This document shows, in pieces, positions 1 to 64,000 of a stretch of 64,000 nucleotides of DNA (within the stretch, counting starts at the first letter, position 1; each line of letters starts with the position of its first letter). The position numbers and the translations under genes are program-made. A model generated the notes under the pieces. The model did no database searches and was not told the origin of the DNA. It saw nothing but the letters and a program-made list of their open reading frames with translations. The stretch comes from Anaerolineae bacterium (lineage in GTDB: Bacteria > Chloroflexota > Anaerolineae > Anaerolineales > UBA6663): assembly GCA_037442085.1 (NCBI GenBank), contig JBBIQY010000002.1, positions 6,583 through 70,582 on the forward strand. The letters are read 5' to 3'.

Positions 1-986
1 AGCGCGACGGCCTGGGCGGGACGCCCATCGCCGAAAGCTACGCCGCGCTCACGCACGGCTTCCGCGACGCGGAAGAAGCGCTGGGCGAGATGATCCGGGC
101 CGTCACCCAGAATCCCAACGTGCAGGTCCGCCTCGGGTCGGAGGTCGTCGCCGCCGAAGGCAGCGCGGGCGATTTTAAGGTCACCCTCACCAAAGGCGGC
201 AATGGCGCGGCCGAGGTCGTCAACGTGGGAGCCGTCATCATCGCCACCGGTTTCCAGCACTTCGACCCGGGACGCGAGACGCAGATGTACGGCTATTACG
301 AGTATGACGACGTGATCACGCTCGCCGATGCCGAGGCGATGCTCAAGCAGCGCAAATTCGTCAAGCCGTCTAACGGACAGACCCCCGAGCGCGTGTGTTT
401 CATCCAGTGCGTCGGCTCGCGCGACCGACAGATTGGGAACGAGTTCTGTTCCAAGGTGTGCTGCGGCATCTCGTCCAAGCAGGCCATCGAGGTGCGTCAG
501 CAGTTGCCGAACTGCAAGGTCTTTATCTTCTACATTGATATGCGCATGTACGGCTACTGGGAGAACGAAATTTACTGGCCGGCGCAGGAGCAGTATCACG
601 TCCAATACGTCAAGGGCATCATCACCGAGATCATCCGCAAGGGCGACCGGCTGCTAGTGCGCGGCGAGGACACGACGATGGGCCGCCCGATGGAAGTGCC
701 GATGGATGTGGTGGTGCTGGCGGTGGGGATGGAACCGAGCCGCGGCACGAAGGACGTCGCCAAAATCTTTGGGCTCAGGCAGAACAAGTACAACTTCATT
801 GACGTGCCGCACGAGTCGCTTGACCCTACGGCGACCTCGGTCCCCGGCATCTTCGTCGCGGGCGCGGCCGCCGGGCCGAAAGACCTTGACGACTCGCTGG
901 GGATGGCCGGCGCGGCGGCGGCCAAAGCGGTGGCGCTGGTACATAAACTTCGAACTCCAAACTCCAAATTACCAAACGCCGTTTGA
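1..986 (+). CDS. hdrA: Heterodisulfide reductase subunit A-like flavoprotein (sHdrA-like), 5'-truncated at window edge
   Basis: Frame open from nt 3 with no stop. Carries HdrA-type motifs FIQCVGSRDR, CSKVCCG and PGIFVAGAAAGPKD. Followed by Hdr/ETF partner genes. Confidence 0.85.
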   Translation, partial: RDGLGGTPIAESYAALTHGFRDAEEALGEMIRAVTQNPNVQVRLGSEVVAAEGSAGDFKVTLTKGGNGAAEVVNVGAVIIATGFQHFDPGRETQMYGYYEYDDVITLADAEAMLKQRKFVKPSNGQTPERVCFIQCVGSRDRQIGNEFCSKVCCGISSKQAIEVRQQLPNCKVFIFYIDMRMYGYWENEIYWPAQEQYHVQYVKGIITEIIRKGDRLLVRGEDTTMGRPMEVPMDVVVLAVGMEPSRGTKDVAKIFGLRQNKYNFIDVPHESLDPTATSVPGIFVAGAAAGPKDLDDSLGMAGAAAAKAVALVHKLRTPNSKLPNAV

Positions 987-1028
987 ATGTTGGGAATTTG
1001 AGATTTGGAGTTTGAGATTTGGAGTTCG
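947..1028 (+). repeat. Heptamer-array hairpin, family A (CCAAACT array / loop / AGTTTGG array), copy 1
   Basis: acttcgaactccaaactccaaatt ... atttggagtttgagatttggagttcg. The left arm encodes the last codons of hdrA, and the stop codon at 984-986 lies between the arms. Confidence 0.8.
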
Positions 1029-1077
1029 CAGCTTGCTCACAGGCCAGGTCGTAGATACAGAAACCGCCCGAGAGTTC

Positions 1078-1833
1078 ATGGCTCGGACGCTCGAAAAGGC
1101 GAGCCAGACCGAACTGGGCGACATCGTCAAGGAACTTGAACAAAAGAGCGCACGCTTTCGAGCGCGGCTTGCCCCGGAAGCGCTGACCGGGCTCGACCGC
1201 CCGCAACTGCGCGGCCTCCTGCGCTCCATCTTCGCCACGCGCCGCAAGGCCGACGTCCTGCTCGACGTGATGGGCGTGGAGGGCTTGCGGGAGGCCATCC
1301 ACGAACTCCTCCATGGCACCCCCTCGACCCAGGATCGCTTCCAGGCCTTTGTGGACACGCTCGCCGGCTACTGGGGCGACTTGCGCCTGGCGCGCAAGCC
1401 GCTGCCCGGCCAAGAGGCGGCCGACCTCCCTGAAAACGTCCTGTGCGACCTGGCCGCTGAGCTGCTCCACTTCACCAGCCCGGACGATCGTTGGTTGTGG
1501 ACGCGCTGGATGTGGGATCCGCGCGTGGGCACAGGCGCGCTCCCGCTGGTGACGATGGAAGCGTACGACCTGCACGGGCGAAATGCCGGCGAGACGTACC
1601 TGAAGGTCGGCGTAGCGGTGGCCTTCGTGCGGGCCACGGGCGAGGCCGCCGGGTTCGCCCGCTTCGGCGTGAATCAGAGTCCCTTTGGAATTGACGTCTT
1701 CCTGGCGTGCGTCTACGCCGTCTATATGTACACCACGCTGAGAATCCGAATGACGCAGGAATTCAACCGGGTCGTGCCCCAACTGCCGGAGTTGACGAGG
1801 CGGCTGTTGGGGGTTTGGAAAATGGAGATTTGA
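1078..1833 (+). CDS. Conserved hypothetical protein in the position of the hyp/sHdrH gene of sHdr clusters
   Basis: ATG at 1078 after the hairpin, with GC3-biased codon usage. The track ORF 706-1833 extends upstream only through repeat sequence. No motif recognised. Confidence 0.6.
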   Translation: MARTLEKASQTELGDIVKELEQKSARFRARLAPEALTGLDRPQLRGLLRSIFATRRKADVLLDVMGVEGLREAIHELLHGTPSTQDRFQAFVDTLAGYWGDLRLARKPLPGQEAADLPENVLCDLAAELLHFTSPDDRWLWTRWMWDPRVGTGALPLVTMEAYDLHGRNAGETYLKVGVAVAFVRATGEAAGFARFGVNQSPFGIDVFLACVYAVYMYTTLRIRMTQEFNRVVPQLPELTRRLLGVWKMEI

Positions 1834-1841
1834 ATCGCTAA

Positions 1842-1912
1842 AACGCTGAGAAGGCCGAGGGCGCCGAGAGAACATCCTTCAGCCGTACCAGCACCTCAGC
1901 GAGGCAAAACCC
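1842..1912 (+). repeat. Family B element (AACGCTGAG ... CCTCAGCGAG inverted ends)
   Basis: CGCTGAG at 1844-1850 is complementary to CTCAGCG near 1903-1909. It shares the CCTCAGCGAG end with the copy at 7271-7310. Confidence 0.5.
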
Positions 1913-1922
1913 TGGAGGCACA

Positions 1923-3209
1923 ATGGCAGTCGGTTTAGATAAGGTTCAACCCGAAAAGATCACCGAAGAAAAACAGCTCGTCGTCGAGGGGATGGATATC
2001 TCTGGCCACTGGAACCGGATGTTCGAGCAGCGGGTCATCTGGGATTACGGCGTTGACGCGCTCGAAAAAGTCGCGGCGCTCCCCGGCGGCGAGTCGCTCA
2101 TGTGGTGCTACGGCTGCGCCAAGTGCACCGCCGTCTGCCCGGTGGACATCGTCGGCGATTACTCGCCGCGCAAAATCCACCGCAAGACTCAGATGGGCAT
2201 TGACCTGTTCACCTCGCCCGACCTGTGGCTGTGCACCACCTGCATGAACTGCCTGCGCGTCTGCCCCAAAGAAGTCAACATGATCAAGATCATGCCGGCC
2301 GTGCGCGAACAGGCCGTGCTCGAGGGGACGACCGTGCCGCCCGAATTGCAGAAGGCGTTCGAGGATACGGCCAAGCACGGCAACCCGCTCGGCCAGCCTC
2401 AACGCAAACGCGCCGACTGGGTGAAGAAAGCGGGCGTCCCCGTGCCGATCCTGAAAGACCTGAAGCGCCCGGTGGACATCCTGTGGTACGTCGGCTCGTA
2501 TCCTTCGTATCACCCGCGCGGCATTGACGCGGCCTGCGCCGCCGCCCGCCTCTTCAACGCGCTCGGCATTGATTTCGGCATCCTGGGCATCGAGGAAAAG
2601 GACGACGGCGACTCGCAGCGCCTGGCGGGCGAAAAAGGCCTGTTCGAGATGCTGGCCGAATACAACATCGCCACATTCAGCAAATATCAGTTCAACCGCA
2701 TGGTCGTCACCGGGCCGCACGAGTTCAACGCCTTTAAGAACGAGTATCCGAAATACGGCGCGGACTTCAAGGTGGTGCATTACACGCGCTTCCTCGTCGA
2801 GTATCTGGACAAACTCAGGCCGCTGCTGAAGCAGCCGCTCAATCTGAAGGTGACCTTTCACGATCCATGCTATCTCGGACGGCACAACGGCGAGTACGAC
2901 GCGCCGCGCGAGCTGCTGCGCGCCATCCCCGGCCTCGAACTGGTGGAGATGGGCCGCTGCCGCGAGAACGGCTATTGCTGCGGCGGCGGGGGCGGCGGCA
3001 TGTGGCTCGACTCGTTCTCGAAAGAACACACCAAGATGCGCCTCTCCGAGCGCCGCGTGCGCGAGGCCGTCGAGTACGGCGCAGATGTTCTCGCCGTCTG
3101 CTGTCCCTTTGAAGTCTCGCGCTTCGAGGATGCCGCCAAGAGCACCGGCAACGACCAGTTGAAGGTGCGGGACATTCTGGAATTGCTGGACGAGTCGATG
3201 CGCAGATAA
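1923..3209 (+). CDS. HdrD-like Fe-S protein: HdrC-type ferredoxin domain fused to an HdrB-type double CCG domain (sHdrB3-like)
   Basis: Two CxxCxxCxxxCP motifs (CYGCAKCTAVCP, CTTCMNCLRVCP). CCG-domain motifs DPCYLGR, YCCGGGGG and CCPFE. GGAGG lies 6 nt before the ATG. Confidence 0.85.
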   Translation: MAVGLDKVQPEKITEEKQLVVEGMDISGHWNRMFEQRVIWDYGVDALEKVAALPGGESLMWCYGCAKCTAVCPVDIVGDYSPRKIHRKTQMGIDLFTSPDLWLCTTCMNCLRVCPKEVNMIKIMPAVREQAVLEGTTVPPELQKAFEDTAKHGNPLGQPQRKRADWVKKAGVPVPILKDLKRPVDILWYVGSYPSYHPRGIDAACAAARLFNALGIDFGILGIEEKDDGDSQRLAGEKGLFEMLAEYNIATFSKYQFNRMVVTGPHEFNAFKNEYPKYGADFKVVHYTRFLVEYLDKLRPLLKQPLNLKVTFHDPCYLGRHNGEYDAPRELLRAIPGLELVEMGRCRENGYCCGGGGGGMWLDSFSKEHTKMRLSERRVREAVEYGADVLAVCCPFEVSRFEDAAKSTGNDQLKVRDILELLDESMRR

Positions 3210-3210
3210 A

Positions 3211-3272
3211 TTCAAACTCCAAACTTCAAACTCCAAATCTCAATTGGAAGTTTGAATTTTGAAGTTGGGAGT
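3211..3272 (+). repeat. Heptamer-array hairpin, family A, copy 2
   Basis: ttcaaactccaaacttcaaactccaaatctcaa / ttggaagtttgaattttgaagttgggagtt. It starts 2 nt after the upstream stop, and the GGGAG in the right arm is 6 nt before the etfB ATG. Confidence 0.85.
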
Positions 3273-3276
3273 TACG

Positions 3277-4047
3277 ATGAACATCGTTGTTCCTATCAAA
3301 CAAATCCCCAATCTCACCGACGAACTGGAAATCAACGCCGAGGGCACGGGCCTCGATCACGACGCGCTCCAGTACGTGCTCAATGAGTGGGACGAACAGG
3401 CTCTCGAAGAGGCGGTGCTGGTCAAAGAGACCGCCGGGGGAACCGTCACCGTCATCGGCGTGGATACGACCGGCGAACTGAACGAGGCACTATATACTGC
3501 CCTCGCCAAGGGCGCGGACAAGGCCGCGAAGATCACGGGCGACTTCCCGCGCGGCACGGACTCGCATACCCAGGCCCAACTCTTCGCCGAGGCGATCAAG
3601 AGCCTGTCGCCCGACCTGGTGCTGACGGGCGTGCAGGCCGCCGATGACCGCGACGGCCAGATCGGCCCGATGATTGCCGCGCACCTGGGTTTGCCGTACG
3701 TGGGCGTGGTCACGGGCGTGGCGATCAAGGACGGCAAGGCAATTGTCCACAAGGAATATGCCGGCGGCGTGCTGGCCGAATTTGAAGTGACGCTCCCGGC
3801 AGTCATCGGTGTGCAGGCCGCTCACCAGCCGCCGCGCTACGCCCCCGTGAGCAGAATCCGGCAGATGGCCAAGACGGCGAAGATTGACGAGATCGCCGGA
3901 GGTGAGACGACAAGGGCCGGCTCCACCGTCCGCCGTATGTTCAAGCCCGAATCTGCCGGCCACGCCGAGATGTGGGACGGAAGCCCTGAAGAAGTGGCGG
4001 AGAAGATTTTGGGGCTGATTCGAGAGAAGGGACTCTTGAAGGGCTAA
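3277..4047 (+). CDS. etfB: Electron transfer flavoprotein beta subunit
   Basis: N-terminus MNIVVPIKQIPN is typical of EtfB, and the DLVLTGVQAADD motif is present. It is adjacent to etfA. ATG 3277 is preferred over TTG 3259. Confidence 0.9.
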   Translation: MNIVVPIKQIPNLTDELEINAEGTGLDHDALQYVLNEWDEQALEEAVLVKETAGGTVTVIGVDTTGELNEALYTALAKGADKAAKITGDFPRGTDSHTQAQLFAEAIKSLSPDLVLTGVQAADDRDGQIGPMIAAHLGLPYVGVVTGVAIKDGKAIVHKEYAGGVLAEFEVTLPAVIGVQAAHQPPRYAPVSRIRQMAKTAKIDEIAGGETTRAGSTVRRMFKPESAGHAEMWDGSPEEVAEKILGLIREKGLLKG

Positions 4048-4140
4048 CTTCAAAGTTCAAACTCCAAACTTCAAACTCCAAACTTCAAACTCCAAACTCC
4101 AAAATGCTGCTTTGAAGTTTGAGATTTGAAGTTTGAGGTT
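4047..4140 (+). repeat. Heptamer-array hairpin, family A, copy 3 (longest)
   Basis: About 7 CCAAACT/TCAAACT units, loop atgctgc, then tttgaagtttgagatttgaagtttgaggtt. It ends 9 nt before the etfA ATG. Confidence 0.85.
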
Positions 4141-4148
4141 ACTGAATT

Positions 4149-5108
4149 ATGGCAAACGACATCCTTATCCTCGCCGAACACCTCAACGGTAAACTCGCCG
4201 ACATCGCCTTTGAAATGACGGGCAAGGCAAAGCAGCTCGCCGCCGCGTTCGGGGGCAAGGCCATCGCCGTGCTGCTGGGCAGCGGCGCGAGATCGCTCGC
4301 CGGGTCCATCGGTGCGGACGCCGTGGTGTACGTGGACGACCCCGCACTGGGCGAGTTCAACCCTGAAGCCTATAGCCGCGTCCTGGCCGCCCTGATCAAA
4401 GGGCACGGCCCACGGCTGGTGATGCTGGGCAACACCTCGGTCGGGATGGACCTGGGCGCGGGGCTGTCGGTGACCACCGGACTTCCGCTGATTGCGTACG
4501 TCAACGGCCTCGCTGCCGAGGATGGGACGCTGGTGGCAACCTCGCAGATCTACGGCGGCAAGATCCAGGCCGAGGCCGTGCCCGACGGCGAAGCCTGTAT
4601 CGTCTCGTGCCTGGCGGGGGCGTTCCCTGCCGAGGCGGGGCGCGGCTCCGCCCCGGTCGAGCAGATCGCCTCACCCGTCCCGCTCGACGATTTGAAGGTG
4701 AAGTTCGTCAAACTCATCCAGCCGGAGGGCGGCGACGTGGACATTACGCAGCAGCCGATCCTCGTTTCCATCGGGCGCGGCATCGGCGGGCAGGAGAACA
4801 TCGAACTCGCGCAGGAACTCGCGGAGGCGCTCGGCTGCGCGGTCTCGGCCTCGCGCCCCATCACGGATGCGGGCTGGCTGCCGAAGACGCGGCAGGTGGG
4901 CAAATCGGGCCTCACCGTCAAGCCGAAGATGTATCTCGCGCTCGGCATCTCCGGCGCGCCGGAGCACCTCGAAGGCATGCGCGGCGCGGAGACGATCATC
5001 GCCATCAACACCGACCCCAAAGCGCCCATCTTCGACGTGGCGCACTACGGGGCGACGTGCGACCTGCTGGATTTGCTTCCGGCGCTGACGGAAAAAATCA
5101 AGGGCTAG
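4149..5108 (+). CDS. etfA: Electron transfer flavoprotein alpha subunit
   Basis: C-terminal FAD-binding region matches EtfA: SASRPITDAGWLPKTRQVGKSGLTVKPKMYLALGISGAPEHLEGM. Confidence 0.9.
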   Translation: MANDILILAEHLNGKLADIAFEMTGKAKQLAAAFGGKAIAVLLGSGARSLAGSIGADAVVYVDDPALGEFNPEAYSRVLAALIKGHGPRLVMLGNTSVGMDLGAGLSVTTGLPLIAYVNGLAAEDGTLVATSQIYGGKIQAEAVPDGEACIVSCLAGAFPAEAGRGSAPVEQIASPVPLDDLKVKFVKLIQPEGGDVDITQQPILVSIGRGIGGQENIELAQELAEALGCAVSASRPITDAGWLPKTRQVGKSGLTVKPKMYLALGISGAPEHLEGMRGAETIIAINTDPKAPIFDVAHYGATCDLLDLLPALTEKIKG

Positions 5109-5180
5109 TTTCAAAATTCAAACTCCAAACCTCAAAACTCAAATTGAAGTTTGAAGTTTGGAGTTCGGAGTTTGGAGTTC
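5109..5180 (+). repeat. Heptamer-array hairpin, family A, copy 4
   Basis: tttcaaaattcaaactccaaacctcaaaactcaaa / ttgaagtttgaagtttggagttcggagtttggagttc. It ends 6 nt before the GTG at 5186. Confidence 0.85.
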
Positions 5181-5185
5181 ATCTC

Positions 5186-7312
<2,127 letters not shown>

Positions 7313-7321
7313 CTCAACGGC

Positions 7322-7771
7322 ATGGCTCAAGGTCTCAACAACCTTTCCTCCGCCCTGGCGCTGCGCCTGCGCGACATCGCCCGGATGCTGGACCGGATTG
7401 ACCGGCTGGAGTCCGGCACGGGCGAGTGGCTGGCCGCGCAAGGTGAAAGCGCGCTGCGAGACGCCGCCACCGACATGACCCTGCGCGCCCTGCGCGTCGC
7501 CGCCGACCCGACGAACTTCGCTCTCCTCAACTTCCTCGCGACGCACGCTGCCACGCCCATGGCCGAGCTCGAGAAAGCCACCGGCCTCGGGCGGCTGGCG
7601 CTCGCGGAGCGGGTGAACGACCTGGTGCAGGTCGGGCTCGCCGGACGGAACATTGACACCGATCACGTGCAGTGCACGGCCGGCGGCGCGGCGCTGGTGG
7701 AATTGATTGACAGCATTGGCGCGACGACGGCGAAACGACTGGCAGAAGCGTTGCAGCCGATCACCCGCTAA
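7322..7771 (+). CDS. Putative winged-helix transcriptional regulator
   Basis: 149 aa with an HTH-like stretch TPMAELEKATGLGRLALAERVNDLVQVGLAGR. GC3-biased. No strong SD. Confidence 0.5.
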   Translation: MAQGLNNLSSALALRLRDIARMLDRIDRLESGTGEWLAAQGESALRDAATDMTLRALRVAADPTNFALLNFLATHAATPMAELEKATGLGRLALAERVNDLVQVGLAGRNIDTDHVQCTAGGAALVELIDSIGATTAKRLAEALQPITR

Positions 7772-7810
7772 GACGGCTAAAATCAACCGAAACATCGTGA
7801 GGAGGCCATC

Positions 7811-8641
7811 ATGTGTGTCCCAGTATGTCGGGCAAAGATCGCACAAAACATGAGCCGCCGCAGTTTCCTGAAGCTGGCCGGAGCGGCGACGGCAGCGACG
7901 GCGGCGGCCGCTTGCGCCCCGTCAACGCCGGCCCCTGCCGCCGAAGGCCCGAAATACTCGTTCAGTCGCGTGGTGGACCTGACCCACACCATCACGCCCG
8001 AGTTCCCGACCTACGGCGGCGAGAAGCAACTGGAATTCGAAACGCTCGTCACCCTGGCCGCGGACGGCTACAACATGTACAAATGGCTGCTGGTGGAGCA
8101 CACCGGCACCCATATGGACGCGCCCTTTCATTTCTCCGATCGGGATAGCGCCGATCTGATCCCGCTGGAAAATCTGATCGGCCCGCTGGCGGTGGTGGAC
8201 ATTCGCGCTAAAGCCGAGAACAACCCCGACGCGCAACTGACGACGGACGATCTGAAAACCTGGGAAAGCCAATATGGGCCGATCCCCACAGGGGGCATCG
8301 TGGCCATGTACAGCGGCTGGGACGCCCATACCCGGACCGGCAAATTCCGCAACGCCGACGCTAACGGGGTGATGCACTTCCCCGGCTTTCACATCGAGGC
8401 CATCGAGTTTCTGCTGGCCGAACGGGATGTGAAGGGGATCTTCGTAGATACACTGAGCCTGGACTACGGGCCCTCGACCGATTTTGTGGTGCACTACAAA
8501 TGGCTGCCGGCCAACCGCTGGGGGATGGAATGCGTCGCTAACCTGGGGCAACTGCCGGCCAAAGGCGCTATGGCAATCGTGGGCGGCCCGAAGATCGCCG
8601 GAGCGACCGGCGGGCCAGGCCGCGTGATCGCCCTGCTATGA
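7811..8641 (+). CDS. Cyclase / arylformamidase (kynurenine formamidase) family protein with a Tat-type signal and possible lipobox
   Basis: SRRSFLKLAGAATAATAAAACAP signal and the HTGTHMDAPFHF cyclase motif. GAGGAGG lies 6 nt before ATG 7811. Confidence 0.8.
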   Translation: MCVPVCRAKIAQNMSRRSFLKLAGAATAATAAAACAPSTPAPAAEGPKYSFSRVVDLTHTITPEFPTYGGEKQLEFETLVTLAADGYNMYKWLLVEHTGTHMDAPFHFSDRDSADLIPLENLIGPLAVVDIRAKAENNPDAQLTTDDLKTWESQYGPIPTGGIVAMYSGWDAHTRTGKFRNADANGVMHFPGFHIEAIEFLLAERDVKGIFVDTLSLDYGPSTDFVVHYKWLPANRWGMECVANLGQLPAKGAMAIVGGPKIAGATGGPGRVIALL

Positions 8642-8964
8642 AATGCCCGTACTGCGACTTTGCCGGCTCGCGCATGAAACTTCACCGGCATCTCGGCGAG
8701 GCGCACCTCGACCAGGTAACGACCAAGCACGACGCGGCGACGGGCAAGATGCGCTACGTCATCGGCTGTCCGGTATGCGGCCTGAAATACCAGCACGCCG
8801 TCAAGCCGCGCTACAGGGACGCGCGCTTCCTCGAAGAATACAGGGCCGAGATTGCGCTGGTGGCTTTCGACCAACTGCTTTACCATCTCGAAGAGAAACA
8901 CCCGGAACAAACTTCAAACTCAAAACTACGCCATTCAAACACCCCGCCTGAAGCTGCGGTTTGA
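8638..8964 (+). CDS. Small protein with two CxxC...HxxxxH (C2H2-like) zinc-finger motifs
   Basis: CPYCDF..HRHLGEAH and CPVCGL...YHLEEKH. ATGA overlap with the upstream stop. The C-terminal 15 aa are encoded by the hairpin left arm. Confidence 0.55.
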   Translation: MKCPYCDFAGSRMKLHRHLGEAHLDQVTTKHDAATGKMRYVIGCPVCGLKYQHAVKPRYRDARFLEEYRAEIALVAFDQLLYHLEEKHPEQTSNSKLRHSNTPPEAAV

Positions 8965-8972
8965 AGTTGAAA
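8908..8972 (+). repeat. Heptamer-array hairpin, family A, copy 5
   Basis: caaacttcaaactcaaaactacgccattcaaac ... ggtttgaagttgaaattt, straddling the stop at 8962-8964. Confidence 0.7.
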
Positions 8973-8991
8973 TTTTTCGCCAGAGGTGAAC

Positions 8992-9429
8992 ATGGCGCTC
9001 TGCAACAACTGCAACATCCCCGAGAACCTCTACTACTGGGTAGAGAAACACACCTGGTGCCGGCGCGAGTCGGATGGAACCGTCGTCGTCGGCATCACCG
9101 ACGTGGCCCAGCACCTCGCCAAATCCATCATCTCGGCCACGCCGAAAGAGGCGGGCAAGCCGATTAAGAAGGGCAAAAGCGCAGGCACGGTCGAGAGCGG
9201 CAAATGGGTCGGGCCGGTGACCGCGCCCGTAAATGGCACCATCACCGAAGTCAACGCCGCGCTCAAGACCAGGCCCGGCCTGTTGAATGCCGATCCCTAT
9301 GGCGAGGGCTGGTTCATCAAAATCAAACCCGACAACTGGGAGACGGACTCGGCCGATCTCGTCACGGGCGACGCCGGGATTGCGGCGTATCAGAAGTTCC
9401 TGGACGAGCAGGGCATCAAATGCGAATAA
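8992..9429 (+). CDS. lbpA: GcvH-like lipoate-binding protein (LbpA-like) 1
   Basis: GcvH fold motifs: VGITDVAQ, lipoyl-lysine context VESGKWVG, NADPYGEGWF. AGAGG lies 5 nt before ATG 8992. Confidence 0.85.
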   Translation: MALCNNCNIPENLYYWVEKHTWCRRESDGTVVVGITDVAQHLAKSIISATPKEAGKPIKKGKSAGTVESGKWVGPVTAPVNGTITEVNAALKTRPGLLNADPYGEGWFIKIKPDNWETDSADLVTGDAGIAAYQKFLDEQGIKCE

Positions 9430-9500
9430 CCCCAAACTCCCAAACCCAAAACTCAAATCGCAAACGATGGCTTGGGGTTTGGGGCTTGAAGTTTGCAGTT
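9429..9500 (+). repeat. Heptamer-array hairpin, family A variant, copy 6
   Basis: ccccaaactcccaaacccaaaactcaaa / cttggggtttggggcttgaagtttg. CCCCAAAC pairs with GTTTGGGG as a perfect 8 bp stem. It ends 3 nt before ATG 9503. Confidence 0.8.
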
Positions 9501-9502
9501 CA

Positions 9503-9952
9503 ATGATCTACTACGGCTGCGACATCCCCGAAGACCTGTTCTTCGACTTCGAGCGCGATCTGTGGGTGCGCTTCGAGGCCGACGGCGTGGCCACGCTGGG
9601 GATGACGGACACGGCTCAGACGCGCGGCGGAAAACTGGTGAACATCCAGTTCAAACGGGTCGGCAAACTGCTCAAACAAGGCCAGAGCGCCGCCATCATC
9701 GAGTCGGCCAAGTGGGTCGGGCCGTTCCCCATGCCGTTCAGCGGCGTGATCACCGCGACCAACGAAGCGACATTTCGCCGCGACATACTGATCGCCAACC
9801 GCGATCCTTACGGGGAAGGCTGGCTGGTCAAAGTGCAGCCGACGGCCATCGAAACCGAACGGGAGCATTTGATCACGGGCGAGGCCGCCGTCGCCAAATA
9901 CAAACACCGCATCGTCGAGCTGGGCCTGAAATGCTTTCGCTGCCTGGATTGA
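9503..9952 (+). CDS. lbpA: GcvH-like lipoate-binding protein (LbpA-like) 2
   Basis: LGMTDTAQ, IESAKWVG, NRDPYGEGWL. Paralog of the previous gene. Confidence 0.85.
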   Translation: MIYYGCDIPEDLFFDFERDLWVRFEADGVATLGMTDTAQTRGGKLVNIQFKRVGKLLKQGQSAAIIESAKWVGPFPMPFSGVITATNEATFRRDILIANRDPYGEGWLVKVQPTAIETEREHLITGEAAVAKYKHRIVELGLKCFRCLD

Positions 9953-9969
9953 ACCTCGAGGAGTCTTGA

Positions 9970-10410
9970 ATGTCCACCAACGGTCACGACGCTTTTCCAC
10001 CCGAGCTTTACTACGACCGCGTGACGCACGTTTGGGCGCGGGACGATGGCGCGACCGTGACCATCGGCCTCGACGCGCTCGGCCTGGAGTCGCTCGGCGA
10101 CATGGCCTACCTCAGTTTGCAGGCCAGCGGCGTTCCGGTGCGACGCGGCGAGGCCATCGGCAGCTTGGAGGCCGCGAAGATGGTAGGGGATCTGATCGCG
10201 CCCGTCAGCGGCGTCATCGCCGCGCGCAACGAGGAGGTACTGCGCGACCCCGGCCTCATCAACCGCGACCCCTACCGCGCGGGCTGGCTCGTCCAGATTA
10301 CGCCTTCCGATTGGGCGCGTGAGTCCGCCGAACTGGTGCACGGCGCGGCTTTGACAGCCTGGGTGAAAGCGGAAGTCGAGCGGTATCGGATGCAGGGATG
10401 GATTAAGTGA
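9970..10410 (+). CDS. lbpA: GcvH-like lipoate-binding protein (LbpA-like) 3
   Basis: IGLDALG, LEAAKMVG, NRDPYRAGWL. Lacks the terminal cysteines of copies 1 and 2. Confidence 0.8.
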   Translation: MSTNGHDAFPPELYYDRVTHVWARDDGATVTIGLDALGLESLGDMAYLSLQASGVPVRRGEAIGSLEAAKMVGDLIAPVSGVIAARNEEVLRDPGLINRDPYRAGWLVQITPSDWARESAELVHGAALTAWVKAEVERYRMQGWIK

Positions 10411-10488
10411 ACTCCCAACTTCAAAACTCCCAACTTCAAAACTCAGACTTCAAAGCGGCAAACCTCTGCACTTTCGAGTTTGAAGTTA
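10410..10488 (+). repeat. Heptamer-array hairpin, family A, copy 7
   Basis: aactcccaacttcaaaactcccaacttcaaaactcagacttcaaa ... ctttcgagtttgaagttaactc. It ends 6 nt before ATG 10494. Confidence 0.75.
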
Positions 10489-10493
10489 ACTCA

Positions 10494-11702
10494 ATGACAA
10501 CTTGGCGACTCATTACAGACGACAATGTCACCGCCTCCTTCGGCCTCGCCGCCGACGAGTGCCTGGCCAGGCGCGTGGGCGCGGGCCAGAGCCAGCCGAC
10601 TCTGCGGCTGTACACGTATCGCTCGCACTGCGCGCTCGTCGGACGCTTCCAGAATCTCGACAACGAAATTCAACGCGACTACTGCGAGGCGCACGGCGTC
10701 GCCCTCAACCGCCGGCCCACCGGCGGCGGCGCGATCCTCATGGGCCAGGACCAACTCGGCGTGGCGCTGACCCTCCCCGCGAGCGGCGACGACGCCTACA
10801 GCCGCGCCCGTGAACTCATGGGGCAATTCTCAGCCGGCATCGTCCACGCCCTCGAGGCGCTCGGCATAAGGGCCAACTTTCGGCGCAAGAACGATATCGA
10901 AGTCGGCGGCAAAAAGATCGTGGGGTTGGGAATCTACCGGGCGCACGGCCTCCCGCGACCCGATTCAGCGCCCTCAGAACCGTCGGCGACTCAGCGATCC
11001 GGCCTGCTCTTCCATGCTTCCCTGCTCGTCGGCCTCGACATCCCGCTGATGCTGCGCGTGCTCAAAACGCCGTTCGAGAAAATTTCGGACAAAGCGATCG
11101 CCACCGTCGCCGAGCGCGTTACGACGGTGCGCCGTGAAATCGGACGCGAGATTGAACTAAACGAAGTCCGCGCGCGAGTCGTCGAGGGTTATGCGGCCGC
11201 TTTCGGAGCCTCGCTCACTCCCGGCACATTCACCGGCGATGAGAGTCTCGCCATCTCCGATCTCCAATCTCAGAAGTACGACTCCCACGAGTGGGTGCAC
11301 CAAATCACTGCCGTCCCCGACGCGCTCGGCTCGGCCACCGTCAAAACGCCCGGCGGCCTGCTCGACGTCCGCGTGACCTTGGCGGGCAACACCATTAAAG
11401 CGGTATTCGTCGGCGGAGACTTCTTTGCCGCCGAGGGCGCGATCGCCGACCTCGAGGCCAGTCTGCGCTGGCACGCCGCCGAGCCGCGCGCCGTGGCCGC
11501 GACCCTCGCTCAGGCATACGCGAAACGCGCCAGCGATCTCGCCATGCTGCCGCTCGACTCGCTCACCCAGGCGATTCAACAAGCGGTTCGCCGCGCCCAA
11601 GTAGCCGAGTCTGCCGCGCGCGCCGACCCGTACGGGTGCTTTGTGAATCCCGATCCCCAACCGCAAACCTCGAAGGAGTTACACCCGAGGGTCGCGCTTT
11701 GA
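10494..11702 (+). CDS. Lipoate-protein ligase, two-domain sLpl(AB)-like
   Basis: BPL/LplA/LipB core motifs NRRPTGGGAILMGQDQL and GGKKIVGLG, plus an LplA C-terminal-like domain. Adjacent to the LbpA and LipS genes. Confidence 0.8.
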   Translation: MTTWRLITDDNVTASFGLAADECLARRVGAGQSQPTLRLYTYRSHCALVGRFQNLDNEIQRDYCEAHGVALNRRPTGGGAILMGQDQLGVALTLPASGDDAYSRARELMGQFSAGIVHALEALGIRANFRRKNDIEVGGKKIVGLGIYRAHGLPRPDSAPSEPSATQRSGLLFHASLLVGLDIPLMLRVLKTPFEKISDKAIATVAERVTTVRREIGREIELNEVRARVVEGYAAAFGASLTPGTFTGDESLAISDLQSQKYDSHEWVHQITAVPDALGSATVKTPGGLLDVRVTLAGNTIKAVFVGGDFFAAEGAIADLEASLRWHAAEPRAVAATLAQAYAKRASDLAMLPLDSLTQAIQQAVRRAQVAESAARADPYGCFVNPDPQPQTSKELHPRVAL

Positions 11703-11718
11703 AGTTTGGAGTTCGAGC
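11655..11718 (+). repeat. Degenerate family A hairpin, copy 8 (clear right arm only)
   Basis: The right arm tttgaagtttggagttcgag (11697-11718) is clear. The left partner ccccaaccgcaaacctcgaa is weak. Confidence 0.4.
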
Positions 11719-11728
11719 TTGCTCTGAT

Positions 11729-12622
11729 ATGCCTGAAATCACGTTTCACGCGCCCGGCCTCAAACGCTTCAAGACGACCGAGTACGCCGAACAGGAGGCG
11801 ACCCGTTTCGTGTCCATCAGCGTGACGGGGACTGAGTGCGCCCTGGCGTGTGAGCATTGCAAGACACATGTTCTCGAGGGCATGACGGCCCTGCCCCGTT
11901 TCGATGGCACGCTGTTCGATTTATGCTGCGAGCTGGCGGAACGCGGCGCGCGCGGGGTGCTGGTCTCCGGCGGCTGCGACAGGCGCGGGCGTGTCCCGCT
12001 CCTCCGCCACCTCCCGGATTTGATCCGCGTCCGCCGCGAACTTGGCTTCCTCATCCGCGTCCACCCCGGCCTGCCCGACGAGGAAACCGTCGCGGGCCTG
12101 GCCGAGGTTGGGATTGACGGCGCGATGGTGGACATCATCGGCGACGACGCGACCATCCGTGAGGTTTATCATCTCGACGCGACCATCGCCGAATATGAGG
12201 CTGTGCTGGAGCGGCTGGAACGCTACCAGGTGCCTGCCGTGCCACACATCATTCTGGGGTTACACTTCGGGCAGATGCGCGGCGAGTGGACGGCGCTCGA
12301 CATGATCACGCGCCACGCCCGGAAATTCCTTGTGCTTGTGATCCTCATGCCGCTCACCGGGACGCCCATGGTCGGCGTGACGCCGCCGCCCGTCTCGGAG
12401 ATTGCCCGGTTCTTCGCCCTTGCGCGCCGTGCCTTGCCCGCTACGCCGGTCATGCTCGGCTGTGCGCGCCCGCTCGGCAAAATCAAAATCGAGATTGATC
12501 GCGCCGCCGTGGACGCCGGGCTGAACGGCATTGCGTATCCGGCGGAAGGCATTATCGCCTACGCCCGCACGCGCGGCCTGACGCCAAAATTTGTGGATGC
12601 GTGTTGTGGAGTGCAGTGGTAG
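11729..12622 (+). CDS. Radical SAM protein, LipS1/LipS2-type lipoyl synthase candidate (which of the two is not resolved)
   Basis: CALACEHC is a CxxxCxxC motif. ~297 aa. Sits between the ligase and the second radical SAM gene. Confidence 0.7.
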   Translation: MPEITFHAPGLKRFKTTEYAEQEATRFVSISVTGTECALACEHCKTHVLEGMTALPRFDGTLFDLCCELAERGARGVLVSGGCDRRGRVPLLRHLPDLIRVRRELGFLIRVHPGLPDEETVAGLAEVGIDGAMVDIIGDDATIREVYHLDATIAEYEAVLERLERYQVPAVPHIILGLHFGQMRGEWTALDMITRHARKFLVLVILMPLTGTPMVGVTPPPVSEIARFFALARRALPATPVMLGCARPLGKIKIEIDRAAVDAGLNGIAYPAEGIIAYARTRGLTPKFVDACCGVQW

Positions 12623-12683
12623 CGAACAGTAGAGAGCGAGTGGCGGGTAGCCGATAGCCATCCGTCATCAGCCGAAGGAGTCT

Positions 12684-13766
12684 ATGGCGAAAGTCACGCT
12701 TTCCTCCAAAGAACAGGCCGAGCAGTTGCAGATCAGCCCGGAGTATGTTCGCATTTCGATGGCCGCCGCGATCGAGCTGGGCCTCAAGCCGGGGCGTATG
12801 TTCCGCGATGTTCACTGTGGCTGCATCAATCTGCTGCAAAACTATCCCGAAGGATGCTACGCCAACTGCTCGTATTGCGGGCTGGCCCGCGAACGGCCCG
12901 GCGCGCCGGAAGACAACACCTTCATCCGCGTGGCGTGGCCTCTTTTCCCGACCGACCTCGTCGCGGAAAAGATCGCCGAGCGCGAGGCGTGCATCGGGCG
13001 GGTGTGCATCGCTCAGGTGCAGGACCATCGCGCCTACGAGGATTTGATTGACATGATCGGGCGCGTGCGCCGATTGAGCGCCGTGCCCATCTCGGCGCTG
13101 GTCTCGGCGACCACGCTGAACGAAGAGCGGTTGAGCTGCCTCAAGGACGCGGGCGCAGACATTATTGGCGTCGGGCTGGACGCGGCCTCCGAAGCCGTGT
13201 TCTACAACACCCGCGGGCGGGGCGTCAGAGGGCCGCACGACTGGGTTCATCACTGGCAGATTGTCCGAGCCGCACGCCGCTTGTTCGGGCCGCTGAAAGT
13301 CAATTGCCACATCATCGTCGGCCTCGGCGAGACCGACCGCGACCTGGTCAATCTCTTCTACCAGCTCAAGTCGGAACAGATTGCCGGCTACCTGTTCTCG
13401 TTCAACCCGGAACCCGGCACGGCCATGCAGGCCACGCCGCGCGCGCCCATTCACCGCTGGCGACGGATTCAACTCACGAAACATCTCATCGAGCATCACG
13501 ACCTGTCGCCCGAGGCGATTGAATTCGACGCCGAAGGGAACATCGTCCGTCTCAACGCGCCCCAGCTGATGGTGGAGGTCGCCGTGAACACCGGTCTGCC
13601 GTTTATGACCAACGGCTGCCCCGACCGCAACGGCGTGATGGCCTGCAACCGCCCCTACGGCTCATACCGCCCCGGCGAAGAATTCCGCGACTATCCATTT
13701 TTGCCAAACGCCGATGATTTGATCGTCATCCGCCAGCAGATGCGATTGGAAGAAATCTGGCAGTGA
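12684..13766 (+). CDS. Radical SAM protein, BioB/LipS-type, second lipoyl synthase candidate
   Basis: CYANCSYCGL is a CxxxCxxC motif. C-terminal Cys-rich NGCPDRNGVMACNRP. GAAGGAG precedes the ATG. Confidence 0.7.
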   Translation: MAKVTLSSKEQAEQLQISPEYVRISMAAAIELGLKPGRMFRDVHCGCINLLQNYPEGCYANCSYCGLARERPGAPEDNTFIRVAWPLFPTDLVAEKIAEREACIGRVCIAQVQDHRAYEDLIDMIGRVRRLSAVPISALVSATTLNEERLSCLKDAGADIIGVGLDAASEAVFYNTRGRGVRGPHDWVHHWQIVRAARRLFGPLKVNCHIIVGLGETDRDLVNLFYQLKSEQIAGYLFSFNPEPGTAMQATPRAPIHRWRRIQLTKHLIEHHDLSPEAIEFDAEGNIVRLNAPQLMVEVAVNTGLPFMTNGCPDRNGVMACNRPYGSYRPGEEFRDYPFLPNADDLIVIRQQMRLEEIWQ

Positions 13767-13815
13767 TGTATTGCGAATTCCATGCGGCGAATGCCGCGCA
13801 GACGGAACACGCGCG

Positions 13816-14826
13816 ATGCCCTCCCCGATTCGTCTCCTGAGCCTCGGCGCTATCCACTGGCTCCGCACCCAGTCGGTCTATCACGCCCTGGCCGAGACGA
13901 TGACGGCGGGGTCGCCCGACACGATTGTGCTGACGCGGCCGGCGCAGCCCTATCTGTGCCTCGGCTACCATCAGGAATTGGAGGCGGTGCTCGATCGCGC
14001 GGCGTGCGCGGCGCTGGGCCTGCCCATCGTGCGGCGCAGGGTAGGCGGCGGCGCGACGTATCTTGACTCGGATCAACTTTTTTATCAGTGCCTGTTTCAT
14101 CACACGCGCGTCCCGGCGACCGTTAGCGGCGTATATGCGCAACTGCTGGCCGCGCCGGTGGCGACGCTGCGGGCGCTGGGCCTGAGCGTCGAGTTGCGGG
14201 GCGAGAACGAGATCGAGGTGGGGGGCGATCGCGATGGTCATCGCGCCGGGAAACGAATTGCCGGGATCGGCGGCGGCAGGATTGGGGAGGCAGCGGTGGT
14301 CGTCGGCAATATCCTGTTCGATTTTGACTATGAAGCGATGGCGCGCGCCTGGCGCGTCCCCTCGGAGTCGTTCCGCCGGTTGGCCGCCGAGGCCCTGCGC
14401 GAGTGCGTCACGACTCTGAGGCGCGAATTGCCGCGCCCCGTCCCGCCCGATGACGTTCAGGCCGTCCTGATTTACGAATTCGCCCGCGCCCTCGGCCGTC
14501 CGGTGAAGCCCGGCGAGCTGACGCCGCAGGAGGCGCGCAAAATTGGCGAGCTCGACCGGCGCCTCGTCTCCACAAAATGGCTGAACCTGCAGGCCAACGG
14601 CGCGAAGCCGATGACGGCGCTCAAAATCTCGCGCGGCGTCTTCATCCACGCCGCCGAAGCGAAGATCGCAAACTACAAAGTGCGCGCGGCCTTTCGCGTT
14701 CGCGACGACGTGATCGAGCGGACGATGCTGGAAAGCGAACCGGAGCGCGACTGGCGAGAGGCAGCAGAAAACTTGAGGGGGACGAAAGTGAGAGAATGGG
14801 TGCGGGGGGTGGAGGCGCAAATATGA
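13816..14826 (+). CDS. LplA/LipB-superfamily paralog 2 (two-domain, motifs intact)
   Basis: VRRRVGGGATYLDSDQLFY and GKRIAGIGGG, plus a C-terminal domain resembling the LplA C-domain. Confidence 0.7.
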   Translation: MPSPIRLLSLGAIHWLRTQSVYHALAETMTAGSPDTIVLTRPAQPYLCLGYHQELEAVLDRAACAALGLPIVRRRVGGGATYLDSDQLFYQCLFHHTRVPATVSGVYAQLLAAPVATLRALGLSVELRGENEIEVGGDRDGHRAGKRIAGIGGGRIGEAAVVVGNILFDFDYEAMARAWRVPSESFRRLAAEALRECVTTLRRELPRPVPPDDVQAVLIYEFARALGRPVKPGELTPQEARKIGELDRRLVSTKWLNLQANGAKPMTALKISRGVFIHAAEAKIANYKVRAAFRVRDDVIERTMLESEPERDWREAAENLRGTKVREWVRGVEAQI

Positions 14827-15572
14827 TCGCCCCCGGCGCCCTGCGCCTGCTCAACCTCGGCCCCACCGCGTGGGCGCGGACGCAATCCGTGTACCGCGCC
14901 ACCGCCGAATTGTTTCCAGCCGACGGCCGGGGCGCAGTAATCTTCGCTCAATCGCTGCACCCCTATCTCACGCACGGCGTCCAGCAGTCTGCCTCGGAGA
15001 CGTTCGACCTGGCGGCGTGTGAGCGCCTGGGCCTGCCGGTGGTGCGCCGACCGTTCCCCGGCAGCGCCGAATACTGTGACGTGAACCAATTGCTGTTTCA
15101 GTGGATTCTGCCGCCCCCCGTCGGGGCGAGGCACGCGACGTTCCTGCGGGTGGCCACGGCAGTGCTGGCCGCGTTGCAGGCGTTCGGCCTCGCCGCCGAT
15201 TACGACGGGGCGGGACGGTTTGCGGTGAAAGGCGCGCGTCTGGGAACGCTTGCAGGTGGGCGATATGGGGCGGCGCTGGTGTGCCTTGGGGCGGTGTATC
15301 TGGGATATGACCCGCAGCGCCTGGCCCAGCTCGAGCGCGCGCCGCGCCTCGAGAGAACCACATCGTTGTGGGCCGAGGCCCCGCGCCCGCTCTCGCCCGA
15401 GATGGTGCAGGCGGCCCTCCTCGAGCACTTCGCGCGCACGCTGGGTCGGCCCATCGTGCGCGATACGCCGCGCGTGCCGGAGACGCAGGCGGCGAAACGC
15501 CTCGAAGCCGAGCTGCTTGGCGTAGAATTGGGAGACCTGCCGCCGGCAGAGGCCGGGCTGGACGGTGATTGA
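14823..15572 (+). CDS. LplA/LipB-superfamily paralog 3, N-domain only, glycine motif degenerate
   Basis: Aligns to paralog 2 (LRLLNLGP.., LGLPVVRRP..), but GGG is replaced by PGS in VRRPFPGSAEYCDVNQL. ATGA overlap with paralog 2. Confidence 0.6.
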   Translation: MIAPGALRLLNLGPTAWARTQSVYRATAELFPADGRGAVIFAQSLHPYLTHGVQQSASETFDLAACERLGLPVVRRPFPGSAEYCDVNQLLFQWILPPPVGARHATFLRVATAVLAALQAFGLAADYDGAGRFAVKGARLGTLAGGRYGAALVCLGAVYLGYDPQRLAQLERAPRLERTTSLWAEAPRPLSPEMVQAALLEHFARTLGRPIVRDTPRVPETQAAKRLEAELLGVELGDLPPAEAGLDGD

Positions 15573-15593
15573 AAACAACGGCCACAAAAAAGA

Positions 15594-15611
15594 GGTGCGC
15601 GAAAGCGCACC
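15594..15611 (-). terminator. GC stem with GAAA tetraloop; the T-tract is on the minus strand only
   Basis: ggtgcgc-gaaa-gcgcacc is preceded on the plus strand by aaaaaaga, so the minus strand reads stem + TCTTTTTT. Confidence 0.45.
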
Positions 15612-15685
15612 GCTTCCAAGTCGGCTGACGGCGACCTCCCGAGCGATTGCCGCATGATTAGATCGGCGACAGAAAGCGAAACCAC

Positions 15686-16777
15686 ATGCCCTCCCAAGAC
15701 GAAATCCTGAAAGCCCTCTCGCGGGTGCAAGAACCCGAGCTCCATCGTGACCTCGTCTCGCTCAACATGATCCGCGATCTGAAAATCACCGACGGGTCGG
15801 TGCAGTTCACGGTCATGCTCACTACGCCCGCCTGCCCGCTGCGAGGCCGCATCGAGCGTGAGTGCCGCGAGGCGGTGCTGGCCGTCCCCGGCGTGAAGGA
15901 AGTCGCGATCAGGTTCGACGCGAACGTGGTGCGCGACGCCCGAATCGGGAGGGGCGGCCCCGAAGGCCGGCCTCTGCCGTTTCGCAACACCATCGCCGTC
16001 GCCTCCGGCAAAGGCGGCGTGGGTAAGACCACGGTCGCAGTCAACCTCGCCATCGCCCTCGACCGCCTCGGCGCGCGCGTCGGCCTGCTCGATGCGGACA
16101 TCTACGGCCCCAACGCGCCGATAATGTTGGGAGCGCAAGGCAGCCCGCGCGTCGCCAACAACCGTCTCCTGCCGCTCAACGCCTACGGCTTGAAAGTCAT
16201 GAGCATGGGCTTTCTGGTCAAGCCGGAGCAGGCCGTGGTGTGGCGCGGGCCGATGTTGCACTCCGCGCTCAGCCAGTTCCTCGGCGACGTGGAATGGGGC
16301 GACCTTGACTATCTGGTGATTGACCTCCCGCCGGGCACGGGCGACGTGCCACTCTCGCTTGCCCAGCTCCTGCCGCTCACCGGGGCCGTCATCGTCACCA
16401 CCCCCCAGGACGTGGCGCTGGCCGACGTGCGCAAAGGGATGACGGCGTTCAACCAGCTCAACGTCCCGCTCCTCGGCGTGATCGAGAACATGAGTTATTT
16501 CGTCTGCCCGCACTGCGGCGAGCGCACCGACATCTTCTCGCATGGCGGCGGGCGGCATGCAGCGGAGGAACTCGGCCTGCCGTTCCTCGGCGAGGTGGCC
16601 CTTGACCCGGCCATCCGCTCCGGCGGCGATGACGGCCAGCCCATCGTTGCCGTCGCCCCCCACTCGCCGCAGGCCCAATCCATCACCGCCATCGCAGGCG
16701 CGCTCGCAGCCAGGATCAGCGTGCTCAACCTGCAGCGCGAACAGGAAGGGCTGATTCAAATCACGGAGATTGGGTGA
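15686..16777 (+). CDS. apbC: Mrp/ApbC/NBP35-family Fe-S cluster carrier ATPase with N-terminal DUF59-like domain
   Basis: Deviant Walker A VASGKGGVGKTT, CPHCG cluster-ligand motif, N-terminal VQEPELHRDLVSLNMI. Confidence 0.9.
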   Translation: MPSQDEILKALSRVQEPELHRDLVSLNMIRDLKITDGSVQFTVMLTTPACPLRGRIERECREAVLAVPGVKEVAIRFDANVVRDARIGRGGPEGRPLPFRNTIAVASGKGGVGKTTVAVNLAIALDRLGARVGLLDADIYGPNAPIMLGAQGSPRVANNRLLPLNAYGLKVMSMGFLVKPEQAVVWRGPMLHSALSQFLGDVEWGDLDYLVIDLPPGTGDVPLSLAQLLPLTGAVIVTTPQDVALADVRKGMTAFNQLNVPLLGVIENMSYFVCPHCGERTDIFSHGGGRHAAEELGLPFLGEVALDPAIRSGGDDGQPIVAVAPHSPQAQSITAIAGALAARISVLNLQREQEGLIQITEIG

Positions 16778-16804
16778 AGGAGAGTGGAGCTTGAGGAGCG
16801 CCCC

Positions 16805-18352
16805 ATGAACTACGGTTTCGTCATTGACAACCGCAAGTGCATCGGCTGTCATGCCTGCTCGACCGCCTGCAAATCCGAGAATGAAGTGCCGCTCGGCGTC
16901 AATCGCACGTGGGTGAAGTACACGGAGAAAGGCGTCTTCCCTAACACGCGCCGCTACTTCCAGGTGACGCGCTGCAATCATTGCGCCAACCCGCCGTGCG
17001 TGCACATCTGCCCGGTCACGGCCATGTACCAGCGCACGGACGGCATCGTCGAGTTCGACCCAGCGCGCTGCATCGGCTGCAAAGCCTGCATGCAGGCCTG
17101 CCCCTACGACGCCATCTACATTGACCCCGACTCGCACACGGCGGCGAAATGCCACTACTGCGCGCATCGAACCGACGTCGGCCTCGAGCCGGCCTGCGTG
17201 ATTGTGTGCCCGGAACATGCGATCATCGCCGGCGACATGGACGATCCCCAATCCGAAATTGCTCGCGTGCTGGCGACGCAACAGGTGCGCACGCGCAAGC
17301 CGGAGCAGGGCACACGCCCCAAACTCTTCTACATTGACGCCGAGGAATCCTCCATCGTCCCGACGCTCGCGACGCAGGAGGGCGGGATGTTGTGGGCCGC
17401 ATGGCCCGATCACAGCGCCGGCCACTGGCGCGGGCCGATCCACTTCAGCGAGGGCAACATGGCAAGCGCGCTCGTCAACGCCGCCGCCGCGCCGCGCGAG
17501 ACATACAACGTCCCGCACAAGATCCCGTGGCACTGGCAGGTGCCGGCGTATCTCGTCGCCAAATCCATCGGCGCCGGGGCGTTCATCGTCGCCGGCCTCG
17601 GCCTCGCGCTCGGTTTGCTTCCGGCCACGCTATTCTTCACCACCATCGCAACGTTTCTCTCGCTTCTTTTCATCGGCCTCAATACCGGCCTCCTGGTCTG
17701 GGACCTGGATCGCCCCGACCGCTTCTGGACGATCCTGATCCGCCCGCAATGGAAGTCGTGGCTGGCGCGCGGGGCATTCATCCTCGTCGGCTTCTCCGGC
17801 GTCGGCGGCCTGTTCTTCCTCGGTCAATTGCTCAATCTCCAATTCTCGAATCTGCTGTTGTGGCCCGGCGTCGTCCTCGCCGTCCTCTCGGCGACGTACA
17901 CGGCGTTTCTCTTCACACAGGCCGAGGGTCGCGACCTGTGGCAGAGCACGCTCCTGCCGTGGCACATGTTCGTGCAGGCGATGATGGCCGGAGCGGCAGC
18001 GTTGTTGATCGCCGGCCTGTTCTTCGATCTGGCGCCCGAAGCGACGCGTGTTCTGGCGTGGACGTTCGGCCTGAGCCTGCTCGTCAACCTTGCCCTCACG
18101 CTGGGGGGCGAGTTCGCCGTGCCACACGCGAGCGCCGTGGCGGCCGCCGCTGCGCATCTGATCACGCGCGGGCGTTACCGGAATCACTACCGGGGCAGCC
18201 TCGTCTTCGGATTGGGTCTGCCGCTGGCTCTCGTCGCCCTGGCGAGCGACTCGCCTGCCGCCTTAGCCATTGCCGGCGCCCTGTCGCTTGTTGGGCTGTT
18301 CGCTTACGAATGGGCGTTCGTGATGGCGCCGCAGGAAGTGCCGAACAATTGA
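16805..18352 (+). CDS. Fusion of a 4x[4Fe-4S] PsrB/DmsB/NrfC-like subunit with a NrfD/PsrC-like integral membrane subunit
   Basis: CIGCHACSTAC, CNHCANPPCVHICP, CIGCKACMQACP and CHYC...CVIVCP, followed by ~300 aa with about 8 hydrophobic helices. No signal peptide. GAGGAG lies 6 nt before ATG 16805. Confidence 0.8.
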   Translation: MNYGFVIDNRKCIGCHACSTACKSENEVPLGVNRTWVKYTEKGVFPNTRRYFQVTRCNHCANPPCVHICPVTAMYQRTDGIVEFDPARCIGCKACMQACPYDAIYIDPDSHTAAKCHYCAHRTDVGLEPACVIVCPEHAIIAGDMDDPQSEIARVLATQQVRTRKPEQGTRPKLFYIDAEESSIVPTLATQEGGMLWAAWPDHSAGHWRGPIHFSEGNMASALVNAAAAPRETYNVPHKIPWHWQVPAYLVAKSIGAGAFIVAGLGLALGLLPATLFFTTIATFLSLLFIGLNTGLLVWDLDRPDRFWTILIRPQWKSWLARGAFILVGFSGVGGLFFLGQLLNLQFSNLLLWPGVVLAVLSATYTAFLFTQAEGRDLWQSTLLPWHMFVQAMMAGAAALLIAGLFFDLAPEATRVLAWTFGLSLLVNLALTLGGEFAVPHASAVAAAAAHLITRGRYRNHYRGSLVFGLGLPLALVALASDSPAALAIAGALSLVGLFAYEWAFVMAPQEVPNN

Positions 18353-18402
18353 ATCGCTCAAACGCTGACGACGCTGATGACGCTGAAAACCAGTGCTTCA
18401 GT

Positions 18403-18780
18403 GTGCTCGGGTATCCGCACTCGGAACTCTCGGCCCGGATCATCGCCGTCGCGCAGGAAGTGCATCGCACGCTCGGCCCCGGTTTCAAGGAGGTCTTCTA
18501 CCAGCGGGCGAGGTCGAAGGAATTGCAGGCCGATGGATAGGGACACGCCCGCGAAGTCTGGATTGACGTCTACTACAAAGGCGAAAAGTTGGGCCGCAAG
18601 GGCGTGGATTTTGTGGTTGATGTCTGCCTGGTCGAAACGAAAGCCAAAGCCGCATTGGAAGACGCAGATTACATCCAGACACTCTCCTATCTCAAAGCTT
18701 CGGGCTTCGAGGTGGGGCTGCTCATCAACTTCGGCGGCCCCAAACTGGAAGTCAGGCGCTTGATTAACCAGAAACGCTGA
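18403..18780 (+). pseudogene. GxxExxY-family (PD-(D/E)XK-like) small protein gene interrupted by an in-frame TAG
   Basis: HRTLGPGFKEVFY (GxxExxY) ...LQADG-TAG(18538-18540)-GHAREVWIDVYYKGEKLG...VETKA...LLINFG all lie in one frame. No ATG; GTG at 18403. Confidence 0.65.
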
Positions 18781-18830
18781 TTGCCTCTCCACTCTCAGCG
18801 TCCTCAGCATAATCAGCGCCTCAACGATAT
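18773..18830 (+). repeat. Family B element (AACGCTGATT-loop-TCAGCGTCCTCAGC-ataaTCAGCG)
   Basis: aacgctgattgcctctccactctcagcgtcctcagcataatcagcgcc shares both ends with 7271-7310. Confidence 0.6.
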
Positions 18831-18843
18831 CAAAGGACCCGGC

Positions 18844-21732
18844 ATGACAGACACAATCACCCGCCTCCCCCTCCAACTCACCGACGCCGGCGAGCGCCTG
18901 CAACAATACCCGCCGCCTGAAAAATGGGATGACTGGGTAGAGTGGGATCACAAGCTGTGGCCGAAGAAGGTTCCGAAGCATTACATGCTCGTGCCGACGG
19001 TGTGCTTCAACTGCGAGTCGGCTTGCGGGTTGTTGGGCTGGGTGGACAAAGAGACGCTACAGGTGCGCAAGTTCGAGGGCAACCCGGTGCATGCCGGCAG
19101 CCGGGGCCGCAACTGCGCCAAGGGGCCGGCGACGATCAACCAGGTCAACGACCCCGACCGCATCCTGTATCCGCTCAAGCGCGCCGGCAAGCGCGGCGAG
19201 GGCAAATGGGTGCGGGTGACGTGGGCCGAGGCGCTGAAGGACATTGGCGGCCGAATCCGCACAGCGTTTCAGGAAGGACGACACAACGAGATCATGTATC
19301 ACGTTGGCCGGCCCGGCCACGACGGCGTGATGGAGTGGGTGCTTTTGGCATGGGGCATTGACGGCCACAACTCGCACACCAACATCTGCTCGTCGAGCGC
19401 GCGGACGGGCTACGCCTTCTGGATGGGCTTCGACCGCCCCAGCCCCGATCACGCAAACGCCAACGTCATCCTGCTCATCAGCAGCCACCTCGAGACCGGG
19501 CACTACTTCAACCCGCATGCCCAGCGCATCATCGAGGGCAAGATGCGCGGCGCGAAGTTGATCGTGATGGACACGCGCCTCTCCAACACCGCCTCGCTGG
19601 CCGATACGTGGATCGCGCCCTGGCCCGGCTCGGAGCCCGCCATCCTGCTTGCCATCGCCAACCACCTCATCACCACCGGCCGGTACAACCGCGAGTTCGT
19701 GAGGCGGTGGGTCAACTGGGAGGAATATCTCAACTTCAGAATTCAAACTTCAAGCCCCCAATCTCCCGTCTCCAACCTCCCGATTTCTTTCGAAGCCTTT
19801 GAGGCCGCGTTGAAAGAACGCTATGCCAAATATACGTTCGAATACGCAGCCAAAGAGTCGGGCGTGGAGGCAGACATTCTGCGCCGCATTGCGGAGGAGG
19901 TCGCCAATTGTGGCGGGAAGCTGGCCACGCATAACTGGCGCAGCGCCGCGGCGGGCAACCTGGGCGGGTGGCAGGTGGCGCGTTGCCTGTTCTTCCTGAA
20001 CGTGCTCACCGGCAGCATCGGCGTGGAGGGCGGCACCTCGGCCAACGCCTGGGACAAATGGGTGCCGCGCCCGCACAAGTTTCCGCCGCACAGCAAACGC
20101 TGGAACGAGCTGTCGTGGCCGCGTGAGTATCCGCTGTCGTACTTCGAGATGAGCTTCCTGCTGCCGCATTTCCTCAAGGAAGGGCGCGGCAAACTCGACG
20201 TGTACTTCACCCGCGTCTACAACCCACTGTGGACGAACCCCGACGGCTTCACCTGGCTCGAGGCGCTGCGCGACGAGTCGAAGATCGGCTGTCACGTGGC
20301 GCTCACGCCGACGTGGAGCGAGTCGGCCTGGTGGGCCGATTATGTGCTGCCGATGGGCCACGGCTCCGAGCGGCACGATCTGATGAGCCAGGAAACGCAC
20401 GCCGGGCAGTGGCTCGCCTTCCGCCAGCCGGTGAGGCGCGTGGCGCTGGAGCGCCTGGGCAGGAAAGTGAATCGCACCTACGAGGCCAACCCCGGGCAGG
20501 TGTGGGAAGAAACCGAGTTCTGGATTGATCTGAGTTGGGAGATTGACCCCGACGGCACGCTGGGCATCCGCCAATACTTCGAGTCGCCCTATCGCCCCGG
20601 CGAGCGCCTGACCGTGGACGAATACTACGGCTGGATGTTCGAGAACACCGTCCCCGGTCTGCCGGAGGCCGCGGCCAAAGAGGGGCTGACGCCCCTGGCA
20701 TACATGCGCAAGTACGGCGTGTTCGAGATTCGCAAAGGGGCGCTGGCCGAATACGAGCGCGCGTTGACCGCCGAAGAAATGGCCGGCGCGCAGGTGGACG
20801 CGGCGACCGGCATCATCTACACCCAGGCGCCCGCCGCGCCGCCTCAAAACATCGTGCCAACCCCCGCCCCCGTCTCGACGGACAGGGGGCGGCCCATCGG
20901 CGTGATGGTGGACGGCCAACCCCGGTTCGGCTTCCGCACCCCCTCGCGCAAACTCGAATTCTTCTCTTCGACTCTGCACCAGTGGGGCTGGCCCGAATAT
21001 GCCTTGCCCGATTACATCGAAAGCCATGTGCATCCCAGTCGGCTCAACCGCGAGGCCAACGAGTTCGTCCTGCTTTCGACCTATCGCCTCCCGACCCTGA
21101 TTCATACCCGCAGCGCGAACGCCAAGTGGCTCGTCGAAATCTCGCACTCCAACCCGACCTGGATTCACACTTCGGACGCGGAGCGGCTCGGCGTGCGCAC
21201 CGGCGACCTGGTGCGCGTTCAAACCGAGATCGGCTATTTCGTGGATAAAGTCTGGGTCACCGAGGGCATCCGCCCCGGCGTCGTCGCCTGCTCCCATCAC
21301 CTCGGGCGCTGGCGGCTGGCCGAGGGCGACGGCACCAACCGGATCGCGTCCGCGCTCGTCCAACTAAACGAGTCGGACGGCGAATGGAATCTGCAGCAGG
21401 TCCACGGCGTCCAGCCGTACAAGTCCAGCGACCCCGACACCGAACGCATCTGGTGGAGCGATGCGGGCGTGCACCAGAATCTCACCTTTCCCGTTCAGCC
21501 CGATCCAATCAGCGGGATGCACTGCTGGCATCAGAAGGTGACGGTGACACGCGCCCAGGCCGGCGACCGCTACGGCGACGTGCACGTGGACACGCACAAG
21601 GCGCACGCGGTCTACAAACGCTGGCTGGCCATGACCCGCCCGCCGACCGGCGAATGGCGGCGACCCCATTGGATGCTGAGGCCGTTCCGGCCGGATGCGA
21701 GCGCCTACCGAATTATGAATTATGAAGGCTGA
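18844..21732 (+). CDS. Molybdopterin (bis-MGD) oxidoreductase catalytic subunit without Tat signal, PsrA/SoeA-like
   Basis: N-terminal [4Fe-4S] motif CFNCESACGLL...C and the NCAKG motif. 962 aa, the size of a DMSO-reductase-family enzyme. No RRxF signal peptide. Confidence 0.8.
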   Translation: MTDTITRLPLQLTDAGERLQQYPPPEKWDDWVEWDHKLWPKKVPKHYMLVPTVCFNCESACGLLGWVDKETLQVRKFEGNPVHAGSRGRNCAKGPATINQVNDPDRILYPLKRAGKRGEGKWVRVTWAEALKDIGGRIRTAFQEGRHNEIMYHVGRPGHDGVMEWVLLAWGIDGHNSHTNICSSSARTGYAFWMGFDRPSPDHANANVILLISSHLETGHYFNPHAQRIIEGKMRGAKLIVMDTRLSNTASLADTWIAPWPGSEPAILLAIANHLITTGRYNREFVRRWVNWEEYLNFRIQTSSPQSPVSNLPISFEAFEAALKERYAKYTFEYAAKESGVEADILRRIAEEVANCGGKLATHNWRSAAAGNLGGWQVARCLFFLNVLTGSIGVEGGTSANAWDKWVPRPHKFPPHSKRWNELSWPREYPLSYFEMSFLLPHFLKEGRGKLDVYFTRVYNPLWTNPDGFTWLEALRDESKIGCHVALTPTWSESAWWADYVLPMGHGSERHDLMSQETHAGQWLAFRQPVRRVALERLGRKVNRTYEANPGQVWEETEFWIDLSWEIDPDGTLGIRQYFESPYRPGERLTVDEYYGWMFENTVPGLPEAAAKEGLTPLAYMRKYGVFEIRKGALAEYERALTAEEMAGAQVDAATGIIYTQAPAAPPQNIVPTPAPVSTDRGRPIGVMVDGQPRFGFRTPSRKLEFFSSTLHQWGWPEYALPDYIESHVHPSRLNREANEFVLLSTYRLPTLIHTRSANAKWLVEISHSNPTWIHTSDAERLGVRTGDLVRVQTEIGYFVDKVWVTEGIRPGVVACSHHLGRWRLAEGDGTNRIASALVQLNESDGEWNLQQVHGVQPYKSSDPDTERIWWSDAGVHQNLTFPVQPDPISGMHCWHQKVTVTRAQAGDRYGDVHVDTHKAHAVYKRWLAMTRPPTGEWRRPHWMLRPFRPDASAYRIMNYEG
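19731..19790 (+). repeat. In-CDS heptamer tract inside the molybdoenzyme gene
   Basis: caacttcagaattcaaacttcaagcccccaatctcccgtctccaacctcccgatttcttt encodes NFRIQTSSPQSPVSNLPISF. Confidence 0.6.
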
Positions 21733-21780
21733 AGGAAGAAGGAAGCAATGGAGATTCAGCCTTCATCCTTCAGCCTTCAT
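21722..21780 (+). repeat. Perfect 15-bp inverted repeat (ATGAAGGCTGAAGGA / TCCTTCAGCCTTCAT) bracketing a gene junction
   Basis: The left arm (21722-21736) contains the upstream TGA. The loop holds a purine-rich SD and ATG 21748. The right arm (21766-21780) lies in codons 7-11 of the next gene and is half-duplicated at 21755-21766. Confidence 0.85.
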
Positions 21781-22716
21781 CCTTTGCTTTCCTACCTCTG
21801 GCTTCACGAACCTGATGCCGAGACCATTGTCCGCGCTGTGAATGAGCTGGGCCTGCCCGCAGCCGCGCCCGCCGAGCTTGCCTCGGCCTACACCGATGTC
21901 TTTGTGCTCAACGTCCCGCCTTACGGCACGGTGTTCACGGGCCCCGATGGCGAGATGAACGGCCCGGAGGCGCAGCAACTGGCGGCGTTGTTCGAGTTGC
22001 ACGCCTATTCTCCACCCGAACTGAACGAGGTTGGTGCGCCCGACCATGTGGGTGTGTGCCTTGGCTTTCTGGCGCATTTGGAGGAAAGGGGATTGGAGAT
22101 GAGAGATTGGAGATTGGAGGTTGGAGATTGGGGCTTCGATTGGATCCCGCCAGCGTGTCTCGCTATAGAACGCGAACCAACCGCACATGCCTTCTACCGC
22201 GCCCTGGCGGCCACTACTCGACAACACCTGTTTGTGAGGCTGAACGAAGCCAGGCCCTCCGGGGCTGAGGCCCCTTCGGCAAGCTCATGGCAGGCGCCGC
22301 GCTTCGCTCAGGATAACGGCGATCATCCGCACTCTGAAATCTACAATCTGCAATCCGAGGACGAAGTCCGCCTGCACCACATCATCCGCTTCTTCCTCGC
22401 CCCCGCCCGGTGCGGCATGTTCCTTTCGCGCTCGCAGATGGGGCGGATGGCCGCAGAGTTGGGGCTGCGCCTCCCGTTCGGCTCGCGGTTCGAAGTGGCC
22501 GAGAGGCTGTTTGCGTCTGCGGGGGAGACGGATCAGGTTGAGCAGCTGATCGCGGCGCTGGAAGCCGAGATTAGTGATTGGAGAATGGCATATCGCGCCT
22601 GGGCGGAGAAGTGCGCGGCGTGGCGGCCATACGCCGAAGCCTGGCTGGCACGGACGGCGCAGGCGCAGCGTACGCTGGCCGAGATGCAGCAAATAGTGAC
22701 GACGACGCTCACCTGA
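21748..22716 (+). CDS. TorD/DmsD/NarJ-like redox-enzyme maturation chaperone with an extra C-terminal domain
   Basis: YTDVFVLNVPPYGTVF...PDHVGVCLGFLAHL matches the TorD-family pattern. Residues ~150-322 are unrecognised. Confidence 0.6.
   Translation: MEIQPSSFSLHPLLSYLWLHEPDAETIVRAVNELGLPAAAPAELASAYTDVFVLNVPPYGTVFTGPDGEMNGPEAQQLAALFELHAYSPPELNEVGAPDHVGVCLGFLAHLEERGLEMRDWRLEVGDWGFDWIPPACLAIEREPTAHAFYRALAATTRQHLFVRLNEARPSGAEAPSASSWQAPRFAQDNGDHPHSEIYNLQSEDEVRLHHIIRFFLAPARCGMFLSRSQMGRMAAELGLRLPFGSRFEVAERLFASAGETDQVEQLIAALEAEISDWRMAYRAWAEKCAAWRPYAEAWLARTAQAQRTLAEMQQIVTTTLT
22090..22143 (+). repeat. In-CDS heptamer tract (complement orientation, GATTGGA x ~6) inside the TorD-like gene
   Basis: ggattggagatgagagattggagattggaggttggagattggggcttcgattgg encodes GLEMRDWRLEVGDWGFDW. 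Confidence 0.65.
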
Positions 22717-22855
22717 CGCCGACCCTCGCCGAGCCTCGCACCCGCCGCAATAAGCACGGTGGGTCGCCGTGTTCCGGGCACCCAGGGCAAAGCTTAGAAA
22801 TAACTCTGCGCCGCCATACGTCCGGGTTAGCAGCCCGTGTCCCCCTGCGGGTACA

Positions 22856-24001
22856 ATGCCGCGCATGGCTTTCATCAAACGCGACTTCTCGCACCTCACG
22901 CGCTTCCCTGGCACGCACGGCAATGACTTCGACGTGGTCCTGCAATGGGCCGATAAGCTGGAGAAGCTGCCGGCCCTGCCGTTTGCTCTGCTGCTGCTGG
23001 CGCTGGCCGGCCTGGGCGCGCTGGGCAGCCCGACCTGGGCCGGCGCGCTGTGGCTGTTCCTGCTCGGCGATTGGGCGCTGCTGGAGGCGCTGCCACGCGC
23101 GGGCAAATCCTTCGGGCCGGCCAAGCCGCCGACGCTGGCCCTGGCGCTGGCGCGCCTGCCGTTCGCGCTGCTACCCCAGCCGCTGGCGCTGATCGCCCAA
23201 CTCATCGGCACCGCGCTCGTGGTGTACGGCTTCTGGATCGAGCCCCACCGCCTGACGGTCACCCGGCAGCGCCTGCGCTCGCCCAGGCTCAACCCGAACG
23301 CCCTACCCCTGCGCCTGCTCCATCTCGGCGATTTGCACATCGAACGCGTCACACAGCGCGAGCGCGACCTCAACCGCCTGATCACCGAGCTTCAGCCCGA
23401 CGTCATCGTCTTCAGCGGCGACTTCCTCAACCTCTCCAACATCCACGACCGGGAGGCCTGGGAGCACTGCCGCTCCATCCTCAGAGAGTGGCGCGCGCCG
23501 CTGGGCGTCTACGCCGTCACCGGCAGCCCGGCGGTGGACCAGGACGCCGTCGTGCCGCAGGTGTTGGAGGGGATGCCGCTGCGCTGGCTGCGCGAAGAAA
23601 AGGTGACGCTCACCCACCACGGGCAGACGGTGGACCTCGTCGGCCTGCCCTGCACGCACAAGCCCTTCGCGGATCGCCCGAGCCTCGACCGCCTCCTGAA
23701 CGGGCAGCCGCGGAACTTCACCGTGCTGCTGTACCACTCGCCGGACCTGGCGCCGGAGGCAGCCGAGGCCGGCGTGGATCTGCAACTCTCCGGCCACACG
23801 CACGGCGGCCAGGTACGCCTGCCGTTCTTCGGCGCACTTTATGCCGGGTCGTTATACGGCAAGCAGTTGGAGTGCGGGCGCTACGATGTAAACGGGCTGA
23901 CGCTGTATGTCACGCGCGGGCTGGGGCTGGAGGGCAAAGGCGCGCCGCGCGTGCGCTTCCTCTGCCCGCCGGAGATCATCCTGTGGGAGTTGAGCGGATA
24001 A
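22856..24001 (+). CDS. Membrane-anchored metallophosphoesterase (YaeI/YkuE-like)
   Basis: N-terminal TM helices, then LGDLHIE, SGDFLN and SGHTHGGQVRLP motifs. Confidence 0.8.
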   Translation: MPRMAFIKRDFSHLTRFPGTHGNDFDVVLQWADKLEKLPALPFALLLLALAGLGALGSPTWAGALWLFLLGDWALLEALPRAGKSFGPAKPPTLALALARLPFALLPQPLALIAQLIGTALVVYGFWIEPHRLTVTRQRLRSPRLNPNALPLRLLHLGDLHIERVTQRERDLNRLITELQPDVIVFSGDFLNLSNIHDREAWEHCRSILREWRAPLGVYAVTGSPAVDQDAVVPQVLEGMPLRWLREEKVTLTHHGQTVDLVGLPCTHKPFADRPSLDRLLNGQPRNFTVLLYHSPDLAPEAAEAGVDLQLSGHTHGGQVRLPFFGALYAGSLYGKQLECGRYDVNGLTLYVTRGLGLEGKGAPRVRFLCPPEIILWELSG

Positions 24002-24051
24002 AAGGGACGGCTGCTCCAGAGCGGCCCGGGGCGGGAGGGGCCTGGAACTGA

Positions 24052-24198
24052 TCAAATGCCGCTGACGATGTTGCTGTACATGTTGCCTACGCTGGGGCCA
24101 AGTAGCACGAGCACGACGATCACGACAATAGCAACGAACACTAAAATCAACGCATATTCCACCAACCCCTGTCCACGGTCCGTCTTCCATGTCAACAT
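24052..24198 (-). CDS. flp: Flp/Fap-family type IVb pilin
   Basis: 48 aa MLTWKTDRGQGLVEYALILVFVAIVVIVVLVLLG... with the G/xxEY processing motif. GGAGG is upstream. Confidence 0.75.
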   Translation of the reverse strand: MLTWKTDRGQGLVEYALILVFVAIVVIVVLVLLGPSVGNMYSNIVSGI

Positions 24199-24328
24199 AT
24201 GGGAAACTGCCTCCATCCAGTCACCCACTCCCGCCAGGTAAAGTTTAGCGAAAACCGCGCCGGCGAAGTTAGACTTGGTTGGCGCAAGTTTGTGCGCCGC
24301 ACTGAAAACGGCGCTCAAAGAGCGGCGC

Positions 24329-25039
24329 TCAAAGGGCGGGTTTGCGGGCCGAGTGGATCGCCATCGTGCCCAGCATCCACCACTCCACACGCACCGAGAC
24401 GAAACCGGCGGTTTGCAGGCGCTCAGCCAACGCTTCCGCCGAGAGGAAGCCCTCCGTCGACTCCGGCAGATAGGTGTAGGCCTCCGCCTGTCCGGCGATC
24501 AGCCGCCCCAGCGTGGGGATGACGGTGTGCAGGTGGAAGTCCACGAAGGGGCGCAGCCAGTTGTGCGGCGGCGGGGTCGTATCCAGGCAGACCAGGCGCC
24601 CGCCCGGCTTGAGCACACGCCATTGTTCCGCACAGGCGCGGTCCACGTCGCCCACGTTGCGCATCAGGTAGGCCGAGACCACCGCATCGAACGTGGCTTC
24701 AGGGAAGGGCAGGTTGAGGGCATCGGCGCCCGACCAGCGCGGTTGCCGCCCACCGGGCCGGCGCTGCCCGACGCGCATCATCGCCAGGGTGAAGTCGCCG
24801 CCCACCACACGCAGGCCGGGTGTGCGCGCCAGCGCAGCCAGCGCCAGGTCGCCGGTGCCGGTCCCGAGATCGAGCAGGGCCTGGCCGGGGCCAAGCGCGG
24901 CCAGCTCCAGGACGCGCGCCCGCCAGCGCCTGTCCTGGCCGAACGTCATCAGCCGGTTCATCAAGTCATAGCGCCCGGCGATGCGGGTAAAGACGCCGCG
25001 GACGTATTCGGCCCGGGCGCTGCCCCTCAAATGCGCCAT
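24329..25039 (-). CDS. ubiE: Demethylmenaquinone/ubiquinone C-methyltransferase
   Basis: VFTRIAGRYDLMNRLMTFG and the LDLGTGTGD SAM motif. Its ATG overlaps the menA-like stop (TAATG). Confidence 0.85.
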   Translation of the reverse strand: MAHLRGSARAEYVRGVFTRIAGRYDLMNRLMTFGQDRRWRARVLELAALGPGQALLDLGTGTGDLALAALARTPGLRVVGGDFTLAMMRVGQRRPGGRQPRWSGADALNLPFPEATFDAVVSAYLMRNVGDVDRACAEQWRVLKPGGRLVCLDTTPPPHNWLRPFVDFHLHTVIPTLGRLIAGQAEAYTYLPESTEGFLSAEALAERLQTAGFVSVRVEWWMLGTMAIHSARKPAL

Positions 25040-26052
25040 TAGAGAATGTGCCACGCGCGCAGTAGCAGATCGCCGATGAGGCCGAGCAGGAACAACAGGC
25101 CGAAGCGCCGGTTGTGCTGGAAGGCGAAGGCGACGAACCAGAGCGGCCAGATGCCTTTGGGGAAGAAGTCCGGCGGCGCTGCCGGCTTGGGCTGGCGATA
25201 GACGCGGCTGACGAGCAGGAAGGTGGACGTCGCCAGGAAGACGATCAGCAGCGCCGGCGTGAAGAAGCCGGTCAACACCTGATACACCACGACGACGTAC
25301 TGCAGCGCCATCATCCCGAGCACGGTATAGCGCGAGGTCTGTTCGCCCAGCAGCACCGGCAGCGTGCGGATGCCCTTCGATTTATCCACGGCATACTTGT
25401 CAATATGCTTGCCGAAGATCACGCCCGTGACGCCCAGGGCGTAGGGCAAGCCCGCCAGCACCACGTTCCAATCCCACCGACCGGTGACCATGAAGTAAGT
25501 GCCGCCGATCATCAACGGCCCCCAGACCACGATCACGGCGATCTCGCCCAGGCCGATGTACTTGAGCGGGAAGGTATAGAAGAGAACGAAGAACGCGCCC
25601 GCGCCAAGCAGGCTCCAGGCTAACACCGGCTCGGACGCGGTGAACATCAGGTACAAGCCAATGATGAGCGCTGCGCCGCCGGTGACGGCGACATAGGCCA
25701 GCACCTGGCGCAGAGTCATCAGGTTGTGCGCCAGTGGGTGCGGGCCGTACTGGACGCGGAAGTAGTTGTTCTTGTCCACACCCTTCCAGTAGTCGGTCAG
25801 GTCGTTGAGCAGGTTGTTGGTGGCGTGGGCCAGCATCAGGCCGAGCGTCACCAGCGTCCATTGCACGCCGTCGAAGAGGCCGGCCCGCAGAGCCAACAGC
25901 CCGCCGATGGCTGCCGAGATAAAGGTCATGATGAGCACCTGGGCGCGCGTGGCGATCAGCCACTTGGCGACGACGTCGAGGCCGTTCCATTCCTCGGGCT
26001 CCATGCGCGCCACTACGCCGCGCAACGCTTTGCTCCACATCGTTGGGTTCAT
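25039..26052 (-). CDS. menA: UbiA-family prenyltransferase, MenA-like (1,4-dihydroxy-2-naphthoate prenyltransferase)
   Basis: Polytopic protein with Asp-rich NNLLNDLTDYWKGVD and GKHIDKYAVD. The track N-terminal extension overlaps the kinase gene, so ATG 26052 is used. Confidence 0.75.
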   Translation of the reverse strand: MNPTMWSKALRGVVARMEPEEWNGLDVVAKWLIATRAQVLIMTFISAAIGGLLALRAGLFDGVQWTLVTLGLMLAHATNNLLNDLTDYWKGVDKNNYFRVQYGPHPLAHNLMTLRQVLAYVAVTGGAALIIGLYLMFTASEPVLAWSLLGAGAFFVLFYTFPLKYIGLGEIAVIVVWGPLMIGGTYFMVTGRWDWNVVLAGLPYALGVTGVIFGKHIDKYAVDKSKGIRTLPVLLGEQTSRYTVLGMMALQYVVVVYQVLTGFFTPALLIVFLATSTFLLVSRVYRQPKPAAPPDFFPKGIWPLWFVAFAFQHNRRFGLLFLLGLIGDLLLRAWHIL

Positions 26053-26089
26053 GGTGTTTTCTCCCGGTTGCGAACGCCCGAAGATTCTA

Positions 26090-29000
26090 TCATTCAGTGG
26101 GCGAGCCGCCGCCTGCCGTCGGGTTGCCCGTCGCCGGCGGTTCACCCGCCGCCGTGAGCGGCAACCAGACGGTAAAGGTGGTGCCCGTCTCCGGCGTGCT
26201 CTCGACACGGATCAGGCCGGCATGTCGCTCGACGATCTCCTGGACGATGGCCAGCCCCAGGCCGGTGCCCGGCTCGCCGGACTCCTGTGCATTCCGACCG
26301 CGGAAGAACCGGGTGAATAGGTGCGGCAAATCTTCGGGCGGGATGGGCGGGCCGTCGTTGTGCACGAAGATGGCCAGGCCTTCCTGCTCATTCTGGAACT
26401 CGCGCCGGGCGCCAACAGACACACGTCCGCCGCGCGTCGTGTAGGCGACGGCATTGCCGATCAGGTTGTTGAACAACTGCATCATTTGGGACACATCCAC
26501 CGATACGAGCGGCAGGTCGGCCCTGGCTTCGTGGTGGAGTACGACCTGGCGCTCTTCGGCGCGCGAGCTTTGCAGGGCCAACACGTCGGCCAGCAACAGT
26601 TCGATCGAATGCGGCTCGCGGTTGAGCGGCCGGGCCTGGCTGTGCAACCGCGATAGATCGAGCAGGTCTTCGATCAGACGGTGCAGGCGCTGGGTCTCGC
26701 GCTGCAGAATGGGCAGGTAACGCGGCAGCAAGTCCGCGCCGCGCCGCTCCAGCAGGCCCAGGTGCAGTTTGATGGCGGTGAGCGGGGTGCGCAGCTCGTG
26801 TGAGACGTTGGACACGAAGCGGTCCTTGAGCCGGTCCAGTTCCTTGAGGCGTTCGTTGGCCTCGGCCAGTTCACGGGTGCGCGCCGCCACGCGCTGCTCC
26901 AGCGTCTCCAGGAGGCGCGCCCGCTGGAGGGCATTGCCGCCGACCTCGGCAATGGTGGTCAGCAGGCGCAGGTTGGCTTCGGTGAAGACGCGGGGCGCGG
27001 GCGCATACACGGCCAGCACCCCCGTCAGCGCATCGCCCAGACGCAGCGGCGCATACATGGCGCAGCGCGCGCGCGGATCGGGCCAGGGCCAGGCCGCGGC
27101 GTCCGTCGAGGTAATTTCGGCCAGGCGGGATGTTCCGGAAGCGATCACTTGATCGAGGAGAGTCTCGTCGAGGGCCTGGCCACCCGGTTCATGACCGTCC
27201 ATCAGGCCGATCTGGCTGACGACGACGAGCCGGCCGGCCCCTTCCGCAGGCGCGATGACGCACACGGCCTCCGCGCCGATGACGCGCTGGCTGCGCTCCA
27301 ACAGAAAGTGGAGCACATCGGACGTACTTTCCGCCGAGCGCAGGGCGGCGGAGACATCGGTCAGCGCCTCCAGCTCGGCGGTACGCCGGAGCGTCTCGTC
27401 CAGCAGGCGTTCTTTTTGCACCGCCAGGGCCAGGGCGTCTGCAATCTGACCGAGCAGGTTCGTGTTCAGGCGCGCGTAGCCGTTTGGCGCCGGCCAGAAC
27501 AGGCAGAGCAGGCCGGTCACCTGCGCGCTGTCGCGCAACGGCCAGATCAGGCAGGAGGTGTAGGTATTCTGCCACAGGGTTGAGTCCAACAAAGGTGGCG
27601 ACGCGCTCAGATCGGGCACGAACAGAGGCTGGCCGGATAACACCGAGGCCGGCACCCGATCTTCACTGAGGGGCAGGTGCAATACGCTCTCGCCGTTCAG
27701 CGGAGTCTGATCCATGCCCACCAGGTCGAGACGCCGACGGTCCGCGCTCAGCGAGAACATGCAGACGCAGACGCATTGCGTCAGTTGTTTGAGATCGGCA
27801 GCGATGGCAGGGAAATCCTGCAAGACGCGCGGCGTGACGCTCAGCGTGCGGAGCAAATCGCTGGCCACGGCTAGTTCGTCGGCATTGCGGCGGGTCTGAT
27901 GGAACAGGCGCGTGCGCGCGATGGCCAGCGCGACCTGACGGGCGGCCTGTTCATTGTGCTGACGCTCGTGCGGCTGAAAGGGATGAGGGAAGGGGTAGAC
28001 GATGAGCGCTGCGCCCAGCTTCTGATCGCCGGCCAGCAACGGCAGGGCCAACACGGTGGAGCGCGGCAAATCCGAGGTCGCGGGCGACTCAAAGTAGGAC
28101 GAGGCCCACGTATCTTCGACGATGAGTGTGTAGCCGGTGCGCAACACCGCCTGGCTCAGCGCCAGGAAGCCGGCGGCCTCTGCCCGACGCGCGGCGCCGT
28201 ACGCAGCTGCCGGCACAGGTTGTTGGCGCTGTTCATCCCACAGGTCGAGGTAACAACCGGCGGCGCCGGCCAATTCGCCCAACCGCTCCGCGAGAGTTTG
28301 CACCAGGTCCGGCAAGCTCTCGATGGTGACGGCGGCCTGCGTGATTTCGTTGAGCAGGGTGAGGTGATAGACCTGGCTGGCCTCGGTTTCGAACAGGCGC
28401 GCGTTCTGCAGGGCGAGCGCCACCGACACACTGGCCGCGCGCAGCAGGGGGATTTGCTCCTCCGGCAGGAAGTGGGGCCGGTCACTCATCAGGCTTAACA
28501 CGCCGACCAGCTCGTCACCGGCCAAAAGCGGCAGCGCCAGGCCGGCGCAGATGCCATCATCCAGGATGGGCAGGTGAACCCAGTGAGGATCCTGGGTGAC
28601 GTCTCCGGCCAGCACGGGCTGACGGATCTGCGCCGCGTAGCCACAGATGCCCTGACCACGCAGGAGGCGGATGCCGGCTAATTGCTCCGGCGGGATGTCG
28701 GCGTAGCCGTACAGGCGCACGGGTCGCAGGTCGCCGCTTTCCAAATCAGCGGTGAAGACGGCGGCCCTGATCGCGCCGGTGGTAGCGCACATGAGGGCCA
28801 TGGCCCGGTACGCCACTTCCTGTGGGTTGAGGGTGGAGGCCAGGCTTTGGCTGAGGTTCAAGAGCAGTTCAAGCCGGCTTTTCTCCTTGCCCACGGCACC
28901 CAGCAGGCGCACATTCTCAATTGCAATCGCTGCCCGGTCGGCAAACAGGTGAAGGATATCCACGTCCGCTTCGCTGAAGCGCTGCGGCCGCTCATCCAGC

Positions 29001-32000
29001 AGGACGAGCACGCTCAACAACTGGGCGTGCCACTTGATGGGCAGGCCCAGGGCCGAACGCGGCGCCGGCGTCAGCCTGCCTTCCGGGCCGTCGCGCAGGC
29101 GGACATCGTCGTGCCAGACCAGGGTCTGACGGGTAGCCACAACTTCGCCGGCCAGCCCGGCCCCCCTCCCTCCTTCGGCGGATAGGGGGTAGGTTCGCCC
29201 CAGCTCCCAGGCCGGCAGGCCATACGTGGCCGACAGGACCAGGTAAGAGGTTTCTGCCTGATAGGTGTACAACGCGCCCGAATGAATATCGAGCAGACGG
29301 GCCGCGCTCGAGAGCAACAACGGCAGCAGCTCCGGCAATGTTAGCTGCGCGCTCAACTCCAGGCTGAGAGCGTGCAATTCGGTCAGGGCAGCCACGCGGC
29401 GGCGCTCGGTCTGATAGAGCTGGGCGTTCTGCAGCGCCAGCGCGGCCTGCCCCGCGAAGGCGGCCAGGCGCTCGGCGTGTTTGGGCTGATAGAAATTCGG
29501 CTCGGCCTTGTCGAGCTGGAAAAAGGCGACGACGCGGCCCTGCGCGATGACCGGCGCGCCGGCGAACGATCGCACATGAGCCAGCGGCTCGATGAGGATC
29601 CAGCCGGGATAATCCTGCGTATTCGAGATGACGAGGGGCTGCCCGCTCTCGGCCATGTGGTGAAGCGTTGGCGTCGTGTTCAGGTCGAAGCTAAGATTGC
29701 GCATCGCTTCCACCGCCGCAACGCCGAGCTTCTCGTAACCGCGCTGTCGCGCCGGCCAGGCGCGCCCCTGCGCCGCATCCACCAGGAACACGCTGGCCGA
29801 GTCGAACGGCAACACGCCGGCGATCTGATCGAGAAAACGGTCGAGGACGGCGTCGAAATCGAGGTTGGCGCTGAGGGTGAGGGCGGCTTGGCGCAGGGCC
29901 TCGGCCAGTTCGCGCTGTTCGCGTTCGGCCTGAAACAGTCGGCCATTTTCGATGGCAACGGCAGCCTGGTCGGCGATGGCGCGCAACAGGCGCAGATCGC
30001 TGTCCGAAAACTGGCGCTGCGATGCATTGAGATACACTTCGAGCAAGCCCACCGTGCGTCCGCCCACCCGCGCCGCCAGCATCAGGAGCGAGGCGTAGTT
30101 CAGGCGCCGCAACAGGGCGATTTCAGCCGCGTCGGCGGTCGCCTCCGCCACGTTGACGCGCACGATCTCGTCACCTTCGACGACCCGAGCAGTCAGCGGG
30201 TAGTCGGCTAGCGGAAAGGTGGTCTCCGGGTGGTACGCACCTTTTGGCCGGCCCGCAGCGTAATTACCCAGGGTGGTGACGGTGTGCTCCACCGGATCGT
30301 AGCTTGAGAGCGCACAGGCCTCGACCTCGAAGGCCTGGGTGACGGCGAGCGCGACTTCGTCCATGACAGATCGTAATTCGAGGCTCGATGACACCATCCG
30401 GGCGACGTTGAGCAGGATGGTCAGCTCGCGTTCGCGCTGACGCGTCTCCTCCAAGAGACGCAAACGCTCCAGCGTAGCCGCCGCCTGATTGGCGAACGCC
30501 ATTATCGAGGCAGCGTCGGCAGACGAAAACTGGCCGGCCAGCTCGCCATCCACATTCAGAATGCCGGCGACCTGGTCGCGGATCATGATCGGAGCGCCGA
30601 TCCAGCAGCGGATATACTCGGTGCCCGCCACCGGCCGCCAGAGCGGATGCTCCGAGGCCCGATCCAGGATAAGCGGCCGGCGGTTGCGCAGCACCGTGGC
30701 GATGGTGGGCCAATCGTCCGGCTGTAAAGGGGAAAACTGTTGCGCCGCCGTGCGGAAGCCGCGCTGCGCGACCAGGTGCAATCGGCCGCCCTGTAGCAGC
30801 ATGACGGAGGCGCTGGCAAACGGCATCAGGTCGTGCAGTAGTTCGAGCAGGCGCTCTAACAGCGTGTCACGATCCAGCGTGACGTTAGCCAGGTTGGCGA
30901 CTTCACGCAGAGTCTCGGCTTGCCGGCGTGCGGCGCGTTCGGCCTCCAGCAGTCGCGCCTTCTCAAAGGCCAGCGCCAACTGGCCGGCCACCGTGGTCAG
31001 CAGCCGCTCATCGCGCTCGCTGAAGGCGTTCAACCGGTCGCTTGCCACATCCAGCACGCCGATCAAGCGATCGCCGCTTCTCAGCGGCACGCACAACTCG
31101 GAACGGATAGAGGGATGCCCCAGCCGATAGTCGGGGTCGTGGCTGACGTCCCCAACGCGCGCCGCCAGGCCGGTGCTCGCGACCCGGCCCGCGATCCCCG
31201 CACCGACCGGCACGCTGTAATTCATGTCTGTCTTCAGTCCACGGTAGGAGGGGTGTGGGTTCAATCGCACGCCGGCTGCATCGAGCAGCATCACACCATA
31301 GAGGCGAGCCGGGATAGCCTGACCGATGAGTCCGGTAGTGCGGGCAATCAATTCGTCGGAGGTCAGGCTTTCGGTCCCGGCCACGGCCACCGAATGCAGC
31401 AGGGTCAATTCTTCCAGTTGCGAGCGCACGGCATCGAACAGGCTGGCGTTTTCGATGGCGGCGGCCGCCTGTTCGCCCAACAGGCGGAGAATGCGCAACT
31501 CGGCCTCGGTCGCCTGGCGCGGCTCGGCGTACAAGATAACCATCACGCCCACAACGCGCTTTCCATACTTGAGCGGCAGGCCGATCACCGCCCCGCTCCA
31601 GGCCGGCTGAACATCGGCAAACAAGGGGTGTGAGCGGGTATCGGAGACGATCAACGCTTCGCCCGAACGGGCGACGGTGTACGTGACCCCACGGGGCCGC
31701 GGCGGCGGCAACTCAATGGCCCGGCCGGCGCTATCCAGGGCCGCGCCGAAGTCCAGGCGTCCGTGGTCGTACAGATAAATGCTCGTTCGCTGCAGACCAG
31801 GCAGCAGGCGGAGGGTCCCTTCGAGAATGGCGTTGAGGACGACCGGGAGGTCGAGGCTGGAAGTCAGGCTAAGGCTGGCGGCGCGAACGGCCTCCAGCTC
31901 GGCGGCGCGGCGCTCGGCGGCTTGGAACAGACCGACGTTGCGCAGAGCCAGCGCCATATGGCCGGCAAAGGCCGCCAGCCAGCGCGCATGCTGCGGTTGA

Positions 32001-33958
32001 TAAAAGCCCGGCTGCCCATGCTCCACGGAGAGGAATGCCACACACGCGCCCTGCACCATTACCGGCGCGCCGGCCCAGGCGCGCAGATAGGCGCTGGCGG
32101 CGGTAGGCTGCCAGTCAGGATCGGCGGCCACATCGCCGATGACCAGCGGCTGGCCGGTCTCTGCCATCCGCCGCAGATTCGCGGTGCGTTCGACCTCCAG
32201 TCGCACCGCACGCACCTGCTCCGCCACCCCCGGGCCGAGCTGCTCATAGCCGCGCAGTCCGGCCAGGCGCGCGACGCCACTTTCCACCAACAGCGCGCAG
32301 GCGGCGTGGTAGGGCACGACGCGCGCTACATGGCTCAGCAGCCGATCCAGCACGACCTCGATGTCGGCATCCACGGCTAGCGCCAGGCCCACATCGCGCA
32401 GCGCCTCGGCCAGCGCACGCTGCTCACGCTCGATTTCGAGGGCGCGCTGCTTTTCGATGGCCATGGCCAACTGGGCCGCCACCGTCGTCAGCAGACGTTC
32501 GTCAGCGGGGCTGAAGGCGTTCAGCCGCGGGCTTTCCATGTTGAGCACGCCGATGACTCGCTCGCCGATCTTCATCGGCACCGCCAGCTCCGAGCGCGTG
32601 GTGGGGCTCAGTTCGAAGTAGTCCGGGGATTTGGAAACGTCGCCTAAGCGGCGCGGCTGTCCGGTGGCGGCCACATTGCCCACAAGGCCCTTGCCGAGCG
32701 GCAGGATGAAATTGCCCTGTTCTGACACGCTTTGCTTCGGGTACAGGTTCAGGGTTTGCGTCTCCGCGTCCAGCAACATGATACCCAGCCCCTGCGTCTC
32801 GAACATCGGGTTGATGATCTCCATCACCCTCTCGGTCAGCTCGTCAATCGAGGCAGACTGGGTGGCAACCAGCGAGACGGCGTTGAGCAGCATCAGCTCG
32901 CGCAACTGGCGTTGAGAAGTTTCGAAAAGCTGCTGCCGTTGAATGGCGGTGGCCAGCTGATCAGCGAGCGCTTCAGCGAGCTGTAGGGTGAGCGGCGCGA
33001 AGGGCCTCCCGGAGCGCGCGTTATCCAGCGCGAGCACGCCGATCAGCGTCGTCTCCGACCAGATCGGCACGAGCAGCGTTTCGCTGGGCGCGAGGGCGGT
33101 CAGCCAGTGCTCGGGCAGCGCTTCTAGGATTTGGGTGACCGTGAGGCGGAGCGGCTGGCGGTGATGACGGATTTGTTGGGCGAACGGCGCGGTTGCCGCA
33201 TCGAGAGGGCCGAGAGACTCAAAAAACACCCGGTCGGCGGCCTGTGAAAACGCCACGGGACGAAAGGCGTCGAGATCCGGATCGTGGAGGAAGAGCGCGC
33301 AGCGGTCGCATTGCATCCACCCTGGCAACTGGCTGACCAGCGTCTGCGCCAGATCGGCCACACGGTTGGTGGACTGCGCCACGCGGGCCACCTCCAGTAA
33401 TATGCGTCGCGCCTCGGCGTCGCGCTTCTGCGCTTCATACAGTTGAGCGTTGATGAGCGCGGTCGCCGCCTGGTCGGCAAACGTGCTCAACAGCTCCAGA
33501 TCGCTCTGCCCGAACTGTACATGACGGGTCTTGCTATCTACATACAAGACGCCCAGCGGCCGGCCCTGGCGGTGCAGCGGCACGGCCATGATCGAGCGGA
33601 GCAGATAGTTGATCACCGACGCTTTGCTGGTGAAGCGCGGGTCCTTCTGGGCGTCGAAGGTGACCACGGGCTGGCCGGTGCGGATCACCTCCTGCACCAC
33701 CGAGCGGCTGATTTCAGAGGCCTCCTCGGTCAGCGTCTCGCCCTGAACACTGCGCGCCACGCGGAAATGGAACTCGCCCGACGGCTCATCGAGCAGCATG
33801 AGGAAACCGCGCTCCGCCCTGCTCAGGCGAATCGCCGAGTCAATGACGATGATCAGCGCCTCTTCCAACTCCAGCGAGGAGTTGAGCACGCGGGAGACTT
33901 CGTATAAAGCGGCTAGCCGATCACGGGCCGCGGGTTGGGCCGCCTCGCGCAACGACAT
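26090..33958 (-). CDS. Giant cytoplasmic sensor histidine kinase with ~14 tandem GAF-like modules + HisKA + HATPase_c
   Basis: 14 recurrences of the GAF-terminal helix pattern F(S/T)xxDxxLLxxxAxQxAxAIENAxL. FVSNVSHELRTPL (H-box). N/G boxes NLIGNAV and GTGLGLAIV. ATG 33958 has GAGG upstream, and the TTG 33997 alternative would overlap the tRNA promoter. Confidence 0.85.
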   Translation of the reverse strand: MSLREAAQPAARDRLAALYEVSRVLNSSLELEEALIIVIDSAIRLSRAERGFLMLLDEPSGEFHFRVARSVQGETLTEEASEISRSVVQEVIRTGQPVVTFDAQKDPRFTSKASVINYLLRSIMAVPLHRQGRPLGVLYVDSKTRHVQFGQSDLELLSTFADQAATALINAQLYEAQKRDAEARRILLEVARVAQSTNRVADLAQTLVSQLPGWMQCDRCALFLHDPDLDAFRPVAFSQAADRVFFESLGPLDAATAPFAQQIRHHRQPLRLTVTQILEALPEHWLTALAPSETLLVPIWSETTLIGVLALDNARSGRPFAPLTLQLAEALADQLATAIQRQQLFETSQRQLRELMLLNAVSLVATQSASIDELTERVMEIINPMFETQGLGIMLLDAETQTLNLYPKQSVSEQGNFILPLGKGLVGNVAATGQPRRLGDVSKSPDYFELSPTTRSELAVPMKIGERVIGVLNMESPRLNAFSPADERLLTTVAAQLAMAIEKQRALEIEREQRALAEALRDVGLALAVDADIEVVLDRLLSHVARVVPYHAACALLVESGVARLAGLRGYEQLGPGVAEQVRAVRLEVERTANLRRMAETGQPLVIGDVAADPDWQPTAASAYLRAWAGAPVMVQGACVAFLSVEHGQPGFYQPQHARWLAAFAGHMALALRNVGLFQAAERRAAELEAVRAASLSLTSSLDLPVVLNAILEGTLRLLPGLQRTSIYLYDHGRLDFGAALDSAGRAIELPPPRPRGVTYTVARSGEALIVSDTRSHPLFADVQPAWSGAVIGLPLKYGKRVVGVMVILYAEPRQATEAELRILRLLGEQAAAAIENASLFDAVRSQLEELTLLHSVAVAGTESLTSDELIARTTGLIGQAIPARLYGVMLLDAAGVRLNPHPSYRGLKTDMNYSVPVGAGIAGRVASTGLAARVGDVSHDPDYRLGHPSIRSELCVPLRSGDRLIGVLDVASDRLNAFSERDERLLTTVAGQLALAFEKARLLEAERAARRQAETLREVANLANVTLDRDTLLERLLELLHDLMPFASASVMLLQGGRLHLVAQRGFRTAAQQFSPLQPDDWPTIATVLRNRRPLILDRASEHPLWRPVAGTEYIRCWIGAPIMIRDQVAGILNVDGELAGQFSSADAASIMAFANQAAATLERLRLLEETRQRERELTILLNVARMVSSSLELRSVMDEVALAVTQAFEVEACALSSYDPVEHTVTTLGNYAAGRPKGAYHPETTFPLADYPLTARVVEGDEIVRVNVAEATADAAEIALLRRLNYASLLMLAARVGGRTVGLLEVYLNASQRQFSDSDLRLLRAIADQAAVAIENGRLFQAEREQRELAEALRQAALTLSANLDFDAVLDRFLDQIAGVLPFDSASVFLVDAAQGRAWPARQRGYEKLGVAAVEAMRNLSFDLNTTPTLHHMAESGQPLVISNTQDYPGWILIEPLAHVRSFAGAPVIAQGRVVAFFQLDKAEPNFYQPKHAERLAAFAGQAALALQNAQLYQTERRRVAALTELHALSLELSAQLTLPELLPLLLSSAARLLDIHSGALYTYQAETSYLVLSATYGLPAWELGRTYPLSAEGGRGAGLAGEVVATRQTLVWHDDVRLRDGPEGRLTPAPRSALGLPIKWHAQLLSVLVLLDERPQRFSEADVDILHLFADRAAIAIENVRLLGAVGKEKSRLELLLNLSQSLASTLNPQEVAYRAMALMCATTGAIRAAVFTADLESGDLRPVRLYGYADIPPEQLAGIRLLRGQGICGYAAQIRQPVLAGDVTQDPHWVHLPILDDGICAGLALPLLAGDELVGVLSLMSDRPHFLPEEQIPLLRAASVSVALALQNARLFETEASQVYHLTLLNEITQAAVTIESLPDLVQTLAERLGELAGAAGCYLDLWDEQRQQPVPAAAYGAARRAEAAGFLALSQAVLRTGYTLIVEDTWASSYFESPATSDLPRSTVLALPLLAGDQKLGAALIVYPFPHPFQPHERQHNEQAARQVALAIARTRLFHQTRRNADELAVASDLLRTLSVTPRVLQDFPAIAADLKQLTQCVCVCMFSLSADRRRLDLVGMDQTPLNGESVLHLPLSEDRVPASVLSGQPLFVPDLSASPPLLDSTLWQNTYTSCLIWPLRDSAQVTGLLCLFWPAPNGYARLNTNLLGQIADALALAVQKERLLDETLRRTAELEALTDVSAALRSAESTSDVLHFLLERSQRVIGAEAVCVIAPAEGAGRLVVVSQIGLMDGHEPGGQALDETLLDQVIASGTSRLAEITSTDAAAWPWPDPRARCAMYAPLRLGDALTGVLAVYAPAPRVFTEANLRLLTTIAEVGGNALQRARLLETLEQRVAARTRELAEANERLKELDRLKDRFVSNVSHELRTPLTAIKLHLGLLERRGADLLPRYLPILQRETQRLHRLIEDLLDLSRLHSQARPLNREPHSIELLLADVLALQSSRAEERQVVLHHEARADLPLVSVDVSQMMQLFNNLIGNAVAYTTRGGRVSVGARREFQNEQEGLAIFVHNDGPPIPPEDLPHLFTRFFRGRNAQESGEPGTGLGLAIVQEIVERHAGLIRVESTPETGTTFTVWLPLTAAGEPPATGNPTAGGGSPTE

Positions 33959-33984
33959 AGAGACCTCTACGCCCAATAGATTTC

Positions 33985-34013
33985 TTGACCGAGCCAAGCG
34001 TATACGCTAGAAT
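33985..34013 (+). promoter_or_regulatory. Near-consensus sigma-70 promoter for tRNA-Gly
   Basis: TTGACC (33985-33990), 17 nt spacer, TAGAAT (34008-34013). The mature tRNA 5' end is 13 nt downstream. Confidence 0.7.
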
Positions 34014-34025
34014 GCCTGCCGCACC

Positions 34026-34097
34026 GCGGGTGTAGTTCAGTGGTAGAACGCTTGCTTCCCAAGCAAGATATCGTGGGTTCGAATCCCATCACCCGCT
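34026..34097 (+). tRNA. tRNA-Gly (anticodon CCC)
   Basis: Manual cloverleaf: acceptor gcgggtg/cacccgc, D stem gttc/gaac, anticodon stem cttgc/gcaag with loop ttCCCaa, T arm gtggg-ttcgaat-cccat. 72 nt, CCA not encoded. Confidence 0.9.
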
Positions 34098-34140
34098 TAT
34101 TGTATCAGCCGGGCGGGTTCGCCAGTACCCGCTGGACGGA

Positions 34141-34174
34141 CGCCCTCGTAACCCCTCGAGGGCGATTACATTTT
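34141..34174 (+). terminator. Putative intrinsic terminator after the tRNA
   Basis: CGCCCTCG-taacccct-CGAGGGCG (8 bp GC stem) followed by attacatttt. Confidence 0.5.
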
Positions 34175-34239
34175 CGGCAAGTTCCAACCGTTTTCACACA
34201 CTGGTGCCGGCCCATAACCTGCCGCCGGACGGGGGTTCT

Positions 34240-34248
34240 TGTTAGAAT
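34240..34248 (+). promoter_or_regulatory. Possible extended -10 promoter (TGtTAGAAT) for the receiver/GAF operon
   Basis: tgttagaat lies ~85 nt upstream of ATG 34332. No good -35. Confidence 0.3.
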
Positions 34249-34331
34249 CGTCTCGCTCCCAACCAGGCGCGCAAGCTGCGCCGTTGGGCCTGACCGCCCC
34301 GCTCCATGGGCGTGCAACGGTTGATTGCAAT

Positions 34332-34718
34332 ATGCCGGAGACCCATATCTTGTACATTGAAGACAATGCCGACAACCGCACCCTGGTCAAGCGCGTGCTG
34401 GAAGCTGCCGGCTACCGGGTCAGCCTGGCTGCGGAAGCACAATCCGGGCTGGCCGAGGCGGTGCGCAGCCGGCCGCAGATCATCCTGCTGGACATCAACC
34501 TGCCGGAAGTGGATGGCTATACGTTGACCACACGCCTGCGCGCCACGGCCGGGCTGGAGAACACGTGCATTATTGCCCTGACCGCGAATGTCATGAAAGG
34601 CGACCGTGAGCGTACGCTAACCGCCGGGTGTAACGGTTACATTCAGAAGCCGATTGACGTGGATGCGCTGCCCGATCAGGTCGCGCGTTATCTGGCCCAG
34701 CACCGCAAAGCAACCTGA
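34332..34718 (+). CDS. Single-domain response regulator (CheY-like receiver)
   Basis: ILYIEDN...IILLDINLPEVDG...ALTANVMKGD...GYIQKPI. Confidence 0.85.
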   Translation: MPETHILYIEDNADNRTLVKRVLEAAGYRVSLAAEAQSGLAEAVRSRPQIILLDINLPEVDGYTLTTRLRATAGLENTCIIALTANVMKGDRERTLTAGCNGYIQKPIDVDALPDQVARYLAQHRKAT

Positions 34719-34739
34719 GGGCGCGCCAACCTCACCACA

Positions 34740-35180
34740 ATGAAACTCATGCCAACTCCGCCTCACACTCGCGAACCCGTCAACCCCAAAGACGCGACCG
34801 TGCTGATCGTCGAAGACAACGTCTCCAACTTTGTGCTGATGGCCCGCATGTTGGCGTATATGGGCGTGCCGCGCTGTGAATGGAAGACCTCGGGCTGGCA
34901 GGTGGTGGAATTCGCCGACACCCTGCCGCGCATTGACCTGATCATCATGGACATCCGGCTGCCCTACGAAGACGGCTACGCGGCACTCTCTAAAGTGCGC
35001 GCCACCCCCAAGCTCAAGGAGACGATCGTCGTGGCCGTGACCGCCGAAGCCACTCTGGAGCAGTTGAACCGGGCGCGCGCTGCCGGCTTCGACGGCTTCC
35101 TGGGCAAACCCCTTGACCCAGATCGCTTCCCCGACCAGATCCGGCGTTTGCTGCGCGGCGAGCCGGTCTGGGAACAGTGA
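34740..35180 (+). CDS. Single-domain response regulator (receiver), second copy
   Basis: VLIVEDN...LIIMDIRLPYEDG...AVTAEA...GFLGKPL. Confidence 0.8.
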   Translation: MKLMPTPPHTREPVNPKDATVLIVEDNVSNFVLMARMLAYMGVPRCEWKTSGWQVVEFADTLPRIDLIIMDIRLPYEDGYAALSKVRATPKLKETIVVAVTAEATLEQLNRARAAGFDGFLGKPLDPDRFPDQIRRLLRGEPVWEQ

Positions 35181-35198
35181 GCATGGGAGGAGGCGCGC

Positions 35199-37025
35199 AT
35201 GACCAGTCAGCCGCCCCTGTCCCCCCGGCCTACAGCCAGCGGCGGGTTGGCGCGCAGTCTGCTCTGGCTGGTGCTGCCGCTCACTCTCGCGCCGCTTCTG
35301 GTCGCAGCCTATGGCTTCTATCGTCAGGCGGAAGCCGAGCTTGACCGCCGCCTCACCACACAACTCGATACGCTGGTCAACGCCAAACTAGCGCAAATTC
35401 GACAATGGACGGACCAGCAGGTCACGGTCCTTGACGTGCTGGCGCGCGACATCGCGCGGGAGACAATCACCCCGGAAACAGCCGCCGCTCTGCGCCCGCA
35501 ACTGGCCGCGTTCCTCGATGCAAACCCGGCTTATAAGTGCCTCCTCATCGTTGGCGTCACCGATGGCGCCGTCTGGCTCAATGAGGGCGCTGCGCCAGCA
35601 GCGGCGATGTCCTTCTCCGAGAGCTTTCTCCAGCAAGTAAAGTATGAACCGCAGTTCCTGACGCCGCGCTTCTGGCCGGAGCTGGACGCGCAGGTCGTCA
35701 GCCTGGTCGCCACTACGCCCATCGCACCAGCCGAGCAGAGTGCGGTGGCGATCCTGGTCGGCGTGCTACGCCATGAGCCGCTGCTGCGAATCGTCGCGCC
35801 GGCGCCCGGCCTGGGAGCGACCGGCCAGGCCTACCTGGTCAGTGAAGACGGTTACCGCGTCGGCGTCCAGATCATGTCGCCGCGCGCCCGTCCGCGAAGC
35901 GAGACGATACGCCGCGTGCTCGATCAGGCCAGCAGCGGCGGAGGCTTCTACGCCAACCCGGAAGGGGCGACCGTCGTCGGGCGTTACGCCTGGCTGAACG
36001 AACAGCGGCTGGCGCTGTTCGTGGAGCAAGAGTGGGCCGAAGCTGCAGCGCCGCTCGAAAACACGCTGTGGATACTGGGGGCGGTGACCCTGAGCAGTAG
36101 TGTGCTGGTGGTTGTGGTGAGTACGTTCTTCACCCGGCGTCTGACCCGACCCATCCGCGCCTTGACTAACAGCGCCGCGCGCATCGCCGCCGGCGATCTG
36201 ACAGCTCAAGTGGAGATCGAACGCAGCGACGAACTGGGCCTGCTGGCGCAAGCCTTCAACCGCATGAGCGAAGACCTGCGGATTTCCTACCGGACGCTTC
36301 AAACCACCGCTGAGTGGCGCGCCCGACAATTGACGATCACAGCGGAGATGAGCCGCGTCGCCGCTGCCCATCGCAGCCTGGCCCAATTGCTGCCAGAAGT
36401 GACGGCCCTCATCCAGCATCATTTTGGTTACCATGGCGTGCTGGTTTTCCTGACCGATGAGACAGGTCAGTCGTTGCGGCTGCACACCGAACACTATGCG
36501 TCGGTGGCCAGCGGCCGTCCAGCAGGACCAAAGGCCCATCCCCTCACCATCGAGATCGAGTCTGGCTCATTGCCGGGCCACGTTGCGCGCAGCCGTTCGG
36601 CGCGCACAGCCGCTCAGGTGGAAGCCCCGCCCCTGCACCGGCTAGACCCGCGCCTGGCCGAATTCCAATCGGAGGCAGCCCTGCCCTTGACCGTCGGCGA
36701 GCGCCTCATCGGCGTCCTGGTCTGCCTCAGCCGCGAGCCCGACGCCTTCTCAGGCGCAGACTTCGACATCCTGCAAACGCTGACCGATCAGGCCGCCGTG
36801 GCGATCGAGAACTGCCAGCTCTTCGAGCGCCAGCAGAGCCTCTTACGCCTGGAGGAACTGGTACTCACGCTCTCGACGAAAGCGCACCGCTCCCTGAAAG
36901 CCGAGACCATCCTCGAAAGCACCGCTGTGGAGCTGGGCCGAGCGTTGGGCGCGCGCCGGGCCATCGTGCGCCTACAGGGCGGCAGCCCAGGTAACGGCCA
37001 GACGCTGGAGACGGACCCGAAATGA
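35199..37025 (+). CDS. Membrane sensor protein: TM - extracytoplasmic (Cache-like) domain - TM - HAMP - GAF, no output domain
   Basis: HAMP motif RPIRALTNSAARIAAGDLTAQVEIERSDELGLLAQAFNRM. GAF end FSGADFDILQTLTDQAAVAIENCQLF. GGAGGAGG SD. Confidence 0.8.
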   Translation: MTSQPPLSPRPTASGGLARSLLWLVLPLTLAPLLVAAYGFYRQAEAELDRRLTTQLDTLVNAKLAQIRQWTDQQVTVLDVLARDIARETITPETAAALRPQLAAFLDANPAYKCLLIVGVTDGAVWLNEGAAPAAAMSFSESFLQQVKYEPQFLTPRFWPELDAQVVSLVATTPIAPAEQSAVAILVGVLRHEPLLRIVAPAPGLGATGQAYLVSEDGYRVGVQIMSPRARPRSETIRRVLDQASSGGGFYANPEGATVVGRYAWLNEQRLALFVEQEWAEAAAPLENTLWILGAVTLSSSVLVVVVSTFFTRRLTRPIRALTNSAARIAAGDLTAQVEIERSDELGLLAQAFNRMSEDLRISYRTLQTTAEWRARQLTITAEMSRVAAAHRSLAQLLPEVTALIQHHFGYHGVLVFLTDETGQSLRLHTEHYASVASGRPAGPKAHPLTIEIESGSLPGHVARSRSARTAAQVEAPPLHRLDPRLAEFQSEAALPLTVGERLIGVLVCLSREPDAFSGADFDILQTLTDQAAVAIENCQLFERQQSLLRLEELVLTLSTKAHRSLKAETILESTAVELGRALGARRAIVRLQGGSPGNGQTLETDPK

Positions 37026-39901
37026 CACCGCCGTCCGAATCGCGCCCCCATGCGCAGCGCAATGTGCGCCGGATCGGGCGTCTGTTGCTGGTCATCGCCG
37101 CCCTGATTGCCGGAGTGGCCCTCGTCCTGTATCTGGGCGAGGGCGGGCCAGCCGCAGCGCTCCCCGTGCTAGCTGCAGCCGGCGTCGCGATCATGACGGC
37201 GCTGATCAGTCTGAGTCTCAACGCCGCCAGTCGAACCCGCAGCGCCGCCTGGTTGCTGGCCATCTTCGTGATGCTGGCAGCGCCGGGCGCAGTCGCTCTG
37301 TTTGCCAACATCGGCGTGCCCAGCAGCATCCTGCTCCTGATCGCCGTCGGCGCGATCGCCAGCCTGAGCCTGGCCGGGTCCGAGGCGCGCACCATGATCC
37401 TGGCCGGCGTGGCCGTCAGCGTGACGACCCTGAGCCTGGATCTGCTCCTCGAGTCGAATGCGCTCTGGCCACGCCTGACGCTGCCCGACTGGTTTCAGAA
37501 CGGCGCCCTGCCCGTCTTCACGACCGGCGTAATCGCGTTGTTTGGGGTTTTGCTCTGGCGCCAGTTTCCGCGCTACCGCCTGAGCAGCAAACTGTTGTTG
37601 GGCTTCCTCTTTGTGGCGCTGGCGCCGCTCATCCTCACGAGTTGGCGCACCGACCAGGCCCTGCGCGCCAGCCTGACCCGTACCGTCAACCAATCGCTGG
37701 TGGTCGCTGCCTCGCGCACCGCCGCCGACCTCGACAGTTTCCTCACCGCCAACCGTCTCGCCATCTCCGGGCAGGCGCGCCTGCCGCTGTTGAGCGAGTA
37801 CCTGCGCCTGCCCGCCTCCGAGCGTTCGGCCAGCCCCCTGACGCAGCAAACGCGTGACCTGCTCCTCTCCCTGCTGACCGCGCCCGGCCAAGGCGCCCTG
37901 GCCACGGGCCAGACGCGCAACACCTCAGCCTACTTCCTGTTCGATGCCAGCGGCGACCTGGTGTTGAGCACGACCTCCGGCGCGGCCCTTGAGCCGGCCC
38001 AGGCGGAGGCCATCTTCCGAACGCCGTTGGAGACCGGAGAGGCTTACCTCTCGCCCGTCTACTATCGCGGCTCGACCGGCGCTTTTTACCTGGCTGTGCC
38101 TGTTGCCGAACCGGGGGGTACGCCCCTCGGCGTGCTGGCGGCCGAGGTCAACTCGGCCTGGCTCCAGCGCCTCATCCAACTCAACCGGGAGCCGCTCGGG
38201 CCGGGCAGCGAATCGGTGGCAGCCCTGTTCAACGAGGACGGCCTGCGGCTGGCCGACAGCGCCGCCGCCGGCACCAATGCATTGCGGTTCGCCGCGCTGC
38301 CGGCAGCGCCGGACTTGAACAACTTACTGACCCTGGGACGCGCGCCGGCGCGCACGCCGGCCGAGCTGGACGCGCAATTACCGGCGCTGGCGGCGCGGCT
38401 GGCGGACGCCCGGCAGACCGACCAACCGACTTTCTTCGAAGGCCTCATCCACTATGCCGACGACCCTGCCGAGCCGGAGCCGCGCCACTTTGCCGTATTA
38501 CTACCGCTACGCAATGCGCCGTGGATCGTCCTGACATCGCAACCGGAACCGGTGGCCCTGGCTCCGGTGCGCGCTCAGACCCGTACAACGATCCTGCTGG
38601 CGCTGGTCGCCGCCCTGGCTGTGACAGGCCTGTCGGCGATCGCTTCGCGCAACCTGACCCAGCCCATCGTCAGCCTGACCCGGGCGGCAGAGCAGGTGCG
38701 CAGCGGCGACCTTTCCGCGCGCGCGACGCCCGCCGGCGACGATGAGATCACCCAACTCATCAAGACGTTCAACGCCATGACGAGCCAACTGCAAGACACC
38801 CTGAACCGGTCGGAGCAGTTGGTGGCGGAACGCACGGCGCAGCTCCAGGCCACCGCCGACATCAGCCGCGCCACCGCCGGCATCCGCAACCTGAACGACC
38901 TGCTTGAGCTGGCGCTGGAGATGATCCGGGGCCGGTTCGGGTTTTATCACGCTTCGGTCTTTTTACTGGACGACGCCGGCGAATATGCCGTGCTGCGCGA
39001 ATCCACCGGCGAAGTGGGCGCACAGCTAAAAGCGCAAGGGCACCGGCTGGCGATCGGCTCGCGCTCGCTGGTAGGCTGGGTGACGCAGAACCGGCGGCCG
39101 CGCATCGCCCGCGACGTGGCCGACGACCCGTTCCACTTCAAGAACCCGCTGCTGCCCGAGACACGCTCCGAATGCTGCCTGCCGTTGCTGGTCGGCGACC
39201 GCCTGCTGGGGGCGCTCGACGTGCAGAGCCGCGAGCGCGACGACTTCAACGAGAACGACCTGCAGGCGCTGCAGGTGCTGGCCGACCAGTTGAGCATCGC
39301 CATCGAAAACGCCTCCCTCTTCCAGCGCACGCAGGCCGCGCTCGCGGAAGCCCAATCGCTCTACCAGCAGACCCTCAACACCAGTTGGCGCAACACGGCC
39401 ATCGAGCAGAACCTGCTCCCGCGCACCCTGGTCTACGATCTGGAGCCGGGCGGCGCCGAGAGCGACAACCCGATTCAGGTGCCGCTACGCCTGCGCGGCC
39501 AGCTCATCGGCGTGATCGAACTGCATGGGCGGCCCGAGGAGCGGCCGCTCAATGCGCAGGAGCAGGCCGTGCTCGAAACCATCGCCGCGCAAATCGCCTC
39601 GGCGCTGGAGAGCGCGGCGCTCTTGCAGGAAAGCCAGGCCCGCAGCCGGCGCGACCAGCTCATCACCGCCATCACCGACGAGATGCGCTCGTCCCTGAAC
39701 CCGGCCTTCATCGTGCAAAGCGGCATCCGCCAGCTGGGCCGTGCGCTCGGCGCAACCGAGGTCACCCTGCGGCTGCAACCCAAGCCCATCGCCAAAGACT
39801 CGCCCGACATCACACTGCCCAGCGGCGATGGAGAAGCGGGTAGCGCTCCTTCGCAGCCAGCTCCGCTGGCGCCGCCAGCTTCGCTTGCGCATGGGTCATG
39901 A
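37022..39901 (+). CDS. Polytopic membrane sensor: multi-TM - extracytoplasmic domain - HAMP - 2 GAF, no output domain
   Basis: ATGA overlap with the upstream gene. HAMP motif QPIVSLTRAAEQVRSGDLSARA..DEITQLIKTFNAM. GAF ends FNENDLQALQVLADQLSIAIENASLF and LNAQEQAVLETIAAQIASALESAALL. Confidence 0.8.
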   Translation: MTPPSESRPHAQRNVRRIGRLLLVIAALIAGVALVLYLGEGGPAAALPVLAAAGVAIMTALISLSLNAASRTRSAAWLLAIFVMLAAPGAVALFANIGVPSSILLLIAVGAIASLSLAGSEARTMILAGVAVSVTTLSLDLLLESNALWPRLTLPDWFQNGALPVFTTGVIALFGVLLWRQFPRYRLSSKLLLGFLFVALAPLILTSWRTDQALRASLTRTVNQSLVVAASRTAADLDSFLTANRLAISGQARLPLLSEYLRLPASERSASPLTQQTRDLLLSLLTAPGQGALATGQTRNTSAYFLFDASGDLVLSTTSGAALEPAQAEAIFRTPLETGEAYLSPVYYRGSTGAFYLAVPVAEPGGTPLGVLAAEVNSAWLQRLIQLNREPLGPGSESVAALFNEDGLRLADSAAAGTNALRFAALPAAPDLNNLLTLGRAPARTPAELDAQLPALAARLADARQTDQPTFFEGLIHYADDPAEPEPRHFAVLLPLRNAPWIVLTSQPEPVALAPVRAQTRTTILLALVAALAVTGLSAIASRNLTQPIVSLTRAAEQVRSGDLSARATPAGDDEITQLIKTFNAMTSQLQDTLNRSEQLVAERTAQLQATADISRATAGIRNLNDLLELALEMIRGRFGFYHASVFLLDDAGEYAVLRESTGEVGAQLKAQGHRLAIGSRSLVGWVTQNRRPRIARDVADDPFHFKNPLLPETRSECCLPLLVGDRLLGALDVQSRERDDFNENDLQALQVLADQLSIAIENASLFQRTQAALAEAQSLYQQTLNTSWRNTAIEQNLLPRTLVYDLEPGGAESDNPIQVPLRLRGQLIGVIELHGRPEERPLNAQEQAVLETIAAQIASALESAALLQESQARSRRDQLITAITDEMRSSLNPAFIVQSGIRQLGRALGATEVTLRLQPKPIAKDSPDITLPSGDGEAGSAPSQPAPLAPPASLAHGS

Positions 39902-42900
39902 ACTTGAAGGAACGCGACAGCGGCATCTTCCCGCGTGAGCATTTGACGCCCGAGCTGCGCCTCGCCCTGCGCAACGCCCGCGCCGAGGTGCTCGATCAAT
40001 TGCTGCGCGGCGTGCGCTGGGTAGCGCTGCTGGCGCTGGCCACCTCGGCGCTGAGTGCGGCCTTCACCGGCATGTGGGCGCCGACCCTCATCTATGCCGT
40101 CATCTTCCTGGCCGTTCTAGCGTTATCACTGGCGCGCACCTGGCCGCTGACCAGGCGCGGCGGCCTCTTCCTCGGATTGGTGTACGTGCTGGGGGTGGTC
40201 AGCCTATTCAGCTCCGGCCTGGAAGGCTCCGGCCGGGTGATCCTGCTGGGCTTCGCCGTGTTAACCACAGTCCTGTTCGGCGCGCGGGCCGGGCTGAGCG
40301 CCTTGCTGGCTGTCCTGCTGACGTGGGCGCTCCTGGGCTTCGTGGTCACGACGGGCCTGTGGCAACCCCTGGACCCGGCCAGTTCTCTGGTCTGGCAGGA
40401 TTGGCTGGTTGCCGGGGCGACCCTGGCGCTGTTTATCGTGGCGCTCATCATCCCGCAACGCCAGTTCCTGGAGACACAGGCCTTTGCGCTGGCGACTTCC
40501 GAACAAAAACGCGAGCTGGAAAAAACGCGCGAGGCTCTGCTGCAGCGGACAGCCGAGCTCGAGGCGGCTACACAGGCGCTCAGCCTGACCAATGAGGAAT
40601 TGCTGGCGCAGTCGCGGGTGCTGGAGCGTCGCGCCTCACAGTTGGCCGTCAGCGCCGAGGTGGCGCGCGCCGCCGCCACCCTGCATGATTTACCCACGCT
40701 GCTCGATGGCGCTGTCCGCCTCATCAGCGAGAAGTTCGGGTTTTATCACGCTGGGATTTTCCTGCTGGACGAAGACGGGGAGTGGGCGGTGCTGCGAGCG
40801 GCCAGCAGCGCCGGCGGGCAGCGGATGCTCGCTCGCCGCCACCGCTTGCGCGCAGCGAAGGTCGCCGGTGGGCAGCAGGGCATCGTCGGTTTCGTCGCCG
40901 CCTCCGGTCAGCCGCGCATCGCCCTCAATGTCGGCGAGGACGCCGTGCACTTCCGCAACCCCGATCTGCCGGACACACAGTCCGAGATGGCGCTGCCGCT
41001 GCGCGGCAGCGCCGGTGTGATCGGCGCGCTCGACGTGCAATCCACGCAGCTCAACGCCTTCAGCGACGACGACATCGTCGCCCTGCAATCGCTGGCCGAC
41101 CAATTGGCGGTCGCCATCGAAAACGCGCGGCTGCTGGCCGAACAGGAACGCAACCTGGAGGCGCTGCGGCAGTTGCAAAGACAGGCGCGCGAACAGGGCG
41201 GCGGCATGCCGGTCTCGGCGCTGCCACAAGCGTATCGCTATGACGGCGTGGACACGGCGCCGCTGCCCATCGAGGACGCCGCCACCGAGCCGGGCGCGCT
41301 GGAGATCCCCATTCGCGCCGGCGACCTGACGCTGGGCACCATTGCCATCAAGCGGGAGCAGCAGGTCTGGTCCGACAACGAGCTCCAACTGATCGAAGCC
41401 ATCGCCGAGCGCATGGGGCTGGCGCTGGAAAACGCCCACCTGTACTTCGATGCCCGCACCAATGCCCAGCGCATGGCGGCACTGTCGGAAGCGGCGCTGG
41501 AGCTGACCGGCCCGCAATTCAGCCGCGCCGAGCTGCTGCAGCTCATTGCGCGCCGCGCCCGCGCCCTGCTGCGCGCCGATAGCGCCGACCTGTGGCTGCC
41601 CGTGCCGGATTCCGACGAAATCGAACTGGCCGTGACCCATCCCACCGTCTCCTATTCGCTACTGGGCCGCCGCCTGAAAATCGGCGAAGGGTTGGCAGGC
41701 AGGGCGCTGGCCACCGGCGGGCCGGTGACGTTGGACGATTACCAGACTCAGCCCGGCCAGATGAGCGCCCTGGCCGTGCCCATGATCTGGCAGACGGAGA
41801 CGCTGGGCGTGCTGGCCGTCAACCGGCTGCAGCCGGACTGGCGCTACTCCGCCGAGGATGAGACCGTAGCCCGGCTGTTCGCTGCCGCCGCCGCCTCGGC
41901 CCTCTCCAATGCCCGCCTGCTGGAGGAGACGCGTCGCCGCCTGGTCGAACTGCAAACCATCAACAGTATCAGCGCCATCCTCAGCTCGCAGGCTAACCTG
42001 GAGGTGATGCTGCGCCAGGTGGGCGACAAGATCATGGAGATCTTCGGCGTCCAGACCGGCTACATCGCCCTGTTCGACCCGGCCCGCCGGCAACTGGGGT
42101 TTCCATACAGCCTGGAAAAGGGCCAGCCGGTATCCACGCCGCCCATCCCGCTTGGGCACGGCCCAACGTCGCTCGTCTTTCAGACGCGCCAGCCGTTGCT
42201 GATCAACCAGGATGCCCCGCTCCGCCTGCAGGAATTGGGCGCCTACCTCGGGAGCGAGCCGGCGCTCTCGTACCTGAGCGTGCCCATCATCGTCGGCGAC
42301 GAAGTCACCGGCATCCTCAACGTGCAGAGCACGACTCAGGCCGGGTTGTTCTCCGAGAACGACATCCAGCTGCTGAGCACTATTGCCGCCAATATCGGCG
42401 TCGCCATCGAAAACGTGCGCTTGTTCAAACAAACGCAGAGCGCACTGGCCGAGACGGAGGCCCTCTACCGTGCCAGCGCCGAGCTGAACACGGCCCAGGG
42501 CTTCAATGAGGTGCTCGCCGTGCTACGCCGCCAGACGGTGCTGCGGCGTGCCCATACGCTGCAACTGCACTACTTCGAGCGCCCCTGGACGGCGCGCGAG
42601 GTGCCGGGCCGCAGCGAAATCATCGCGCACTGGAGCATCGTCCAGCCCGAGGCCCTCGACCAACTCTTCCCTGTCGCGGCCTGGATGGCGCGCAATCTGC
42701 GGCCGGATGAGGCGCTGCTCATCGAGAATCTGCAGCACGATCCGCGTCTGGATGAGATCAGCCGCAACACGTACCGGCTACGCTACAGCGCGCAGGCTGC
42801 GCTGTTCACGCCGTTGGTGGTCGGCGGCGAGTGGGTGGGCTACCTGGCCGGCTTCATCGGGGAGGCCACGACGTTCAGCGAGGCGGAACGGCTGCGGCTG

Positions 42901-45687
42901 GTGAACCTGGGCCAGCAGGCAGCGGCGTTGATCGAGAACCTGCGCAGCATCGCCGTCATCGAGCGCCGCGCCGAGCAGTTGGGCGCGCTCAACCGCCTGG
43001 CCGAGGCCGCCGTCTCCAATCTCGACCTGGACGTCATGCTGACCTCCGTCTGCCGCGAAATCGCTCAGGCATTCCAGGCGCACAGCGTCAACATCGCGCT
43101 GCTCAACGCCGAGCGCGATGCGCTGGTTGTGGCCGCGGATTACAGCGTGGCTGCTGATCACAGCATGGCCGCCGAGCAGGCGCAAGAGAACAGCACGGCC
43201 GGGGTCGTCATCCCAATCGCCAGTAATCCTTCCCTCCGGCGCGTGGTCGAAACCCATCGTTCGCTGGTCCTCACCGATGTGCAGACCCGTTCGTTGGGCG
43301 CGTTCAGCGCGCCGAGCGAGACGCGGCACGATCGGATGCACGAGCGCCAAGCCGAAAGCCTGCTGCTCACGCCGCTGGTTGCGCGCGGCGAGGTCATCGG
43401 CGTCATCGGCATTGATAGCGACCAGCCGCGGCGCACCTTCACCGACGCCGAAGTCTCGCTGGCCGAGACCATGGCGGGCCAGATTTCCAACGCGATCGAG
43501 AACAGCCGCCTGTACCAGCAGGCGCAGCGGCGAGCGCAGCAACTCATCACCGCCGCCGAGGTCAGCCGCGCCGCCACCACGCTGCTCGACGAGCGCGAAC
43601 TATTACAGCGCGCGGTCGAGCTGATCCATGAGCGCTTCAATCTGTACTACGTCGGCTTGTTCCTGCTGGACGAACACGGTCACTGGGCCGTGTTGCGCCA
43701 CGCCGTCGGCGGCGCTCCGGAAGGCGCGGCGTTGCTGCTGCGCCAGGGCCACCAACTGGAGGTCGGCGGACAATCCATGGTGGGCTGGGCCATCGCCCAC
43801 CGCGCTGCGCGAATCTCGTCGGACGTGGCCGAAGAGACGGTGCGCTACCCCAACCCGCTGACGCCGGACACGCGCTCGGAGATGGCGCTGCCGCTGATCG
43901 TTGGGCCAAGCGTGCTCGGCGCCATCAGCGTGCAATCCACCCAGCGTAACGCCTTCACCGAGGCCGACGTCGCCGTGCTACAAACGATGGCCGATCAGAT
44001 CGCGGCTTCCCTGCAAAATGCCCGCCTCTTCCGCCGCGTCAAGGCGCAAGAGCGTTCGGCCAGCGCCCTGGCCCGCATCGCACAATCCGTCTCCGGCAAA
44101 CTGGAAGAGCAGGAGGTGTGGGCCACCCTCGCCGCCGAGCTGTTGGACACCTTCCAGGCCGACGGCGTCGTCATCTATGGTTGGAACGCGGCGGACGAGA
44201 CGGTGCTGCCGCGGGTGGTGCTGTGCGAGCCGGAGGCCGCCGACGCGCTGCGCTGGCCGACGCCCGGCCAGCCCACGCCGGTGAGCGCGCATCCGGAACT
44301 GGCGCAGGCCATCACGGCGGAGACACGCCAGGTGCAGCGACTTGCCTCGAGCATGTTCGGCGAGCCGCGTGAGAGCGTCATCGTCCCGCTACACATCATG
44401 GGCCAGCTCGACAGCCTGGTGGCGCTGGTGCATTCCACCGGCTCTGCCGGCGCCGATCACCTGACGACGGACGACTTCAACCTGCTGGAGGCTGCCGTCC
44501 GCAGCGCCGAGGCCGCGGTGCAGATTGCGCGCCTGTACGCCCTGCAACGCGAGACCGCCGAGCGTCTGCAGGAAGTTGACCGGCTCAAGACCCAGTTCCT
44601 GGCCAACATGAGCCACGAGCTGCGCACACCGCTCAACTCCATCATCGGCTTCTCACGCGTCATCCTCAAGGGCATTGACGGCCCGCTCACCGAAATGCAG
44701 CAGCAGGACCTGACCTCGATCTACAACTCCGGCCAGCATCTGCTCGGCCTGATCAACGATATCCTCGACCTGTCGCGCATTGAGGCCGGCAAGATCGAGC
44801 TATCTTTCGACCGGGTATACCTGGGCGACATCTTCGAAGGCGTGCTGGCCACCACGCGCGGCCTGGTGCGCGACAAATCCATCGAACTGCACAAGAACGT
44901 GCCGGCAGATCTGCCGCCGGTGCGGGCCGACGCCACGCGCGTGCGGCAGGTGCTGCTCAACCTGTGCTCCAACGCTGCCAAGTTCACCGAACGTGGCGCG
45001 ATCACCCTCAGCGCCAGTGTCCTCCCCACCGAGTCGGTCGTGCAGATTAGCGTCACGGACACCGGGCAGGGCATCCCGGCCCATGAAATGGACAAGCTGT
45101 TCGAGCGCTTCTCGCAGTTGGATGGATCGCCAACGCGGCGCGCGGGCGGCACCGGCCTGGGCTTGAACATCAGCCGCCATCTGGTCGAACTGCACGGCGG
45201 GCGCATCTGGGCCGAGAGCGCCGGCGTGCCGGGCCGAGGCTCCACCTTCAGCTTCACGCTGCCGATCTGGGTTCCCGAGCCGGAACCTGAGCCGGGCGGC
45301 CCGCCGCTCATCCTCGTCATCGAGGATGACCGCGGCGTCTCCATGCTTTATCGCCGCTACCTGGAGCCGAACGGCTACCAGTTGCTGACCGTCTCGCGAA
45401 GCGAGGAAGCGGTGACGCGCGCCATAGCGGCGCGGCCGGCGGCCATCCTGCTCGATGTGCTTATGCCCAACAAGGACGGCTGGCAGGTGCTGACCGAGTT
45501 GAAGCGCAATCCGGCCACGAGCGCCATCCCTGTCATCGTCTGCACCGTCACCGACGAGCGGGAGCGCGCGCTGCAACTGGGGGCCGATGAACACCTGCTC
45601 AAGCCGATTCTCGAAAGCGACCTGACGCGCGCGCTCAATCGGCTGCCCGGCCTGAGCCGTAACAACGGCGCGACGCAGCACCGCTGA
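39898..45687 (+). CDS. Hybrid sensor histidine kinase: N-terminal TM block, ~8 GAF modules, HisKA, HATPase_c, C-terminal receiver
   Basis: ATGA overlap with the upstream gene. 8 GAF-terminal helices. FLANMSHELRTPL, GTGLGLNISR, and receiver ILVIEDD...ILLDVLMPNKDG. Confidence 0.85.
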   Translation: MNLKERDSGIFPREHLTPELRLALRNARAEVLDQLLRGVRWVALLALATSALSAAFTGMWAPTLIYAVIFLAVLALSLARTWPLTRRGGLFLGLVYVLGVVSLFSSGLEGSGRVILLGFAVLTTVLFGARAGLSALLAVLLTWALLGFVVTTGLWQPLDPASSLVWQDWLVAGATLALFIVALIIPQRQFLETQAFALATSEQKRELEKTREALLQRTAELEAATQALSLTNEELLAQSRVLERRASQLAVSAEVARAAATLHDLPTLLDGAVRLISEKFGFYHAGIFLLDEDGEWAVLRAASSAGGQRMLARRHRLRAAKVAGGQQGIVGFVAASGQPRIALNVGEDAVHFRNPDLPDTQSEMALPLRGSAGVIGALDVQSTQLNAFSDDDIVALQSLADQLAVAIENARLLAEQERNLEALRQLQRQAREQGGGMPVSALPQAYRYDGVDTAPLPIEDAATEPGALEIPIRAGDLTLGTIAIKREQQVWSDNELQLIEAIAERMGLALENAHLYFDARTNAQRMAALSEAALELTGPQFSRAELLQLIARRARALLRADSADLWLPVPDSDEIELAVTHPTVSYSLLGRRLKIGEGLAGRALATGGPVTLDDYQTQPGQMSALAVPMIWQTETLGVLAVNRLQPDWRYSAEDETVARLFAAAAASALSNARLLEETRRRLVELQTINSISAILSSQANLEVMLRQVGDKIMEIFGVQTGYIALFDPARRQLGFPYSLEKGQPVSTPPIPLGHGPTSLVFQTRQPLLINQDAPLRLQELGAYLGSEPALSYLSVPIIVGDEVTGILNVQSTTQAGLFSENDIQLLSTIAANIGVAIENVRLFKQTQSALAETEALYRASAELNTAQGFNEVLAVLRRQTVLRRAHTLQLHYFERPWTAREVPGRSEIIAHWSIVQPEALDQLFPVAAWMARNLRPDEALLIENLQHDPRLDEISRNTYRLRYSAQAALFTPLVVGGEWVGYLAGFIGEATTFSEAERLRLVNLGQQAAALIENLRSIAVIERRAEQLGALNRLAEAAVSNLDLDVMLTSVCREIAQAFQAHSVNIALLNAERDALVVAADYSVAADHSMAAEQAQENSTAGVVIPIASNPSLRRVVETHRSLVLTDVQTRSLGAFSAPSETRHDRMHERQAESLLLTPLVARGEVIGVIGIDSDQPRRTFTDAEVSLAETMAGQISNAIENSRLYQQAQRRAQQLITAAEVSRAATTLLDERELLQRAVELIHERFNLYYVGLFLLDEHGHWAVLRHAVGGAPEGAALLLRQGHQLEVGGQSMVGWAIAHRAARISSDVAEETVRYPNPLTPDTRSEMALPLIVGPSVLGAISVQSTQRNAFTEADVAVLQTMADQIAASLQNARLFRRVKAQERSASALARIAQSVSGKLEEQEVWATLAAELLDTFQADGVVIYGWNAADETVLPRVVLCEPEAADALRWPTPGQPTPVSAHPELAQAITAETRQVQRLASSMFGEPRESVIVPLHIMGQLDSLVALVHSTGSAGADHLTTDDFNLLEAAVRSAEAAVQIARLYALQRETAERLQEVDRLKTQFLANMSHELRTPLNSIIGFSRVILKGIDGPLTEMQQQDLTSIYNSGQHLLGLINDILDLSRIEAGKIELSFDRVYLGDIFEGVLATTRGLVRDKSIELHKNVPADLPPVRADATRVRQVLLNLCSNAAKFTERGAITLSASVLPTESVVQISVTDTGQGIPAHEMDKLFERFSQLDGSPTRRAGGTGLGLNISRHLVELHGGRIWAESAGVPGRGSTFSFTLPIWVPEPEPEPGGPPLILVIEDDRGVSMLYRRYLEPNGYQLLTVSRSEEAVTRAIAARPAAILLDVLMPNKDGWQVLTELKRNPATSAIPVIVCTVTDERERALQLGADEHLLKPILESDLTRALNRLPGLSRNNGATQHR

Positions 45688-45717
45688 GCGCTGCTGTCAT
45701 CAGCGGCCTCCGCCAGC

Positions 45718-47385
45718 ATGCCCACTACGGTCGAGATGGTTTGCATGGATTGTGGCGCACGTGCGCCGTTTGCGCCGATGCCGATGGCATGCGTGCGCTG
45801 CGGCAGCGACTGGTTCGAAGCCCGCTACGACTACGCCGCCGTCGCGGCCAGCTTTGCCGCGCCCACCTCCGGCGCCCACATGCGCCGTAACCCCGGCTTA
45901 TGGCGCTATCACGAGCTGCTGCCGCTGCGTGACCCGGCGCACGCCATCACGCTGGGCGAGGGCAACACGCCCCTCGTGCCGGCCACCAACCTGGGGCTGA
46001 TGCTCGGCTGCTCCAACCTCTTCATCAAGGATGAGCGGCAGAACCCGAGCGGCTCGTTCAAGGATCGGCAGGCCGCGCTGGCCGTCTCGGTGATGAAGGA
46101 AGCCGGCATCCGCGACGCGGTGGTGGCCTCCACCGGCAATGTTGCCATCTCCTACGCCGCCTACGGCGCGCGCGCCGGCATCAAAGTCTATGCCTTCCTC
46201 ACCTCGCTCGTGCCTCCCGAGAAGATGCGCGAGTGTGCGCTCTATGGCGCCCAGGTCATCAAAGTCACCGCCACCTATGATCAGTCGAAGGAGCTGGCGC
46301 AGGCCTTCGCCCGCCAGCGCGGCATGTATTACGACCGGGGCCTGCGCAGCATCGCCTCCGTCGAGAGCATGAAGACGCTGGCGTATGAGGTCGCCGAGCA
46401 GCTTGCATGGCAGGGGCCGGAGCCGGCCACGCCCTGGCGTGCCCCCGACTGGTATCTCCAATCCATCAGCGGCGGGCTGGGGCCGGTCGGCGCGATGAAG
46501 GGCTTCCGCGAATTGCAGGCCATGGGCCTGATTGACCGGATGCCGCGCCTGGCCTGCTTCCAGGTGGAGGGCTGCGCGCCGATGGTGACCGCCTACAAAC
46601 GCGGCAGCGCAACGCCGGATGTGGTCGCCTCGCCGCGCACCCGCATCGGCACGCTGGCGACGGGCAACCCGGGCCGCGCCTACAATTTTCTGCGTGACTA
46701 CCTGCTCCAGCACGGCGGCGTTCTGGAGTCCGTCAGCGACGACGAGACCTTCCGCGCCATGCACGTGATGGCAAAGATCGAGGGCTTCAGCATGGAGCCG
46801 GGCGCAGCGGCGGCCTTTGCCGGTCTGTTCAAGCTGGTGCAGCGCGGCCTCATCCAGCCGGACGAAACGGTGGTGGTGAACTGCACCGGCCACACCTTCC
46901 CGGTGGAGAGCGAAGTGTTGGGCGACGGCTGGGCGCAGGAGTTAGGCGAAGCACCGGCGACCACACCGGAGCCGGAGGGCGTGCTGGCCGCTTTGCAACG
47001 GTTGGACGCGCGCGTACGCTCGATTGCCATCATTGATGATACGCCGGACGCGGTGCGGCTGCTGCGCCGCATCCTACAGGCCCACGGCGATTACGCTATC
47101 CACGAGGCCGATAACGGGCGCGCCGGCCTGGCCCTGATCCGCGAGCGCCGGCCCGACCTCGTCATCCTGGACTTGATGATGCCCGAGGTGGACGGCTTCG
47201 CCGTGTTGGACGCCCTGCGAGCCGACGAGGCCACGCGCGATATCCCCGTCATCGTCGTCACCGCCAAAACCCTGACCCCGGAGGAGCGTGAGCGACTAGA
47301 CGGCCAGGCCAGCTCACTGTTTCAGAAAGGCGAGTTCATGGACGACGCGCTATTCGATGATGTGCGCAAGGCATTGCCGGAGTGA
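45718..47385 (+). CDS. Threonine-synthase-like fold-type II PLP enzyme fused to a C-terminal receiver domain
   Basis: N-terminal Zn ribbon CMDCG...CVRCG, GEGNTPLV, PLP-lysine motif NPSGSFKDRQA. C-terminal IAIIDDT...VILDLMMPEVDG...VVTAKT. Confidence 0.8.
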   Translation: MPTTVEMVCMDCGARAPFAPMPMACVRCGSDWFEARYDYAAVAASFAAPTSGAHMRRNPGLWRYHELLPLRDPAHAITLGEGNTPLVPATNLGLMLGCSNLFIKDERQNPSGSFKDRQAALAVSVMKEAGIRDAVVASTGNVAISYAAYGARAGIKVYAFLTSLVPPEKMRECALYGAQVIKVTATYDQSKELAQAFARQRGMYYDRGLRSIASVESMKTLAYEVAEQLAWQGPEPATPWRAPDWYLQSISGGLGPVGAMKGFRELQAMGLIDRMPRLACFQVEGCAPMVTAYKRGSATPDVVASPRTRIGTLATGNPGRAYNFLRDYLLQHGGVLESVSDDETFRAMHVMAKIEGFSMEPGAAAAFAGLFKLVQRGLIQPDETVVVNCTGHTFPVESEVLGDGWAQELGEAPATTPEPEGVLAALQRLDARVRSIAIIDDTPDAVRLLRRILQAHGDYAIHEADNGRAGLALIRERRPDLVILDLMMPEVDGFAVLDALRADEATRDIPVIVVTAKTLTPEERERLDGQASSLFQKGEFMDDALFDDVRKALPE

Positions 47386-47393
47386 AGTGATCG

Positions 47394-48410
47394 GTGGCAG
47401 CGCGCTGGAACTCAACCCAGGTCACCGGCGTGGCGGCGGCGTTGCTCTCGGCGCTGGCCTCGGGCTTCGTGCCCATCTTCGGCAAACAGGCCTATGAGGC
47501 GGGGCTGGAGCCGTTTACGGTGGTGATGCTGCGGACGGTGGGCGCGGCCGGCCTGCTCTGGTTCTTCTACCTGGTCTTCGCACGCAAGAGCATCTTCATC
47601 TACCCCTTCGCCTTCTGGGCCTGCGTAATCGCAGGCGCGGTCAACGGCCTGGGGTCGCTGCTGTTCTATACCAGCCTGAAGGATTTGAATGCCTCCCTCA
47701 GCCAGCTGCTCTTCACCCTCTACCCGCTCTTCCTCACGTTATTCTCGTGGCTCGACGGCTATCGCCTGTCGCGGCTGACGCTGGTGCGGCTCGGGCTGGC
47801 GCTGCTGGCCGTCTTTCTGCTCAAGTGGTCGGACCCTGCCGGCGCGAACTGGAGCGCAGCGCTGTTGATGATCGCCTCAGGCGCGCTGTATGCGTTGCAC
47901 ATCGCCCTCAACCAGCACACACTTTACGACGTCCCCTCGCCAACGGTGACGCTGTACACACTGAGCGGCATGGCCGGCACGGTCTTCATCGCCTACCTCA
48001 TCGGCGGGAGGCCGGCCCTGCCGGCCAGCGCAACGGCCTGGCAGCCGGTGCTGTTGCTCACGCTCGTCACGGTCACTGCGCGGTTGACGCTGTTTGTCGG
48101 CGTCAAGCACCTGGGCGGGATGCAGACGATCCTGCTCAACCTGAGCGAAGCTCTCGTCACCATCGTGGCGGCCAGCCTGCTGTTGAACGAGATGCTTACG
48201 CCGTTGCAGTGGTTGGGCGCGGGCCTGTTGGCCGTCTCGCTGCTGCTGGTGACGCGTGAGCAAGCGCTGGGCGCGATCCCGCAACCCAAGCCCTGGTTGC
48301 TGATCTTCACCGCATGGTTTGAAGCGGTGCGGCCTCAGTTGCCGCATCCGCGCCGCTCTCCTGCCCTCCGGAAACCCATTGCCCCGCCGCCAGCCGCCGA
48401 TGACGAGTAA
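47394..48410 (+). CDS. EamA/DMT-family transporter
   Basis: ~10 hydrophobic helices in two repeated halves, typical of EamA. GTG start 8 nt after the upstream stop. Confidence 0.7.
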   Translation: MAARWNSTQVTGVAAALLSALASGFVPIFGKQAYEAGLEPFTVVMLRTVGAAGLLWFFYLVFARKSIFIYPFAFWACVIAGAVNGLGSLLFYTSLKDLNASLSQLLFTLYPLFLTLFSWLDGYRLSRLTLVRLGLALLAVFLLKWSDPAGANWSAALLMIASGALYALHIALNQHTLYDVPSPTVTLYTLSGMAGTVFIAYLIGGRPALPASATAWQPVLLLTLVTVTARLTLFVGVKHLGGMQTILLNLSEALVTIVAASLLLNEMLTPLQWLGAGLLAVSLLLVTREQALGAIPQPKPWLLIFTAWFEAVRPQLPHPRRSPALRKPIAPPPAADDE

Positions 48411-48517
48411 GCACGACCGCGGTCGGAAATCCATGCCGCGGTCAATCGCCTCACAGCTTTGCCCAAATTCATCTCAAGGAAAATTGAACACGCCGCACGA
48501 CTTCAACGCAAGCCGGA

Positions 48518-48526
48518 TGTTATAAT
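48518..48526 (+). promoter_or_regulatory. Extended -10 promoter (TGtTATAAT) upstream of pyk
   Basis: tgttataat lies 60 nt before ATG 48587. No clear -35. Confidence 0.4.
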
Positions 48527-48586
48527 CGCCGCGGTCAGCCGCTCTCCTTTCACTTGGCCAACGCACCCAGCGGCACAGGAAACCGT

Positions 48587-50020
48587 ATGCGGTTCACGAA
48601 GATCGTTTGCACCATCGGGCCGGCGTGTAATACCGAGGACAAAATCGCCCAGCTCATCGAAGCGGGCATGAACGTCGCCCGGCTTAATTTTTCTCACGGG
48701 ACACACGCCGAGCACGCGGCCACCATCGGTAAACTCCGCCGCGTCGCCAATCGCCTCAACCGGCCCCTGGCGATCCTGCAAGATTTACAAGGCCCGAAGA
48801 TCCGCACCGGTTGGCTCCAGGACCACAAACCGGTGGAGTTGAAAGACGGCGCGGAGTTCATCATCACCACCCGCAACGTCCCCGGCGACGCACGCCAGGT
48901 CTCCACCACTTATGACGGGCTGCCCGGCGATGTGAAGGCCGGCGACCGCATCCTGCTGGACGACGGGATGATGAAACTCAAGGTCGAACGCATAGCCGGA
49001 GGCACGGATGTACACACTCGCGTCATCCATGGCGGCCTGCTCAAGGAGCATAAGGGCATTAATTTGCCGGGTGTGCTGGTCAACGCTCCCTCGCTCACCG
49101 AGAAGGACCGCGAAGACCTGGCCTTTGGCCTGGAGCAGCAGGTGGATTATGTGGCGCTCAGCTTCGTGCGTCGCGCCGAGGATGTGGCCCTCATCAAGCG
49201 CGCACTGGTGGAGCTGAATCCCAAAGCCGCTAAGACCCCCATCATCGCCAAGCTGGAAAAGCCCTCGGCGCTGGACAACCTCGAGTCCATCGTGGACATC
49301 GCCGACGGCGTGATGGTGGCCCGCGGCGACCTGGGCGTGGAGTTGTCGCCGCAGCAGGTTCCCACCGCCCAGAAGCGCATCATCGAAGCCGCCAACCGCC
49401 ACCGCAAAATCGTCATCACCGCCACGCAAATGCTCGAGTCCATGATCCACAACCCGCTGCCCACGCGGGCCGAGGTCTCCGACGTGGCTAACGCCATCTT
49501 CGACGGCACCGACGCCGTGATGCTCTCCGGCGAGACGGCGACCGGCCAGTATCCCATCGAGGCCGTGAAAATGATGGCCGCGATTGCCGAGGAAGCCGAG
49601 TCCAACGGCGCCAAGTACAGCCGCTGGCAGGTGCCGAACGAAGTGACGACCGAGGATGCCATTGCGCTGGCGCGCGCCGCCCGCGAGCTGGCCCACGACC
49701 GCGCCGTGCAGGCCATCGCCGTGTTCTCGCTCACCGGCCGCAACGCCCGCCTCCTCTCCAAGGCCCGCCCGGACGTGCCCATCCTTGGCTTCACGCCCGA
49801 CCCCAAGACTTACGCCCGCATGAGCCTGCTGTGGGGCGTGATGCCCTACCTGGTGCCCCACGCCGACAGTGTGGAGACGATGCTGGCGCACGTCGAGGCC
49901 GCTATGCTGCTCAACTCGCCGGTGCGCCCCGGCCAGCAAGTCATTCTAATGGCCGGCATCCCGCCCACCAAGCTCGCCCCGGCCAACTTCATCTTCCTGC
50001 ACACCGTGGGCCGCAATTAG
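48587..50020 (+). CDS. pyk: Pyruvate kinase
   Basis: MRFTKIVCTIGPA, NVARLNFSHG, MVARGDLGVE, and a C-terminal regulatory domain. Confidence 0.95.
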   Translation: MRFTKIVCTIGPACNTEDKIAQLIEAGMNVARLNFSHGTHAEHAATIGKLRRVANRLNRPLAILQDLQGPKIRTGWLQDHKPVELKDGAEFIITTRNVPGDARQVSTTYDGLPGDVKAGDRILLDDGMMKLKVERIAGGTDVHTRVIHGGLLKEHKGINLPGVLVNAPSLTEKDREDLAFGLEQQVDYVALSFVRRAEDVALIKRALVELNPKAAKTPIIAKLEKPSALDNLESIVDIADGVMVARGDLGVELSPQQVPTAQKRIIEAANRHRKIVITATQMLESMIHNPLPTRAEVSDVANAIFDGTDAVMLSGETATGQYPIEAVKMMAAIAEEAESNGAKYSRWQVPNEVTTEDAIALARAARELAHDRAVQAIAVFSLTGRNARLLSKARPDVPILGFTPDPKTYARMSLLWGVMPYLVPHADSVETMLAHVEAAMLLNSPVRPGQQVILMAGIPPTKLAPANFIFLHTVGRN

Positions 50021-50025
50021 CTAGC

Positions 50026-51255
50026 GTGATCCACCTGCTTGGAGATCGGCGGCGCGCGCGCCTCGGGCCGACGGCGCTGGCGAGCGCTTACTATTTCTTC
50101 TATTTCGGCGCGGTCGGCGCGTACTTTCCCTTCATCGGGCTGTTTTATCAAGGGCTTGGACTGAGCGGCCTACAGATCGGCCTGCTTGCCAGCATCGGGC
50201 CGCTCTGCAATCTGACGACGGGCACGCTCTGGAGCAGCCTGGCCGACCGCTTTCGCCTGCATCGTCCGCTACTCGTGGCGCTCTCCTTCGCGCCGCTTCT
50301 GCCCGCGCTCCTTACGCCGCTCCTAGCCGCACACGTACCGGCAGCGTATGAGTCGTGGAAGTTCGGCGCAATGGTCGTGCTGGCGGTGATGGCAAACATC
50401 TTCGCCTCCGGCCTCGGCCCGTTGATTGACAGCGCCACGCTCGAACTGGTCGAGGGCACGGCGCGGTCCTACGGCGACATCCGGCTGTGGGGTACGCTCG
50501 GTTACATTTCCCATGTCCTGCTGGTCGGCTGGGCGGTGCAAAACCTCGGGCTGGAGTGGCTGTTCTATTCGTATGCCGCCAGCCTGGCTCTGGCCGGTTT
50601 GGTCGCGTTGGGCCTGCCCGATCGGCAACGCCTCCTGCGTACTACATTCAGCGCCGGGTTTCGCCAGTTGCTGGTTCAGCCCTCATTCAGCCTGTTTCTG
50701 GTCGGCAGCCTGGTGAGCGGCGCGGCAGTATATGGGGCCTTTTCGTTTTACTCCCTCCACTTGCAGATGCTGGGGGGAACGGCCACCCTGGTTGGCTATG
50801 CCAATGCCCTGTCGGCCCTGAGCGAATTGCCCGTGCTGCGTTACTCGCGGAAGCTTTTGCGCTGGCTCGGCGCGTGGGGGAGTATGATGCTGGGTGGGGT
50901 GACCTATGCCGGGCGCTGGGCGCTGGTCGCCGTAGCCGGACAACCGTTGGCCGTGCTCTGGACTCAAGCCCTGCATGGCCCCTCGTTCGGTGCCTTCCTG
51001 GTGGGCAGCGTGGCCTACGCCGACGAGCGCGCACCGGTCGGCCTGAATGCGACCGCGCAGGCGCTGCTCACCGCGGCCTCCTTCGGGCTGGGCGCAGCCC
51101 TCGGCGCCGGCGTGGGCGGCTGGGTGTTCGATGCCCTGGGCGCGAGCGGTTTCTTCCTCGCCGTCGCCGCCACCAACCTGGCCGGTCTGCTGTTCCTCGT
51201 TGCCGCGCGCCGCAGCGAAAGTCATCTATCATCAATCATGACCGATGACCGATGA
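50026..51255 (+). CDS. MFS transporter
   Basis: ~12 TM segments with N-terminus YYFFYFGAVGAYFPFIGLFY. GTG 50026 lies just after the pyk stop. Confidence 0.65.
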   Translation: MIHLLGDRRRARLGPTALASAYYFFYFGAVGAYFPFIGLFYQGLGLSGLQIGLLASIGPLCNLTTGTLWSSLADRFRLHRPLLVALSFAPLLPALLTPLLAAHVPAAYESWKFGAMVVLAVMANIFASGLGPLIDSATLELVEGTARSYGDIRLWGTLGYISHVLLVGWAVQNLGLEWLFYSYAASLALAGLVALGLPDRQRLLRTTFSAGFRQLLVQPSFSLFLVGSLVSGAAVYGAFSFYSLHLQMLGGTATLVGYANALSALSELPVLRYSRKLLRWLGAWGSMMLGGVTYAGRWALVAVAGQPLAVLWTQALHGPSFGAFLVGSVAYADERAPVGLNATAQALLTAASFGLGAALGAGVGGWVFDALGASGFFLAVAATNLAGLLFLVAARRSESHLSSIMTDDR

Positions 51256-51262
51256 CTGACGT

Positions 51263-51268
51263 TATAAT
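51263..51268 (+). promoter_or_regulatory. TATAAT box 8 nt upstream of ATG 51277 (possible leaderless transcript)
   Basis: gttataatcgcccctgATG. Shares the gttataatcgcc motif with the pyk promoter. No SD is possible in the 8-nt gap. Confidence 0.4.
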
Positions 51269-51276
51269 CGCCCCTG

Positions 51277-52104
51277 ATGAATGCGCCTGCTCAAGCCTCT
51301 GCCCCGCTGCCCGCCGTCCACCTGCGCTGCACGCAATGCGGCACGGAGCTGCATCCCGAAGAAAGCCAACGCTTCATCACCTGCCCCAACTGCAACAGCA
51401 CCATCTACCTCGACAAGTCGCGCGTGGTCTTGCACTACGCCCTGGCGCCGACCGTAGATGACCGGAAGGCGCGCGGCCTGTTGGCGCAGTGGATGGCCGG
51501 CAATGAGACCGTGAAAGACCTGGACCGGAAGGCGCAGGTCGTCGCGCAGACCTTCGAGTATTTTCCGCTCTGGTATTTCAAATGGCGCGTCCAGGGCAAG
51601 GAAGAGATCATGTTGGAGCCGGCCGCCGCAACTTCGGTCAGCGAACTGCGGCGGCTGAACCTGCCTGCCGGCGACCTTCGGCGGTACGATCCGAGCCTGG
51701 ACGGCCAGGCCCACCCCCCAACCGTCCCCCTGCAGACAGCGCTCGGCTGGTTACAGGGGCGCGGCCTCAATGTCGCCAATATCGCCGAAACGGCGCTGGT
51801 GCACGTGCCGCTGTACACCTTCAAGTACACCTTCAACAACAAGACCTACACGGCGCTGGTGGAGGCCGCTACGGGCAAGGTCTTCGCCAACGTCTTCCCA
51901 CCCAAAGCCGAGGCCCCGTACCTGTTGGCCGGCTGCGCGTCCGCGCTGGTCTTCTTCGTCCTGGCATGGATTCCGCTCATCGGCGCGGCGACCGTCGGCG
52001 ATGAGAGCGGCTACTTCGGCGGGCTGGCGGTTTGCGCAGGCCTGGGCTGTCTGACGGCGCCGGTGTTGTTTGCCATCGCAGCCTGGGTAGCGGCGAAGGT
52101 GTGA
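51277..52104 (+). CDS. Zinc-ribbon membrane protein, triad member A (unknown function)
   Basis: CTQCG...CPNC ribbon, YFPLWYF and VPLYTFKY..ATGKVF motifs, 2 C-terminal TM helices. Paralogous to the next gene. Confidence 0.7.
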   Translation: MNAPAQASAPLPAVHLRCTQCGTELHPEESQRFITCPNCNSTIYLDKSRVVLHYALAPTVDDRKARGLLAQWMAGNETVKDLDRKAQVVAQTFEYFPLWYFKWRVQGKEEIMLEPAAATSVSELRRLNLPAGDLRRYDPSLDGQAHPPTVPLQTALGWLQGRGLNVANIAETALVHVPLYTFKYTFNNKTYTALVEAATGKVFANVFPPKAEAPYLLAGCASALVFFVLAWIPLIGAATVGDESGYFGGLAVCAGLGCLTAPVLFAIAAWVAAKV

Positions 52105-52163
52105 CTCCCCGAACGCACCCCGGCATGCGGCGTTACTGAAAGTCGCTTCGCTTTCTCACGAAC

Positions 52164-53222
52164 ATGTCGGTCGAGAAAACACTTTACGGTCTGAACTGCC
52201 CACGCTGCGGCGGCATGGTTCCCATCCCGGAGGGACAAGCGATCGTCATCTGTCCGTACTGCGATTTGCGCGCCCTGGTGCAAGCGCCGCAGACTGACGG
52301 CGAGCGCGGCGTGCGGCGCTATCAGGCCCCATGCCGCATCAATCAGGCCGCCGCCGGCCAGAAGCTCAAGGATTTTCTCGACAGTCATTGGGCCATCGCC
52401 CGGAACGCAAAGCGTCAGGCGCAACTCAGCGAGCTGTTCCTGGCCTACATCCCGTTCTGGACGATGTGGGCGCGCGTGCTGGCCTGGGTGTTCGGGCAGG
52501 AGCGCGTCGGCAGCGGCAAGAGCAAGCGCTGGGTGGCGCGCGAGCGCAAGATCACCGAGGACATGAGCTGGAACGGCGCGGCCTGCGATGTGGCGGAGTT
52601 CGGCGTGAACCGGGTGCCGTTGAGGCTGACGACAGGCGAGCTGGAAGCCTTCGACCCCGACCGGCTGCACGCGCAGGGCCTGGTCTTCGAGCCGATCACT
52701 TCGATGAGCGAGGCCCGGAATGCAGCCGAGGCCGAGTTCACCCGCCGCGTGCAGAGGCAATCCAACCTGGGCCGAATCTCACAGGCGTTTACGCGCTTCA
52801 TCAACCAGCGTTTCGGGCTGGTCTATTATCCACTCTGGGTGCTGCGCTATCTCCATCGCGGGCGGGCGTACCAGGTGGTGGTGGACGGCCACTCCGGCGA
52901 GATTTTGTACGGGCGCGCGCCGGGCAACACCTGGTATCGCGCCGGAATGCTGATCGCCGGCATGGCCGCCGGCGCATTCGTAGCCGTCAACGGCCCGCTG
53001 CTCTCGCTATGGTTCATGGGTAACGCCAGCGGCGACGACGGCGAGGGCCTGCTCGCCGCTGCCCTGGTCACCTTTCTCATCGGCGTCGGGCTGATGCTGA
53101 CAGGTTACAACGCTTTCCGCTACGGCGAGATCTATGAGTTTCAGAAGTACGCGGCCGAACAGCCCAATGCCTTCACCGCCGCAATGGCGCGGGTGAAACA
53201 ATGGACTCGGTCGTCCGACTGA
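52164..53222 (+). CDS. Zinc-ribbon membrane protein, triad member B (unknown function)
   Basis: CPRCG...CPYC, YIPFWTMW, YYPLWVLRY..HSGEILYG, C-terminal TM helices. Confidence 0.7.
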   Translation: MSVEKTLYGLNCPRCGGMVPIPEGQAIVICPYCDLRALVQAPQTDGERGVRRYQAPCRINQAAAGQKLKDFLDSHWAIARNAKRQAQLSELFLAYIPFWTMWARVLAWVFGQERVGSGKSKRWVARERKITEDMSWNGAACDVAEFGVNRVPLRLTTGELEAFDPDRLHAQGLVFEPITSMSEARNAAEAEFTRRVQRQSNLGRISQAFTRFINQRFGLVYYPLWVLRYLHRGRAYQVVVDGHSGEILYGRAPGNTWYRAGMLIAGMAAGAFVAVNGPLLSLWFMGNASGDDGEGLLAAALVTFLIGVGLMLTGYNAFRYGEIYEFQKYAAEQPNAFTAAMARVKQWTRSSD

Positions 53223-53740
53223 CCCCCCTGCTCTGCGCTCACTGCCAGACGCAACTGCCGGCCCAGCCGGACGAGACGGCATGGCGCTGCGCACAGTGCG
53301 GCGCCGGCTGGGCGCTGGACACGGTCAACGACGTGCTTCAGCCCATCGCCCTGCACTTCAGCCGCCGGCTCGACCCGCGCACGCCGGGCCGCCCGTTCTG
53401 GGTGGCGATCGGCACGGTCACGCTGCAGCGCGGCACGTACAGCGGCGACCAGACGCACGCCGCCGAGGCCTTTTGGAGCCAGCCGCGCCGCTTCTTCCTA
53501 CCGGCCTTCACCTGTTCGCTGGATCTGCTGCTGGAGTTGAGCCGCGAGCTATTGCTCAAGCCTCCGGATTTGCAGGACGGCGCCCCGGCGCCGTTCATCG
53601 CCGTCACCGTCTCCGCCTATGACCTGCAGCCGCTGGCCGAGTTCGTCGTCTTCAGCTTCGAGGCCGAGCGCAAGGATCAGCTCAGGGAGTTGCAGGTGCG
53701 CGTCCAGCTGCAACGACCGGAAATTTGGGTGTTGCCCTGA
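53201..53740 (+). CDS. Zinc-ribbon protein, triad member C (soluble, unknown function)
   Basis: CAHCQ...CAQCG ribbon and the GRPFWVAIG motif. 22-nt overlap with member B. Confidence 0.6.
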   Translation: MDSVVRLTPLLCAHCQTQLPAQPDETAWRCAQCGAGWALDTVNDVLQPIALHFSRRLDPRTPGRPFWVAIGTVTLQRGTYSGDQTHAAEAFWSQPRRFFLPAFTCSLDLLLELSRELLLKPPDLQDGAPAPFIAVTVSAYDLQPLAEFVVFSFEAERKDQLRELQVRVQLQRPEIWVLP

Positions 53741-53776
53741 AGGAGGAACCCTCTGCAGGAGATGGGGGTCGGGTCA

Positions 53777-55237
53777 CTACACGCGCAGCGTCTGCCACTT
53801 GCCGCCCCGGAAGCGCAGGTAAAACATCGTCGAACGAAAAACGAAGTCGCACCAGATGGCGAGCCAGGCGCCGAACAGCCCCCAGCCCAGGACGACGCCG
53901 AACACGTAAGCCAACGCCAGCCGCAGCCCCCAGATGGAAGTGATGGTGATGAGCATGGTGGTGCGCGTGTCGCCCGCGCCGCGCAGCGCGCCCGAGAACA
54001 CGAAGGAGGCGGCCAGCACCGGTTGTTGCAGCGCGGACATGCGGATGACGATCGCGCCCGCTTCCAGCACCGCCGAATCGCTGGTGAAGACACGCAGGAT
54101 GGGTGCTTCAAAGGTGAACAACACGGCGCCCATCGCGAACATCACGGCAAACGCCATCCAGAATGCAGCGTAAGCCGACTGCCGTGCGCGCTCCGGGCGG
54201 CGCGCGCCCAACTCCTGCCCGACCAGCGTCGTCGCCGCGATGCTGAAACCCCAGCCCGGCAGAAACGAGAGCGCCGAAATCCGCAGGCCCACGCTATGTG
54301 CAGCGTAGGCCGCCGTGCCGAACGTCGAGATAATTCCTGCTAGGTTGAGCAGGGCCAGCTGCAACATCACCTGCTCTGCGCCTGCCGGCAGGCCGATGTT
54401 GAGGATACGGCGCAGCCGAGCAAAGTCCGGCGCGGCCAGCTTCAGGCCAAGTTGGAGCGGCCCGCGCCCGCGCGCCAGCAGCGCCAACACCATCAGCCCG
54501 CCAAAGATCTGCCCGGAGGCTGCGCCCAGGCCGGAGCCAACCACCCCCAGCGCCGGCAGGCCGAACGCGCCGCGCGTCAGCGGCCAGGCGACCGCGACGT
54601 TGATGACGTTGACCACCAGCATCACCAGCAGCGGCGAACGCGTATCGCCCGCGCCGCGCAGGGCCGCATTGCCCACCAGCAAAACGCCAATGAGGGCGAA
54701 GGAGGACGCCACGGTTTGCAACCAGGCCGTGCCCGTCACGACGACCTCGGGCGCCGCGCCCAACAGGCGGATGATAGGCTCGGCCAGCAGCCAGCCGGCC
54801 AGCGCAACGGCTGCGCCTAACACCAACGCCAGCAACAGCGCCTGTCGCAACAGCCGGTTCGCTTCGCCCGGCTCCTGCGCGCCAATGCTGCGCGCCACCA
54901 GCGCCGTCGTCCCTACGCCAATTGCGCCGAACAGCGCCGCCACCAGGTTGAGCACCTGCCCACCCAGGCCTACGCCGGCCAGCGCTGCCGCGCCCAGATG
55001 ACCGACGATGTAAATGTCCACCAGGCCGATCAACGTCAGCAGCGATTGCTCGATGACCGACGGCCAGGCCAGAGTCCATACGCCCCGTCCGACCGAACCG
55101 GCGGCCAGGCGGGCCTTGAGCCGATAGGGTATAAAGTGCAGCAGGGTCTGCGGAAAGGTCGCCAGCGACAGGCCGGGGTGGCGGATATGCAGTTCGGGTT
55201 CAAGGGTCTCTTCGTCAATCGTTTCGTTGGTTTTCAT
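53777..55237 (-). CDS. MATE-family efflux transporter
   Basis: 486 aa, ~12 TM in two homologous halves, with recurring LRGAGDTR motifs typical of NorM/DinF. Confidence 0.75.
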   Translation of the reverse strand: MKTNETIDEETLEPELHIRHPGLSLATFPQTLLHFIPYRLKARLAAGSVGRGVWTLAWPSVIEQSLLTLIGLVDIYIVGHLGAAALAGVGLGGQVLNLVAALFGAIGVGTTALVARSIGAQEPGEANRLLRQALLLALVLGAAVALAGWLLAEPIIRLLGAAPEVVVTGTAWLQTVASSFALIGVLLVGNAALRGAGDTRSPLLVMLVVNVINVAVAWPLTRGAFGLPALGVVGSGLGAASGQIFGGLMVLALLARGRGPLQLGLKLAAPDFARLRRILNIGLPAGAEQVMLQLALLNLAGIISTFGTAAYAAHSVGLRISALSFLPGWGFSIAATTLVGQELGARRPERARQSAYAAFWMAFAVMFAMGAVLFTFEAPILRVFTSDSAVLEAGAIVIRMSALQQPVLAASFVFSGALRGAGDTRTTMLITITSIWGLRLALAYVFGVVLGWGLFGAWLAIWCDFVFRSTMFYLRFRGGKWQTLRV

Positions 55238-55255
55238 CGAGTCAGGGTCAACCGT

Positions 55256-55864
55256 TCATCGGCTGTGTTCTGCCAGATGGATCTGCGCCAGGCCCCACGC
55301 CGCCGCGCAGCCGATGCCGGACATCTGTCCGCTGTACAGGAGCGGCAGCACCTCGCGGCGGTGGACGAGGTGATGAGTCAACATCTCCGAGTCATCCAGA
55401 CGTTGAGCCGCGACCTGCGTCAGACCTTGCGCCAGGTACAAATGCGCGGCGGTCGCCGAGCGATTGGTGTCAAGATGATAGGCCCCGAGGCGCGTCCAAT
55501 GACAAGCCGCATAGCCGGTCTCCTCAAGCAGCTCGCGCTGCGCGGCAGCCAGCGGGTCTTCATCCGGCGTTTCCAGGTAGCCGGCGGGGAAATCGTAAAC
55601 GATGCGCCTCGGGCCGTGCTTGTACTGTCTCACCAGCAGCACTTGCTCGTCGTCCGTCAGGGCGACCACCAGGCTATAGTCTCGTCCGGGCGTCAACACG
55701 TAATCATGAATATGTGGCCGTTGGGCAACTGCACCGTCTGCCGCAGAACGCGCAGCCAGGGGGAATAGTCCAGCAGTTGCTCGGAGGCCAGCACTTGCCA
55801 GGGGTGAAGGCCGGTCATCTCGGCGTTGATTGGCTACTCTGAGACACGCCAGGGCATAGGGCAA
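55256..55864 (-). CDS. NUDIX hydrolase (ADP-ribose pyrophosphatase-like)
   Basis: Nudix box GYLETPDEDPLAAAQRELLEETGY. Start uncertain. Confidence 0.8.
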   Translation of the reverse strand: MPYALACLRVANQRRDDRPSPLASAGLRATAGLFPLAARSAADGAVAQRPHIHDYVLTPGRDYSLVVALTDDEQVLLVRQYKHGPRRIVYDFPAGYLETPDEDPLAAAQRELLEETGYAACHWTRLGAYHLDTNRSATAAHLYLAQGLTQVAAQRLDDSEMLTHHLVHRREVLPLLYSGQMSGIGCAAAWGLAQIHLAEHSR

Positions 55865-55921
55865 ACTTCACGCTTGCCGTGGCGAACGCAGCCGCGTCTT
55901 GTATGGTGGCGATGCAACCTT

Positions 55922-56305
55922 TCAGTAAGGCGGCTGGAGGGTAAACGGGACGACGCGTTCGTCCACCAGCTGCTTTTCGTCGGGACGATCGTCGTCGGCA
56001 GGATAGTAGAGCGCCACATGCAACGTGTGGTCGCCCTGAGGCTCCGGTCCGCGCAGATGCAGCGTGAACTCGAAATCCTGCTCTATCGCCTCGATCAGGC
56101 TCAAGCTGGCCACAACATGACCGGTGGCATTGGTGACCCAGGCGTCCACACTGGGGCGCTCTACAAACGGCAGAAACCTGAGCAGCAGTCTGACGCGCCG
56201 CCCATCGGCGTAGGGTAACACCCGCACCTCGGCAAAGCGCATCTCGCTGCGCGTCAGGGGAACGGGGATGTCTTCCGGACTCTCGTAGAGGGGGAGGTTA
56301 GCCAT
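55922..56305 (-). CDS. Hypothetical protein (127 aa)
   Basis: ATG 56305 (MANLPLYESPEDIP...). GC3-biased. No motif recognised. Confidence 0.5.
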   Translation of the reverse strand: MANLPLYESPEDIPVPLTRSEMRFAEVRVLPYADGRRVRLLLRFLPFVERPSVDAWVTNATGHVVASLSLIEAIEQDFEFTLHLRGPEPQGDHTLHVALYYPADDDRPDEKQLVDERVVPFTLQPPY

Positions 56306-56344
56306 GCACAAGATTATACCTTTCGATCGTTGTCGTTGATTGCT

Positions 56345-56369
56345 GATTTTCGATTTCTGGTCGAAAATC
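56345..56369. promoter_or_regulatory. Perfect 9-bp palindrome GATTTTCGA-n7-TCGAAAATC in a divergent promoter region
   Basis: Lies 37 nt upstream of ATG 56406, in an AT-richer patch between divergent genes. Confidence 0.4.
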
Positions 56370-56405
56370 AGGGACCCTTGTTTCACAAACATCAAGCCTC
56401 AATCC

Positions 56406-57560
56406 ATGACCACCAACCCTCATCGCTTTGAGACCCTCGCCATCCACGCCGGGCAAACGCCGGACCCGACGACCGGCGCCGTGATGACGCCGATTTATCA
56501 GACCTCGACTTACGCGCAGGCCGGGGTCGGCGAGCATAAAGGGTATGAATACGCACGCACCGGCAACCCGACGCGCAGCGCGCTGGAGGCCTGCCTGGCC
56601 GCGCTCGAGGGCGCGCCGTTCGGGCTGGCATTTGCCTCGGGCATGGCGGCCATTGATACGCTCTGTAAACTGCTCAACCCCGGCGACCATGTGCTGGCGA
56701 GCAATGACGTCTACGGCGGCACGTTTCGTCTGTTCGATAGGCAGTACAGAAAATACGGGATCGAGTTCTCGTACGCCGAGCTGACCGATCTTCAAGCCGT
56801 CAGGGAGGCCTTGCGGCCCAACACCCGCTGGGTGTGGATCGAGACACCGACCAACCCACGCCTGAAGGTGGTGGACATCCGCGCCGTCGCCGAGATCGCG
56901 CACGCCCATGACCCACAAATCAAAGTCGTGGTGGACAACACCTTTGCCACGCCCTACCTGCAACAGCCGCTGGCGCTGGGCGCGGAGGTGGTGATCCACA
57001 GCACGACGAAGTACCTGGGTGGTCACTCGGACGTGGTGGGCGGCGCGCTGTTGACTCGCGATGAGGCCCTCTACGAGCAGATGAAGTTTTTGCAGAACGC
57101 GGCGGGCGCGGTGCCGGGGCCGATGGACTGCTTCCTGGTGCTGCGCGGCCTCAAGACTCTGCCCGTGCGCATGGAGCGGCACGGCGAAAATGCGCTGGCC
57201 ATCGCACAATTTCTGGCCGATCACCCTAAAGTGGCCGAGGTCATCTACCCCGGCCTGGACACGCACCCACAGCACGCTGTGGCGCGGCGACAGATGCGCA
57301 ACGCCGGCGGCATGGTCTCGTTTTTTATCAGAGGCGATGCCGAAGCGACGCGGGCGCTGGTGGCGCGCACCAACCTGTTCGCGCTGGCCGAATCGTTGGG
57401 CGGGGTCGAGTCGCTCATCGAGCTGCCGGCGGCGATGACGCACGGCTCGACTCGCGGCTCGCCGCTGGAGGTGGGGCCGGGCCTGATCCGGCTCTCGGTG
57501 GGGCTGGAGCACAAGCAGGACTTGATTGACGACCTGGCGCAGGCGCTGGCGCAAGTGTAG
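56406..57560 (+). CDS. Cys/Met-metabolism PLP enzyme (cystathionine gamma-synthase / beta-lyase / gamma-lyase family)
   Basis: FETLAIHAGQ, YARTGNPT, and PLP-lysine motif STTKYLGGHSDVVGG. Confidence 0.9.
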   Translation: MTTNPHRFETLAIHAGQTPDPTTGAVMTPIYQTSTYAQAGVGEHKGYEYARTGNPTRSALEACLAALEGAPFGLAFASGMAAIDTLCKLLNPGDHVLASNDVYGGTFRLFDRQYRKYGIEFSYAELTDLQAVREALRPNTRWVWIETPTNPRLKVVDIRAVAEIAHAHDPQIKVVVDNTFATPYLQQPLALGAEVVIHSTTKYLGGHSDVVGGALLTRDEALYEQMKFLQNAAGAVPGPMDCFLVLRGLKTLPVRMERHGENALAIAQFLADHPKVAEVIYPGLDTHPQHAVARRQMRNAGGMVSFFIRGDAEATRALVARTNLFALAESLGGVESLIELPAAMTHGSTRGSPLEVGPGLIRLSVGLEHKQDLIDDLAQALAQV

Positions 57561-57563
57561 ACC

Positions 57564-57821
57564 ATGCCCCTCTCCCTCAACTGTCCCACCTGCGGCGCGC
57601 CGCTCCAAGGGCCGCGCGGCGCCGGCGAGATCTGGATGCGCTCCAACACGTTGAACGACAACCGGTTCTTCGGCCTGGTTGAGGGCACCGGGATACTCGA
57701 CGCGGTGTTGACGACGCCCGATGAGGCCGTATGCCGAAAATTGTGTAATTCGGCCTGTAGGCGCGGGTCTGAGAGCCGCGCCTACGAAATTACACACAAA
57801 TCGGCAAACCGCCCCCGATGA
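57564..57821 (+). CDS. Doubtful small ORF (N-terminal CPTCG half-ribbon); its 3' half is the long hairpin
   Basis: ATG lies 4 nt after the upstream stop. No full motif. Codons 57-81 are the palindromic element. Confidence 0.25.
   Translation: MPLSLNCPTCGAPLQGPRGAGEIWMRSNTLNDNRFFGLVEGTGILDAVLTTPDEAVCRKLCNSACRRGSESRAYEITHKSANRPR
57733..57805. repeat. Long two-segment imperfect palindrome
   Basis: Inner perfect 10-bp stem GTAGGCGCGG (57757-57766) / CCGCGCCTAC (57776-57785). Outer 9-bp stem TGTGTAATT / AATTACACA. Flanks GCCGA / TCGGC. Confidence 0.7.
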
Positions 57822-57886
57822 CGAGAAGATCGTGCTTGGGCCGAAGAGTGACGATTGATACTCGATGATTCACCCATCAGTTTTCC

Positions 57887-59068
57887 GTGCTCCGCCTGAT
57901 CCCTTTCCTCCTCGCGCTCTTCCTCATCGCCGCACTGTTGCGGGTAGATTTCTTCTTCACGCTGGCCTATCTGTTCTTCGGGGTGTACGTGCTCTCGCGG
58001 TTAGGGGGCCAGCGCGCTCTGCCGCAGCTTGCCATCAGGCGTGAGTTTGTGCGCCGCGCCTTCCACGGCGACGAGGTATCCGTGACCGTGACGGTGCACA
58101 ACAACGGCCGCCTGCCGCTGACCTGGGTGCATGTGCGCGAGTCGCTGCCGGTGGAGCTGGGCGTGCCCGCTCGCCAGAACCACGTTCTCAGCCTCAACCC
58201 GCGCGAGGCGCGCCATCTGAGCTACACCCTGCACTGCCGCAAGCGCGGCGTGTATGCGCTCGGCCCGCTCCAGGTGCGCACCGGCGACCTGTTCGGCCTG
58301 ACGCCGCCGGCCAGCGCCGAAGCGCCGCCTGACCGCCTCATCGTCTACCCGCGCGTCGTGCCGCTGGAGAAGTTGGGCCTGCCCACCCGCTCGCCGCTGG
58401 CCGCCATCCCGGCGCGAACGCCGCTATTCGAAGACCCGGCCCGCGTCACCGGCGTGCGTGATTACGTCCCCGGCGACTCGCTGCGCCGCATCCACTGGAC
58501 GGCCACCGCCAGCGCCGGGCGACTGCTCGTGAAGAACTACCGGCCCGCCATCGCGCGCGAGACCGTCATCTGCCTGGACCTGAACGCGGAGAGTTACGAC
58601 ATCCGCGGACGCTACGACGCGATCGAACTCGCCATCACGGCGGCGGCCTCGGTGGCCAACCACGTGATTGTGCGCGAGCGCCAGCCAGCCGGCCTGGTAA
58701 CCGAAGCGCGCGACAAGCTGACCGACGTCACTGCACGCTTCGTGCTGCCGGCGCAGGCCGGGCGCGCGCACCTGATGAACGTGCTGGAGGCGTTGGCCCG
58801 CGCGCAGTTCACACAGGGCTGCTGGTTCCCGCAATTGGTGCGGAAGGAAAGCATGCATCTGGCCTGGGGCACGACCCTCGTCATCATCACCGGCCACGAA
58901 GCCTCGCTCCTCGAGACGCTGGCCCAATTGCGGCAGGCGGGCTTCCCGGTGGCGCTGATCCTCGTCCAATCGGCCCGCCCCTCCGCTGCTACCCGTCAGC
59001 GCGCCGCGTTGCTCCATATTCCCGTCTACCTGCTCTGGCGCGAGCGCGACCTGGAGAGTCTGGCGTGA
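57887..59068 (+). CDS. DUF58-family protein (vWA-like, usually MoxR-associated)
   Basis: N-terminal TM, signature VRDYVPGDSLRRIHW. GTG start. Confidence 0.8.
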   Translation: MLRLIPFLLALFLIAALLRVDFFFTLAYLFFGVYVLSRLGGQRALPQLAIRREFVRRAFHGDEVSVTVTVHNNGRLPLTWVHVRESLPVELGVPARQNHVLSLNPREARHLSYTLHCRKRGVYALGPLQVRTGDLFGLTPPASAEAPPDRLIVYPRVVPLEKLGLPTRSPLAAIPARTPLFEDPARVTGVRDYVPGDSLRRIHWTATASAGRLLVKNYRPAIARETVICLDLNAESYDIRGRYDAIELAITAAASVANHVIVRERQPAGLVTEARDKLTDVTARFVLPAQAGRAHLMNVLEALARAQFTQGCWFPQLVRKESMHLAWGTTLVIITGHEASLLETLAQLRQAGFPVALILVQSARPSAATRQRAALLHIPVYLLWRERDLESLA

Positions 59069-60630
59069 AGGACGGCCGGCTTAACGATCTCGCTCACCCC
59101 CTGTTGCTCGCCCTTATGGCGGGCTGTGTGGCGTGGTCCGTGACCGAGCTGTTGCAGCTTTTCTTCCCGTTCTGGAACCAGTCGTGGACGGTGGCCGCCT
59201 GCGTCATCGCCGCGCTGGAGGCCAGCCTCTCCTACCAGATACTGCGCAGCCGGCAGATTTTTCTCAACGACCGCTGGAAGTTACGCGCGGTGGAATTAGC
59301 CTTCCTGTTTGTCATTATCAAGCTAGGCCGTTACTTGGGCCAGCCGCTCGACGTTTTTCTGGCCGAGCTGCAACAGTGGCCGCGCGATTGGTGGCGCATC
59401 CTCGACCCCGAGACGGTCGTCAACTTCTTGCTGGCGCTGGGCGCGCTCTTCCTCGTCAACGACACGCTGGCCGACCTCGACGAGCTGCGCGACCCAGAGC
59501 GCGTCTTCTCACCCATCTCGCCGCGTGACTCCATCATCAGCCGCTTTTTCTACGGCGGCTTGATTCTGTTGATCGCTTCCGGCGTCGCGCGGCTCGGGAT
59601 CATGGAGCTGCTGGATTTTGGACGGCCGGCTGTGTCGGGCCTCATTCTGAACGCTCTCCTCTATTTCCTGCTGGGCCTGGCGCTGCTGGCACAGGCCAAT
59701 TACGCGCACTGGTCGGCGGTTTGGCAGAGCGAGGGCGCAGCGGTCAGCAGCCAATTGGCCGGGCGCTGGCTGCGGCATTCCCTCCTCTTCGTCCTGCTCG
59801 TCGCCGCCATTGCGTTTTCCCTACCCACGTTCTACGGCGAAGGCGTGCTAGGCATCATCGCCGCACTAATCTCGGGCCTGGTCTTTGGCCTGTACATTGT
59901 GTCCGTTCTGATTGCGAGCCTGATCGCCGCGCTGCTCACCTGGCTCGCGCCGCCCGCTCCGGACCTGCCGCCGCCAACCGCTCCGCTCCCGACCCCGGCT
60001 CCCACCGCCGCGCCGACGCCCCCGCCCGGCCCCATCCCGCCGCCGCTGACCATTCCCGGCATTGACCTGGAATTGCTGCGTTCTCTAGCCTTCTGGCTCG
60101 TCGTCGCGGCGATGGTGGGCTACATCGTCTTCGCCTATTTGCGCGAGCGGCCCGAACTGGTGCAGGCCATCAAGAACGCGCGGTTGTTCCGCGCCCTGCG
60201 CCGGCTGGTGGATCTCCTGCTGCGGCAAACAGGCCACTGGGCTGAGGCCGTGCGCGCGCTGCACCCCCTCGAACGGCTGCGCGAATTGTTCACGCGCCTG
60301 CCCGTGCCCGCGCCCCGCTTCTTCCGGCTGGGCGGTGCGACGCCGCGCGAGCAGGTGTTGTACTTTTACCTGAGCACGTTACGCCGCGCCGGGCAACTGG
60401 GCTTTCCGCGTCAGCCACCGCAGACGCCGGATGAGTACGACCCGGTGCTCGAACGCAAGCTGGAGGAAGCGCAGGCCGAGGTGCGCGCACTGACCGAGGC
60501 CTTCGACCAGGCGCGTTACAGCGCTGCGCCGGTGGAGAAAGAAAAGGCTAGGGAAACGAAAGCCGCCTGGGAAAGGGTGCGCGCGGCGCTGCAGCGGTTG
60601 AAGAACACGAGACGTCAGGACACGCCGTAA
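59065..60630 (+). CDS. Polytopic membrane protein with Pro-rich linker and C-terminal DUF4129-like domain
   Basis: GTGA overlap with the DUF58 gene. C-terminus QTPDEYDPVLE...AFDQARYSAAP matches the DUF4129 pattern. Confidence 0.7.
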   Translation: MKDGRLNDLAHPLLLALMAGCVAWSVTELLQLFFPFWNQSWTVAACVIAALEASLSYQILRSRQIFLNDRWKLRAVELAFLFVIIKLGRYLGQPLDVFLAELQQWPRDWWRILDPETVVNFLLALGALFLVNDTLADLDELRDPERVFSPISPRDSIISRFFYGGLILLIASGVARLGIMELLDFGRPAVSGLILNALLYFLLGLALLAQANYAHWSAVWQSEGAAVSSQLAGRWLRHSLLFVLLVAAIAFSLPTFYGEGVLGIIAALISGLVFGLYIVSVLIASLIAALLTWLAPPAPDLPPPTAPLPTPAPTAAPTPPPGPIPPPLTIPGIDLELLRSLAFWLVVAAMVGYIVFAYLRERPELVQAIKNARLFRALRRLVDLLLRQTGHWAEAVRALHPLERLRELFTRLPVPAPRFFRLGGATPREQVLYFYLSTLRRAGQLGFPRQPPQTPDEYDPVLERKLEEAQAEVRALTEAFDQARYSAAPVEKEKARETKAAWERVRAALQRLKNTRRQDTP

Positions 60631-60676
60631 ACGGTGAAACCGCCCCCGGCAGCCGGGAGCACCTCAACTGTGCCCT

Positions 60677-60985
60677 TCAGGATGGTCGTAGCATGACCCC
60701 TCGCCAGCCTTTCGAGCTTCGCTCACGGCACACATTTGCCCGGCAGGAATATGCTGGCGCTACGCGCTTCGACCGGCCGCGACCGTAGGAGAGCAACATT
60801 TCATCGCGCCCAGCAAACACGTTCAGCTTGCCAGCCGACAATTGCAACACACCGGCGAAGTCTGCCAGATCATCATCAGTGAACTTGATGCCGCGCAGAT
60901 TAGGGATCTGCTCGCAAGCCAGCGGGAGGAACGCGGCCATTTGCAGATGGACGCCCGTCAATATAGGGATGTGATAATAATTCAT
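60677..60985 (-). pseudogene. Remnant of a DHDPS/N-acetylneuraminate lyase-family gene
   Basis: YYHIPILTGVHL....IPNLRGIKFTDDDL....VFAGRDEMLL matches the middle of the family. The N-terminal ~100 aa are missing, the frame is lost after DEMLLS, and GC is visibly lower. Confidence 0.5.
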
Positions 60986-61022
60986 AAACTACTCTCACTC
61001 AATTCTCGATCTTCGGAGTTCG

Positions 61023-61874
61023 ATGCAAACGAAAACCTCATTTCTCTTCGGCACCGTCGGCGCTCCGCTCTCCACCGCCAAAAAACCGGGCGGCACGGTC
61101 GGCGGGATTGCGCGCACCGCCGAGCTGGGCCTGAGCGCGCTGGAGCTGGCCTGGGTTCAGAGCGTGCGCGTCACCGAGGCCAAATGCGCGGAGATCAAAG
61201 CCGCCGGCACGGAGCACCAAGTCGCTCTCTCCGTTCACGCGCCCTACTTCATCAACCTCAACGCCACCCGCGACGAATGGCCCAAGAGCCGCAAACGCCT
61301 GATGGACGCCGCGCACTATGGTCACCTGGCCGGCGCGACGGACGTGATCTTCCACCCCGGCTCGTACTTTGGCCGCGATCCCAAAGAAGTGCTGCAAGTG
61401 GCCGTGCCGCGCCTGCGCGAGTGTGTCAGGGAGTTGCGCGACGCAGGCAATCCCATCACGTTACGCCCGGAGACGATGGGCAAGAGCGCCATGCTCGGCT
61501 CGCTGGAGGATACGGTCGTCATGGCGGAAGAGATCGAGGGCGTGTTGCCGTGTATTGACTTCGCCCACCTGCACGCGCGCACCGGCGATGGCGCGGCCAA
61601 CAGCTACCCGGAATGGGCGGCGATGTTGACGCTGATGAAAAAGCGCCTGGGCGCGAGCGCGCTCAAGCACCTGCACATCCACCTCTCCGGCATCGCCTAC
61701 GGCCCCAAAGGTGAGAAACACCACCTGATGCTGGCCGAAGCCGATTTGAAGTACAAAGACCTGTTCAAGGCTTTACACGATTTCAAGTGCGCGGGCCGCA
61801 TCTTGTGTGAAAGCCCGATCATGGAGGACGACGCGCTGGTGATGCAGCGGGCATGGTCGAGGGTTGCCGGTTGA
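61023..61874 (+). CDS. Endonuclease IV / xylose-isomerase-like TIM-barrel protein
   Basis: VHAPYFINL, IFHPGS, LRPETMG, CIDFAHLHA and HIHLSG resemble the Nfo metal-ligand motifs. Confidence 0.65.
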   Translation: MQTKTSFLFGTVGAPLSTAKKPGGTVGGIARTAELGLSALELAWVQSVRVTEAKCAEIKAAGTEHQVALSVHAPYFINLNATRDEWPKSRKRLMDAAHYGHLAGATDVIFHPGSYFGRDPKEVLQVAVPRLRECVRELRDAGNPITLRPETMGKSAMLGSLEDTVVMAEEIEGVLPCIDFAHLHARTGDGAANSYPEWAAMLTLMKKRLGASALKHLHIHLSGIAYGPKGEKHHLMLAEADLKYKDLFKALHDFKCAGRILCESPIMEDDALVMQRAWSRVAG

Positions 61875-61961
61875 AAGTTACAGGCACATCATTCAACCTT
61901 CAACTCTTAACCCAGCCTTCATTTCCATACCAACACATACCAACCTACTCAACGGACTTGC

Positions 61962-62741
61962 TTGAATGATATCGAATGGAACGTGATTACGCCACTGTTG
62001 CCCCAGCCGACGGAAGGCCGTCCCCGGGCCTGGCCGCTGCGGGAAATCTTGAACGCCCTCTTTTATGTGGTGCAGGCGGGCTGTGCCTGGTGGCTGTTGC
62101 CGCACGAATTTCCGCCGTGGAAGACGGTGTATTCGCACTTCTGGCGCTGGCGCAAAGCGGGGATCTGGGAACAACTCAATGCCGCCCTGGTGGAAATCGT
62201 TCGCCAGCGGGCCGGGCGTGACCCGCACCCCAGTGCGGCCGTGATTGACAGCCAGAGCGTGAAAAGCGCCGCAGGCGGCACAGAGTTGGGCGTGGATGTG
62301 GATAAGCAAAGGCATGGGCGCAAGCGCCATATTGTGGTGGATCCCTTGGGCTTGCTCTTACTCGTTGTCGTGCATAGCGCCGGAACCCCGGACGGGAACG
62401 GCGGCAAACAGACCTTGCAAGCGTTGTTTGACCGGATCAAGCGCAGCGTCCACAACCGCTGGTGCCGCTTGAAGAAAATCTGGGCCGACGGCGCCTACGC
62501 AGACATCGTCGCCTTCGTCCGGAAAACCTTTGGGTGGACGCTCGAAATCGTGCGCCGCCCGGATGGAGCCAAAGGCTTTGTCGTCCTCGCCCGCCGTCGG
62601 GTCGTGGAACGCACTTTCGCTTGGCTCACGCGCTCCCGCCGACTCGCCCGCGATTATGAACGCCGCCCGGCCACCCACGAAGCGATGGTGTACATCGCCA
62701 GCATTCGCCGGAGGCTCAGACTTTGTAAGGCATCCGCCTAG
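61962..62741 (+). mobile_element. IS5-family (IS4/IS5 DDE) transposase ORF; element ends not identified
   Basis: N-terminus WNVITPLLP..GRPRAWPLREILNALFYVVQAGCAWWLLP..FPPWKTVYSHFWRW. DDE residues in AVIDSQSVKS, IWADGAY and VVERTFAWL. Only a TTG start. No convincing terminal inverted repeats. Confidence 0.8.
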
Positions 62742-62984
62742 TTTGAGGACGCTCTCTTAGGTAGAGGCAGCCGTGGGGAGCACGACGACGAGCGTAGCAA
62801 CAGGCGCTGCGACCGTAGGCGGTGTTGCCGACAGGCTCGGCCGGAAGACAAACACAGCTAGCAACAAGCCGAGGTTGAGTGAGAGCAAGGCCCAGAGTGC
62901 GGTTTCGAAGCGGCGGCGCATGGCGAATGTGACTATAACATCGGCAGAGCCGCCCTCCAAATTCGATTACAATTCTGCCCCAGC

Positions 62985-64000
62985 ATGCCTTTCCAAATCG
63001 CGCAGCGCGTCGCCTCGTTCGGCGTCACCATTTTCAGCGAGATGTCACGCCTGGCCGGCGAGCACGGGGCCGTCAACCTCGGCCAGGGCTTCCCCGATTT
63101 CGACGGGCCGGAGGCGGCCAAGGAGGCCGCAATCGCCGCACTGCGCGCCGGCGAGAACCAGTACGCGCCCACCACCGGCACGCCGCCGCTGCGCCGCGCC
63201 ATCGCCGCCCACGCCCGGCGCTTTTACGGGCAGGCCGTTGACCCCGACACGGAGGTGACGGTGACCAGCGGCGCGACCGAGGCCATGTTCGCCGCCCTGC
63301 TCGGTCTGCTCAATCCCGGCGATGAGGTCGTCTTCTTCGAGCCTTACTTCGACACGTACATGCCGCACTGCGCTATGCTGGGCCTCGTCCCGCGCTGCAT
63401 CCCCCTGCGCGCAAACGCTCTGCGTTCGACCACCGCGCCCGGCGCGACCTGGTCGTTCAACCCCGCCGAACTGGCCGCGGCTTTCAACCCGCGCACGCGC
63501 CTGCTGCTGCTCAACACGCCGCACAACCCCACCGGCAAAGTCTTCACCGCTGATGAGCTGGCCCTGATCGCCGAACTGTGTGTGAGGTGGAACGTCATCG
63601 CGCTCAGCGACGAAGTCTACGAGCATCTCGTCTACGACGGCGCGCGGCACATCCGCCTGGCAACATTGCCCGGCATGGCCGAGCGCACCATCACCGTCGA
63701 GAGTAGCGGCAAGATGTTCAACTTCACCGGCTGGAAGATCGGCTGGGCGATTGCGCCGCCGGCGCTCACTGCCGGCCTACGGCGCGTGCACCAGTACATC
63801 ACGTTCTGCTCGGCGACGCCGCTCCAGGCCGCCGTCGCCGCGGCGCTCGAATCCGACGACGACTACTTTCGGACGCTGGCCGCGGACTATCAGGATAAGC
63901 GCGACTATCTCACGCGCGCCCTGACGGAGGTCGGCTTTCGCGTCAGCGGGTCGCAGGGCACCTACTTTCTCATGGCCGACTACTCGACGCTCGATCCGGC
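62985..64000 (+). CDS. Class I/II aminotransferase (methionine/kynurenine aminotransferase-like), 3'-truncated at window edge
   Basis: Read by hand and not in the track because there is no stop: NLGQGFPDF, NQYAPTTG, NTPHNPTGKVF, PLP-lysine motif SSGKMFNFTGWKIGW. Confidence 0.85.
   Translation, partial: MPFQIAQRVASFGVTIFSEMSRLAGEHGAVNLGQGFPDFDGPEAAKEAAIAALRAGENQYAPTTGTPPLRRAIAAHARRFYGQAVDPDTEVTVTSGATEAMFAALLGLLNPGDEVVFFEPYFDTYMPHCAMLGLVPRCIPLRANALRSTTAPGATWSFNPAELAAAFNPRTRLLLLNTPHNPTGKVFTADELALIAELCVRWNVIALSDEVYEHLVYDGARHIRLATLPGMAERTITVESSGKMFNFTGWKIGWAIAPPALTAGLRRVHQYITFCSATPLQAAVAAALESDDDYFRTLAADYQDKRDYLTRALTEVGFRVSGSQGTYFLMADYSTLDP

Follow-up and report, generated by a model that had tools for sequence, protein, structure and literature searches.

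The question raised by this locus is whether a giant open reading frame on the minus strand of the window (the whole 64,000-nucleotide stretch of DNA that was analyzed) encodes a genuine sensor protein and, if so, how its long array of GAF domains arose and could serve one kinase-type output. The original prediction was of a kinase in which 14 GAF modules precede a single HisKA/HATPase core, with no transmembrane segment. The open reading frame spans 26090..33997 and, from the ATG at 33958, gives a 2,622-aa product to which database protein P0001 is identical; the window and Logan contig L001 are colinear across 22.2 kb. In a Pfam search the protein contained 14 stretches for GAF, 14 for GAF_2 and 11 for GAF_3, and, membership of the family being defined as a match to its HMM above the gathering score, the whole-protein scores of 601.8 bits for PF01590 (cut-off 22.4) and 628.4 bits for PF13185 (cut-off 28.6) place it among GAF proteins. 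Fourteen full-length modules were delimited by an HMM made from the protein's own sequence, and Pfam located one HisKA domain (aa 2378–2440; 67.1 bits, cut-off 26.9) and one HATPase_c domain (aa 2488–2602; 95.6 bits, cut-off 26.4), such that the count of 14 GAFs was confirmed by both approaches. The absence of a membrane segment was likewise confirmed, as the top 19-residue Kyte-Doolittle windows did not exceed 1.78, contained Asp or Glu and were located in GAF strands. The architecture thus shown comprises 14 GAFs, one DHp domain with a phospho-acceptor His and one CA domain, with no membrane anchor. The features of the locus are as follows:

26090..33958 (stop codon counted), minus strand: encodes the poly-GAF histidine-kinase-type protein of 2,622 aa (P0001; L001 colinear)
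33449..33907, minus strand: GAF1 (aa 18–170), most conserved module, 65–83% identity to orthologues
32936..33400, minus strand: GAF2 (aa 187–341), first module of recombinant tract A
32450..32887, minus strand: GAF3 (aa 358–503), GAF6 paralogue, inside recombinant tract A
31937..32401, minus strand: GAF4 (aa 520–674), GAF9 paralogue, more distant to GAF7
31448..31888, minus strand: GAF5 (aa 691–837), self-built HMM
30959..31399, minus strand: GAF6 (aa 854–1000), GAF3 paralogue
30464..30910, minus strand: GAF7 (aa 1017–1165), distant paralogue of GAF4 and GAF9
29945..30415, minus strand: GAF8 (aa 1182–1338), self-built HMM
29426..29896, minus strand: GAF9 (aa 1355–1511), GAF4 paralogue, equals recombinant tract B
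28913..29377, minus strand: GAF10 (aa 1528–1682), self-built HMM
28403..28864, minus strand: GAF11 (aa 1699–1852), self-built HMM
27914..28354, minus strand: GAF12 (aa 1869–2015), self-built HMM, in AF2 model
27413..27871, minus strand: GAF13 (aa 2030–2182), least conserved module, in AF2 model
26921..27364, minus strand: GAF14 (aa 2199–2346), self-built HMM, in AF2 model
26639..26920, minus strand: connector from GAF14 to HisKA/DHp (aa 2347–2440), predicted single 80-residue helix
26780–26803, minus strand: H box SHELRTPL, phospho-acceptor His at aa 2387
26153..26497, minus strand: HATPase_c catalytic domain (aa 2488–2602), with N box (26438–26467) and G2 box (26252–26269) intact
26342..26362, minus strand: non-canonical G1 box HNDGPPI (aa 2533–2539), aligned gaplessly to HK853 and VicK
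32429..33466, minus strand: recombinant tract A (~aa 165–510; GAF2 and GAF3), nearer clade B (P0006) than its own clade A
29414..29941, minus strand: recombinant tract B (~aa 1340–1515; GAF9), nearer clade B
34332..34718, plus strand: RR1, single-domain response regulator of 128 aa, divergent from the kinase gene, candidate partner
34749..35180, plus strand: RR2, single-domain response regulator of 143 aa, candidate partner

Full-length orthologues were 53–72% identical to the protein and every one of them had 14 GAFs. Since, in addition, dN/dS per GAF module was 0.10–0.40 and each module retained its own conserved signature across orthologues, the gene is genuine and conserved, belonging to an uncultured member of the Anaerolineales (Chloroflexota), and is maintained under selection; the retained signatures and low dN/dS also argue that the modules are not interchangeable spacers, a point that bears on the other reading in the original prediction, in which so long a chain would serve many ligands. 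None of the named NCBIfam equivalogs (NifA, PtsP, PnpS, WalK and others) scored above its curated whole-protein cut-off, the top scores being 196.7 bits for NifA (cut-off 528.9) and 191.3 bits for PnpS (cut-off 400). A promoter and terminator scan around the gene gave signal no better than shuffled sequence.

Connectors, ligand signatures and the kinase core

Of the 1,112 GAF-GAF junctions in 120 homologues, 981 have a connector of exactly 16 residues, and the exceptional lengths of 20, 23, 30, 34 or 41 residues (+4, +7, +14, +18 and +25) correspond to near-integral helical turns or heptads. Heptad-phased linker lengths are a known rule for signalling-helix connectors. The hydrophobic pattern at the junctions peaks at a period of 3.5, and the connectors share the consensus N-A-R-L-F-E-E-E-R-R-R...E-L...L. 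In AlphaFold2 models (pLDDT 78.5 and 81.6) eight inter-GAF junctions were predicted as continuous helices of 42–46 residues, and GAF14 was predicted to run into the DHp domain as one continuous 80-residue helix. It is important to note that these models are monomeric with low pTM (0.39–0.46), and they do not establish how the modules are placed relative to one another or, consequently, whether the rod is straight. The earlier idea of a rod-like scaffold nonetheless gained support, in the form of a phase-locked rod, from the invariant connector length together with the predicted continuous helices.

The signalling helix has been defined as a helix of ~40 residues with an ERT signature between a sensor domain and a DHp domain (PMC1592074). 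The GAF14–DHp connector corresponds to this definition, as the orthologue consensus reads ...RVAERTRELA..., with ART in place of ERT in the protein encoded here (AARTRELA). The 13 inter-GAF connectors differ in that they lack the ERT signature and have their own consensus instead. The best PDB sequence matches of the module profile were the tandem GAFs of PDE2A, PDE5 and CyaB2 (1mc0, 3ibj, 3lfv and 1ykd), with E = 1.6e-28 for 1ykd, which also matches structurally, 2.5e-24 for PDE5 and 9e-22 for PDE2A. In tandem GAFs of this type the domains are linked through a helix, which pairs as a coiled coil in the dimer, and inter-GAF coiled coils have been described as poorly conserved (PMC1592074), whereas the connectors here are strongly conserved in both length and sequence. 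The PDE and CyaB proteins also differ in having two GAFs rather than 14 and a phosphodiesterase or cyclase output rather than a histidine-kinase-type core.

A further difference from those proteins is that the NKFDE signature (pattern NK.{3,40}F.{3}DE) was absent from all 14 modules; F-x3-D-E occurred in GAF3 and GAF6 only. The nearest solved structure to GAF1 is the GAF of a Leptospira 'cGMP-specific phosphodiesterase' (5w10, E = 8e-14), followed by a PDE5 GAF, and this match may be taken as a lead only for cNMP binding. Bacteriophytochrome kinases (PAS-GAF-PHY-HK; 8upk and 9eut) were the top full-length structural matches to the model of GAF12–14 and the core (E = 2e-22 and 4e-21, at low global TM-scores of ~0.3) and resemble it in their general plan, with domains of the GAF fold arranged along a helical spine that extends into the DHp domain. 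However, the features of a phytochrome or cyanobacteriochrome, namely PAS_2 or PHY domains or a bilin-binding GAF with a conserved Cys, were not evident: a Pfam search of the whole protein identified no PAS_2 or PHY domain, matches to bilin-binding GAFs were partial and confined to the C-terminal portion of the module profile, and five modules (GAF1, 3, 5, 9 and 10) are free of Cys. The largest characterized GAF array that we found in the searched literature is PtxD (NpF2164) of Nostoc punctiforme, a cyanobacteriochrome in which seven GAFs sense different inputs and feed a single output (PMC5812497). PtxD binds bilin and controls phototaxis, whereas the array described here has double the number of GAFs, a kinase-type output and no sign of bilin binding. 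DosS/DevS and DosT of Mycobacterium tuberculosis are also soluble kinases with GAF sensors, and the module profile hits the DevS GAF at E = 6e-19, but they are redox/gas sensors with two GAFs, haem in GAF-A and a DHp domain of the HisKA_3 type; no inference of a haem ligand is drawn from this likeness.

The core is 32–33% identical to those of HK853 (Thermotoga maritima; 33%) and WalK/VicK, and its alignment with such cores is gapless across the G1 region (E = 3e-36). The H box SHELRTPL with His2387 is invariant in orthologues, and the N, F and G2 boxes (NLIGNAVAYT, FTRFFRG and GTGLGL) are conserved and align to both reference kinases. The G1 box differs from the canonical D-x-G-x-G of these kinases, in which the Asp contacts adenine: HNDGPPI, with the core motif N-D-G-P-P, lines up gaplessly with EDNGIGI in HK853 and SDQGLGI in VicK. 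The G1 Asp is replaced by Asn in 33 of 110 homologues, every syntenic orthologue among them, and the same holds for 65 of the 120 closest cores; as an invariant residue Asn marks an entire clade of cores with ~50% identity or more, in which the G1 glycines are also degenerate (NDRPV, NSAPV, KNWPAV). A G1 box without the canonical Asp and second Gly would bring normal ATP-dependent autophosphorylation into question; the Asn, however, shows invariance and not decay, as a nucleotide pocket still in working order would suggest.

The strongest of the rival explanations casts the protein as a scaffold, phosphatase or pseudokinase. Its GAF chain would then be mainly a structural rod of set length, and its core, unable to autophosphorylate with ATP, would act as a phosphatase, a phosphotransfer partner or an organizer for the neighbouring hybrid kinase and shared response regulators. 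The strictly fixed connector length and the clade-wide changes in G1 would suit such a protein, as would the canonical G1 box (DTGQGI) of the adjacent hybrid kinase and an H box that keeps the His, Glu and Thr (HELRT), the residues that serve phosphotransfer and phosphatase activity. We consider this alternative unlikely, however, given the intact and conserved N, F and G2 boxes, the HATPase_c score of the domain, the invariance of the G1 Asn, and per-GAF signatures and dN/dS values that are unexpected of mere spacers. As to partners, the two REC-only genes RR1 and RR2 are kept divergent to the kinase gene at the loci of the window, P0006 and P0022, and RR2 is 87–90% identical across these three genomes, in which flanking housekeeping proteins are 70–79% identical. 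RR1 and RR2 are therefore candidate partners, which we infer from their position, although there were no adjacent response regulators at the P0002 and P0018 loci and the partnership is not universal.

Internal similarity and module number

The original prediction also held that the protein had grown by internal segmental duplication, based on two pairs of similar blocks. Internal repeats above background were indeed present in self-comparisons of both the protein, performed with chunked BLAST queries, and the DNA. Residues 351–500 matched residues 847–997 at 48% identity (E = 5e-41), and residues 501–650 matched residues 1336–1487 at 42% (E = 8e-36); the remaining GAF-GAF pairs gave E values from 1e-5 to 1e-16. 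The nucleotide self-matches were 30954–31090 with 32443–32581 (76% over 140 nt, E = 5e-21), 29723–29927 with 32234–32432 (66% over 206 nt) and 29425–29563 with 31936–32074 (70% over 142 nt). The similarity proposed between ~32,440–32,620 and ~30,950–31,130 is thus real and extends beyond the terminal helix first noticed to the whole of GAF3 and GAF6, and that between ~31,870–32,430 and ~29,370–29,935 corresponds to GAF4 and GAF9 (about 41–42% identity). The antisense peptides ANWAATVVSRRSSAGLKAF and ANWPATVVSSRSSRSLKAF, in which a resemblance had been seen, were also found; they are merely the reverse reading of the similarity on the sense strand.

Comparing the 14 module positions profile against profile gave scores of 343 for GAF3-GAF6, 390 for GAF4-GAF9 and 181–193 for GAF7 with GAF4 and GAF9, against a GAF background of 23–119. 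Paralogy above this background was restricted to five of the 14 modules (3/6 and 4/7/9), and the other nine, at 17–27% mutual identity and background scores, are like unrelated GAFs. The pattern, [3,4]~[6,7] plus 4~9, does not form a single contiguous block. The same pairs recur at 34–57% identity in every 14-GAF orthologue, and, since they are common to proteins that are themselves only 53–72% identical, the duplications must be old. Modules 3/6 and 4/7/9 are therefore ancient paralogues rather than products of recent growth in this lineage, and segmental duplication is demonstrable for these five modules of the array, though not as a recent event.

Had the array instead grown in this lineage by recent segmental duplications, many modules would be near-copies and probably redundant. 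The evident closeness of two module pairs, compared with all others, fits such a history, as do repeated module orders (4-5-6 and 5-6-8) in the relatives P0023, P0026 and P0027. However, the pairs are no more than 41–48% identical and stand at similar identity in all 14-GAF orthologues, the nine other modules are as dissimilar as unrelated GAFs, and the module number stays at 14 in orthologues down to 53% identity. This history is largely refuted already and must be regarded as very improbable.

Module number does vary over a wider range of relatives. Homologues have 7–18 GAFs, and two relatives that were checked, with 12 and 16, occupy the same chromosomal locus as the 14-GAF gene, such that positional orthologues differ by entire GAF modules. 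The changes in the 11- and 12-GAF relatives look like whole-module changes. Unequal crossing-over between paralogous modules was considered as their origin and found to be unsupported, as the junction modules of P0025 and P0020 are no clear 3/6 or 7/9 hybrids.

Mosaic structure of the gene

Orthologues were divided into clade A (P0002–5) and clade B, which contains P0006. GAF2–3 and GAF9 of the window gene group with clade B in 195–200 of 200 bootstraps, while the remaining gene groups with clade A in 200 of 200, and the informative sites supporting clade A versus clade B alternate along the gene (86:42, 86:259, 571:214, 43:134 and 816:241). In a nucleotide sliding window and in per-module identities, tracts A and B were nearer clade B (P0006), and no regions deviated more strongly in a rate-by-pair model (-11.5 and -10.8 robust sd). 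The genome itself belongs with clade A according to its flanking genes (86–91% identity versus 72%). The breakpoints sit near module borders and connectors. Taken together, these data point clearly to the replacement of GAF2–GAF3 and GAF9 with the sequence of an orthologue that resembles P0006 and belongs to another clade, and the array has been altered since its duplications by whole-module swaps with a related species. As dS is saturated (about 0.8–1.8), it provides no independent date for the transferred tracts. The 90% identity of RR2 to its counterpart at the P0006 locus was considered as a sign of a co-transferred region and rejected, in view of the similar identities among all three loci. 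Neither module-level recombination nor the non-canonical ATP-binding motif had figured in the original prediction.

The mosaic could in principle reflect rate heterogeneity, with GAF2, GAF3 and GAF9 fast or replaced in clade A and the window lineage and clade B retaining the ancestral state. GAF2 is the fastest-evolving module in all comparisons, dS between the window gene and P0006 in the tracts (0.82–1.30) is not clearly below that elsewhere, and both facts would suit this explanation. It is highly improbable, though, because GAF2–3 and GAF9 of the window gene are nested within clade B as sister to P0006 (200/200 and 133/200 bootstraps), which faster evolution of clade A could not produce. 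Moreover, GAF2 of the window gene is 77% identical to that of P0006, which is only 59% and 51% identical to its own clade mates, and dS between the window gene and A2 rises from 0.57–0.87 to 1.04–1.47 in precisely GAF2, GAF3 and GAF9. Assemblers can be misled by repeated modules, and the contig comes from a metagenome-assembled genome. Even so, faulty assembly, whether through a chimeric contig or a collapsed repeat, is barely credible as the origin of the mosaic or the giant open reading frame, as inter-module nucleotide identity is at most 76% over 140 nt and too low for reads to be collapsed or joined, the 2,622-aa product is recorded both on an NCBI contig of 123.8 kb and on a Logan contig of 35.2 kb, whose gene translates to the query, a chimeric origin would require joins at four points between sequences of just 60–80% identity, and the orthologues agree in length and module order.

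A model for the poly-GAF sensor and its meaning

The best explanation, which we regard as probable, is that the gene encodes a functional, conserved cytoplasmic class I (HisKA) histidine-kinase-type sensor with a 14-GAF coiled-coil spine, shaped by ancient paralogues and by module replacement. The protein would be a parallel homodimer, as DHp domains are. From one GAF to the next, the last GAF helix would continue through the linker of fixed length (16 residues) into the opening helix of the following GAF as one unbroken helix of 42–46 residues, placing 14 GAF pairs on a single continuous coiled-coil spine that leads into the DHp helix. A ligand- or redox-driven change in one or more GAFs could alter the register or rotation of this spine, which would in turn set the kinase/phosphatase balance of the core, with the output passing to the two divergently encoded single-domain response regulators.

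We speculate further, while considering it distinctly unlikely, that the poly-GAF proteins of the Anaerolineales are plug-and-play sensor rods: dimeric coiled-coil spines tens of nanometres long that hold 7–18 GAF pairs at fixed helical phase, with whole modules that could be gained, lost or traded between species while signal transmission stays intact. In that case the Asn-bearing catalytic domain would be no ordinary ATP autokinase, serving rather as a phosphatase/phosphotransfer hub or using a different nucleotide.

The general kind of sensor kinase is already known, and this poly-GAF form of it is uncharacterized. The searched literature, in which coverage was incomplete, included no paper on poly-GAF kinases of Anaerolineae, and this speaks only weakly for novelty. 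Bacterial signalling research has yet to explain how one output is reached by a signal that must pass many sensor domains, and in the systems studied so far the number of PAS or GAF domains ranges from one to a few. The poly-GAF proteins offer a natural series of 7–18 GAFs with a near-invariant 16-residue connector, and show natural deletions, insertions and between-species swaps of modules near module borders, making long-range transmission along a coiled-coil spine directly testable. The clade-wide change in the G1 box raises the separate question of whether giant poly-GAF proteins are true autokinases. The connectors are natural splice points for engineered chimeric sensors, and the series implies that sensor repertoires can evolve through cassette exchange and not by point mutation alone.

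Domain architecture and inter-module connectors

The gene under study (window 26090-33958, minus strand) occupies an open frame running from 33997 to 26090, in which an ATG at 33958 gives a protein of 2,622 residues; the G+C content of the window is 62-68%. Its sequence matches that of database protein P0001 exactly; P0001 comes from two contigs, one at NCBI (123.8 kb) and one from Logan (35.2 kb), and a 22.2-kb stretch of the Logan contig runs colinear with the window. The original prediction of fourteen GAF modules, one kinase core and no transmembrane segment was borne out: Pfam returned 14 stretches each for GAF and GAF_2 and 11 for GAF_3, with a single HisKA (aa 2378-2440) and a single HATPase_c (aa 2488-2602), an iterated HMM made from the protein's own sequence delimited 14 full-length modules (GAF1 to GAF14 from the N-terminus), and no 19-residue window of the 2,622-aa protein resembled a membrane helix. 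Full-length bacteriophytochrome kinases ranked first in Foldseek, followed by the HK853 and WalK cores, with the tandem GAFs of CyaB2 matching too, and the top PDB sequence matches of the module profile were the GAFs of CyaB2, PDE5, PDE2A and DevS.

Gaps were measured only between neighbouring modules that both match the HMM over its full length. In the self-HMM framing of the window protein the gap was 16 residues at 12 of 13 junctions, that between GAF12 and GAF13 being unmeasurable because the start of GAF13 matches poorly. Across 120 homologues, 1,112 junctions had both neighbours matched end to end, and the gap was 16 residues at 981 of them, 20 at 25, 23 at 56, 30 at 8, 34 at 3, 41 at 24, 13 at one, and over 140 at 14 that have another domain in between. 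The increments of +4, +7, +14, +18 and +25 approximate whole helical turns or heptads, which is what a continuous helix with conserved phase would be predicted to produce. The hydrophobic positions of the junction consensus (...LL..LA.QAAVAIENARLFEEERRRAAELEALNEVS.AL.S.LDL.EVL) are 3-4 apart, with a period of 3.5 the strongest of those tested. AlphaFold2, run with orthologue alignments on aa 1-1181 (pLDDT 81.6) and aa 1850-2622 (pLDDT 78.5), predicted each junction from 1-2 to 6-7 as one helix of 43-46 residues, junctions 12-13 and 13-14 as helices of 46 and 42 residues, and the connector from GAF14 to the DHp as an 80-residue helix; because pTM was low (0.39-0.46), these models do not establish the overall shape. 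At 4-5 nm of spine per module, the advance seen in tandem-GAF and phytochrome structures, a putative dimer would measure roughly 55-70 nm in length. The inter-GAF coiled coils of PDE2A and CyaB2 are described as poorly conserved (PMC1592074), whereas in the poly-GAF family no part of the repeat is better conserved than the connectors.

Individual modules carry motifs that are kept in orthologues (for example FE.SRSVVQEV..G..VVTLDAQ.DPRF in GAF1, PRP.GLTYTVAR.GE in GAF5 and GQG..G.AAQ.R.PV in GAF11), and dN/dS is 0.10-0.40 in every module (Nei-Gojobori, versus the clade with which that module groups), which together argue against the modules being pure spacers. Strongly conserved positions make up a fraction of 0.64 in GAF1, the highest value, and of 0.22 in GAF13, the lowest. 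The NKFDE signature was found in none of the 14 modules, and five of them lack cysteine. As leads only, GAF1 is similar to cNMP-type GAFs (5w10, PDE5) and, with scores below the cut-off, to the N-terminal GAFs of NifA and PtsP. The first strand of GAF13 contains a C-V-C-V-C run (aa 2062-2066; window 27761-27775, minus strand) that is not conserved in orthologues.

Paralogous modules and module number in relatives

Two pairs of duplicated blocks had been proposed and were recovered as GAF4/GAF9 and GAF3/GAF6, the second spanning a whole module. Chunked self-BLAST matched aa 351-500 (GAF3) with 847-997 (GAF6) at 48% identity (E = 5e-41) and aa 501-650 (GAF4) with 1336-1487 (GAF9) at 42% (E = 8e-36), with a weaker GAF4-GAF7 link (29%, E = 8e-16), while the top off-diagonal DNA match (30954-31090 versus 32443-32581) was 76% over 140 nt and the remaining ones 66-70%. 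When one profile per module position was built from 11 orthologues and all 91 pairs were compared, only GAF3-GAF6 (score 343), GAF4-GAF9 (390) and GAF7-GAF4/9 (181-193) exceeded the background of 23-119; in an alignment of all 14 modules GAF1 was 17-27% identical to the others. The peptides reported as common to two antisense ORFs are present, as a by-product of the similar sense strands. Of the proposed growth by internal duplication, the paralogy is real, but it is ancient and confined to five modules.

A database search with the window protein gave 1,144 relatives at E of 1e-10 or less; those with a named source are metagenome bins of Anaerolineales, Anaerolineae, Chloroflexi/Chloroflexota or Roseiflexaceae, annotated solely as 'GAF domain-containing protein'. 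Homologues P0002-P0012 are 53-72% identical to the window protein and have 14 GAFs each, except P0010 (41% identity at 88% coverage, 13 GAFs); among the matches listed (first 60 homologues) the count ranges from 7 to 18. In the P0002-P0012 orthologues the best partner of every window module has the same ordinal position, and all of them contain the 3-6 and 4-9 pairs (34-57% identity between partners), a distribution that places the duplications, as judged from sequence, before the orthologues split. Differences among relatives consist of whole modules, extra or missing.

Module differences among relatives
P0020-22: without modules 7-8
P0025: without modules 3-5
P0015: without modules 12-13
P0013, P0014, P0016, P0018: additional 7-like and 11-like modules

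P0022 (12 GAFs) and P0018 (16 GAFs) share the chromosomal locus of the window gene, each with UbiE, a small Flp-like ORF and a metallophosphoesterase on the 3' side, joined at P0018 by UbiA-family genes, and they are therefore positional orthologues of unequal module number. By flanking proteins the 12-GAF genome falls between the window/P0002 pair and P0006, a placement that by parsimony suggests a two-module loss in the P0022 lineage. No clear hybrid junction modules, as expected from unequal crossing-over between paralogous modules, were seen in the relatives checked.

Ancestry of GAF2-3 and GAF9

The window gene belongs with P0002-5 (clade A), and P0006, P0007 and P0009 represent another clade (B). 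Three modules depart from this grouping.

Identity of the window protein to clade A (P0002-5) and to P0006 (clade B)
GAF2: 34-37%; 77%
GAF3: 47-50%; 71%
GAF9: 50-53%; 84%
All remaining regions: 63-86%; 37-69%

Informative sites, clade A : clade B
aa 1-160, 86 : 42
aa 175-505, 86 : 259
aa 520-1330, 571 : 214
aa 1345-1515, 43 : 134
aa 1530-2622, 816 : 241

At GAF2 the window protein shares 77% identity with P0006, more than P0006 shares with P0007 (59%) or P0009 (51%) of its own clade. In a codon-based sliding window, the tracts at ~aa 165-510 and ~aa 1340-1515 have 63-85% nucleotide identity to P0006 and 44-77% to P0002, and P0002 is the closer over the rest of the gene; the best breakpoints (~aa 139, 510, 1346 and 1498) fall within or beside terminal helices and connectors. 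Bootstrapped neighbour-joining grouped the window with clade A for GAF4-8, GAF10 to the end and the pooled rest (200/200 each) and for GAF1 (193/200), and with clade B for GAF2-3 (195/200) and GAF9 (200/200), where it was the sister of P0006 in 200/200 and 133/200 replicates, respectively. Under a median polish with pair and module effects, window-P0006 at GAF2 and GAF9 were the strongest outliers of 675 cells (-11.5 and -10.8 robust sd). Flanking housekeeping proteins group the genome with clade A (UbiE 86%, metallophosphoesterase 91%; P0006 genome 72%).

An assembly chimera is unlikely: it would require four joins between sequences 60-80% identical, and two contigs, one of them colinear with the window, encode the identical product. 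Rate variation alone cannot account for the nesting of the window sequence within clade B. Most simply, a clade A gene would have received two separate patches from a P0006-like orthologue; at DNA level the tracts are ~75-80% identical to P0006, which points either to an old event or to a true donor that has not been sampled. Elsewhere in the family, GAF4 and GAF9 of P0011 are 57% identical (36-44% in other orthologues), GAF10 is unusually uniform in clade B (87-89%) and GAF4 of P0009 diverges unusually from its own clade, anomalies that hint at recurrent module conversion or exchange.

Kinase core and gene neighbourhood

The core retains a conserved H box (SHELRTPL) together with conserved N, F and G2 boxes. 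The G1 box, canonically x-D-x-G-x-G-I, reads HNDGPPI (aa 2533-2539; window 26342-26362, minus strand) and aligns without gaps to EDNGIGI of HK853 and SDQGLGI of VicK, so the adenine-contacting Asp is replaced by Asn and the second Gly by Pro. Asn occupies this position, followed by degenerate residues, in 33 of the 110 homologues of the first search, including all syntenic orthologues, the other 77 having D-x-G-x-G; it is found in 65 of the 120 closest aligned cores (query counted), including nearly all above ~50% identity. More distant relatives have a canonical box, as does the neighbouring hybrid kinase (DTGQGI). The G1 Asp of GHKL ATPases contacts adenine, and Asp-to-Asn at the equivalent position of Hsp90 abolishes ATP binding; by that precedent, normal autokinase activity of the window protein should not be assumed. 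The Asn is invariant throughout the clade of closest cores and the other motifs are intact, which speaks for a pocket under constraint and against decay.

Genes around the kinase gene
15686-22716, plus: molybdopterin oxidoreductase gene set near the quinone biosynthesis genes (Fe-S assembly ATPase of ParA/NUBPL type; fused 4Fe-4S/NrfD membrane subunit; molybdopterin catalytic subunit, 983 aa; NarJ-like chaperone)
24329-26052, minus: UbiA-family and UbiE genes
34332-34718 and 34749-35180, plus: two single-domain response regulators (RR1, RR2), divergent to the kinase gene
35199-37025 and 37022-39901, plus: two dCache-HAMP-GAF proteins without output domain
39898-45687, plus: MASE11 hybrid kinase with 5-6 GAFs
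45718-47385, plus: threonine-synthase-like PLP enzyme fused to a C-terminal receiver
47394-48410, plus: EamA transporter

The UbiA-family and UbiE genes start 37 nt past the kinase stop codon, with no terminator-like site between; a mechanical ORF (25039-26208) runs into the 3' end of the kinase gene, but the called start is 26052. In the window and at all four related loci checked (contigs L002, L004, L007, L008), UbiE (menaquinone-type biosynthesis) lies 3' of the kinase gene and shares its strand; UbiA-family genes are in the window, L004 and L008 and absent from L002 and L007. The spacing to the next gene (37 nt in the window, 13 nt in L007, a 4-nt overlap in L008) suggests that the two are co-transcribed.

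On the divergent side, RR2 is 87-90% identical across three genomes, and the two dCache-HAMP-GAF genes and the hybrid kinase gene are joined by 4-nt overlaps at both junctions. This block recurs at the P0006 locus, where the first sensor protein matches CHASE4 and not dCache_1, and at the P0022 locus. The P0002 and P0018 loci (L004 1-9632, L008 1-7737) instead have unrelated genes directly 5' of the kinase gene, among them, in L008, those for a phage-type integrase and a Rep_trans protein; the 5' boundary of the kinase gene therefore appears to be a rearrangement point. Both dCache-HAMP-GAF proteins end, after the last GAF and a connector-like helix, in similar short segments (…LGRALGARRAIVRLQ and …LGRALGATEVTLRLQ; window 36900-37025 and 39750-39901, plus strand), which look like just the first helices and strand of another GAF and are possibly a split or docking element.

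Judged by its domains, the window protein belongs to a known kind, the soluble multi-GAF histidine-kinase-type sensors, of which it is an uncharacterised variant. What stands out is the phase-locked 16-residue connector of a family with 7-18 GAFs, the module-precise recombination between orthologues and the clade-wide non-canonical G1 box.

Follow-up and report, generated by a model that had tools for sequence, protein, structure and literature searches.

A gene cassette that is real and conserved across Anaerolineae (Chloroflexota) joins transmitter-less GAF proteins and a multi-GAF histidine kinase to a threonine synthase (ThrC)-like pyridoxal phosphate (PLP) enzyme carrying its own receiver domain. 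Sludge, sediments and hot-spring mats harbour these bacteria in abundance, yet few have been cultured and their physiology is almost unknown. Judged from sequence, the cassette appears to be an uncharacterised variant of two-component signalling with a metabolic output. We lean towards a reading in which this output is non-transcriptional, the kinase acting on the ThrC-like PLP enzyme-receiver, with a transporter as a further component. The starting points for this reading were observed directly and are described below: the genes present and the domains they encode, catalytic and phospho-acceptor residues that are intact, and a strict co-conservation.

The window, that is, the whole stretch of 64,000 nucleotides analysed, includes the following genes in and around the cassette:

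26090-33997, minus strand: divergent histidine kinase (2635 aa; Pfam)
34026-34097, plus strand: tRNA-Gly(CCC), in the interval that separates the divergent kinase from the operon (ARAGORN)
34332-34718, plus strand: REC1, stand-alone receiver (128 aa from an ATG; the longest ORF begins at a TTG, 34239)
34740-35180, plus strand: REC2, stand-alone receiver (146 aa)
35199-37025, plus strand: HG1, transmitter-less sensor (608 aa)
37022-39901, plus strand: HG2, transmitter-less sensor (959 aa)
39898-45687, plus strand: hybrid histidine kinase (1929 aa)
45718-47385, plus strand: ThrC-like PLP enzyme-receiver fusion (555 aa)
47394-48410, plus strand: EamA/DMT-family transporter (338 aa; Pfam EamA, E = 3e-25)
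48554-50020, plus strand: pyruvate kinase (Pfam)

An earlier note on this DNA had described six tightly packed genes with two ATGA overlaps. All six are found on the plus strand, from REC1 to the enzyme, with successive junctions of 21, 18, -4, -4 and 30 bp, and ATGA can be read at both -4 junctions (HG1 stop/HG2 start and HG2 stop/hybrid kinase start). The end assigned to the unit at 47385 has to be moved, since the co-conserved EamA gene begins 8 bp past the stop of the enzyme-receiver, beyond the range of that note. Consensus scans for terminators and promoters returned counts at the level of chance (10 terminator-like sites inside the unit vs 9.7 in shuffled sequence) and say nothing on transcription units beyond what the short gaps do. 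For the tRNA-Gly(CCC) gene, the same type of scan shows a separate promoter-like site (33985-34013) and a hairpin resembling a terminator (34141-34164); the position of this gene is identical in the related loci L009, L010 and L011. At the other end, a gap of 143 bp containing TTATAAT separates the EamA gene from that of pyruvate kinase, which lies downstream in loci L001, L003, L004 and L005 and in 7 of 80 genome loci overall; it probably has its own promoter and stands outside the cassette as a neighbour in this lineage only.

The exact sequence of the window's enzyme is not on record, and its genomic context was drawn from relatives, namely the 80 best related genome loci (54-88% identity), of which 79 are titled Chloroflexota and one (L079) Lewinellaceae. 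Co-conservation of the operon, on which the earlier note had staked its interpretation, is strongly borne out by these loci. Relatives with enzymes of 60-88% identity show the same gene order, and in L009, L010 and L011 it is complete, down to the divergent kinase, the tRNA gene and the pair of stand-alone receivers. The core that recurs throughout the 80 loci consists of transmitter-less GAF proteins, a GAF kinase and the PLP enzyme-receiver. All 77 ThrC-like genes in this set encode a receiver, and a histidine kinase gene lies directly upstream on the same strand in 68/68 evaluable loci (median gap 21 bp; 65 of these kinases with GAFs). Further upstream, at least one transmitter-less GAF protein is encoded in 47 of 49 loci. 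EamA is the next same-strand gene in 46 of 67 loci and lies within two genes in 58 (median gap 24 bp), being absent or not adjacent in the other 9. Loci L006 and L007 show a single CHASE4-HAMP-PAS-GAF kinase of 2306 aa preceding the enzyme, so the pairing of enzyme and kinase survives a change of sensor architecture.

GAF modules were counted with Pfam and with a custom profile built from the window's own sequences. The divergent kinase holds 14 GAFs by both methods, followed by HisKA (E = 1.5e-18) and HATPase_c (E = 3e-27); no receiver appears in its Pfam scan, and a transmembrane (TM) scan shows no strong hydrophobic segments, indicating a soluble protein. A divergent kinase with 11-14 GAFs occupies the equivalent place in L009, L010 and L011. 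The hybrid kinase combines a MASE11 membrane domain, GAFs, HisKA (E = 1e-21) with the H-box MSHELRTPL, HATPase_c (E = 9e-29) and Response_reg. The custom profile finds eight GAFs in it (5-6 by Pfam), one of which is a C-terminal third alone and another weak (E = 0.0055). With one full GAF and one C-terminal third in HG2 and a single GAF in HG1, the custom-profile total is 25, in line with the figure of about 25 given previously, and the domain architectures described at that time also match the Pfam results. The reported lack of HTH, GGDEF and EAL domains was confirmed for the genes of the unit, in which Pfam gave no further output family either (E <= 0.01), and scans of small neighbouring ORFs likewise turned up no domain for DNA binding or c-di-GMP. 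To speak of an operon with no output is misleading, given that the PLP enzyme-receiver, with its constant upstream kinase and its frequent EamA neighbour, is the most likely one.

This fusion protein (Pfam PALP, E = 2e-65; Response_reg, E = 8e-21) consists of an N-terminal four-cysteine zinc ribbon, a fold-type II PLP domain with Lys115, a linker and a C-terminal receiver. As expected of an enzymatic response regulator, receiver and PLP domain are in one polypeptide and a kinase gene is adjacent. Site conservation was read from 86 distinct enzyme sequences (54-88% identity). Lys115, which aligns with Lys61 of the threonine synthase from T. thermophilus, is invariant, as are the glycines of the PLP-phosphate loop; STGN, GHT and the four cysteines of the zinc ribbon show little or no variation. 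The receiver pocket (D441, D485, T515 and K537) is equally well kept: both aspartates are invariant, K537 is present in 85/86 (the remaining sequence has an alignment gap there), and position 515 holds T in 78 sequences and S in 7. The linker of approximately 28 residues (393-420) has a pLDDT below 50 and is flexible or disordered in the AF2 monomer, in which the receiver makes no fixed contact with the PLP domain and no allosteric route is visible.

The flexible linker, together with a receiver placed at the C-terminus, where hybrid kinases have it, and not at the N-terminus, the usual place in regulators, and with the several receivers competing for the kinase, could also mean that the ThrC-like domain is an input, acting as a PLP or ligand sensor or as a pseudo-enzyme, and that its receiver serves as a phosphate sink or kinase modulator. 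We consider this quite unlikely, because the invariance of the lysine, the phosphate-loop glycines and GHT is what an active enzyme would be expected to show, and the co-conserved transporter suits a metabolic product better than a sink.

A second alternative to a dedicated signalling output is that the fusion is a housekeeping threonine synthase tuned by signalling, with EamA as a threonine/homoserine-type exporter functioning as an overflow valve. The solved proteins nearest in sequence (E = 3e-46 to 4e-43) are true threonine synthases, and so are the closest structures by fold (29-35% identity; target-normalised TM-score, TMt, 0.74-0.79). The fusion shares with these enzymes (PDB 2ZSJ, 1UIM/1V7C, 2D1F and 6CGQ) the fold-type II PLP domain, the Schiff-base lysine in SFKDR and the STGN motif, and some EamA members, such as RhtA, export threonine and homoserine. 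Contrary to those synthases, it carries the N-terminal zinc ribbon and the C-terminal receiver, and it is encoded in a signalling operon beside a transporter and not with hom/thrB, neither of which was seen adjoining the enzyme gene in the loci examined. Canonical thrC was not found in the fetched flanks either, a result that covers flanks only and says little either way. None of the curated NCBIfam cut-offs for threonine synthase is reached (NF006050, 263.4 against 303; TIGR00260, 146.7 against 167.1; NF004170, 186.8 against 421). Furthermore, three motifs common to 2ZSJ, 1UIM and 2D1F, three enzymes of three phyla, are STGNT, NSVNPxR[IL]EGQKT and GNAGN, which presumably form the O-phosphohomoserine phosphate site, as in the 1V7C complex; the fusion family has in their place STGNV, D[RM]G.R....E[SA]MKT and GG[LM]GP. 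Literature consulted on the active site assigned no roles to individual residues. Family members are named "threonine synthase" at JGI and merely "pyridoxal-phosphate dependent enzyme" at NCBI. A housekeeping role is accordingly unlikely in our opinion, and the JGI label is probably wrong for the ThrC-like clade. Cysteate synthase/CapA (TIGR03844, 9K3C) provides a precedent for ThrC homologues that carry out other beta- or gamma-replacement reactions, and 9K3C is among the structural matches of the enzyme (TMt 0.71). As an identity for the fusion it was rejected, the score being 106 bits against a cut-off of 325.

The preferred reading, with the enzyme as output, also has to accommodate the other receivers. 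REC1 and REC2 are single Response_reg domains (Pfam E = 1e-24 and 7e-19) whose acid pockets, read from the sequence, are complete (E10 D11, D53, T83 and K105 in REC1; E25 D26, D71, T101 and K123 in REC2). Since both head the operon, and chemotaxis-like systems are known to use single-domain receivers as outputs, they might be the true outputs, contacting other targets in the manner of CheY, with the enzyme fusion as an accessory. This is very unlikely, as only 7 of 49 evaluable loci have stand-alone receivers upstream, while the enzyme fusion and the kinase are constant features. The two receivers belong to this lineage only. Beyond close relatives, the best matches of REC1 are N-terminal receivers of REC-kinase proteins, and this kinship of the stand-alone receivers with receiver halves suggests a branch of the network rather than an end point.

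The cassette has the elements of a two-component system: a HisKA H-box with HATPase_c, and full pockets in REC1, REC2 and the enzyme receiver. The hybrid kinase additionally has the C-terminal receiver typical of multistep relays (residues 1805-1913 of 1929, covering positions 1-110 of the 111 in the Response_reg profile), which groups with the first receiver of kinase-REC-REC proteins from other lineages. Hybrid kinases usually signal through Hpt proteins. No Hpt domain was detected among 33 ORFs of the window, a set made up of the whole cassette, the divergent kinase, flanking genes and nine small ORFs without an assignment; approximately 15 further ORFs, most of them before 16 kb or within the final 1.1 kb, lie outside this set. 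Of the "phosphorelay" proposed previously, what stands is therefore a kinase with several receivers and not a demonstrated His-Asp-His-Asp relay, although an Hpt protein may be encoded elsewhere in the genome.

The two sensors upstream of the kinase have related architectures. HG1 (Pfam: dCache-like below cut-off, HAMP and GAF) consists of a TM segment (21-39), a periplasmic dCache fold, a second TM segment (289-307), HAMP, one full GAF and a C-terminal tail. Pfam dCache_1 scores for the window proteins are 21 and 39 bits, under the cut-off of 45 bits. The predicted model of HG1 (AF2, pLDDT 77.7) nevertheless shows a double-Cache periplasmic fold, whose best matches are the dCache ligand-binding domains of PctA and PctB (TMt 0.66-0.72). 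The amino-acid-binding motif of PctA-type dCache_1 domains is presumably Tyr/Arg/Trp/Asp; in an alignment of 15 HG1 orthologs read by eye, the candidate residues Arg157 and Trp159 are found in 13/15 and 7/15, respectively. A transmitter is absent in 15/15 HG1 ortholog clusters. HG2 (Pfam: dCache-like, HAMP and GAF) begins with six TM helices, followed by a dCache-like domain, a TM segment, HAMP, a full GAF (625-766), a mini-GAF (779-867) matched by Pfam at profile positions 84-136 of 136 only, and a tail. Both proteins end in the same motif:

36834-36974, plus strand: C-terminal tail of HG1, the "GAF stub" (aa 546-592; match to the tail profile)
39635-39775, plus strand: C-terminal tail of HG2, with the motif of HG1 (aa 872-918; tail profile score 58.1)

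This conserved GAF stub of 47 residues, without a Pfam match, is special to the transmitter-less partners and is described here for the first time. Few parts of HG1 are as conserved: the ortholog alignment has 18 invariant columns from residue 544 to residue 592 and variable sequence thereafter. AF2 predicts the stub to be a helical hairpin extending the last GAF helix. The HG2 tail is kept in the orthologs of L001, L003 and L004. In the fetched loci, on which the distribution was measured, the stub forms the terminus of 95/98 complete transmitter-less GAF partners vs 0/75 kinases; a word-index search of a large database with the mini-GAF plus tail gave two fragments only. It directly follows a mini-GAF within the same protein in 104 of 138 cases. 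Such a class-specific tail plausibly fits the suggestion that the transmitter-less HAMP-GAF proteins are co-sensors docking on the kinase. Two other interpretations of the tail were discarded. One was a DHp or Hpt element with a phospho-acceptor His: His563 is invariant in the HG1 orthologs, but HG2 has Met at this position and the family consensus there is not His. The other was one tail per kinase mini-GAF (a "split-GAF daisy chain"), for which the numbers agree in the window (2 and 2) but differ when other loci are compared.

Several known systems resemble parts of the cassette. Enzymatic response regulators include the methylesterase CheB, the diguanylate cyclases PleD and WspR, and RpfG. 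Like them, the fusion has an intact receiver joined to a catalytic domain and a gene beside that of the presumed kinase; unlike them, its catalytic domain is PLP-dependent and of an amino-acid-metabolising type, and its receiver is C-terminal. The PLP-dependent autoinducer synthases CqsA (Vibrio) and LqsA (Legionella) are encoded beside the sensor kinases CqsS and LqsS, the latter also with LqsR. The cassette likewise has the gene of a PLP enzyme next to that of a hybrid kinase, in a cluster without a DNA-binding regulator, a resemblance that suggests production of a signal. However, CqsA and LqsA are fold-type I (AONS-like) enzymes, unfused to receivers and presumably unrelated in sequence, and their sensors have no GAF arrays, whereas here a fold-type II enzyme fused to a receiver is combined with GAF-array sensors. 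Control of a kinase through contact with a protein lacking a usable transmitter, as proposed here, is exemplified by RetS, which binds the kinase GacS, and by YycH/YycI, accessory co-sensors on WalK; the partners in the cassette differ in being GAF proteins with a 47-residue C-terminal stub absent from the kinases. Full-text literature searches found no description of a threonine synthase-receiver fusion, of PALP+REC or of a PLP response-regulator output, and no account of this system, also when MASE11 was included.

According to the reading that we prefer, signals would enter through three membrane proteins, the two dCache-HAMP-GAF sensors and the MASE11 multi-GAF hybrid kinase, and the GAF arrays would probably integrate cytoplasmic small-molecule cues as well. 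The transmitter-less sensors, devoid of a catalytic domain, would most likely influence the kinase by protein-protein contact, the GAF-stub tail being a candidate contact or dimerisation element. The hybrid kinase would then phosphorylate the C-terminal receiver of the enzyme encoded directly downstream, switching its activity or oligomeric state, and the EamA permease would export an amino-acid-like product or import a substrate. The receiver of the kinase itself and the two stand-alone receivers may compete for, drain or branch the phosphoryl flow, and the latter are possibly served by the divergent 14-GAF kinase. We infer in this scheme the pairing of kinase and receiver, the effect of phosphorylation on activity, the product, the direction of transport and the docking of the tail. 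The C-terminal location of the enzyme receiver, the reverse of that in most response regulators, speaks against a metabolic output.

A more specific possibility is a closed chemical signalling loop of an undescribed kind, an autoinduction circuit with a phospho-controlled synthase. The ThrC-like synthase, gated by its receiver, would produce an amino-acid-like but non-proteinogenic signal to be exported by EamA. Co-sensors bearing the tail would perceive the exported signal with their periplasmic dCache domains, and the GAF stub would couple these co-sensors to the multi-GAF kinase. We rate this loop as a rather distant prospect. If it exists, the stub would be a new docking module plugging transmitter-less sensors into a kinase, and filamentous Anaerolineae would have such an autoinduction circuit.

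If the metabolic-output reading is true, a PLP enzyme of amino-acid metabolism would join the short list of enzymatic response-regulator outputs. The probable mislabelling as threonine synthase matters for metabolic reconstructions of these genomes. The GAF stub offers a concrete, mutable element with which to address how transmitter-less sensors inform a kinase, a question that is open for many "orphan" sensors. For the Anaerolineae, a cassette present in hundreds of species would suggest that a small molecule is produced or transported under post-translational control by signals.

The six genes that the earlier note had placed at 34332-47385, in a region with a G+C content of about 65%, were reproduced by ORF listing, as were the two ATGA overlaps claimed for them, both -4 bp junctions reading ATGA (the gaps between the six genes are, in order, 21, 18, -4, -4 and 30 bp). 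The operon and its neighbours, including the tRNA and EamA genes that were absent from that note, are listed here with their Pfam domains:

26090-33997, minus strand: divergent kinase of 2635 aa, with 14 GAFs, HisKA and HATPase_c, without a receiver
34026-34097: tRNA-Gly(CCC), between the divergent kinase and the operon
Operon genes 1 and 2: REC1 (128 aa) and REC2 (146 aa), each one receiver domain
Operon gene 3: HG1 (608 aa), with dCache_1 (weak), HAMP and one GAF
Operon gene 4: HG2 (959 aa), with dCache_1 (weak), HAMP and GAF
Operon gene 5: hybrid kinase (1929 aa), with MASE11, several GAFs, HisKA, HATPase_c and one receiver
Operon gene 6, 45718-47385, plus strand: fusion (555 aa), with PALP, then a receiver
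Beginning 8 bp past the last operon gene: EamA-family transporter gene, which together with the operon is referred to as the cassette

In the region 33985-34164, a promoter-like site precedes the tRNA and a hairpin with a T-run follows it. Counted with a profile built on the window's own GAF domains, GAF modules number 14 in the divergent kinase, 8 in the hybrid kinase (one being the C-terminal third only and one weak), one full and one partial in HG2, and one in HG1; the total of 25 agrees with the earlier estimate. A hydrophobicity scan predicts two transmembrane helices in HG1 and seven in HG2, of which six precede the periplasmic domain; the MASE11 region of the hybrid kinase has five or six, and the divergent kinase looks soluble. 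Residues 1-205 of HG2 (37022-37640) form an extra six-helix membrane module before the dCache-like domain, without a Pfam match.

Conservation of the operon, which had been left to be checked, was confirmed by the recurrence of its gene order in relatives. More than 120 close clusters share both domains of the fusion, and those named by taxon are Anaerolineales metagenome bins. Four relatives whose enzymes are 88%, 75%, 68% and 67% identical keep the order of transmitter-less HAMP-GAF proteins, MASE11 multi-GAF kinase, fusion, EamA and pyruvate kinase. Loci centred on HG1 orthologs keep the upstream part, consisting of a divergent kinase with 11-14 GAFs, tRNA-Gly(CCC), two receivers, HG1, HG2 and the kinase, and the tRNA position is identical in three of them (L009, L010, L011). 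In a wider survey, one genome per species was scanned, yielding at least 592 loci, and the best 80 were annotated with window-domain profiles. Of these 80, with 54-88% identity to the query, 79 are titled Chloroflexota, mostly Anaerolineae, and one (L079) Lewinellaceae.

Gene content of the best 80 of at least 592 loci
ThrC-like genes encoding a receiver: 77 of 77
Histidine kinase directly upstream on the same strand: 68 of 68 evaluable loci, median gap 21 bp
One or more transmitter-less GAF proteins farther upstream: 47 of 49 loci, 98 such proteins altogether
EamA gene immediately following, same strand: 46 of 67 loci
EamA at most two genes away: 58 of 67 loci
Stand-alone receivers upstream: 7 of 49 loci
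Pyruvate kinase downstream: 7 loci

Sixty-five of the upstream kinases contain GAFs and 60 are hybrid. The last two rows indicate that the stand-alone receivers and pyruvate kinase are specific to the window's lineage. The pairing of enzyme and kinase outlasts even a full sensor swap, the fusion being preceded in L006 and L007 by a single 2306-aa CHASE4-HAMP-PAS-GAF kinase. In L005 (GCA_020850595.1), the kinase is divided over two genes, for a MASE11-GAF protein of 1580 aa and a GAF-kinase-REC-REC protein of 1442 aa, which flank a ParA/MinD-like ATPase gene (4899-5681).

The nearest solved proteins to the fusion, by sequence and predicted fold, are the threonine synthases of Aquifex, Thermus, Mycobacterium and Bacillus (E values of 3e-46 to 1e-38; TMt 0.74-0.79). 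Among 86 distinct fusion sequences, the Schiff-base Lys115 (in SFKDR, aligned with Lys61 of the Thermus enzyme), the STGN and GHT motifs and four N-terminal cysteines in a zinc-ribbon pattern are invariant or nearly so. This likeness could be read as that of a housekeeping threonine synthase placed under phospho-control, a rival on which curated profiles and substrate-site motifs both bear. The fusion falls below the NCBIfam cut-offs for threonine synthase (263 against 303, and 147 against 167), and the NCBI pipeline names its relatives merely "pyridoxal-phosphate dependent enzyme". Moreover, three motifs common to solved threonine synthases of three phyla have their own, equally conserved replacements in the fusion family: STGNT becomes STGNV, NSVNPxR[IL]EGQKT becomes D[RM]G.R....E[SA]MKT, and GNAGN becomes GG[LM]GP. 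The residues replaced are those which we take to line the substrate-phosphate site of the Thermus enzyme-analogue complex (1V7C). Among 1.8 billion representatives, the fusion clade comprises a small number of clusters (552-715 aa), and some of them, of 708-715 aa, have two receivers; the next relatives are stand-alone zinc-ribbon proteins (42-49% identity), followed by a large family of ~410 aa (33-38%). From these comparisons, the PLP domain is concluded to represent a distinct ThrC-like clade. One relative, P0106 (L008, 6255-8789; 844 aa), carries three tandem receivers after the ThrC-like domain, without a kinase directly upstream.

REC1, REC2 and the fusion receiver each hold the acidic pair, the phospho-acceptor Asp, the Thr and the Lys, and the receiver of the hybrid kinase matches Pfam Response_reg across nearly the whole profile. 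In the fusion receiver, the residue next to the conserved Lys (residues 537-538) is an invariant Gly, where a Pro is usual. No Hpt domain was found in 33 ORFs of the window, which included all cassette genes, the flanking genes and nine small unassigned ORFs, some 15 ORFs, mostly upstream of 16 kb, lying outside the scan; therefore, the four-step relay implied when the locus was described as a phosphorelay is not demonstrated. The claim that classical outputs are missing did hold, a Pfam search of the operon proteins giving no DNA-binding, GGDEF, EAL or other output family. A rival view takes the CheY-like REC1 and REC2, with their complete set of phosphorylation residues, as the true outputs. 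By best hits, they cluster with N-terminal receivers from small REC-kinase proteins, whose genes come after the enzyme gene in other lineages; the fusion receiver clusters with other enzyme receivers, and that of the hybrid kinase with the first of the two receivers in kinase-REC-REC proteins from other lineages. This grouping suggests that REC1 and REC2 form a branch of the network and not its end point.

Since kinase and enzyme are strictly adjacent, phospho-acceptor and catalytic residues are intact and there is no other output, the kinase most likely has the ThrC-like enzyme-receiver as its cognate response regulator, with a metabolic output. EamA would then move the substrate or the product of the enzyme. 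Alternatively, the PLP domain might have a sensory role and its receiver that of a sink. Bearing on both arrangements, the AF2 model of the fusion (mean pLDDT 76) is confident for the PLP domain, shows the linker (393-420) as disordered and the receiver's final helix-strand-helix below pLDDT 50, and predicts no fixed domain interface; the preserved catalytic residues are in keeping with the response-regulator reading.

Other lineages' cassettes carry added signalling genes in two forms: a REC-kinase gene (~420-450 aa) directly after the enzyme gene (L020, L021, L030, L036, L041 and others), or a divergent minus-strand cluster after EamA (L028, L029, L032, L033 and others) encoding a ~250-aa receiver protein, which possibly carries an output domain, a REC-kinase and a kinase with three GAFs.

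HG1 has only 15 ortholog clusters, all of ~600-630 aa and none with a transmitter. Their alignment has 18 invariant columns at residues 544-592, one of its most conserved stretches, after which the sequence is variable and of low complexity. HG2 terminates in the same tail motif, whose profile consensus is QRRAERERLISEITSKIRASLDPETILQTAARELGRALGASEVVIQL. This tail, without a Pfam match, was named "stub" because of its likeness to the first two helices and first strand of a GAF. Nearly all of its ~140 strong matches in the fetched loci lie within 40 residues of the C-terminus, and it ends 95 of the 98 transmitter-less GAF proteins that are complete and encoded upstream of the kinase, versus none of 75 kinases. 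Of 138 proteins with the tail, 104 have it right after a "mini-GAF", which matches the last third of the GAF profile only (in HG2, Pfam positions 84-136 of 136), and 31, including HG1, after a full GAF. The 1580-aa kinase part of L005 has a tail-like motif 71 residues before its end.

The AF2 model of HG1 (pLDDT 77.7) shows a dCache periplasmic domain, HAMP and GAF, with the tail as a helical hairpin prolonging the last GAF helix (pLDDT ~65-77). The periplasmic domain best matches the PctA/PctB amino-acid chemoreceptor domains (TMt 0.66-0.72); the Arg and Trp in it that are candidates for ligand binding vary among orthologs. As obligate companions of the kinase that are translationally coupled in the window and carry a conserved, class-specific tail, the transmitter-less GAF proteins can reasonably be regarded, as the earlier note proposed, as putative kinase-binding co-sensors.

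Elsewhere in the window, UbiE-type methyltransferase and UbiA prenyltransferase genes (24329-26208, minus strand) lie directly downstream of the 14-GAF kinase; in relatives, this place is taken by a methyltransferase (L009, L011) or UbiA (L010). A respiratory-type cluster (16784-22716, plus strand) encodes a 4Fe-4S/NrfD fusion protein, a 983-aa molybdopterin oxidoreductase and a nitrate-reductase-delta-like chaperone, and is followed by a calcineurin-like phosphoesterase (22769-24001). An MFS transporter ORF (49831-51255, plus strand), when read from its first GTG, begins 190 nt before the pyruvate kinase gene ends, and its true start probably lies further downstream. A second amino-acid-metabolism PLP enzyme, of the Cys/Met metabolism family (E 2e-149), is encoded at 56340-57560 (plus strand), 9 kb downstream of the cassette, to which no link was established, and an IS4/IS5-family transposase (DUF4096 and DDE_Tnp_1) is found at 61962-62741 (plus strand).

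Two-component systems with enzymatic outputs and multi-GAF kinases are already known. In the literature, no description was found of a PLP amino-acid-metabolising enzyme as a receiver-linked partner, of coupling between such an enzyme and an EamA transporter, or of a conserved stub marking transmitter-less partners. The cassette that brings these features together is widespread in one bacterial class.

Follow-up and report, generated by a model that had tools for sequence, protein, structure and literature searches.

Two-component systems almost always act via transcription, chemotaxis proteins, or second-messenger enzymes. In the CheB methylesterase, the PleD and WspR diguanylate cyclases, and the HD-GYP protein RpfG, the receiver is covalently tied to an enzyme, and catalysis is under direct post-translational control. 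Here, we present an analysis of a gene from an Anaerolineae bacterium in which a receiver is likewise covalently tied to an enzyme, and which also lies next to a kinase gene; however, the output domain is a PLP-dependent amino-acid enzyme, a combination that we found in no paper, the receiver is C-terminal rather than N-terminal, and the target would be the metabolism of small molecules, in place of chemotaxis or second messengers. Regulatory modules on a ThrC-fold core have precedents in plant threonine synthase, with its SAM-activated N-terminal domain (1E5X and 2C2B), and in ThrC-LeuA_dimer and ThrC-PadR proteins; these are regulated by ligand binding, whereas the fusion would be regulated by sensor-kinase phosphorylation. 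In the Lqs/Cqs quorum-sensing clusters, the gene for a PLP enzyme lies together with those for a sensor kinase and a receiver, as is the case here; however, LqsA and CqsA are fold-type I enzymes and separate proteins not fused to a receiver, and the likeness is conceptual only.

The short-type (class II) threonine synthases of Thermus thermophilus (1UIM and 1V7C), Aquifex aeolicus (2ZSJ), M. tuberculosis (2D1F), and B. subtilis (6CGQ and 6NMX) have the same fold as the fusion and share with it the SFKDR motif with the PLP lysine, the ASTGN loop, and the C-terminal TGH(G/T). The fusion differs from them by an extra N-terminal zinc ribbon, by the C-terminal receiver, and in three motifs, which read ASTGNT, NSVNPxR[IL]EGQKT, and PVGN[AG]GN in ThrC and ASTGNV, (D)RGLRSIA[AS]VESMKT, and SGG[LM]GP in the fusion. 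Among ThrC-like enzymes with another function is MetM, which Hasebe et al. are said to have described in 2024 as a homocysteine synthase of Streptomyces albulus. MetM and the cyanobacterial "unique ThrC" (PMC12172450) are ThrC homologs that do not behave like ordinary threonine synthases, although annotations routinely give them that name; they lack a receiver, whereas the fusion lacks a sulfur-carrier partner and a SAM riboswitch. Finally, E. coli RhtA (threonine/homoserine) and EamA/YdeD (O-acetylserine/cysteine) share two EamA repeats and the DMT topology with the transporter whose gene adjoins that of the amino-acid enzyme studied here, a resemblance at the superfamily level only.

Layout and recurrence of the fusion

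All coordinates (Table 1) refer to the window, i.e., the whole stretch of 64,000 nt that was analyzed.

Table 1. Features of the fusion gene and its operon; aa, residues of the encoded protein.
Feature	Position	Strand	Basis
dCache-HAMP-GAF sensor without transmitter, first gene of the operon, 608 aa	35199..37025	+	Pfam HAMP, GAF, weak dCache_1
Second sensor, dCache-HAMP-GAFx2, without transmitter, 959 aa	37022..39901	+	Pfam
Hybrid histidine kinase, 1929 aa	39898..45687	+	Pfam
ThrC-like PLP enzyme-receiver fusion, 555 aa	45718..47385	+	ORF reading, Pfam
N-terminal four-Cys zinc ribbon (C9, C12, C25, C28)	45742..45801	+	Family alignment, AF2 model
Fold-type II PLP domain, aa 77-391	45946..46890	+	Pfam PALP
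Codon of PLP Lys115	46060-46062	+	In SFKDR motif
Flexible inter-domain linker, aa 393-421	46894..46980	+	pLDDT, invariant columns
CheY-like receiver domain, aa 436-538	47023..47331	+	Pfam Response_reg
Codon of phospho-acceptor D485	47170-47172	+	Within receiver
EamA/DMT-superfamily transporter, 338 aa	47394..48410	+	Pfam EamA x2 (PF00892), E 3.4e-25

The initial annotation described a zinc ribbon, a GNTPL motif, an SFKDR lysine, and a C-terminal receiver, and this layout agrees with Pfam and with the motifs read in the protein. PALP (PF00291) matches far over its gathering score (E 1.9e-65) and Response_reg (PF00072) with 74.8 bits compared with a gathering score of 30.2 (E 7.8e-21), and the motifs are G82-N-T-P-L86, S113-F-K115-D-R117, and V482-I-L-D485-L-M-M-P489. 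Based on an alignment of 113 family members, the zinc-ribbon cysteines are essentially invariant (C12, C25, and C28 in 113/113; C9 in 111, with two gaps), and the AF2 model has short beta-strands at residues 6-9, 15-17, and 31-36 of the ribbon. The same model gives a confident ThrC-like core, a disordered linker of ~30 residues with pLDDT < 50, and a folded receiver; as a single-chain model, it gives no docking of the receiver onto the core. The junctions were read directly: the kinase gene ends with TGA at 45685-87, the fusion starts with ATG at 45718 and stops with TGA at 47383-85, and a spacer of 8 nt (agtgatcg) leads to the GTG of the transporter gene at 47394.

An unusual gene of this kind raises the concern that a sequencing, assembly, or gene-calling error has joined a ThrC-like gene to a single-domain response regulator; the initial annotation already named an assembly or frameshift artefact. 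Such an error is possible a priori, and the chimeric-looking protein P0138 (HATPase_c plus PALP) shows that errors of this type occur nearby. However, the reading frame is unbroken across the fusion within the window, and the linker carries the invariant residues L401, G402, P417, E420, and G421. Moreover, the PF00291-PF00072 architecture was found in 120/120 best homologs, the search for further ThrC-receiver fusions that had been proposed at the outset turned up over 320 protein clusters that stem from independent projects, and the cultured isolate Anaerolinea thermolimosa (locus L054) carries the fusion in the same operon. These conservation data rule out an artefact, the probability of which we regard as negligible.

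Among GTDB species-representative genomes, 191 stretches matched the fusion; those listed, 80 in number, all derive from Anaerolineae or unclassified Chloroflexota. A second subfamily (B) is likewise fused to a receiver. A sister clade exists without the receiver; the gene neighborhoods of its members are heterogeneous, with radical-SAM/SPASM, NeuB, glycosyltransferase, TauE, and Fe-ADH genes, and, therefore, no function can be transferred from them. Related Zn-ribbon ThrC-like enzymes bear other C-terminal regulatory add-ons, i.e., a LeuA allosteric domain, PadR, or two to three receivers. Searches of the literature on ThrC-receiver fusions, PLP output domains, and threonine synthesis in Anaerolineae returned nothing specific. 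We conclude that the design is conserved across Anaerolineae and is without description in any paper that we found.

The ThrC-like core and its phosphate-ligand positions

In PDB sequence matches, the solved structures most closely related to the core belong to threonine synthases (2ZSJ, 1UIM, and 2D1F, with E values of 1e-46 to 1e-43), and the best structural matches of the AF2 model are also threonine synthases (TM about 0.84, 29-33% identity). Nevertheless, the fusion scores under the cutoff of every curated ThrC model, with 146.7 bits versus 167.1 for TIGR00260 and 263.4 bits versus 303 for PRK08197. Fusions other than the query score 143-181 bits with TIGR00260, while canonical controls score 285-337; subfamily B lies just over the cutoff with 170-181 bits and is named threonine synthase by NCBI. 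Other fold-type II identities fared worse: the cysteate synthase model TIGR03844 gave 105.8 bits compared with a cutoff of 324.9, the cysteine synthase A model gave 43.8 bits over aa 82-193 only, and CysK/CysM structures in the PDB match the core at E about 1e-8, compared with 1e-46 for ThrC. Based on these model scores and weaker PDB matches, we rejected a cysteate synthase or a CysK/CysM/SbnA-type identity.

The PLP ligands K115, S138, T139, N141, and S/T390 are invariant in the fused family. The picture differs at T88, N154, S155, R160, and N188 of Thermus ThrC, which are reported to be the five ligands of the O-phosphohomoserine phosphate (Omi et al. 2003; Murakawa et al. 2011); the present analysis confirmed their numbering and that they are conserved among solved and canonical ThrCs. 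The equivalents in the query are V142, G208, L209, S214, and L254. All five positions are replaced in 324/324 fused proteins, four of them by non-polar and most by hydrophobic residues, the family states being V (324/324), G (324/324), L/I/A/V, A/S/T/C/G, and L/M. Similarly, the equivalent of Thermus Q164 is methionine in every fused protein (M218 in the query). The arginine at the R160 position is kept in 8 of the 11 unfused sister-clade proteins; thus, its loss tracks with the receiver-fused clade. Two conserved basic residues, R207 and R210, are newly present in the same loop and could rebuild an anion site, such that O-phosphohomoserine may still be used. Going by its sequence, the core is a diverged ThrC-fold enzyme and not a canonical threonine synthase, and, because the phosphate-ligand positions are replaced, threonine or homoserine is not its obvious product. 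The "complete ThrC-like core" of the initial annotation therefore stands with respect to the zinc ribbon, GNTPL, and the PLP lysine, while "complete" does not, given the scores below all ThrC cutoffs and the replaced positions.

A more conventional explanation is that the fusion is the housekeeping threonine synthase of Anaerolineae, with the receiver as an allosteric module, comparable to the SAM-activated N-terminal domain of the plant enzyme, and the EamA protein as a threonine/homoserine exporter. In line with this, threonine synthases make up all of the nearest solved structures and top-scoring HMMs, subfamily B passes TIGR00260 and bears the name, C-terminal LeuA_dimer fusions occur on relatives that keep the arginine and the EGQK motif, and the gene occurs very widely within the class; this broad, apparently single-copy distribution would also fit a core metabolic gene. 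In addition, three RhtA-type genes are present in Thermoflexus hugenholtzii (Thermoflexales), an organism that excretes homoserine/threonine (PMC8129789). The same organism has two K01733 calls and thrB, and neither K01733 gene adjoins the RhtA genes; a conventional thrC would thus probably exist in at least one related lineage, which is suggestive only, as either K01733 gene may be the fusion. More weight falls on the five replaced positions in 324/324 fused proteins, on scores about half those of canonical controls, and on gene context. While a canonical-motif ThrC control lies in a thrC-aspartate kinase-ASD-thrB operon, no hom, thrB, or asd gene was found next to the fusion in the window and 85 loci, and in the same set, five canonical-motif ThrCs used as tblastn queries hit nothing but the fusion genes. 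The closest canonical-motif representatives are from Parcubacteria, Acidobacteriota, or archaea and, being outside Anaerolineae, say nothing about the thrC content of this class. Altogether, we regard a housekeeping role as unlikely.

We also considered that the core is of the MetM type and converts O-phosphohomoserine to homocysteine with a protein thiocarboxylate, or catalyzes another sulfur-amino-acid gamma/beta-replacement, such that the kinase would control sulfur amino-acid synthesis. According to the GapMind 2026 preprint, MetM is a ThrC homolog "often misannotated" as a threonine synthase, and a non-canonical ThrC lineage of cyanobacteria shares 51.6% identity with MetM (PMC12172450). 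Furthermore, a cyanobacterial-looking contig carries P0303 (422 aa), a relative of the fusion that has no receiver. However, P0303 clusters at 90% identity with P0124; the latter shares 49% identity with the query core and has Anaerolineae fusions, and not named cyanobacterial or Streptomyces proteins, as its nearest relatives. Moreover, no ORF for a MetO/CysO/ThiS-like Gly-Gly carrier matched CysO, ThiS, or MoaD probes in the window and 85 related loci (a carrier encoded elsewhere is possible), an Rfam scan found only a tRNA and no SAM riboswitch, and the phosphate site would still be needed. MetM-type chemistry is, thus, quite improbable in our view.

Receiver, sensor kinases, and transporter

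The conserved Asp context (VILDLMMP) pointed out in the initial annotation held up on alignment, with D485 as the phospho-acceptor within a full catalytic quintet. This consists of the acidic pair D440/D441, D485, T515, and K537, equivalent to CheY D12, D13, D57, T87, and K109; K537 was assigned by family invariance and the Pfam match because the MAFFT alignment to CheY slipped over that segment. Among 113 members of subfamily A, D441, D485, and K537 are invariant, while D440 is D/E and T515 is T/S; the quintet is also conserved in subfamily B. Receivers in the PDB match this domain at E 1e-15.

Consistent with the proposed setting of the fusion as an output of a sensory array, the gene lies within an operon for a sensory kinase. 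The first sensor gene overlaps the second by 4 nt, and the second overlaps the kinase gene by 4 nt; this order is repeated in loci L001, L002, and L006. The hybrid kinase has MASE11, five to six GAF domains, HisKA with the H-box SHELRTPL (H1573), HATPase_c, and a C-terminal receiver with the residues E/D/D/T/K, and its gene ends 31 nt upstream of the fusion. In most loci, an orthologous kinase catalytic region (50-87% identity) ends at most 900 nt upstream of the fusion, and in L003 the kinase stop overlaps the fusion start. With weaker or downstream matches included, a kinase adjoins the fusion in 52/52 loci with both flanks. In an unbiased clustering of neighbors, the only conserved partners were sensor kinases (75 loci) and EamA (46 loci). 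The hybrid kinase is the presumed phosphodonor for the fusion. Among the ORFs scanned elsewhere in the window, there was no Hpt protein and no DNA-binding regulator; with no Hpt found and a receiver on the kinase itself, the route of phosphotransfer is uncertain.

These features lend themselves to another reading, in which the PLP domain would be a sensor as in MocR/GabR, and amino-acid binding would gate the receiver as a phosphate sink or relay for the hybrid kinase. Apart from the kinase's own receiver and the lack of an Hpt, this would accommodate the operon without a DNA-binding regulator, the variants with two to three receivers, and the placement of the receiver C-terminal to the enzyme, the reverse of the order in most response regulators. 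However, the whole PLP catalytic apparatus and a defined remodeled pocket are strictly conserved, which fits catalysis, and the conserved transporter partner suggests a small-molecule flux. Sensor-only members of this fold are not known. We consider a sensor role to be very unlikely.

The EamA gene reported immediately downstream in the initial annotation is there, and its translation is probably coupled to that of the fusion, as suggested by the short spacer. The adjacency is kept in most but not all relatives: transporter orthologs (37-86% identity) lie within 3 kb of the fusion, on either strand, in 34/46 loci, while 12/46 have no EamA within this distance, and in about 40% of cases the EamA gene is on the opposite strand to the fusion. 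Of the neighbors found by clustering, EamA (46 loci) is the sole conserved non-signaling one. The suggested link to threonine/homoserine exporters can be followed as far as the DMT superfamily and not to RhtA itself: the transporter scores 48.8 bits with TIGR00950 compared with a cutoff of 230, no subfamily model was passed, and the A. thermolimosa ortholog is named by NCBI only "DMT family transporter."

A model for the operon and its implications

We lean, by a small degree, towards the fusion being an enzymatic response regulator whose output is a diverged, kinase-controlled ThrC-fold PLP enzyme functionally linked to the transporter. According to this model, the two dCache-HAMP-GAF sensors would feed the multi-GAF hybrid kinase, which would phosphorylate D485; phosphorylation of the receiver would then alter how active the PLP enzyme, probably a dimer, is, through an inhibitory contact that is released or imposed or through receiver-driven re-pairing of protomers. 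The enzyme would, thereby, be controlled directly by the kinase and not via gene expression. The core retains all that the binding of PLP and the alpha-amino acid moiety requires, while the pocket for the O-phosphohomoserine phosphate in true threonine synthases is rebuilt with hydrophobic residues; accordingly, the substrate or product of the enzyme is most likely another compound of the amino-acid type, with beta/gamma-replacement or elimination as candidate chemistry. This compound may cross the membrane via the co-conserved EamA/DMT transporter, by export or possibly import; the "regulated synthesis and export" of an amino-acid-like product in the initial annotation is one form that we infer this could take.

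With a class-wide family of receivers fused to a PLP amino-acid enzyme, the two-component repertoire would come to include metabolism of the amino-acid type under direct phospho-control. Anaerolineae are abundant in digesters, sediments, and hot springs, and the fusion family would offer a handle on their largely unknown signaling biology. It is conceivable, though distinctly doubtful, that the operon is a self-contained signal-production module, in which periplasmic dCache sensors and the multi-GAF kinase would directly phospho-activate the remodeled ThrC-fold synthase. Its product would be a non-proteinogenic amino acid, probably with a hydrophobic substituent, which EamA would secrete for cell-cell or community signaling in filamentous Anaerolineae. 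If true, this would represent a new type of "synthase response regulator" and a new ThrC-fold reaction. For a fold that has been studied in depth, the remodeled pocket suggests new chemistry. Only a few bits over the cutoff earn half of the family the name "threonine synthase," despite the replaced phosphate-ligand positions, and such naming can yield false calls of a "complete threonine pathway" in metabolic reconstructions.

The fusion gene and its operon

The ThrC-like enzyme with a C-terminal receiver (the fusion) is encoded by the fourth gene of a five-gene, tightly packed operon (35199-48410), downstream of a hybrid kinase gene and upstream of a gene for an EamA/DMT-superfamily transporter (EamA). 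The motifs that the initial annotation had assigned to the ThrC-like core (zinc ribbon, GNTPL and SFKDR) were all seen in the ORF, as was the claimed receiver with its VILDLMMP context, in which D485 is the acceptor. Reading the junctions directly, we found the kinase stop codon at 45685-87 and the fusion ATG at 45718; the fusion TGA (47383-85) is followed after 8 bases by the EamA GTG, bearing out the spacing of 8 nt reported before.

Features of the fusion, its operon and the surrounding region (aa and residue numbers refer to the fusion protein)
Feature	Position	Strand	Description
tRNA and terminator-like hairpin	34026-34164		upstream of operon
Operon genes 1 and 2	35199-39901	+	consecutive dCache-HAMP-GAF proteins, 608 and 959 aa
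Operon gene 3			hybrid kinase, 1929 aa, MASE11-GAF(5-6)-HisKA-HATPase-REC
Operon gene 4, fusion	45718..47385	+	continuous 555-aa ORF
Zinc ribbon	C9, C12, C25, C28		four Cys
PALP domain	aa 77-391		Pfam E 1.9e-65
GNTPL motif	aa 82-86		
SFKDR motif			with K115
Response_reg domain	aa 436-538		Pfam E 7.8e-21
VILDLMMP motif			with D485
Operon gene 5, EamA	47394..48410	+	two EamA repeats (Pfam)
Giant histidine kinase gene	26090-33997	-	2635 aa, ~14 GAF domains, then HisKA and HATPase_c
Lipoate-protein-ligase-type catalytic domain genes	10407-11702, 13771-14826, 14577-15572	+	three genes within 10407-15572
Radical-SAM gene	12684-13766		amid the lipoate-protein-ligase-type genes

The two dCache-HAMP-GAF genes share an overlap of 4 nt, as do the second of them and the hybrid kinase gene, and the pair is kept in close relatives. 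Their products have no transmitter, kinase, cyclase or other output domain and may be accessory sensors acting via the kinase. In the ~1 kb between the tRNA/hairpin and the operon (34164-35199), all ORFs are short (≤248 aa) and overlap on both strands, and neither an Rfam family nor a promoter-like site was found there; Rfam found no riboswitch. The scanned ORFs of the window included no gene of the thr pathway, for an Hpt protein or for a sulfur carrier, whereas a canonical-motif threonine synthase used as a control (P0267, archaeal) lies in a thrC-aspartate kinase-ASD-homoserine kinase operon. The giant kinase gene is divergent from the fusion operon, and the concentration of LplA/B paralogues further upstream is unusual.

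A class-wide family of receiver fusions

All 120 best homologues of the fusion (60-98% identity) combine PF00291 with PF00072; they are 546-591 aa long, apart from a few partials (436-535 aa) and one 844-aa form, and their named sources are Anaerolineales. When one genome per GTDB species was scanned, 191 confirmed stretches matched the fusion. The 80 matches listed of these 191 come from Anaerolineae (Anaerolineales, Thermoflexales, Ardenticatenaceae) or unclassified Chloroflexota, with a single label 'Chloroflexia', and the closest relatives of the window among them are Anaerolineales MAGs (isolates SKYG50 and SKYGB_hs_bin36; 87-88%), which places the window in that group. The carriers include the cultured Anaerolinea thermolimosa IMO-1, in which the operon layout is that of the window and the fusion has the RefSeq name 'pyridoxal-phosphate dependent enzyme' (WP_084001200.1).

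A search started from the closest unfused relative brought up a second subfamily of ~548 aa from Aggregatilineales and other Anaerolineae, named 'threonine synthase' by NCBI. Average-linkage clustering of pairwise identities separated subfamily A, to which the query belongs (202 sequences), from this subfamily B (122 sequences, 11 of them without a receiver) and from a third, small clade whose members have two or three receivers; all three are far more similar to one another than to any canonical ThrC. An assembly or frameshift artefact, raised beforehand as an explanation of the fusion, is excluded: the frame is continuous and the family conserved. In the literature searched, we found no description of a ThrC- or PLP-enzyme/receiver fusion, and the database names of the family are generic or threshold-driven only. 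The fusion represents a real, class-wide, uncharacterised family, which is of interest for signalling and enzyme evolution.

Several individual members deserve mention. P0106 (locus L004, 6255-8789; 844 aa) has three tandem receivers, and P0122 and P0125 (708-715 aa) have two; no kinase adjoins the P0106 gene upstream, and the contig ends shortly past the gene. The subfamily B member P0303 (L086, 5239-6507; 90%-identity cluster of P0124) lacks a receiver and adjoins a GAF-PAS sensor. Because this contig carries a phycobilisome linker gene, it is probably cyanobacterial, which suggests horizontal transfer and receiver loss. P0138 (492 aa), a protein call joining HATPase_c to a partial PALP, is probably a gene-calling run-through over the overlapping kinase/fusion junction and not a real architecture.

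The enzyme core compared with threonine synthases

The best solved relatives by sequence are the short-type threonine synthases 2ZSJ, 1UIM, 2D1F and 6CGQ (E 1e-46 to 1e-39). The AF2 model (mean pLDDT 82, core ~90) matches short-type threonine synthase structures with a TM of ~0.84, and cysteate synthase, CysK/CysM and dehydratases are far more distant from the core in sequence and structure. Although the fold is shared with canonical threonine synthase, the query fails every curated ThrC model, scoring 146.7 against TIGR00260 (cutoff 167.1) and 263.4 against PRK08197 (cutoff 303). Canonical controls with a zinc ribbon scored 285-337 against TIGR00260, other subfamily A members and multi-receiver forms 142-161, and subfamily B members (e.g., P0327 and P0322) 170-181. 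The different NCBI names of the two subfamilies are therefore a threshold effect, the cutoff falling between them, and the name given to subfamily B probably leads to false threonine-pathway calls in Anaerolineae.

In a residue-by-residue comparison, the PLP apparatus was intact (K115, S138, T139, N141, S/T390), but where the substrate-phosphate ligands align, the canonical Arg, Thr and Asn are missing from both subfamilies. Counted along the HMMER alignment, the replaced positions are T88, N154, S155, R160 and N188 of the Thermus enzyme, which we take to be its O-phosphohomoserine phosphate ligands, as reportedly seen in Thermus threonine synthase structures; both the numbers and the conservation of these positions were confirmed.

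Motif and residue changes in the fusion family
Canonical ThrC motif or Thermus position	Fusion family
ASTGNT	ASTGNV
N-S-V-N-P-x-R-[IL]-E-G-Q-K-T	(D)-R-G-L-R-S-I-A-[AS]-V-E-S-M-K-T
P-V-G-N-[AG]-G-N	S-G-G-[LM]-G-P
T88	V in 324/324 fused proteins
N154	G in 324/324 fused proteins
S155	L/I/A/V in fused clade (324 proteins)
R160	A/S/T/C/G in fused clade (324 proteins)
Q164	M in 324/324 fused proteins
N188	L/M in fused clade (324 proteins)

An unfused sister clade has the SGGxGP signature in common with the fusions, and 8 of its 11 representatives keep the Arg at the R160 position; therefore, loss of this Arg coincides with the receiver-fused clade. Judged from these residues, the distal pocket appears to be remodelled to a hydrophobic one, which argues that the compound handled would be neither O-phosphohomoserine nor threonine. 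R207 and R210, conserved basic residues in the loop that contains the replaced R160-region motif, might provide another anion site, which keeps a phosphorylated substrate conceivable. Among distant unfused members with the SGGxGP signature, P0149 and P0134 (L088 and L089) have genes for radical-SAM/SPASM enzymes, NeuB, glycosyltransferases, a TauE sulfite-exporter-type protein and an Fe-alcohol dehydrogenase as neighbours, which suggests that these members may help to make specialised metabolites or glycans.

Given the failed cutoffs and replaced ligands, we consider it unlikely that the fusion is a housekeeping threonine synthase under the control of its receiver, even though its broad occurrence, the borderline TIGR00260 scores in subfamily B and data on Thermoflexus agree with such a role. 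Homoserine/threonine is excreted by T. hugenholtzii, which has three RhtA-type genes and whose KEGG threonine module is complete; in the supplement on this species, two K01733 genes (scores 190 and 73) and thrB are listed, with neither K01733 gene adjoining an RhtA gene (PMC8129789). These data hint at a conventional thrC beside a ThrC-like paralogue in this lineage. MetM, which is often misannotated according to the GapMind 2026 preprint, is a ThrC homologue that uses O-phosphohomoserine and a protein thiocarboxylate to form homocysteine; similar chemistry in the fusion core is improbable, there being no carrier gene or SAM riboswitch in cis.

Receiver, neighbourhoods and a model of regulation

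Among 113 aligned subfamily A members, D441, D485 and K537 never vary, position 440 is always D or E, and position 515 is T or S; subfamily B keeps these residues likewise. Aligned to CheY, D440, D441, D485, T515 and K537 correspond to D12, D13, D57, T87 and K109, where K537-G538 was taken as the invariant Lys, in agreement with where the Pfam match ends, since the last segment of the automatic alignment had slid owing to a four-residue insertion. By its residues, the receiver looks fully competent, and the phospho-acceptor Asp proposed in the initial annotation is in place.

A kinase catalytic domain adjoins the fusion in 52/52 loci with both flanks available. In most loci, an orthologous hybrid kinase (50-87% identity) lies upstream; in a second group of loci, the upstream kinase is of the form CHASE4-PAS-GAFx8, and a REC-HisKA-HATPase protein is encoded downstream. 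In an unbiased clustering that took in every ORF within 5 kb, the genuinely conserved neighbours fell into just two families, namely sensor kinases/GAF proteins (75 loci) and EamA (46 loci; same strand in 26, opposite strand in 20), the remaining clusters being antisense shadow ORFs. EamA orthologues (37-86% identity) lie within 3 kb of the fusion in 34/46 loci; EamA is directly downstream on the same strand in 29/75 loci. Synteny with the downstream pyruvate kinase and MFS genes is confined to close relatives.

The simplest model that accommodates these data, and the most likely one, is that the fusion acts as an enzymatic response regulator, which may be likened to the enzyme-output regulators CheB, PleD and RpfG. 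According to this model, the adjacent kinase would phosphorylate D485, the receiver would alter PLP-enzyme activity, and EamA would handle the substrate or product; phosphotransfer, the direction of regulation and export as opposed to import are presumptive. The 30-residue linker between the PLP domain and the receiver is predicted to be flexible (AF2 pLDDT below 50) and has the invariant residues L401, G402, P417, E420 and G421. A hybrid kinase without an Hpt protein makes it possible that the PLP domain is instead a sensor gating a phosphate sink; however, conservation of the pocket and the partnership with a transporter speak for catalysis, and we regard such a sensor as very doubtful.

C-terminal regulatory add-ons recur in the zinc-ribbon ThrC-like superfamily, in the form of a LeuA allosteric domain, PadR or two or three receivers. 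Fusions to a LeuA allosteric (dimerisation) domain or a PadR DNA-binding domain are P0167, P0222, P0244 and P0258 (~611-620 aa) and P0202, P0227 and P0263 (~490 aa); where the receiver fusions differ from canonical ThrC, the LeuA_dimer forms still have the Arg and the EGQK motif.
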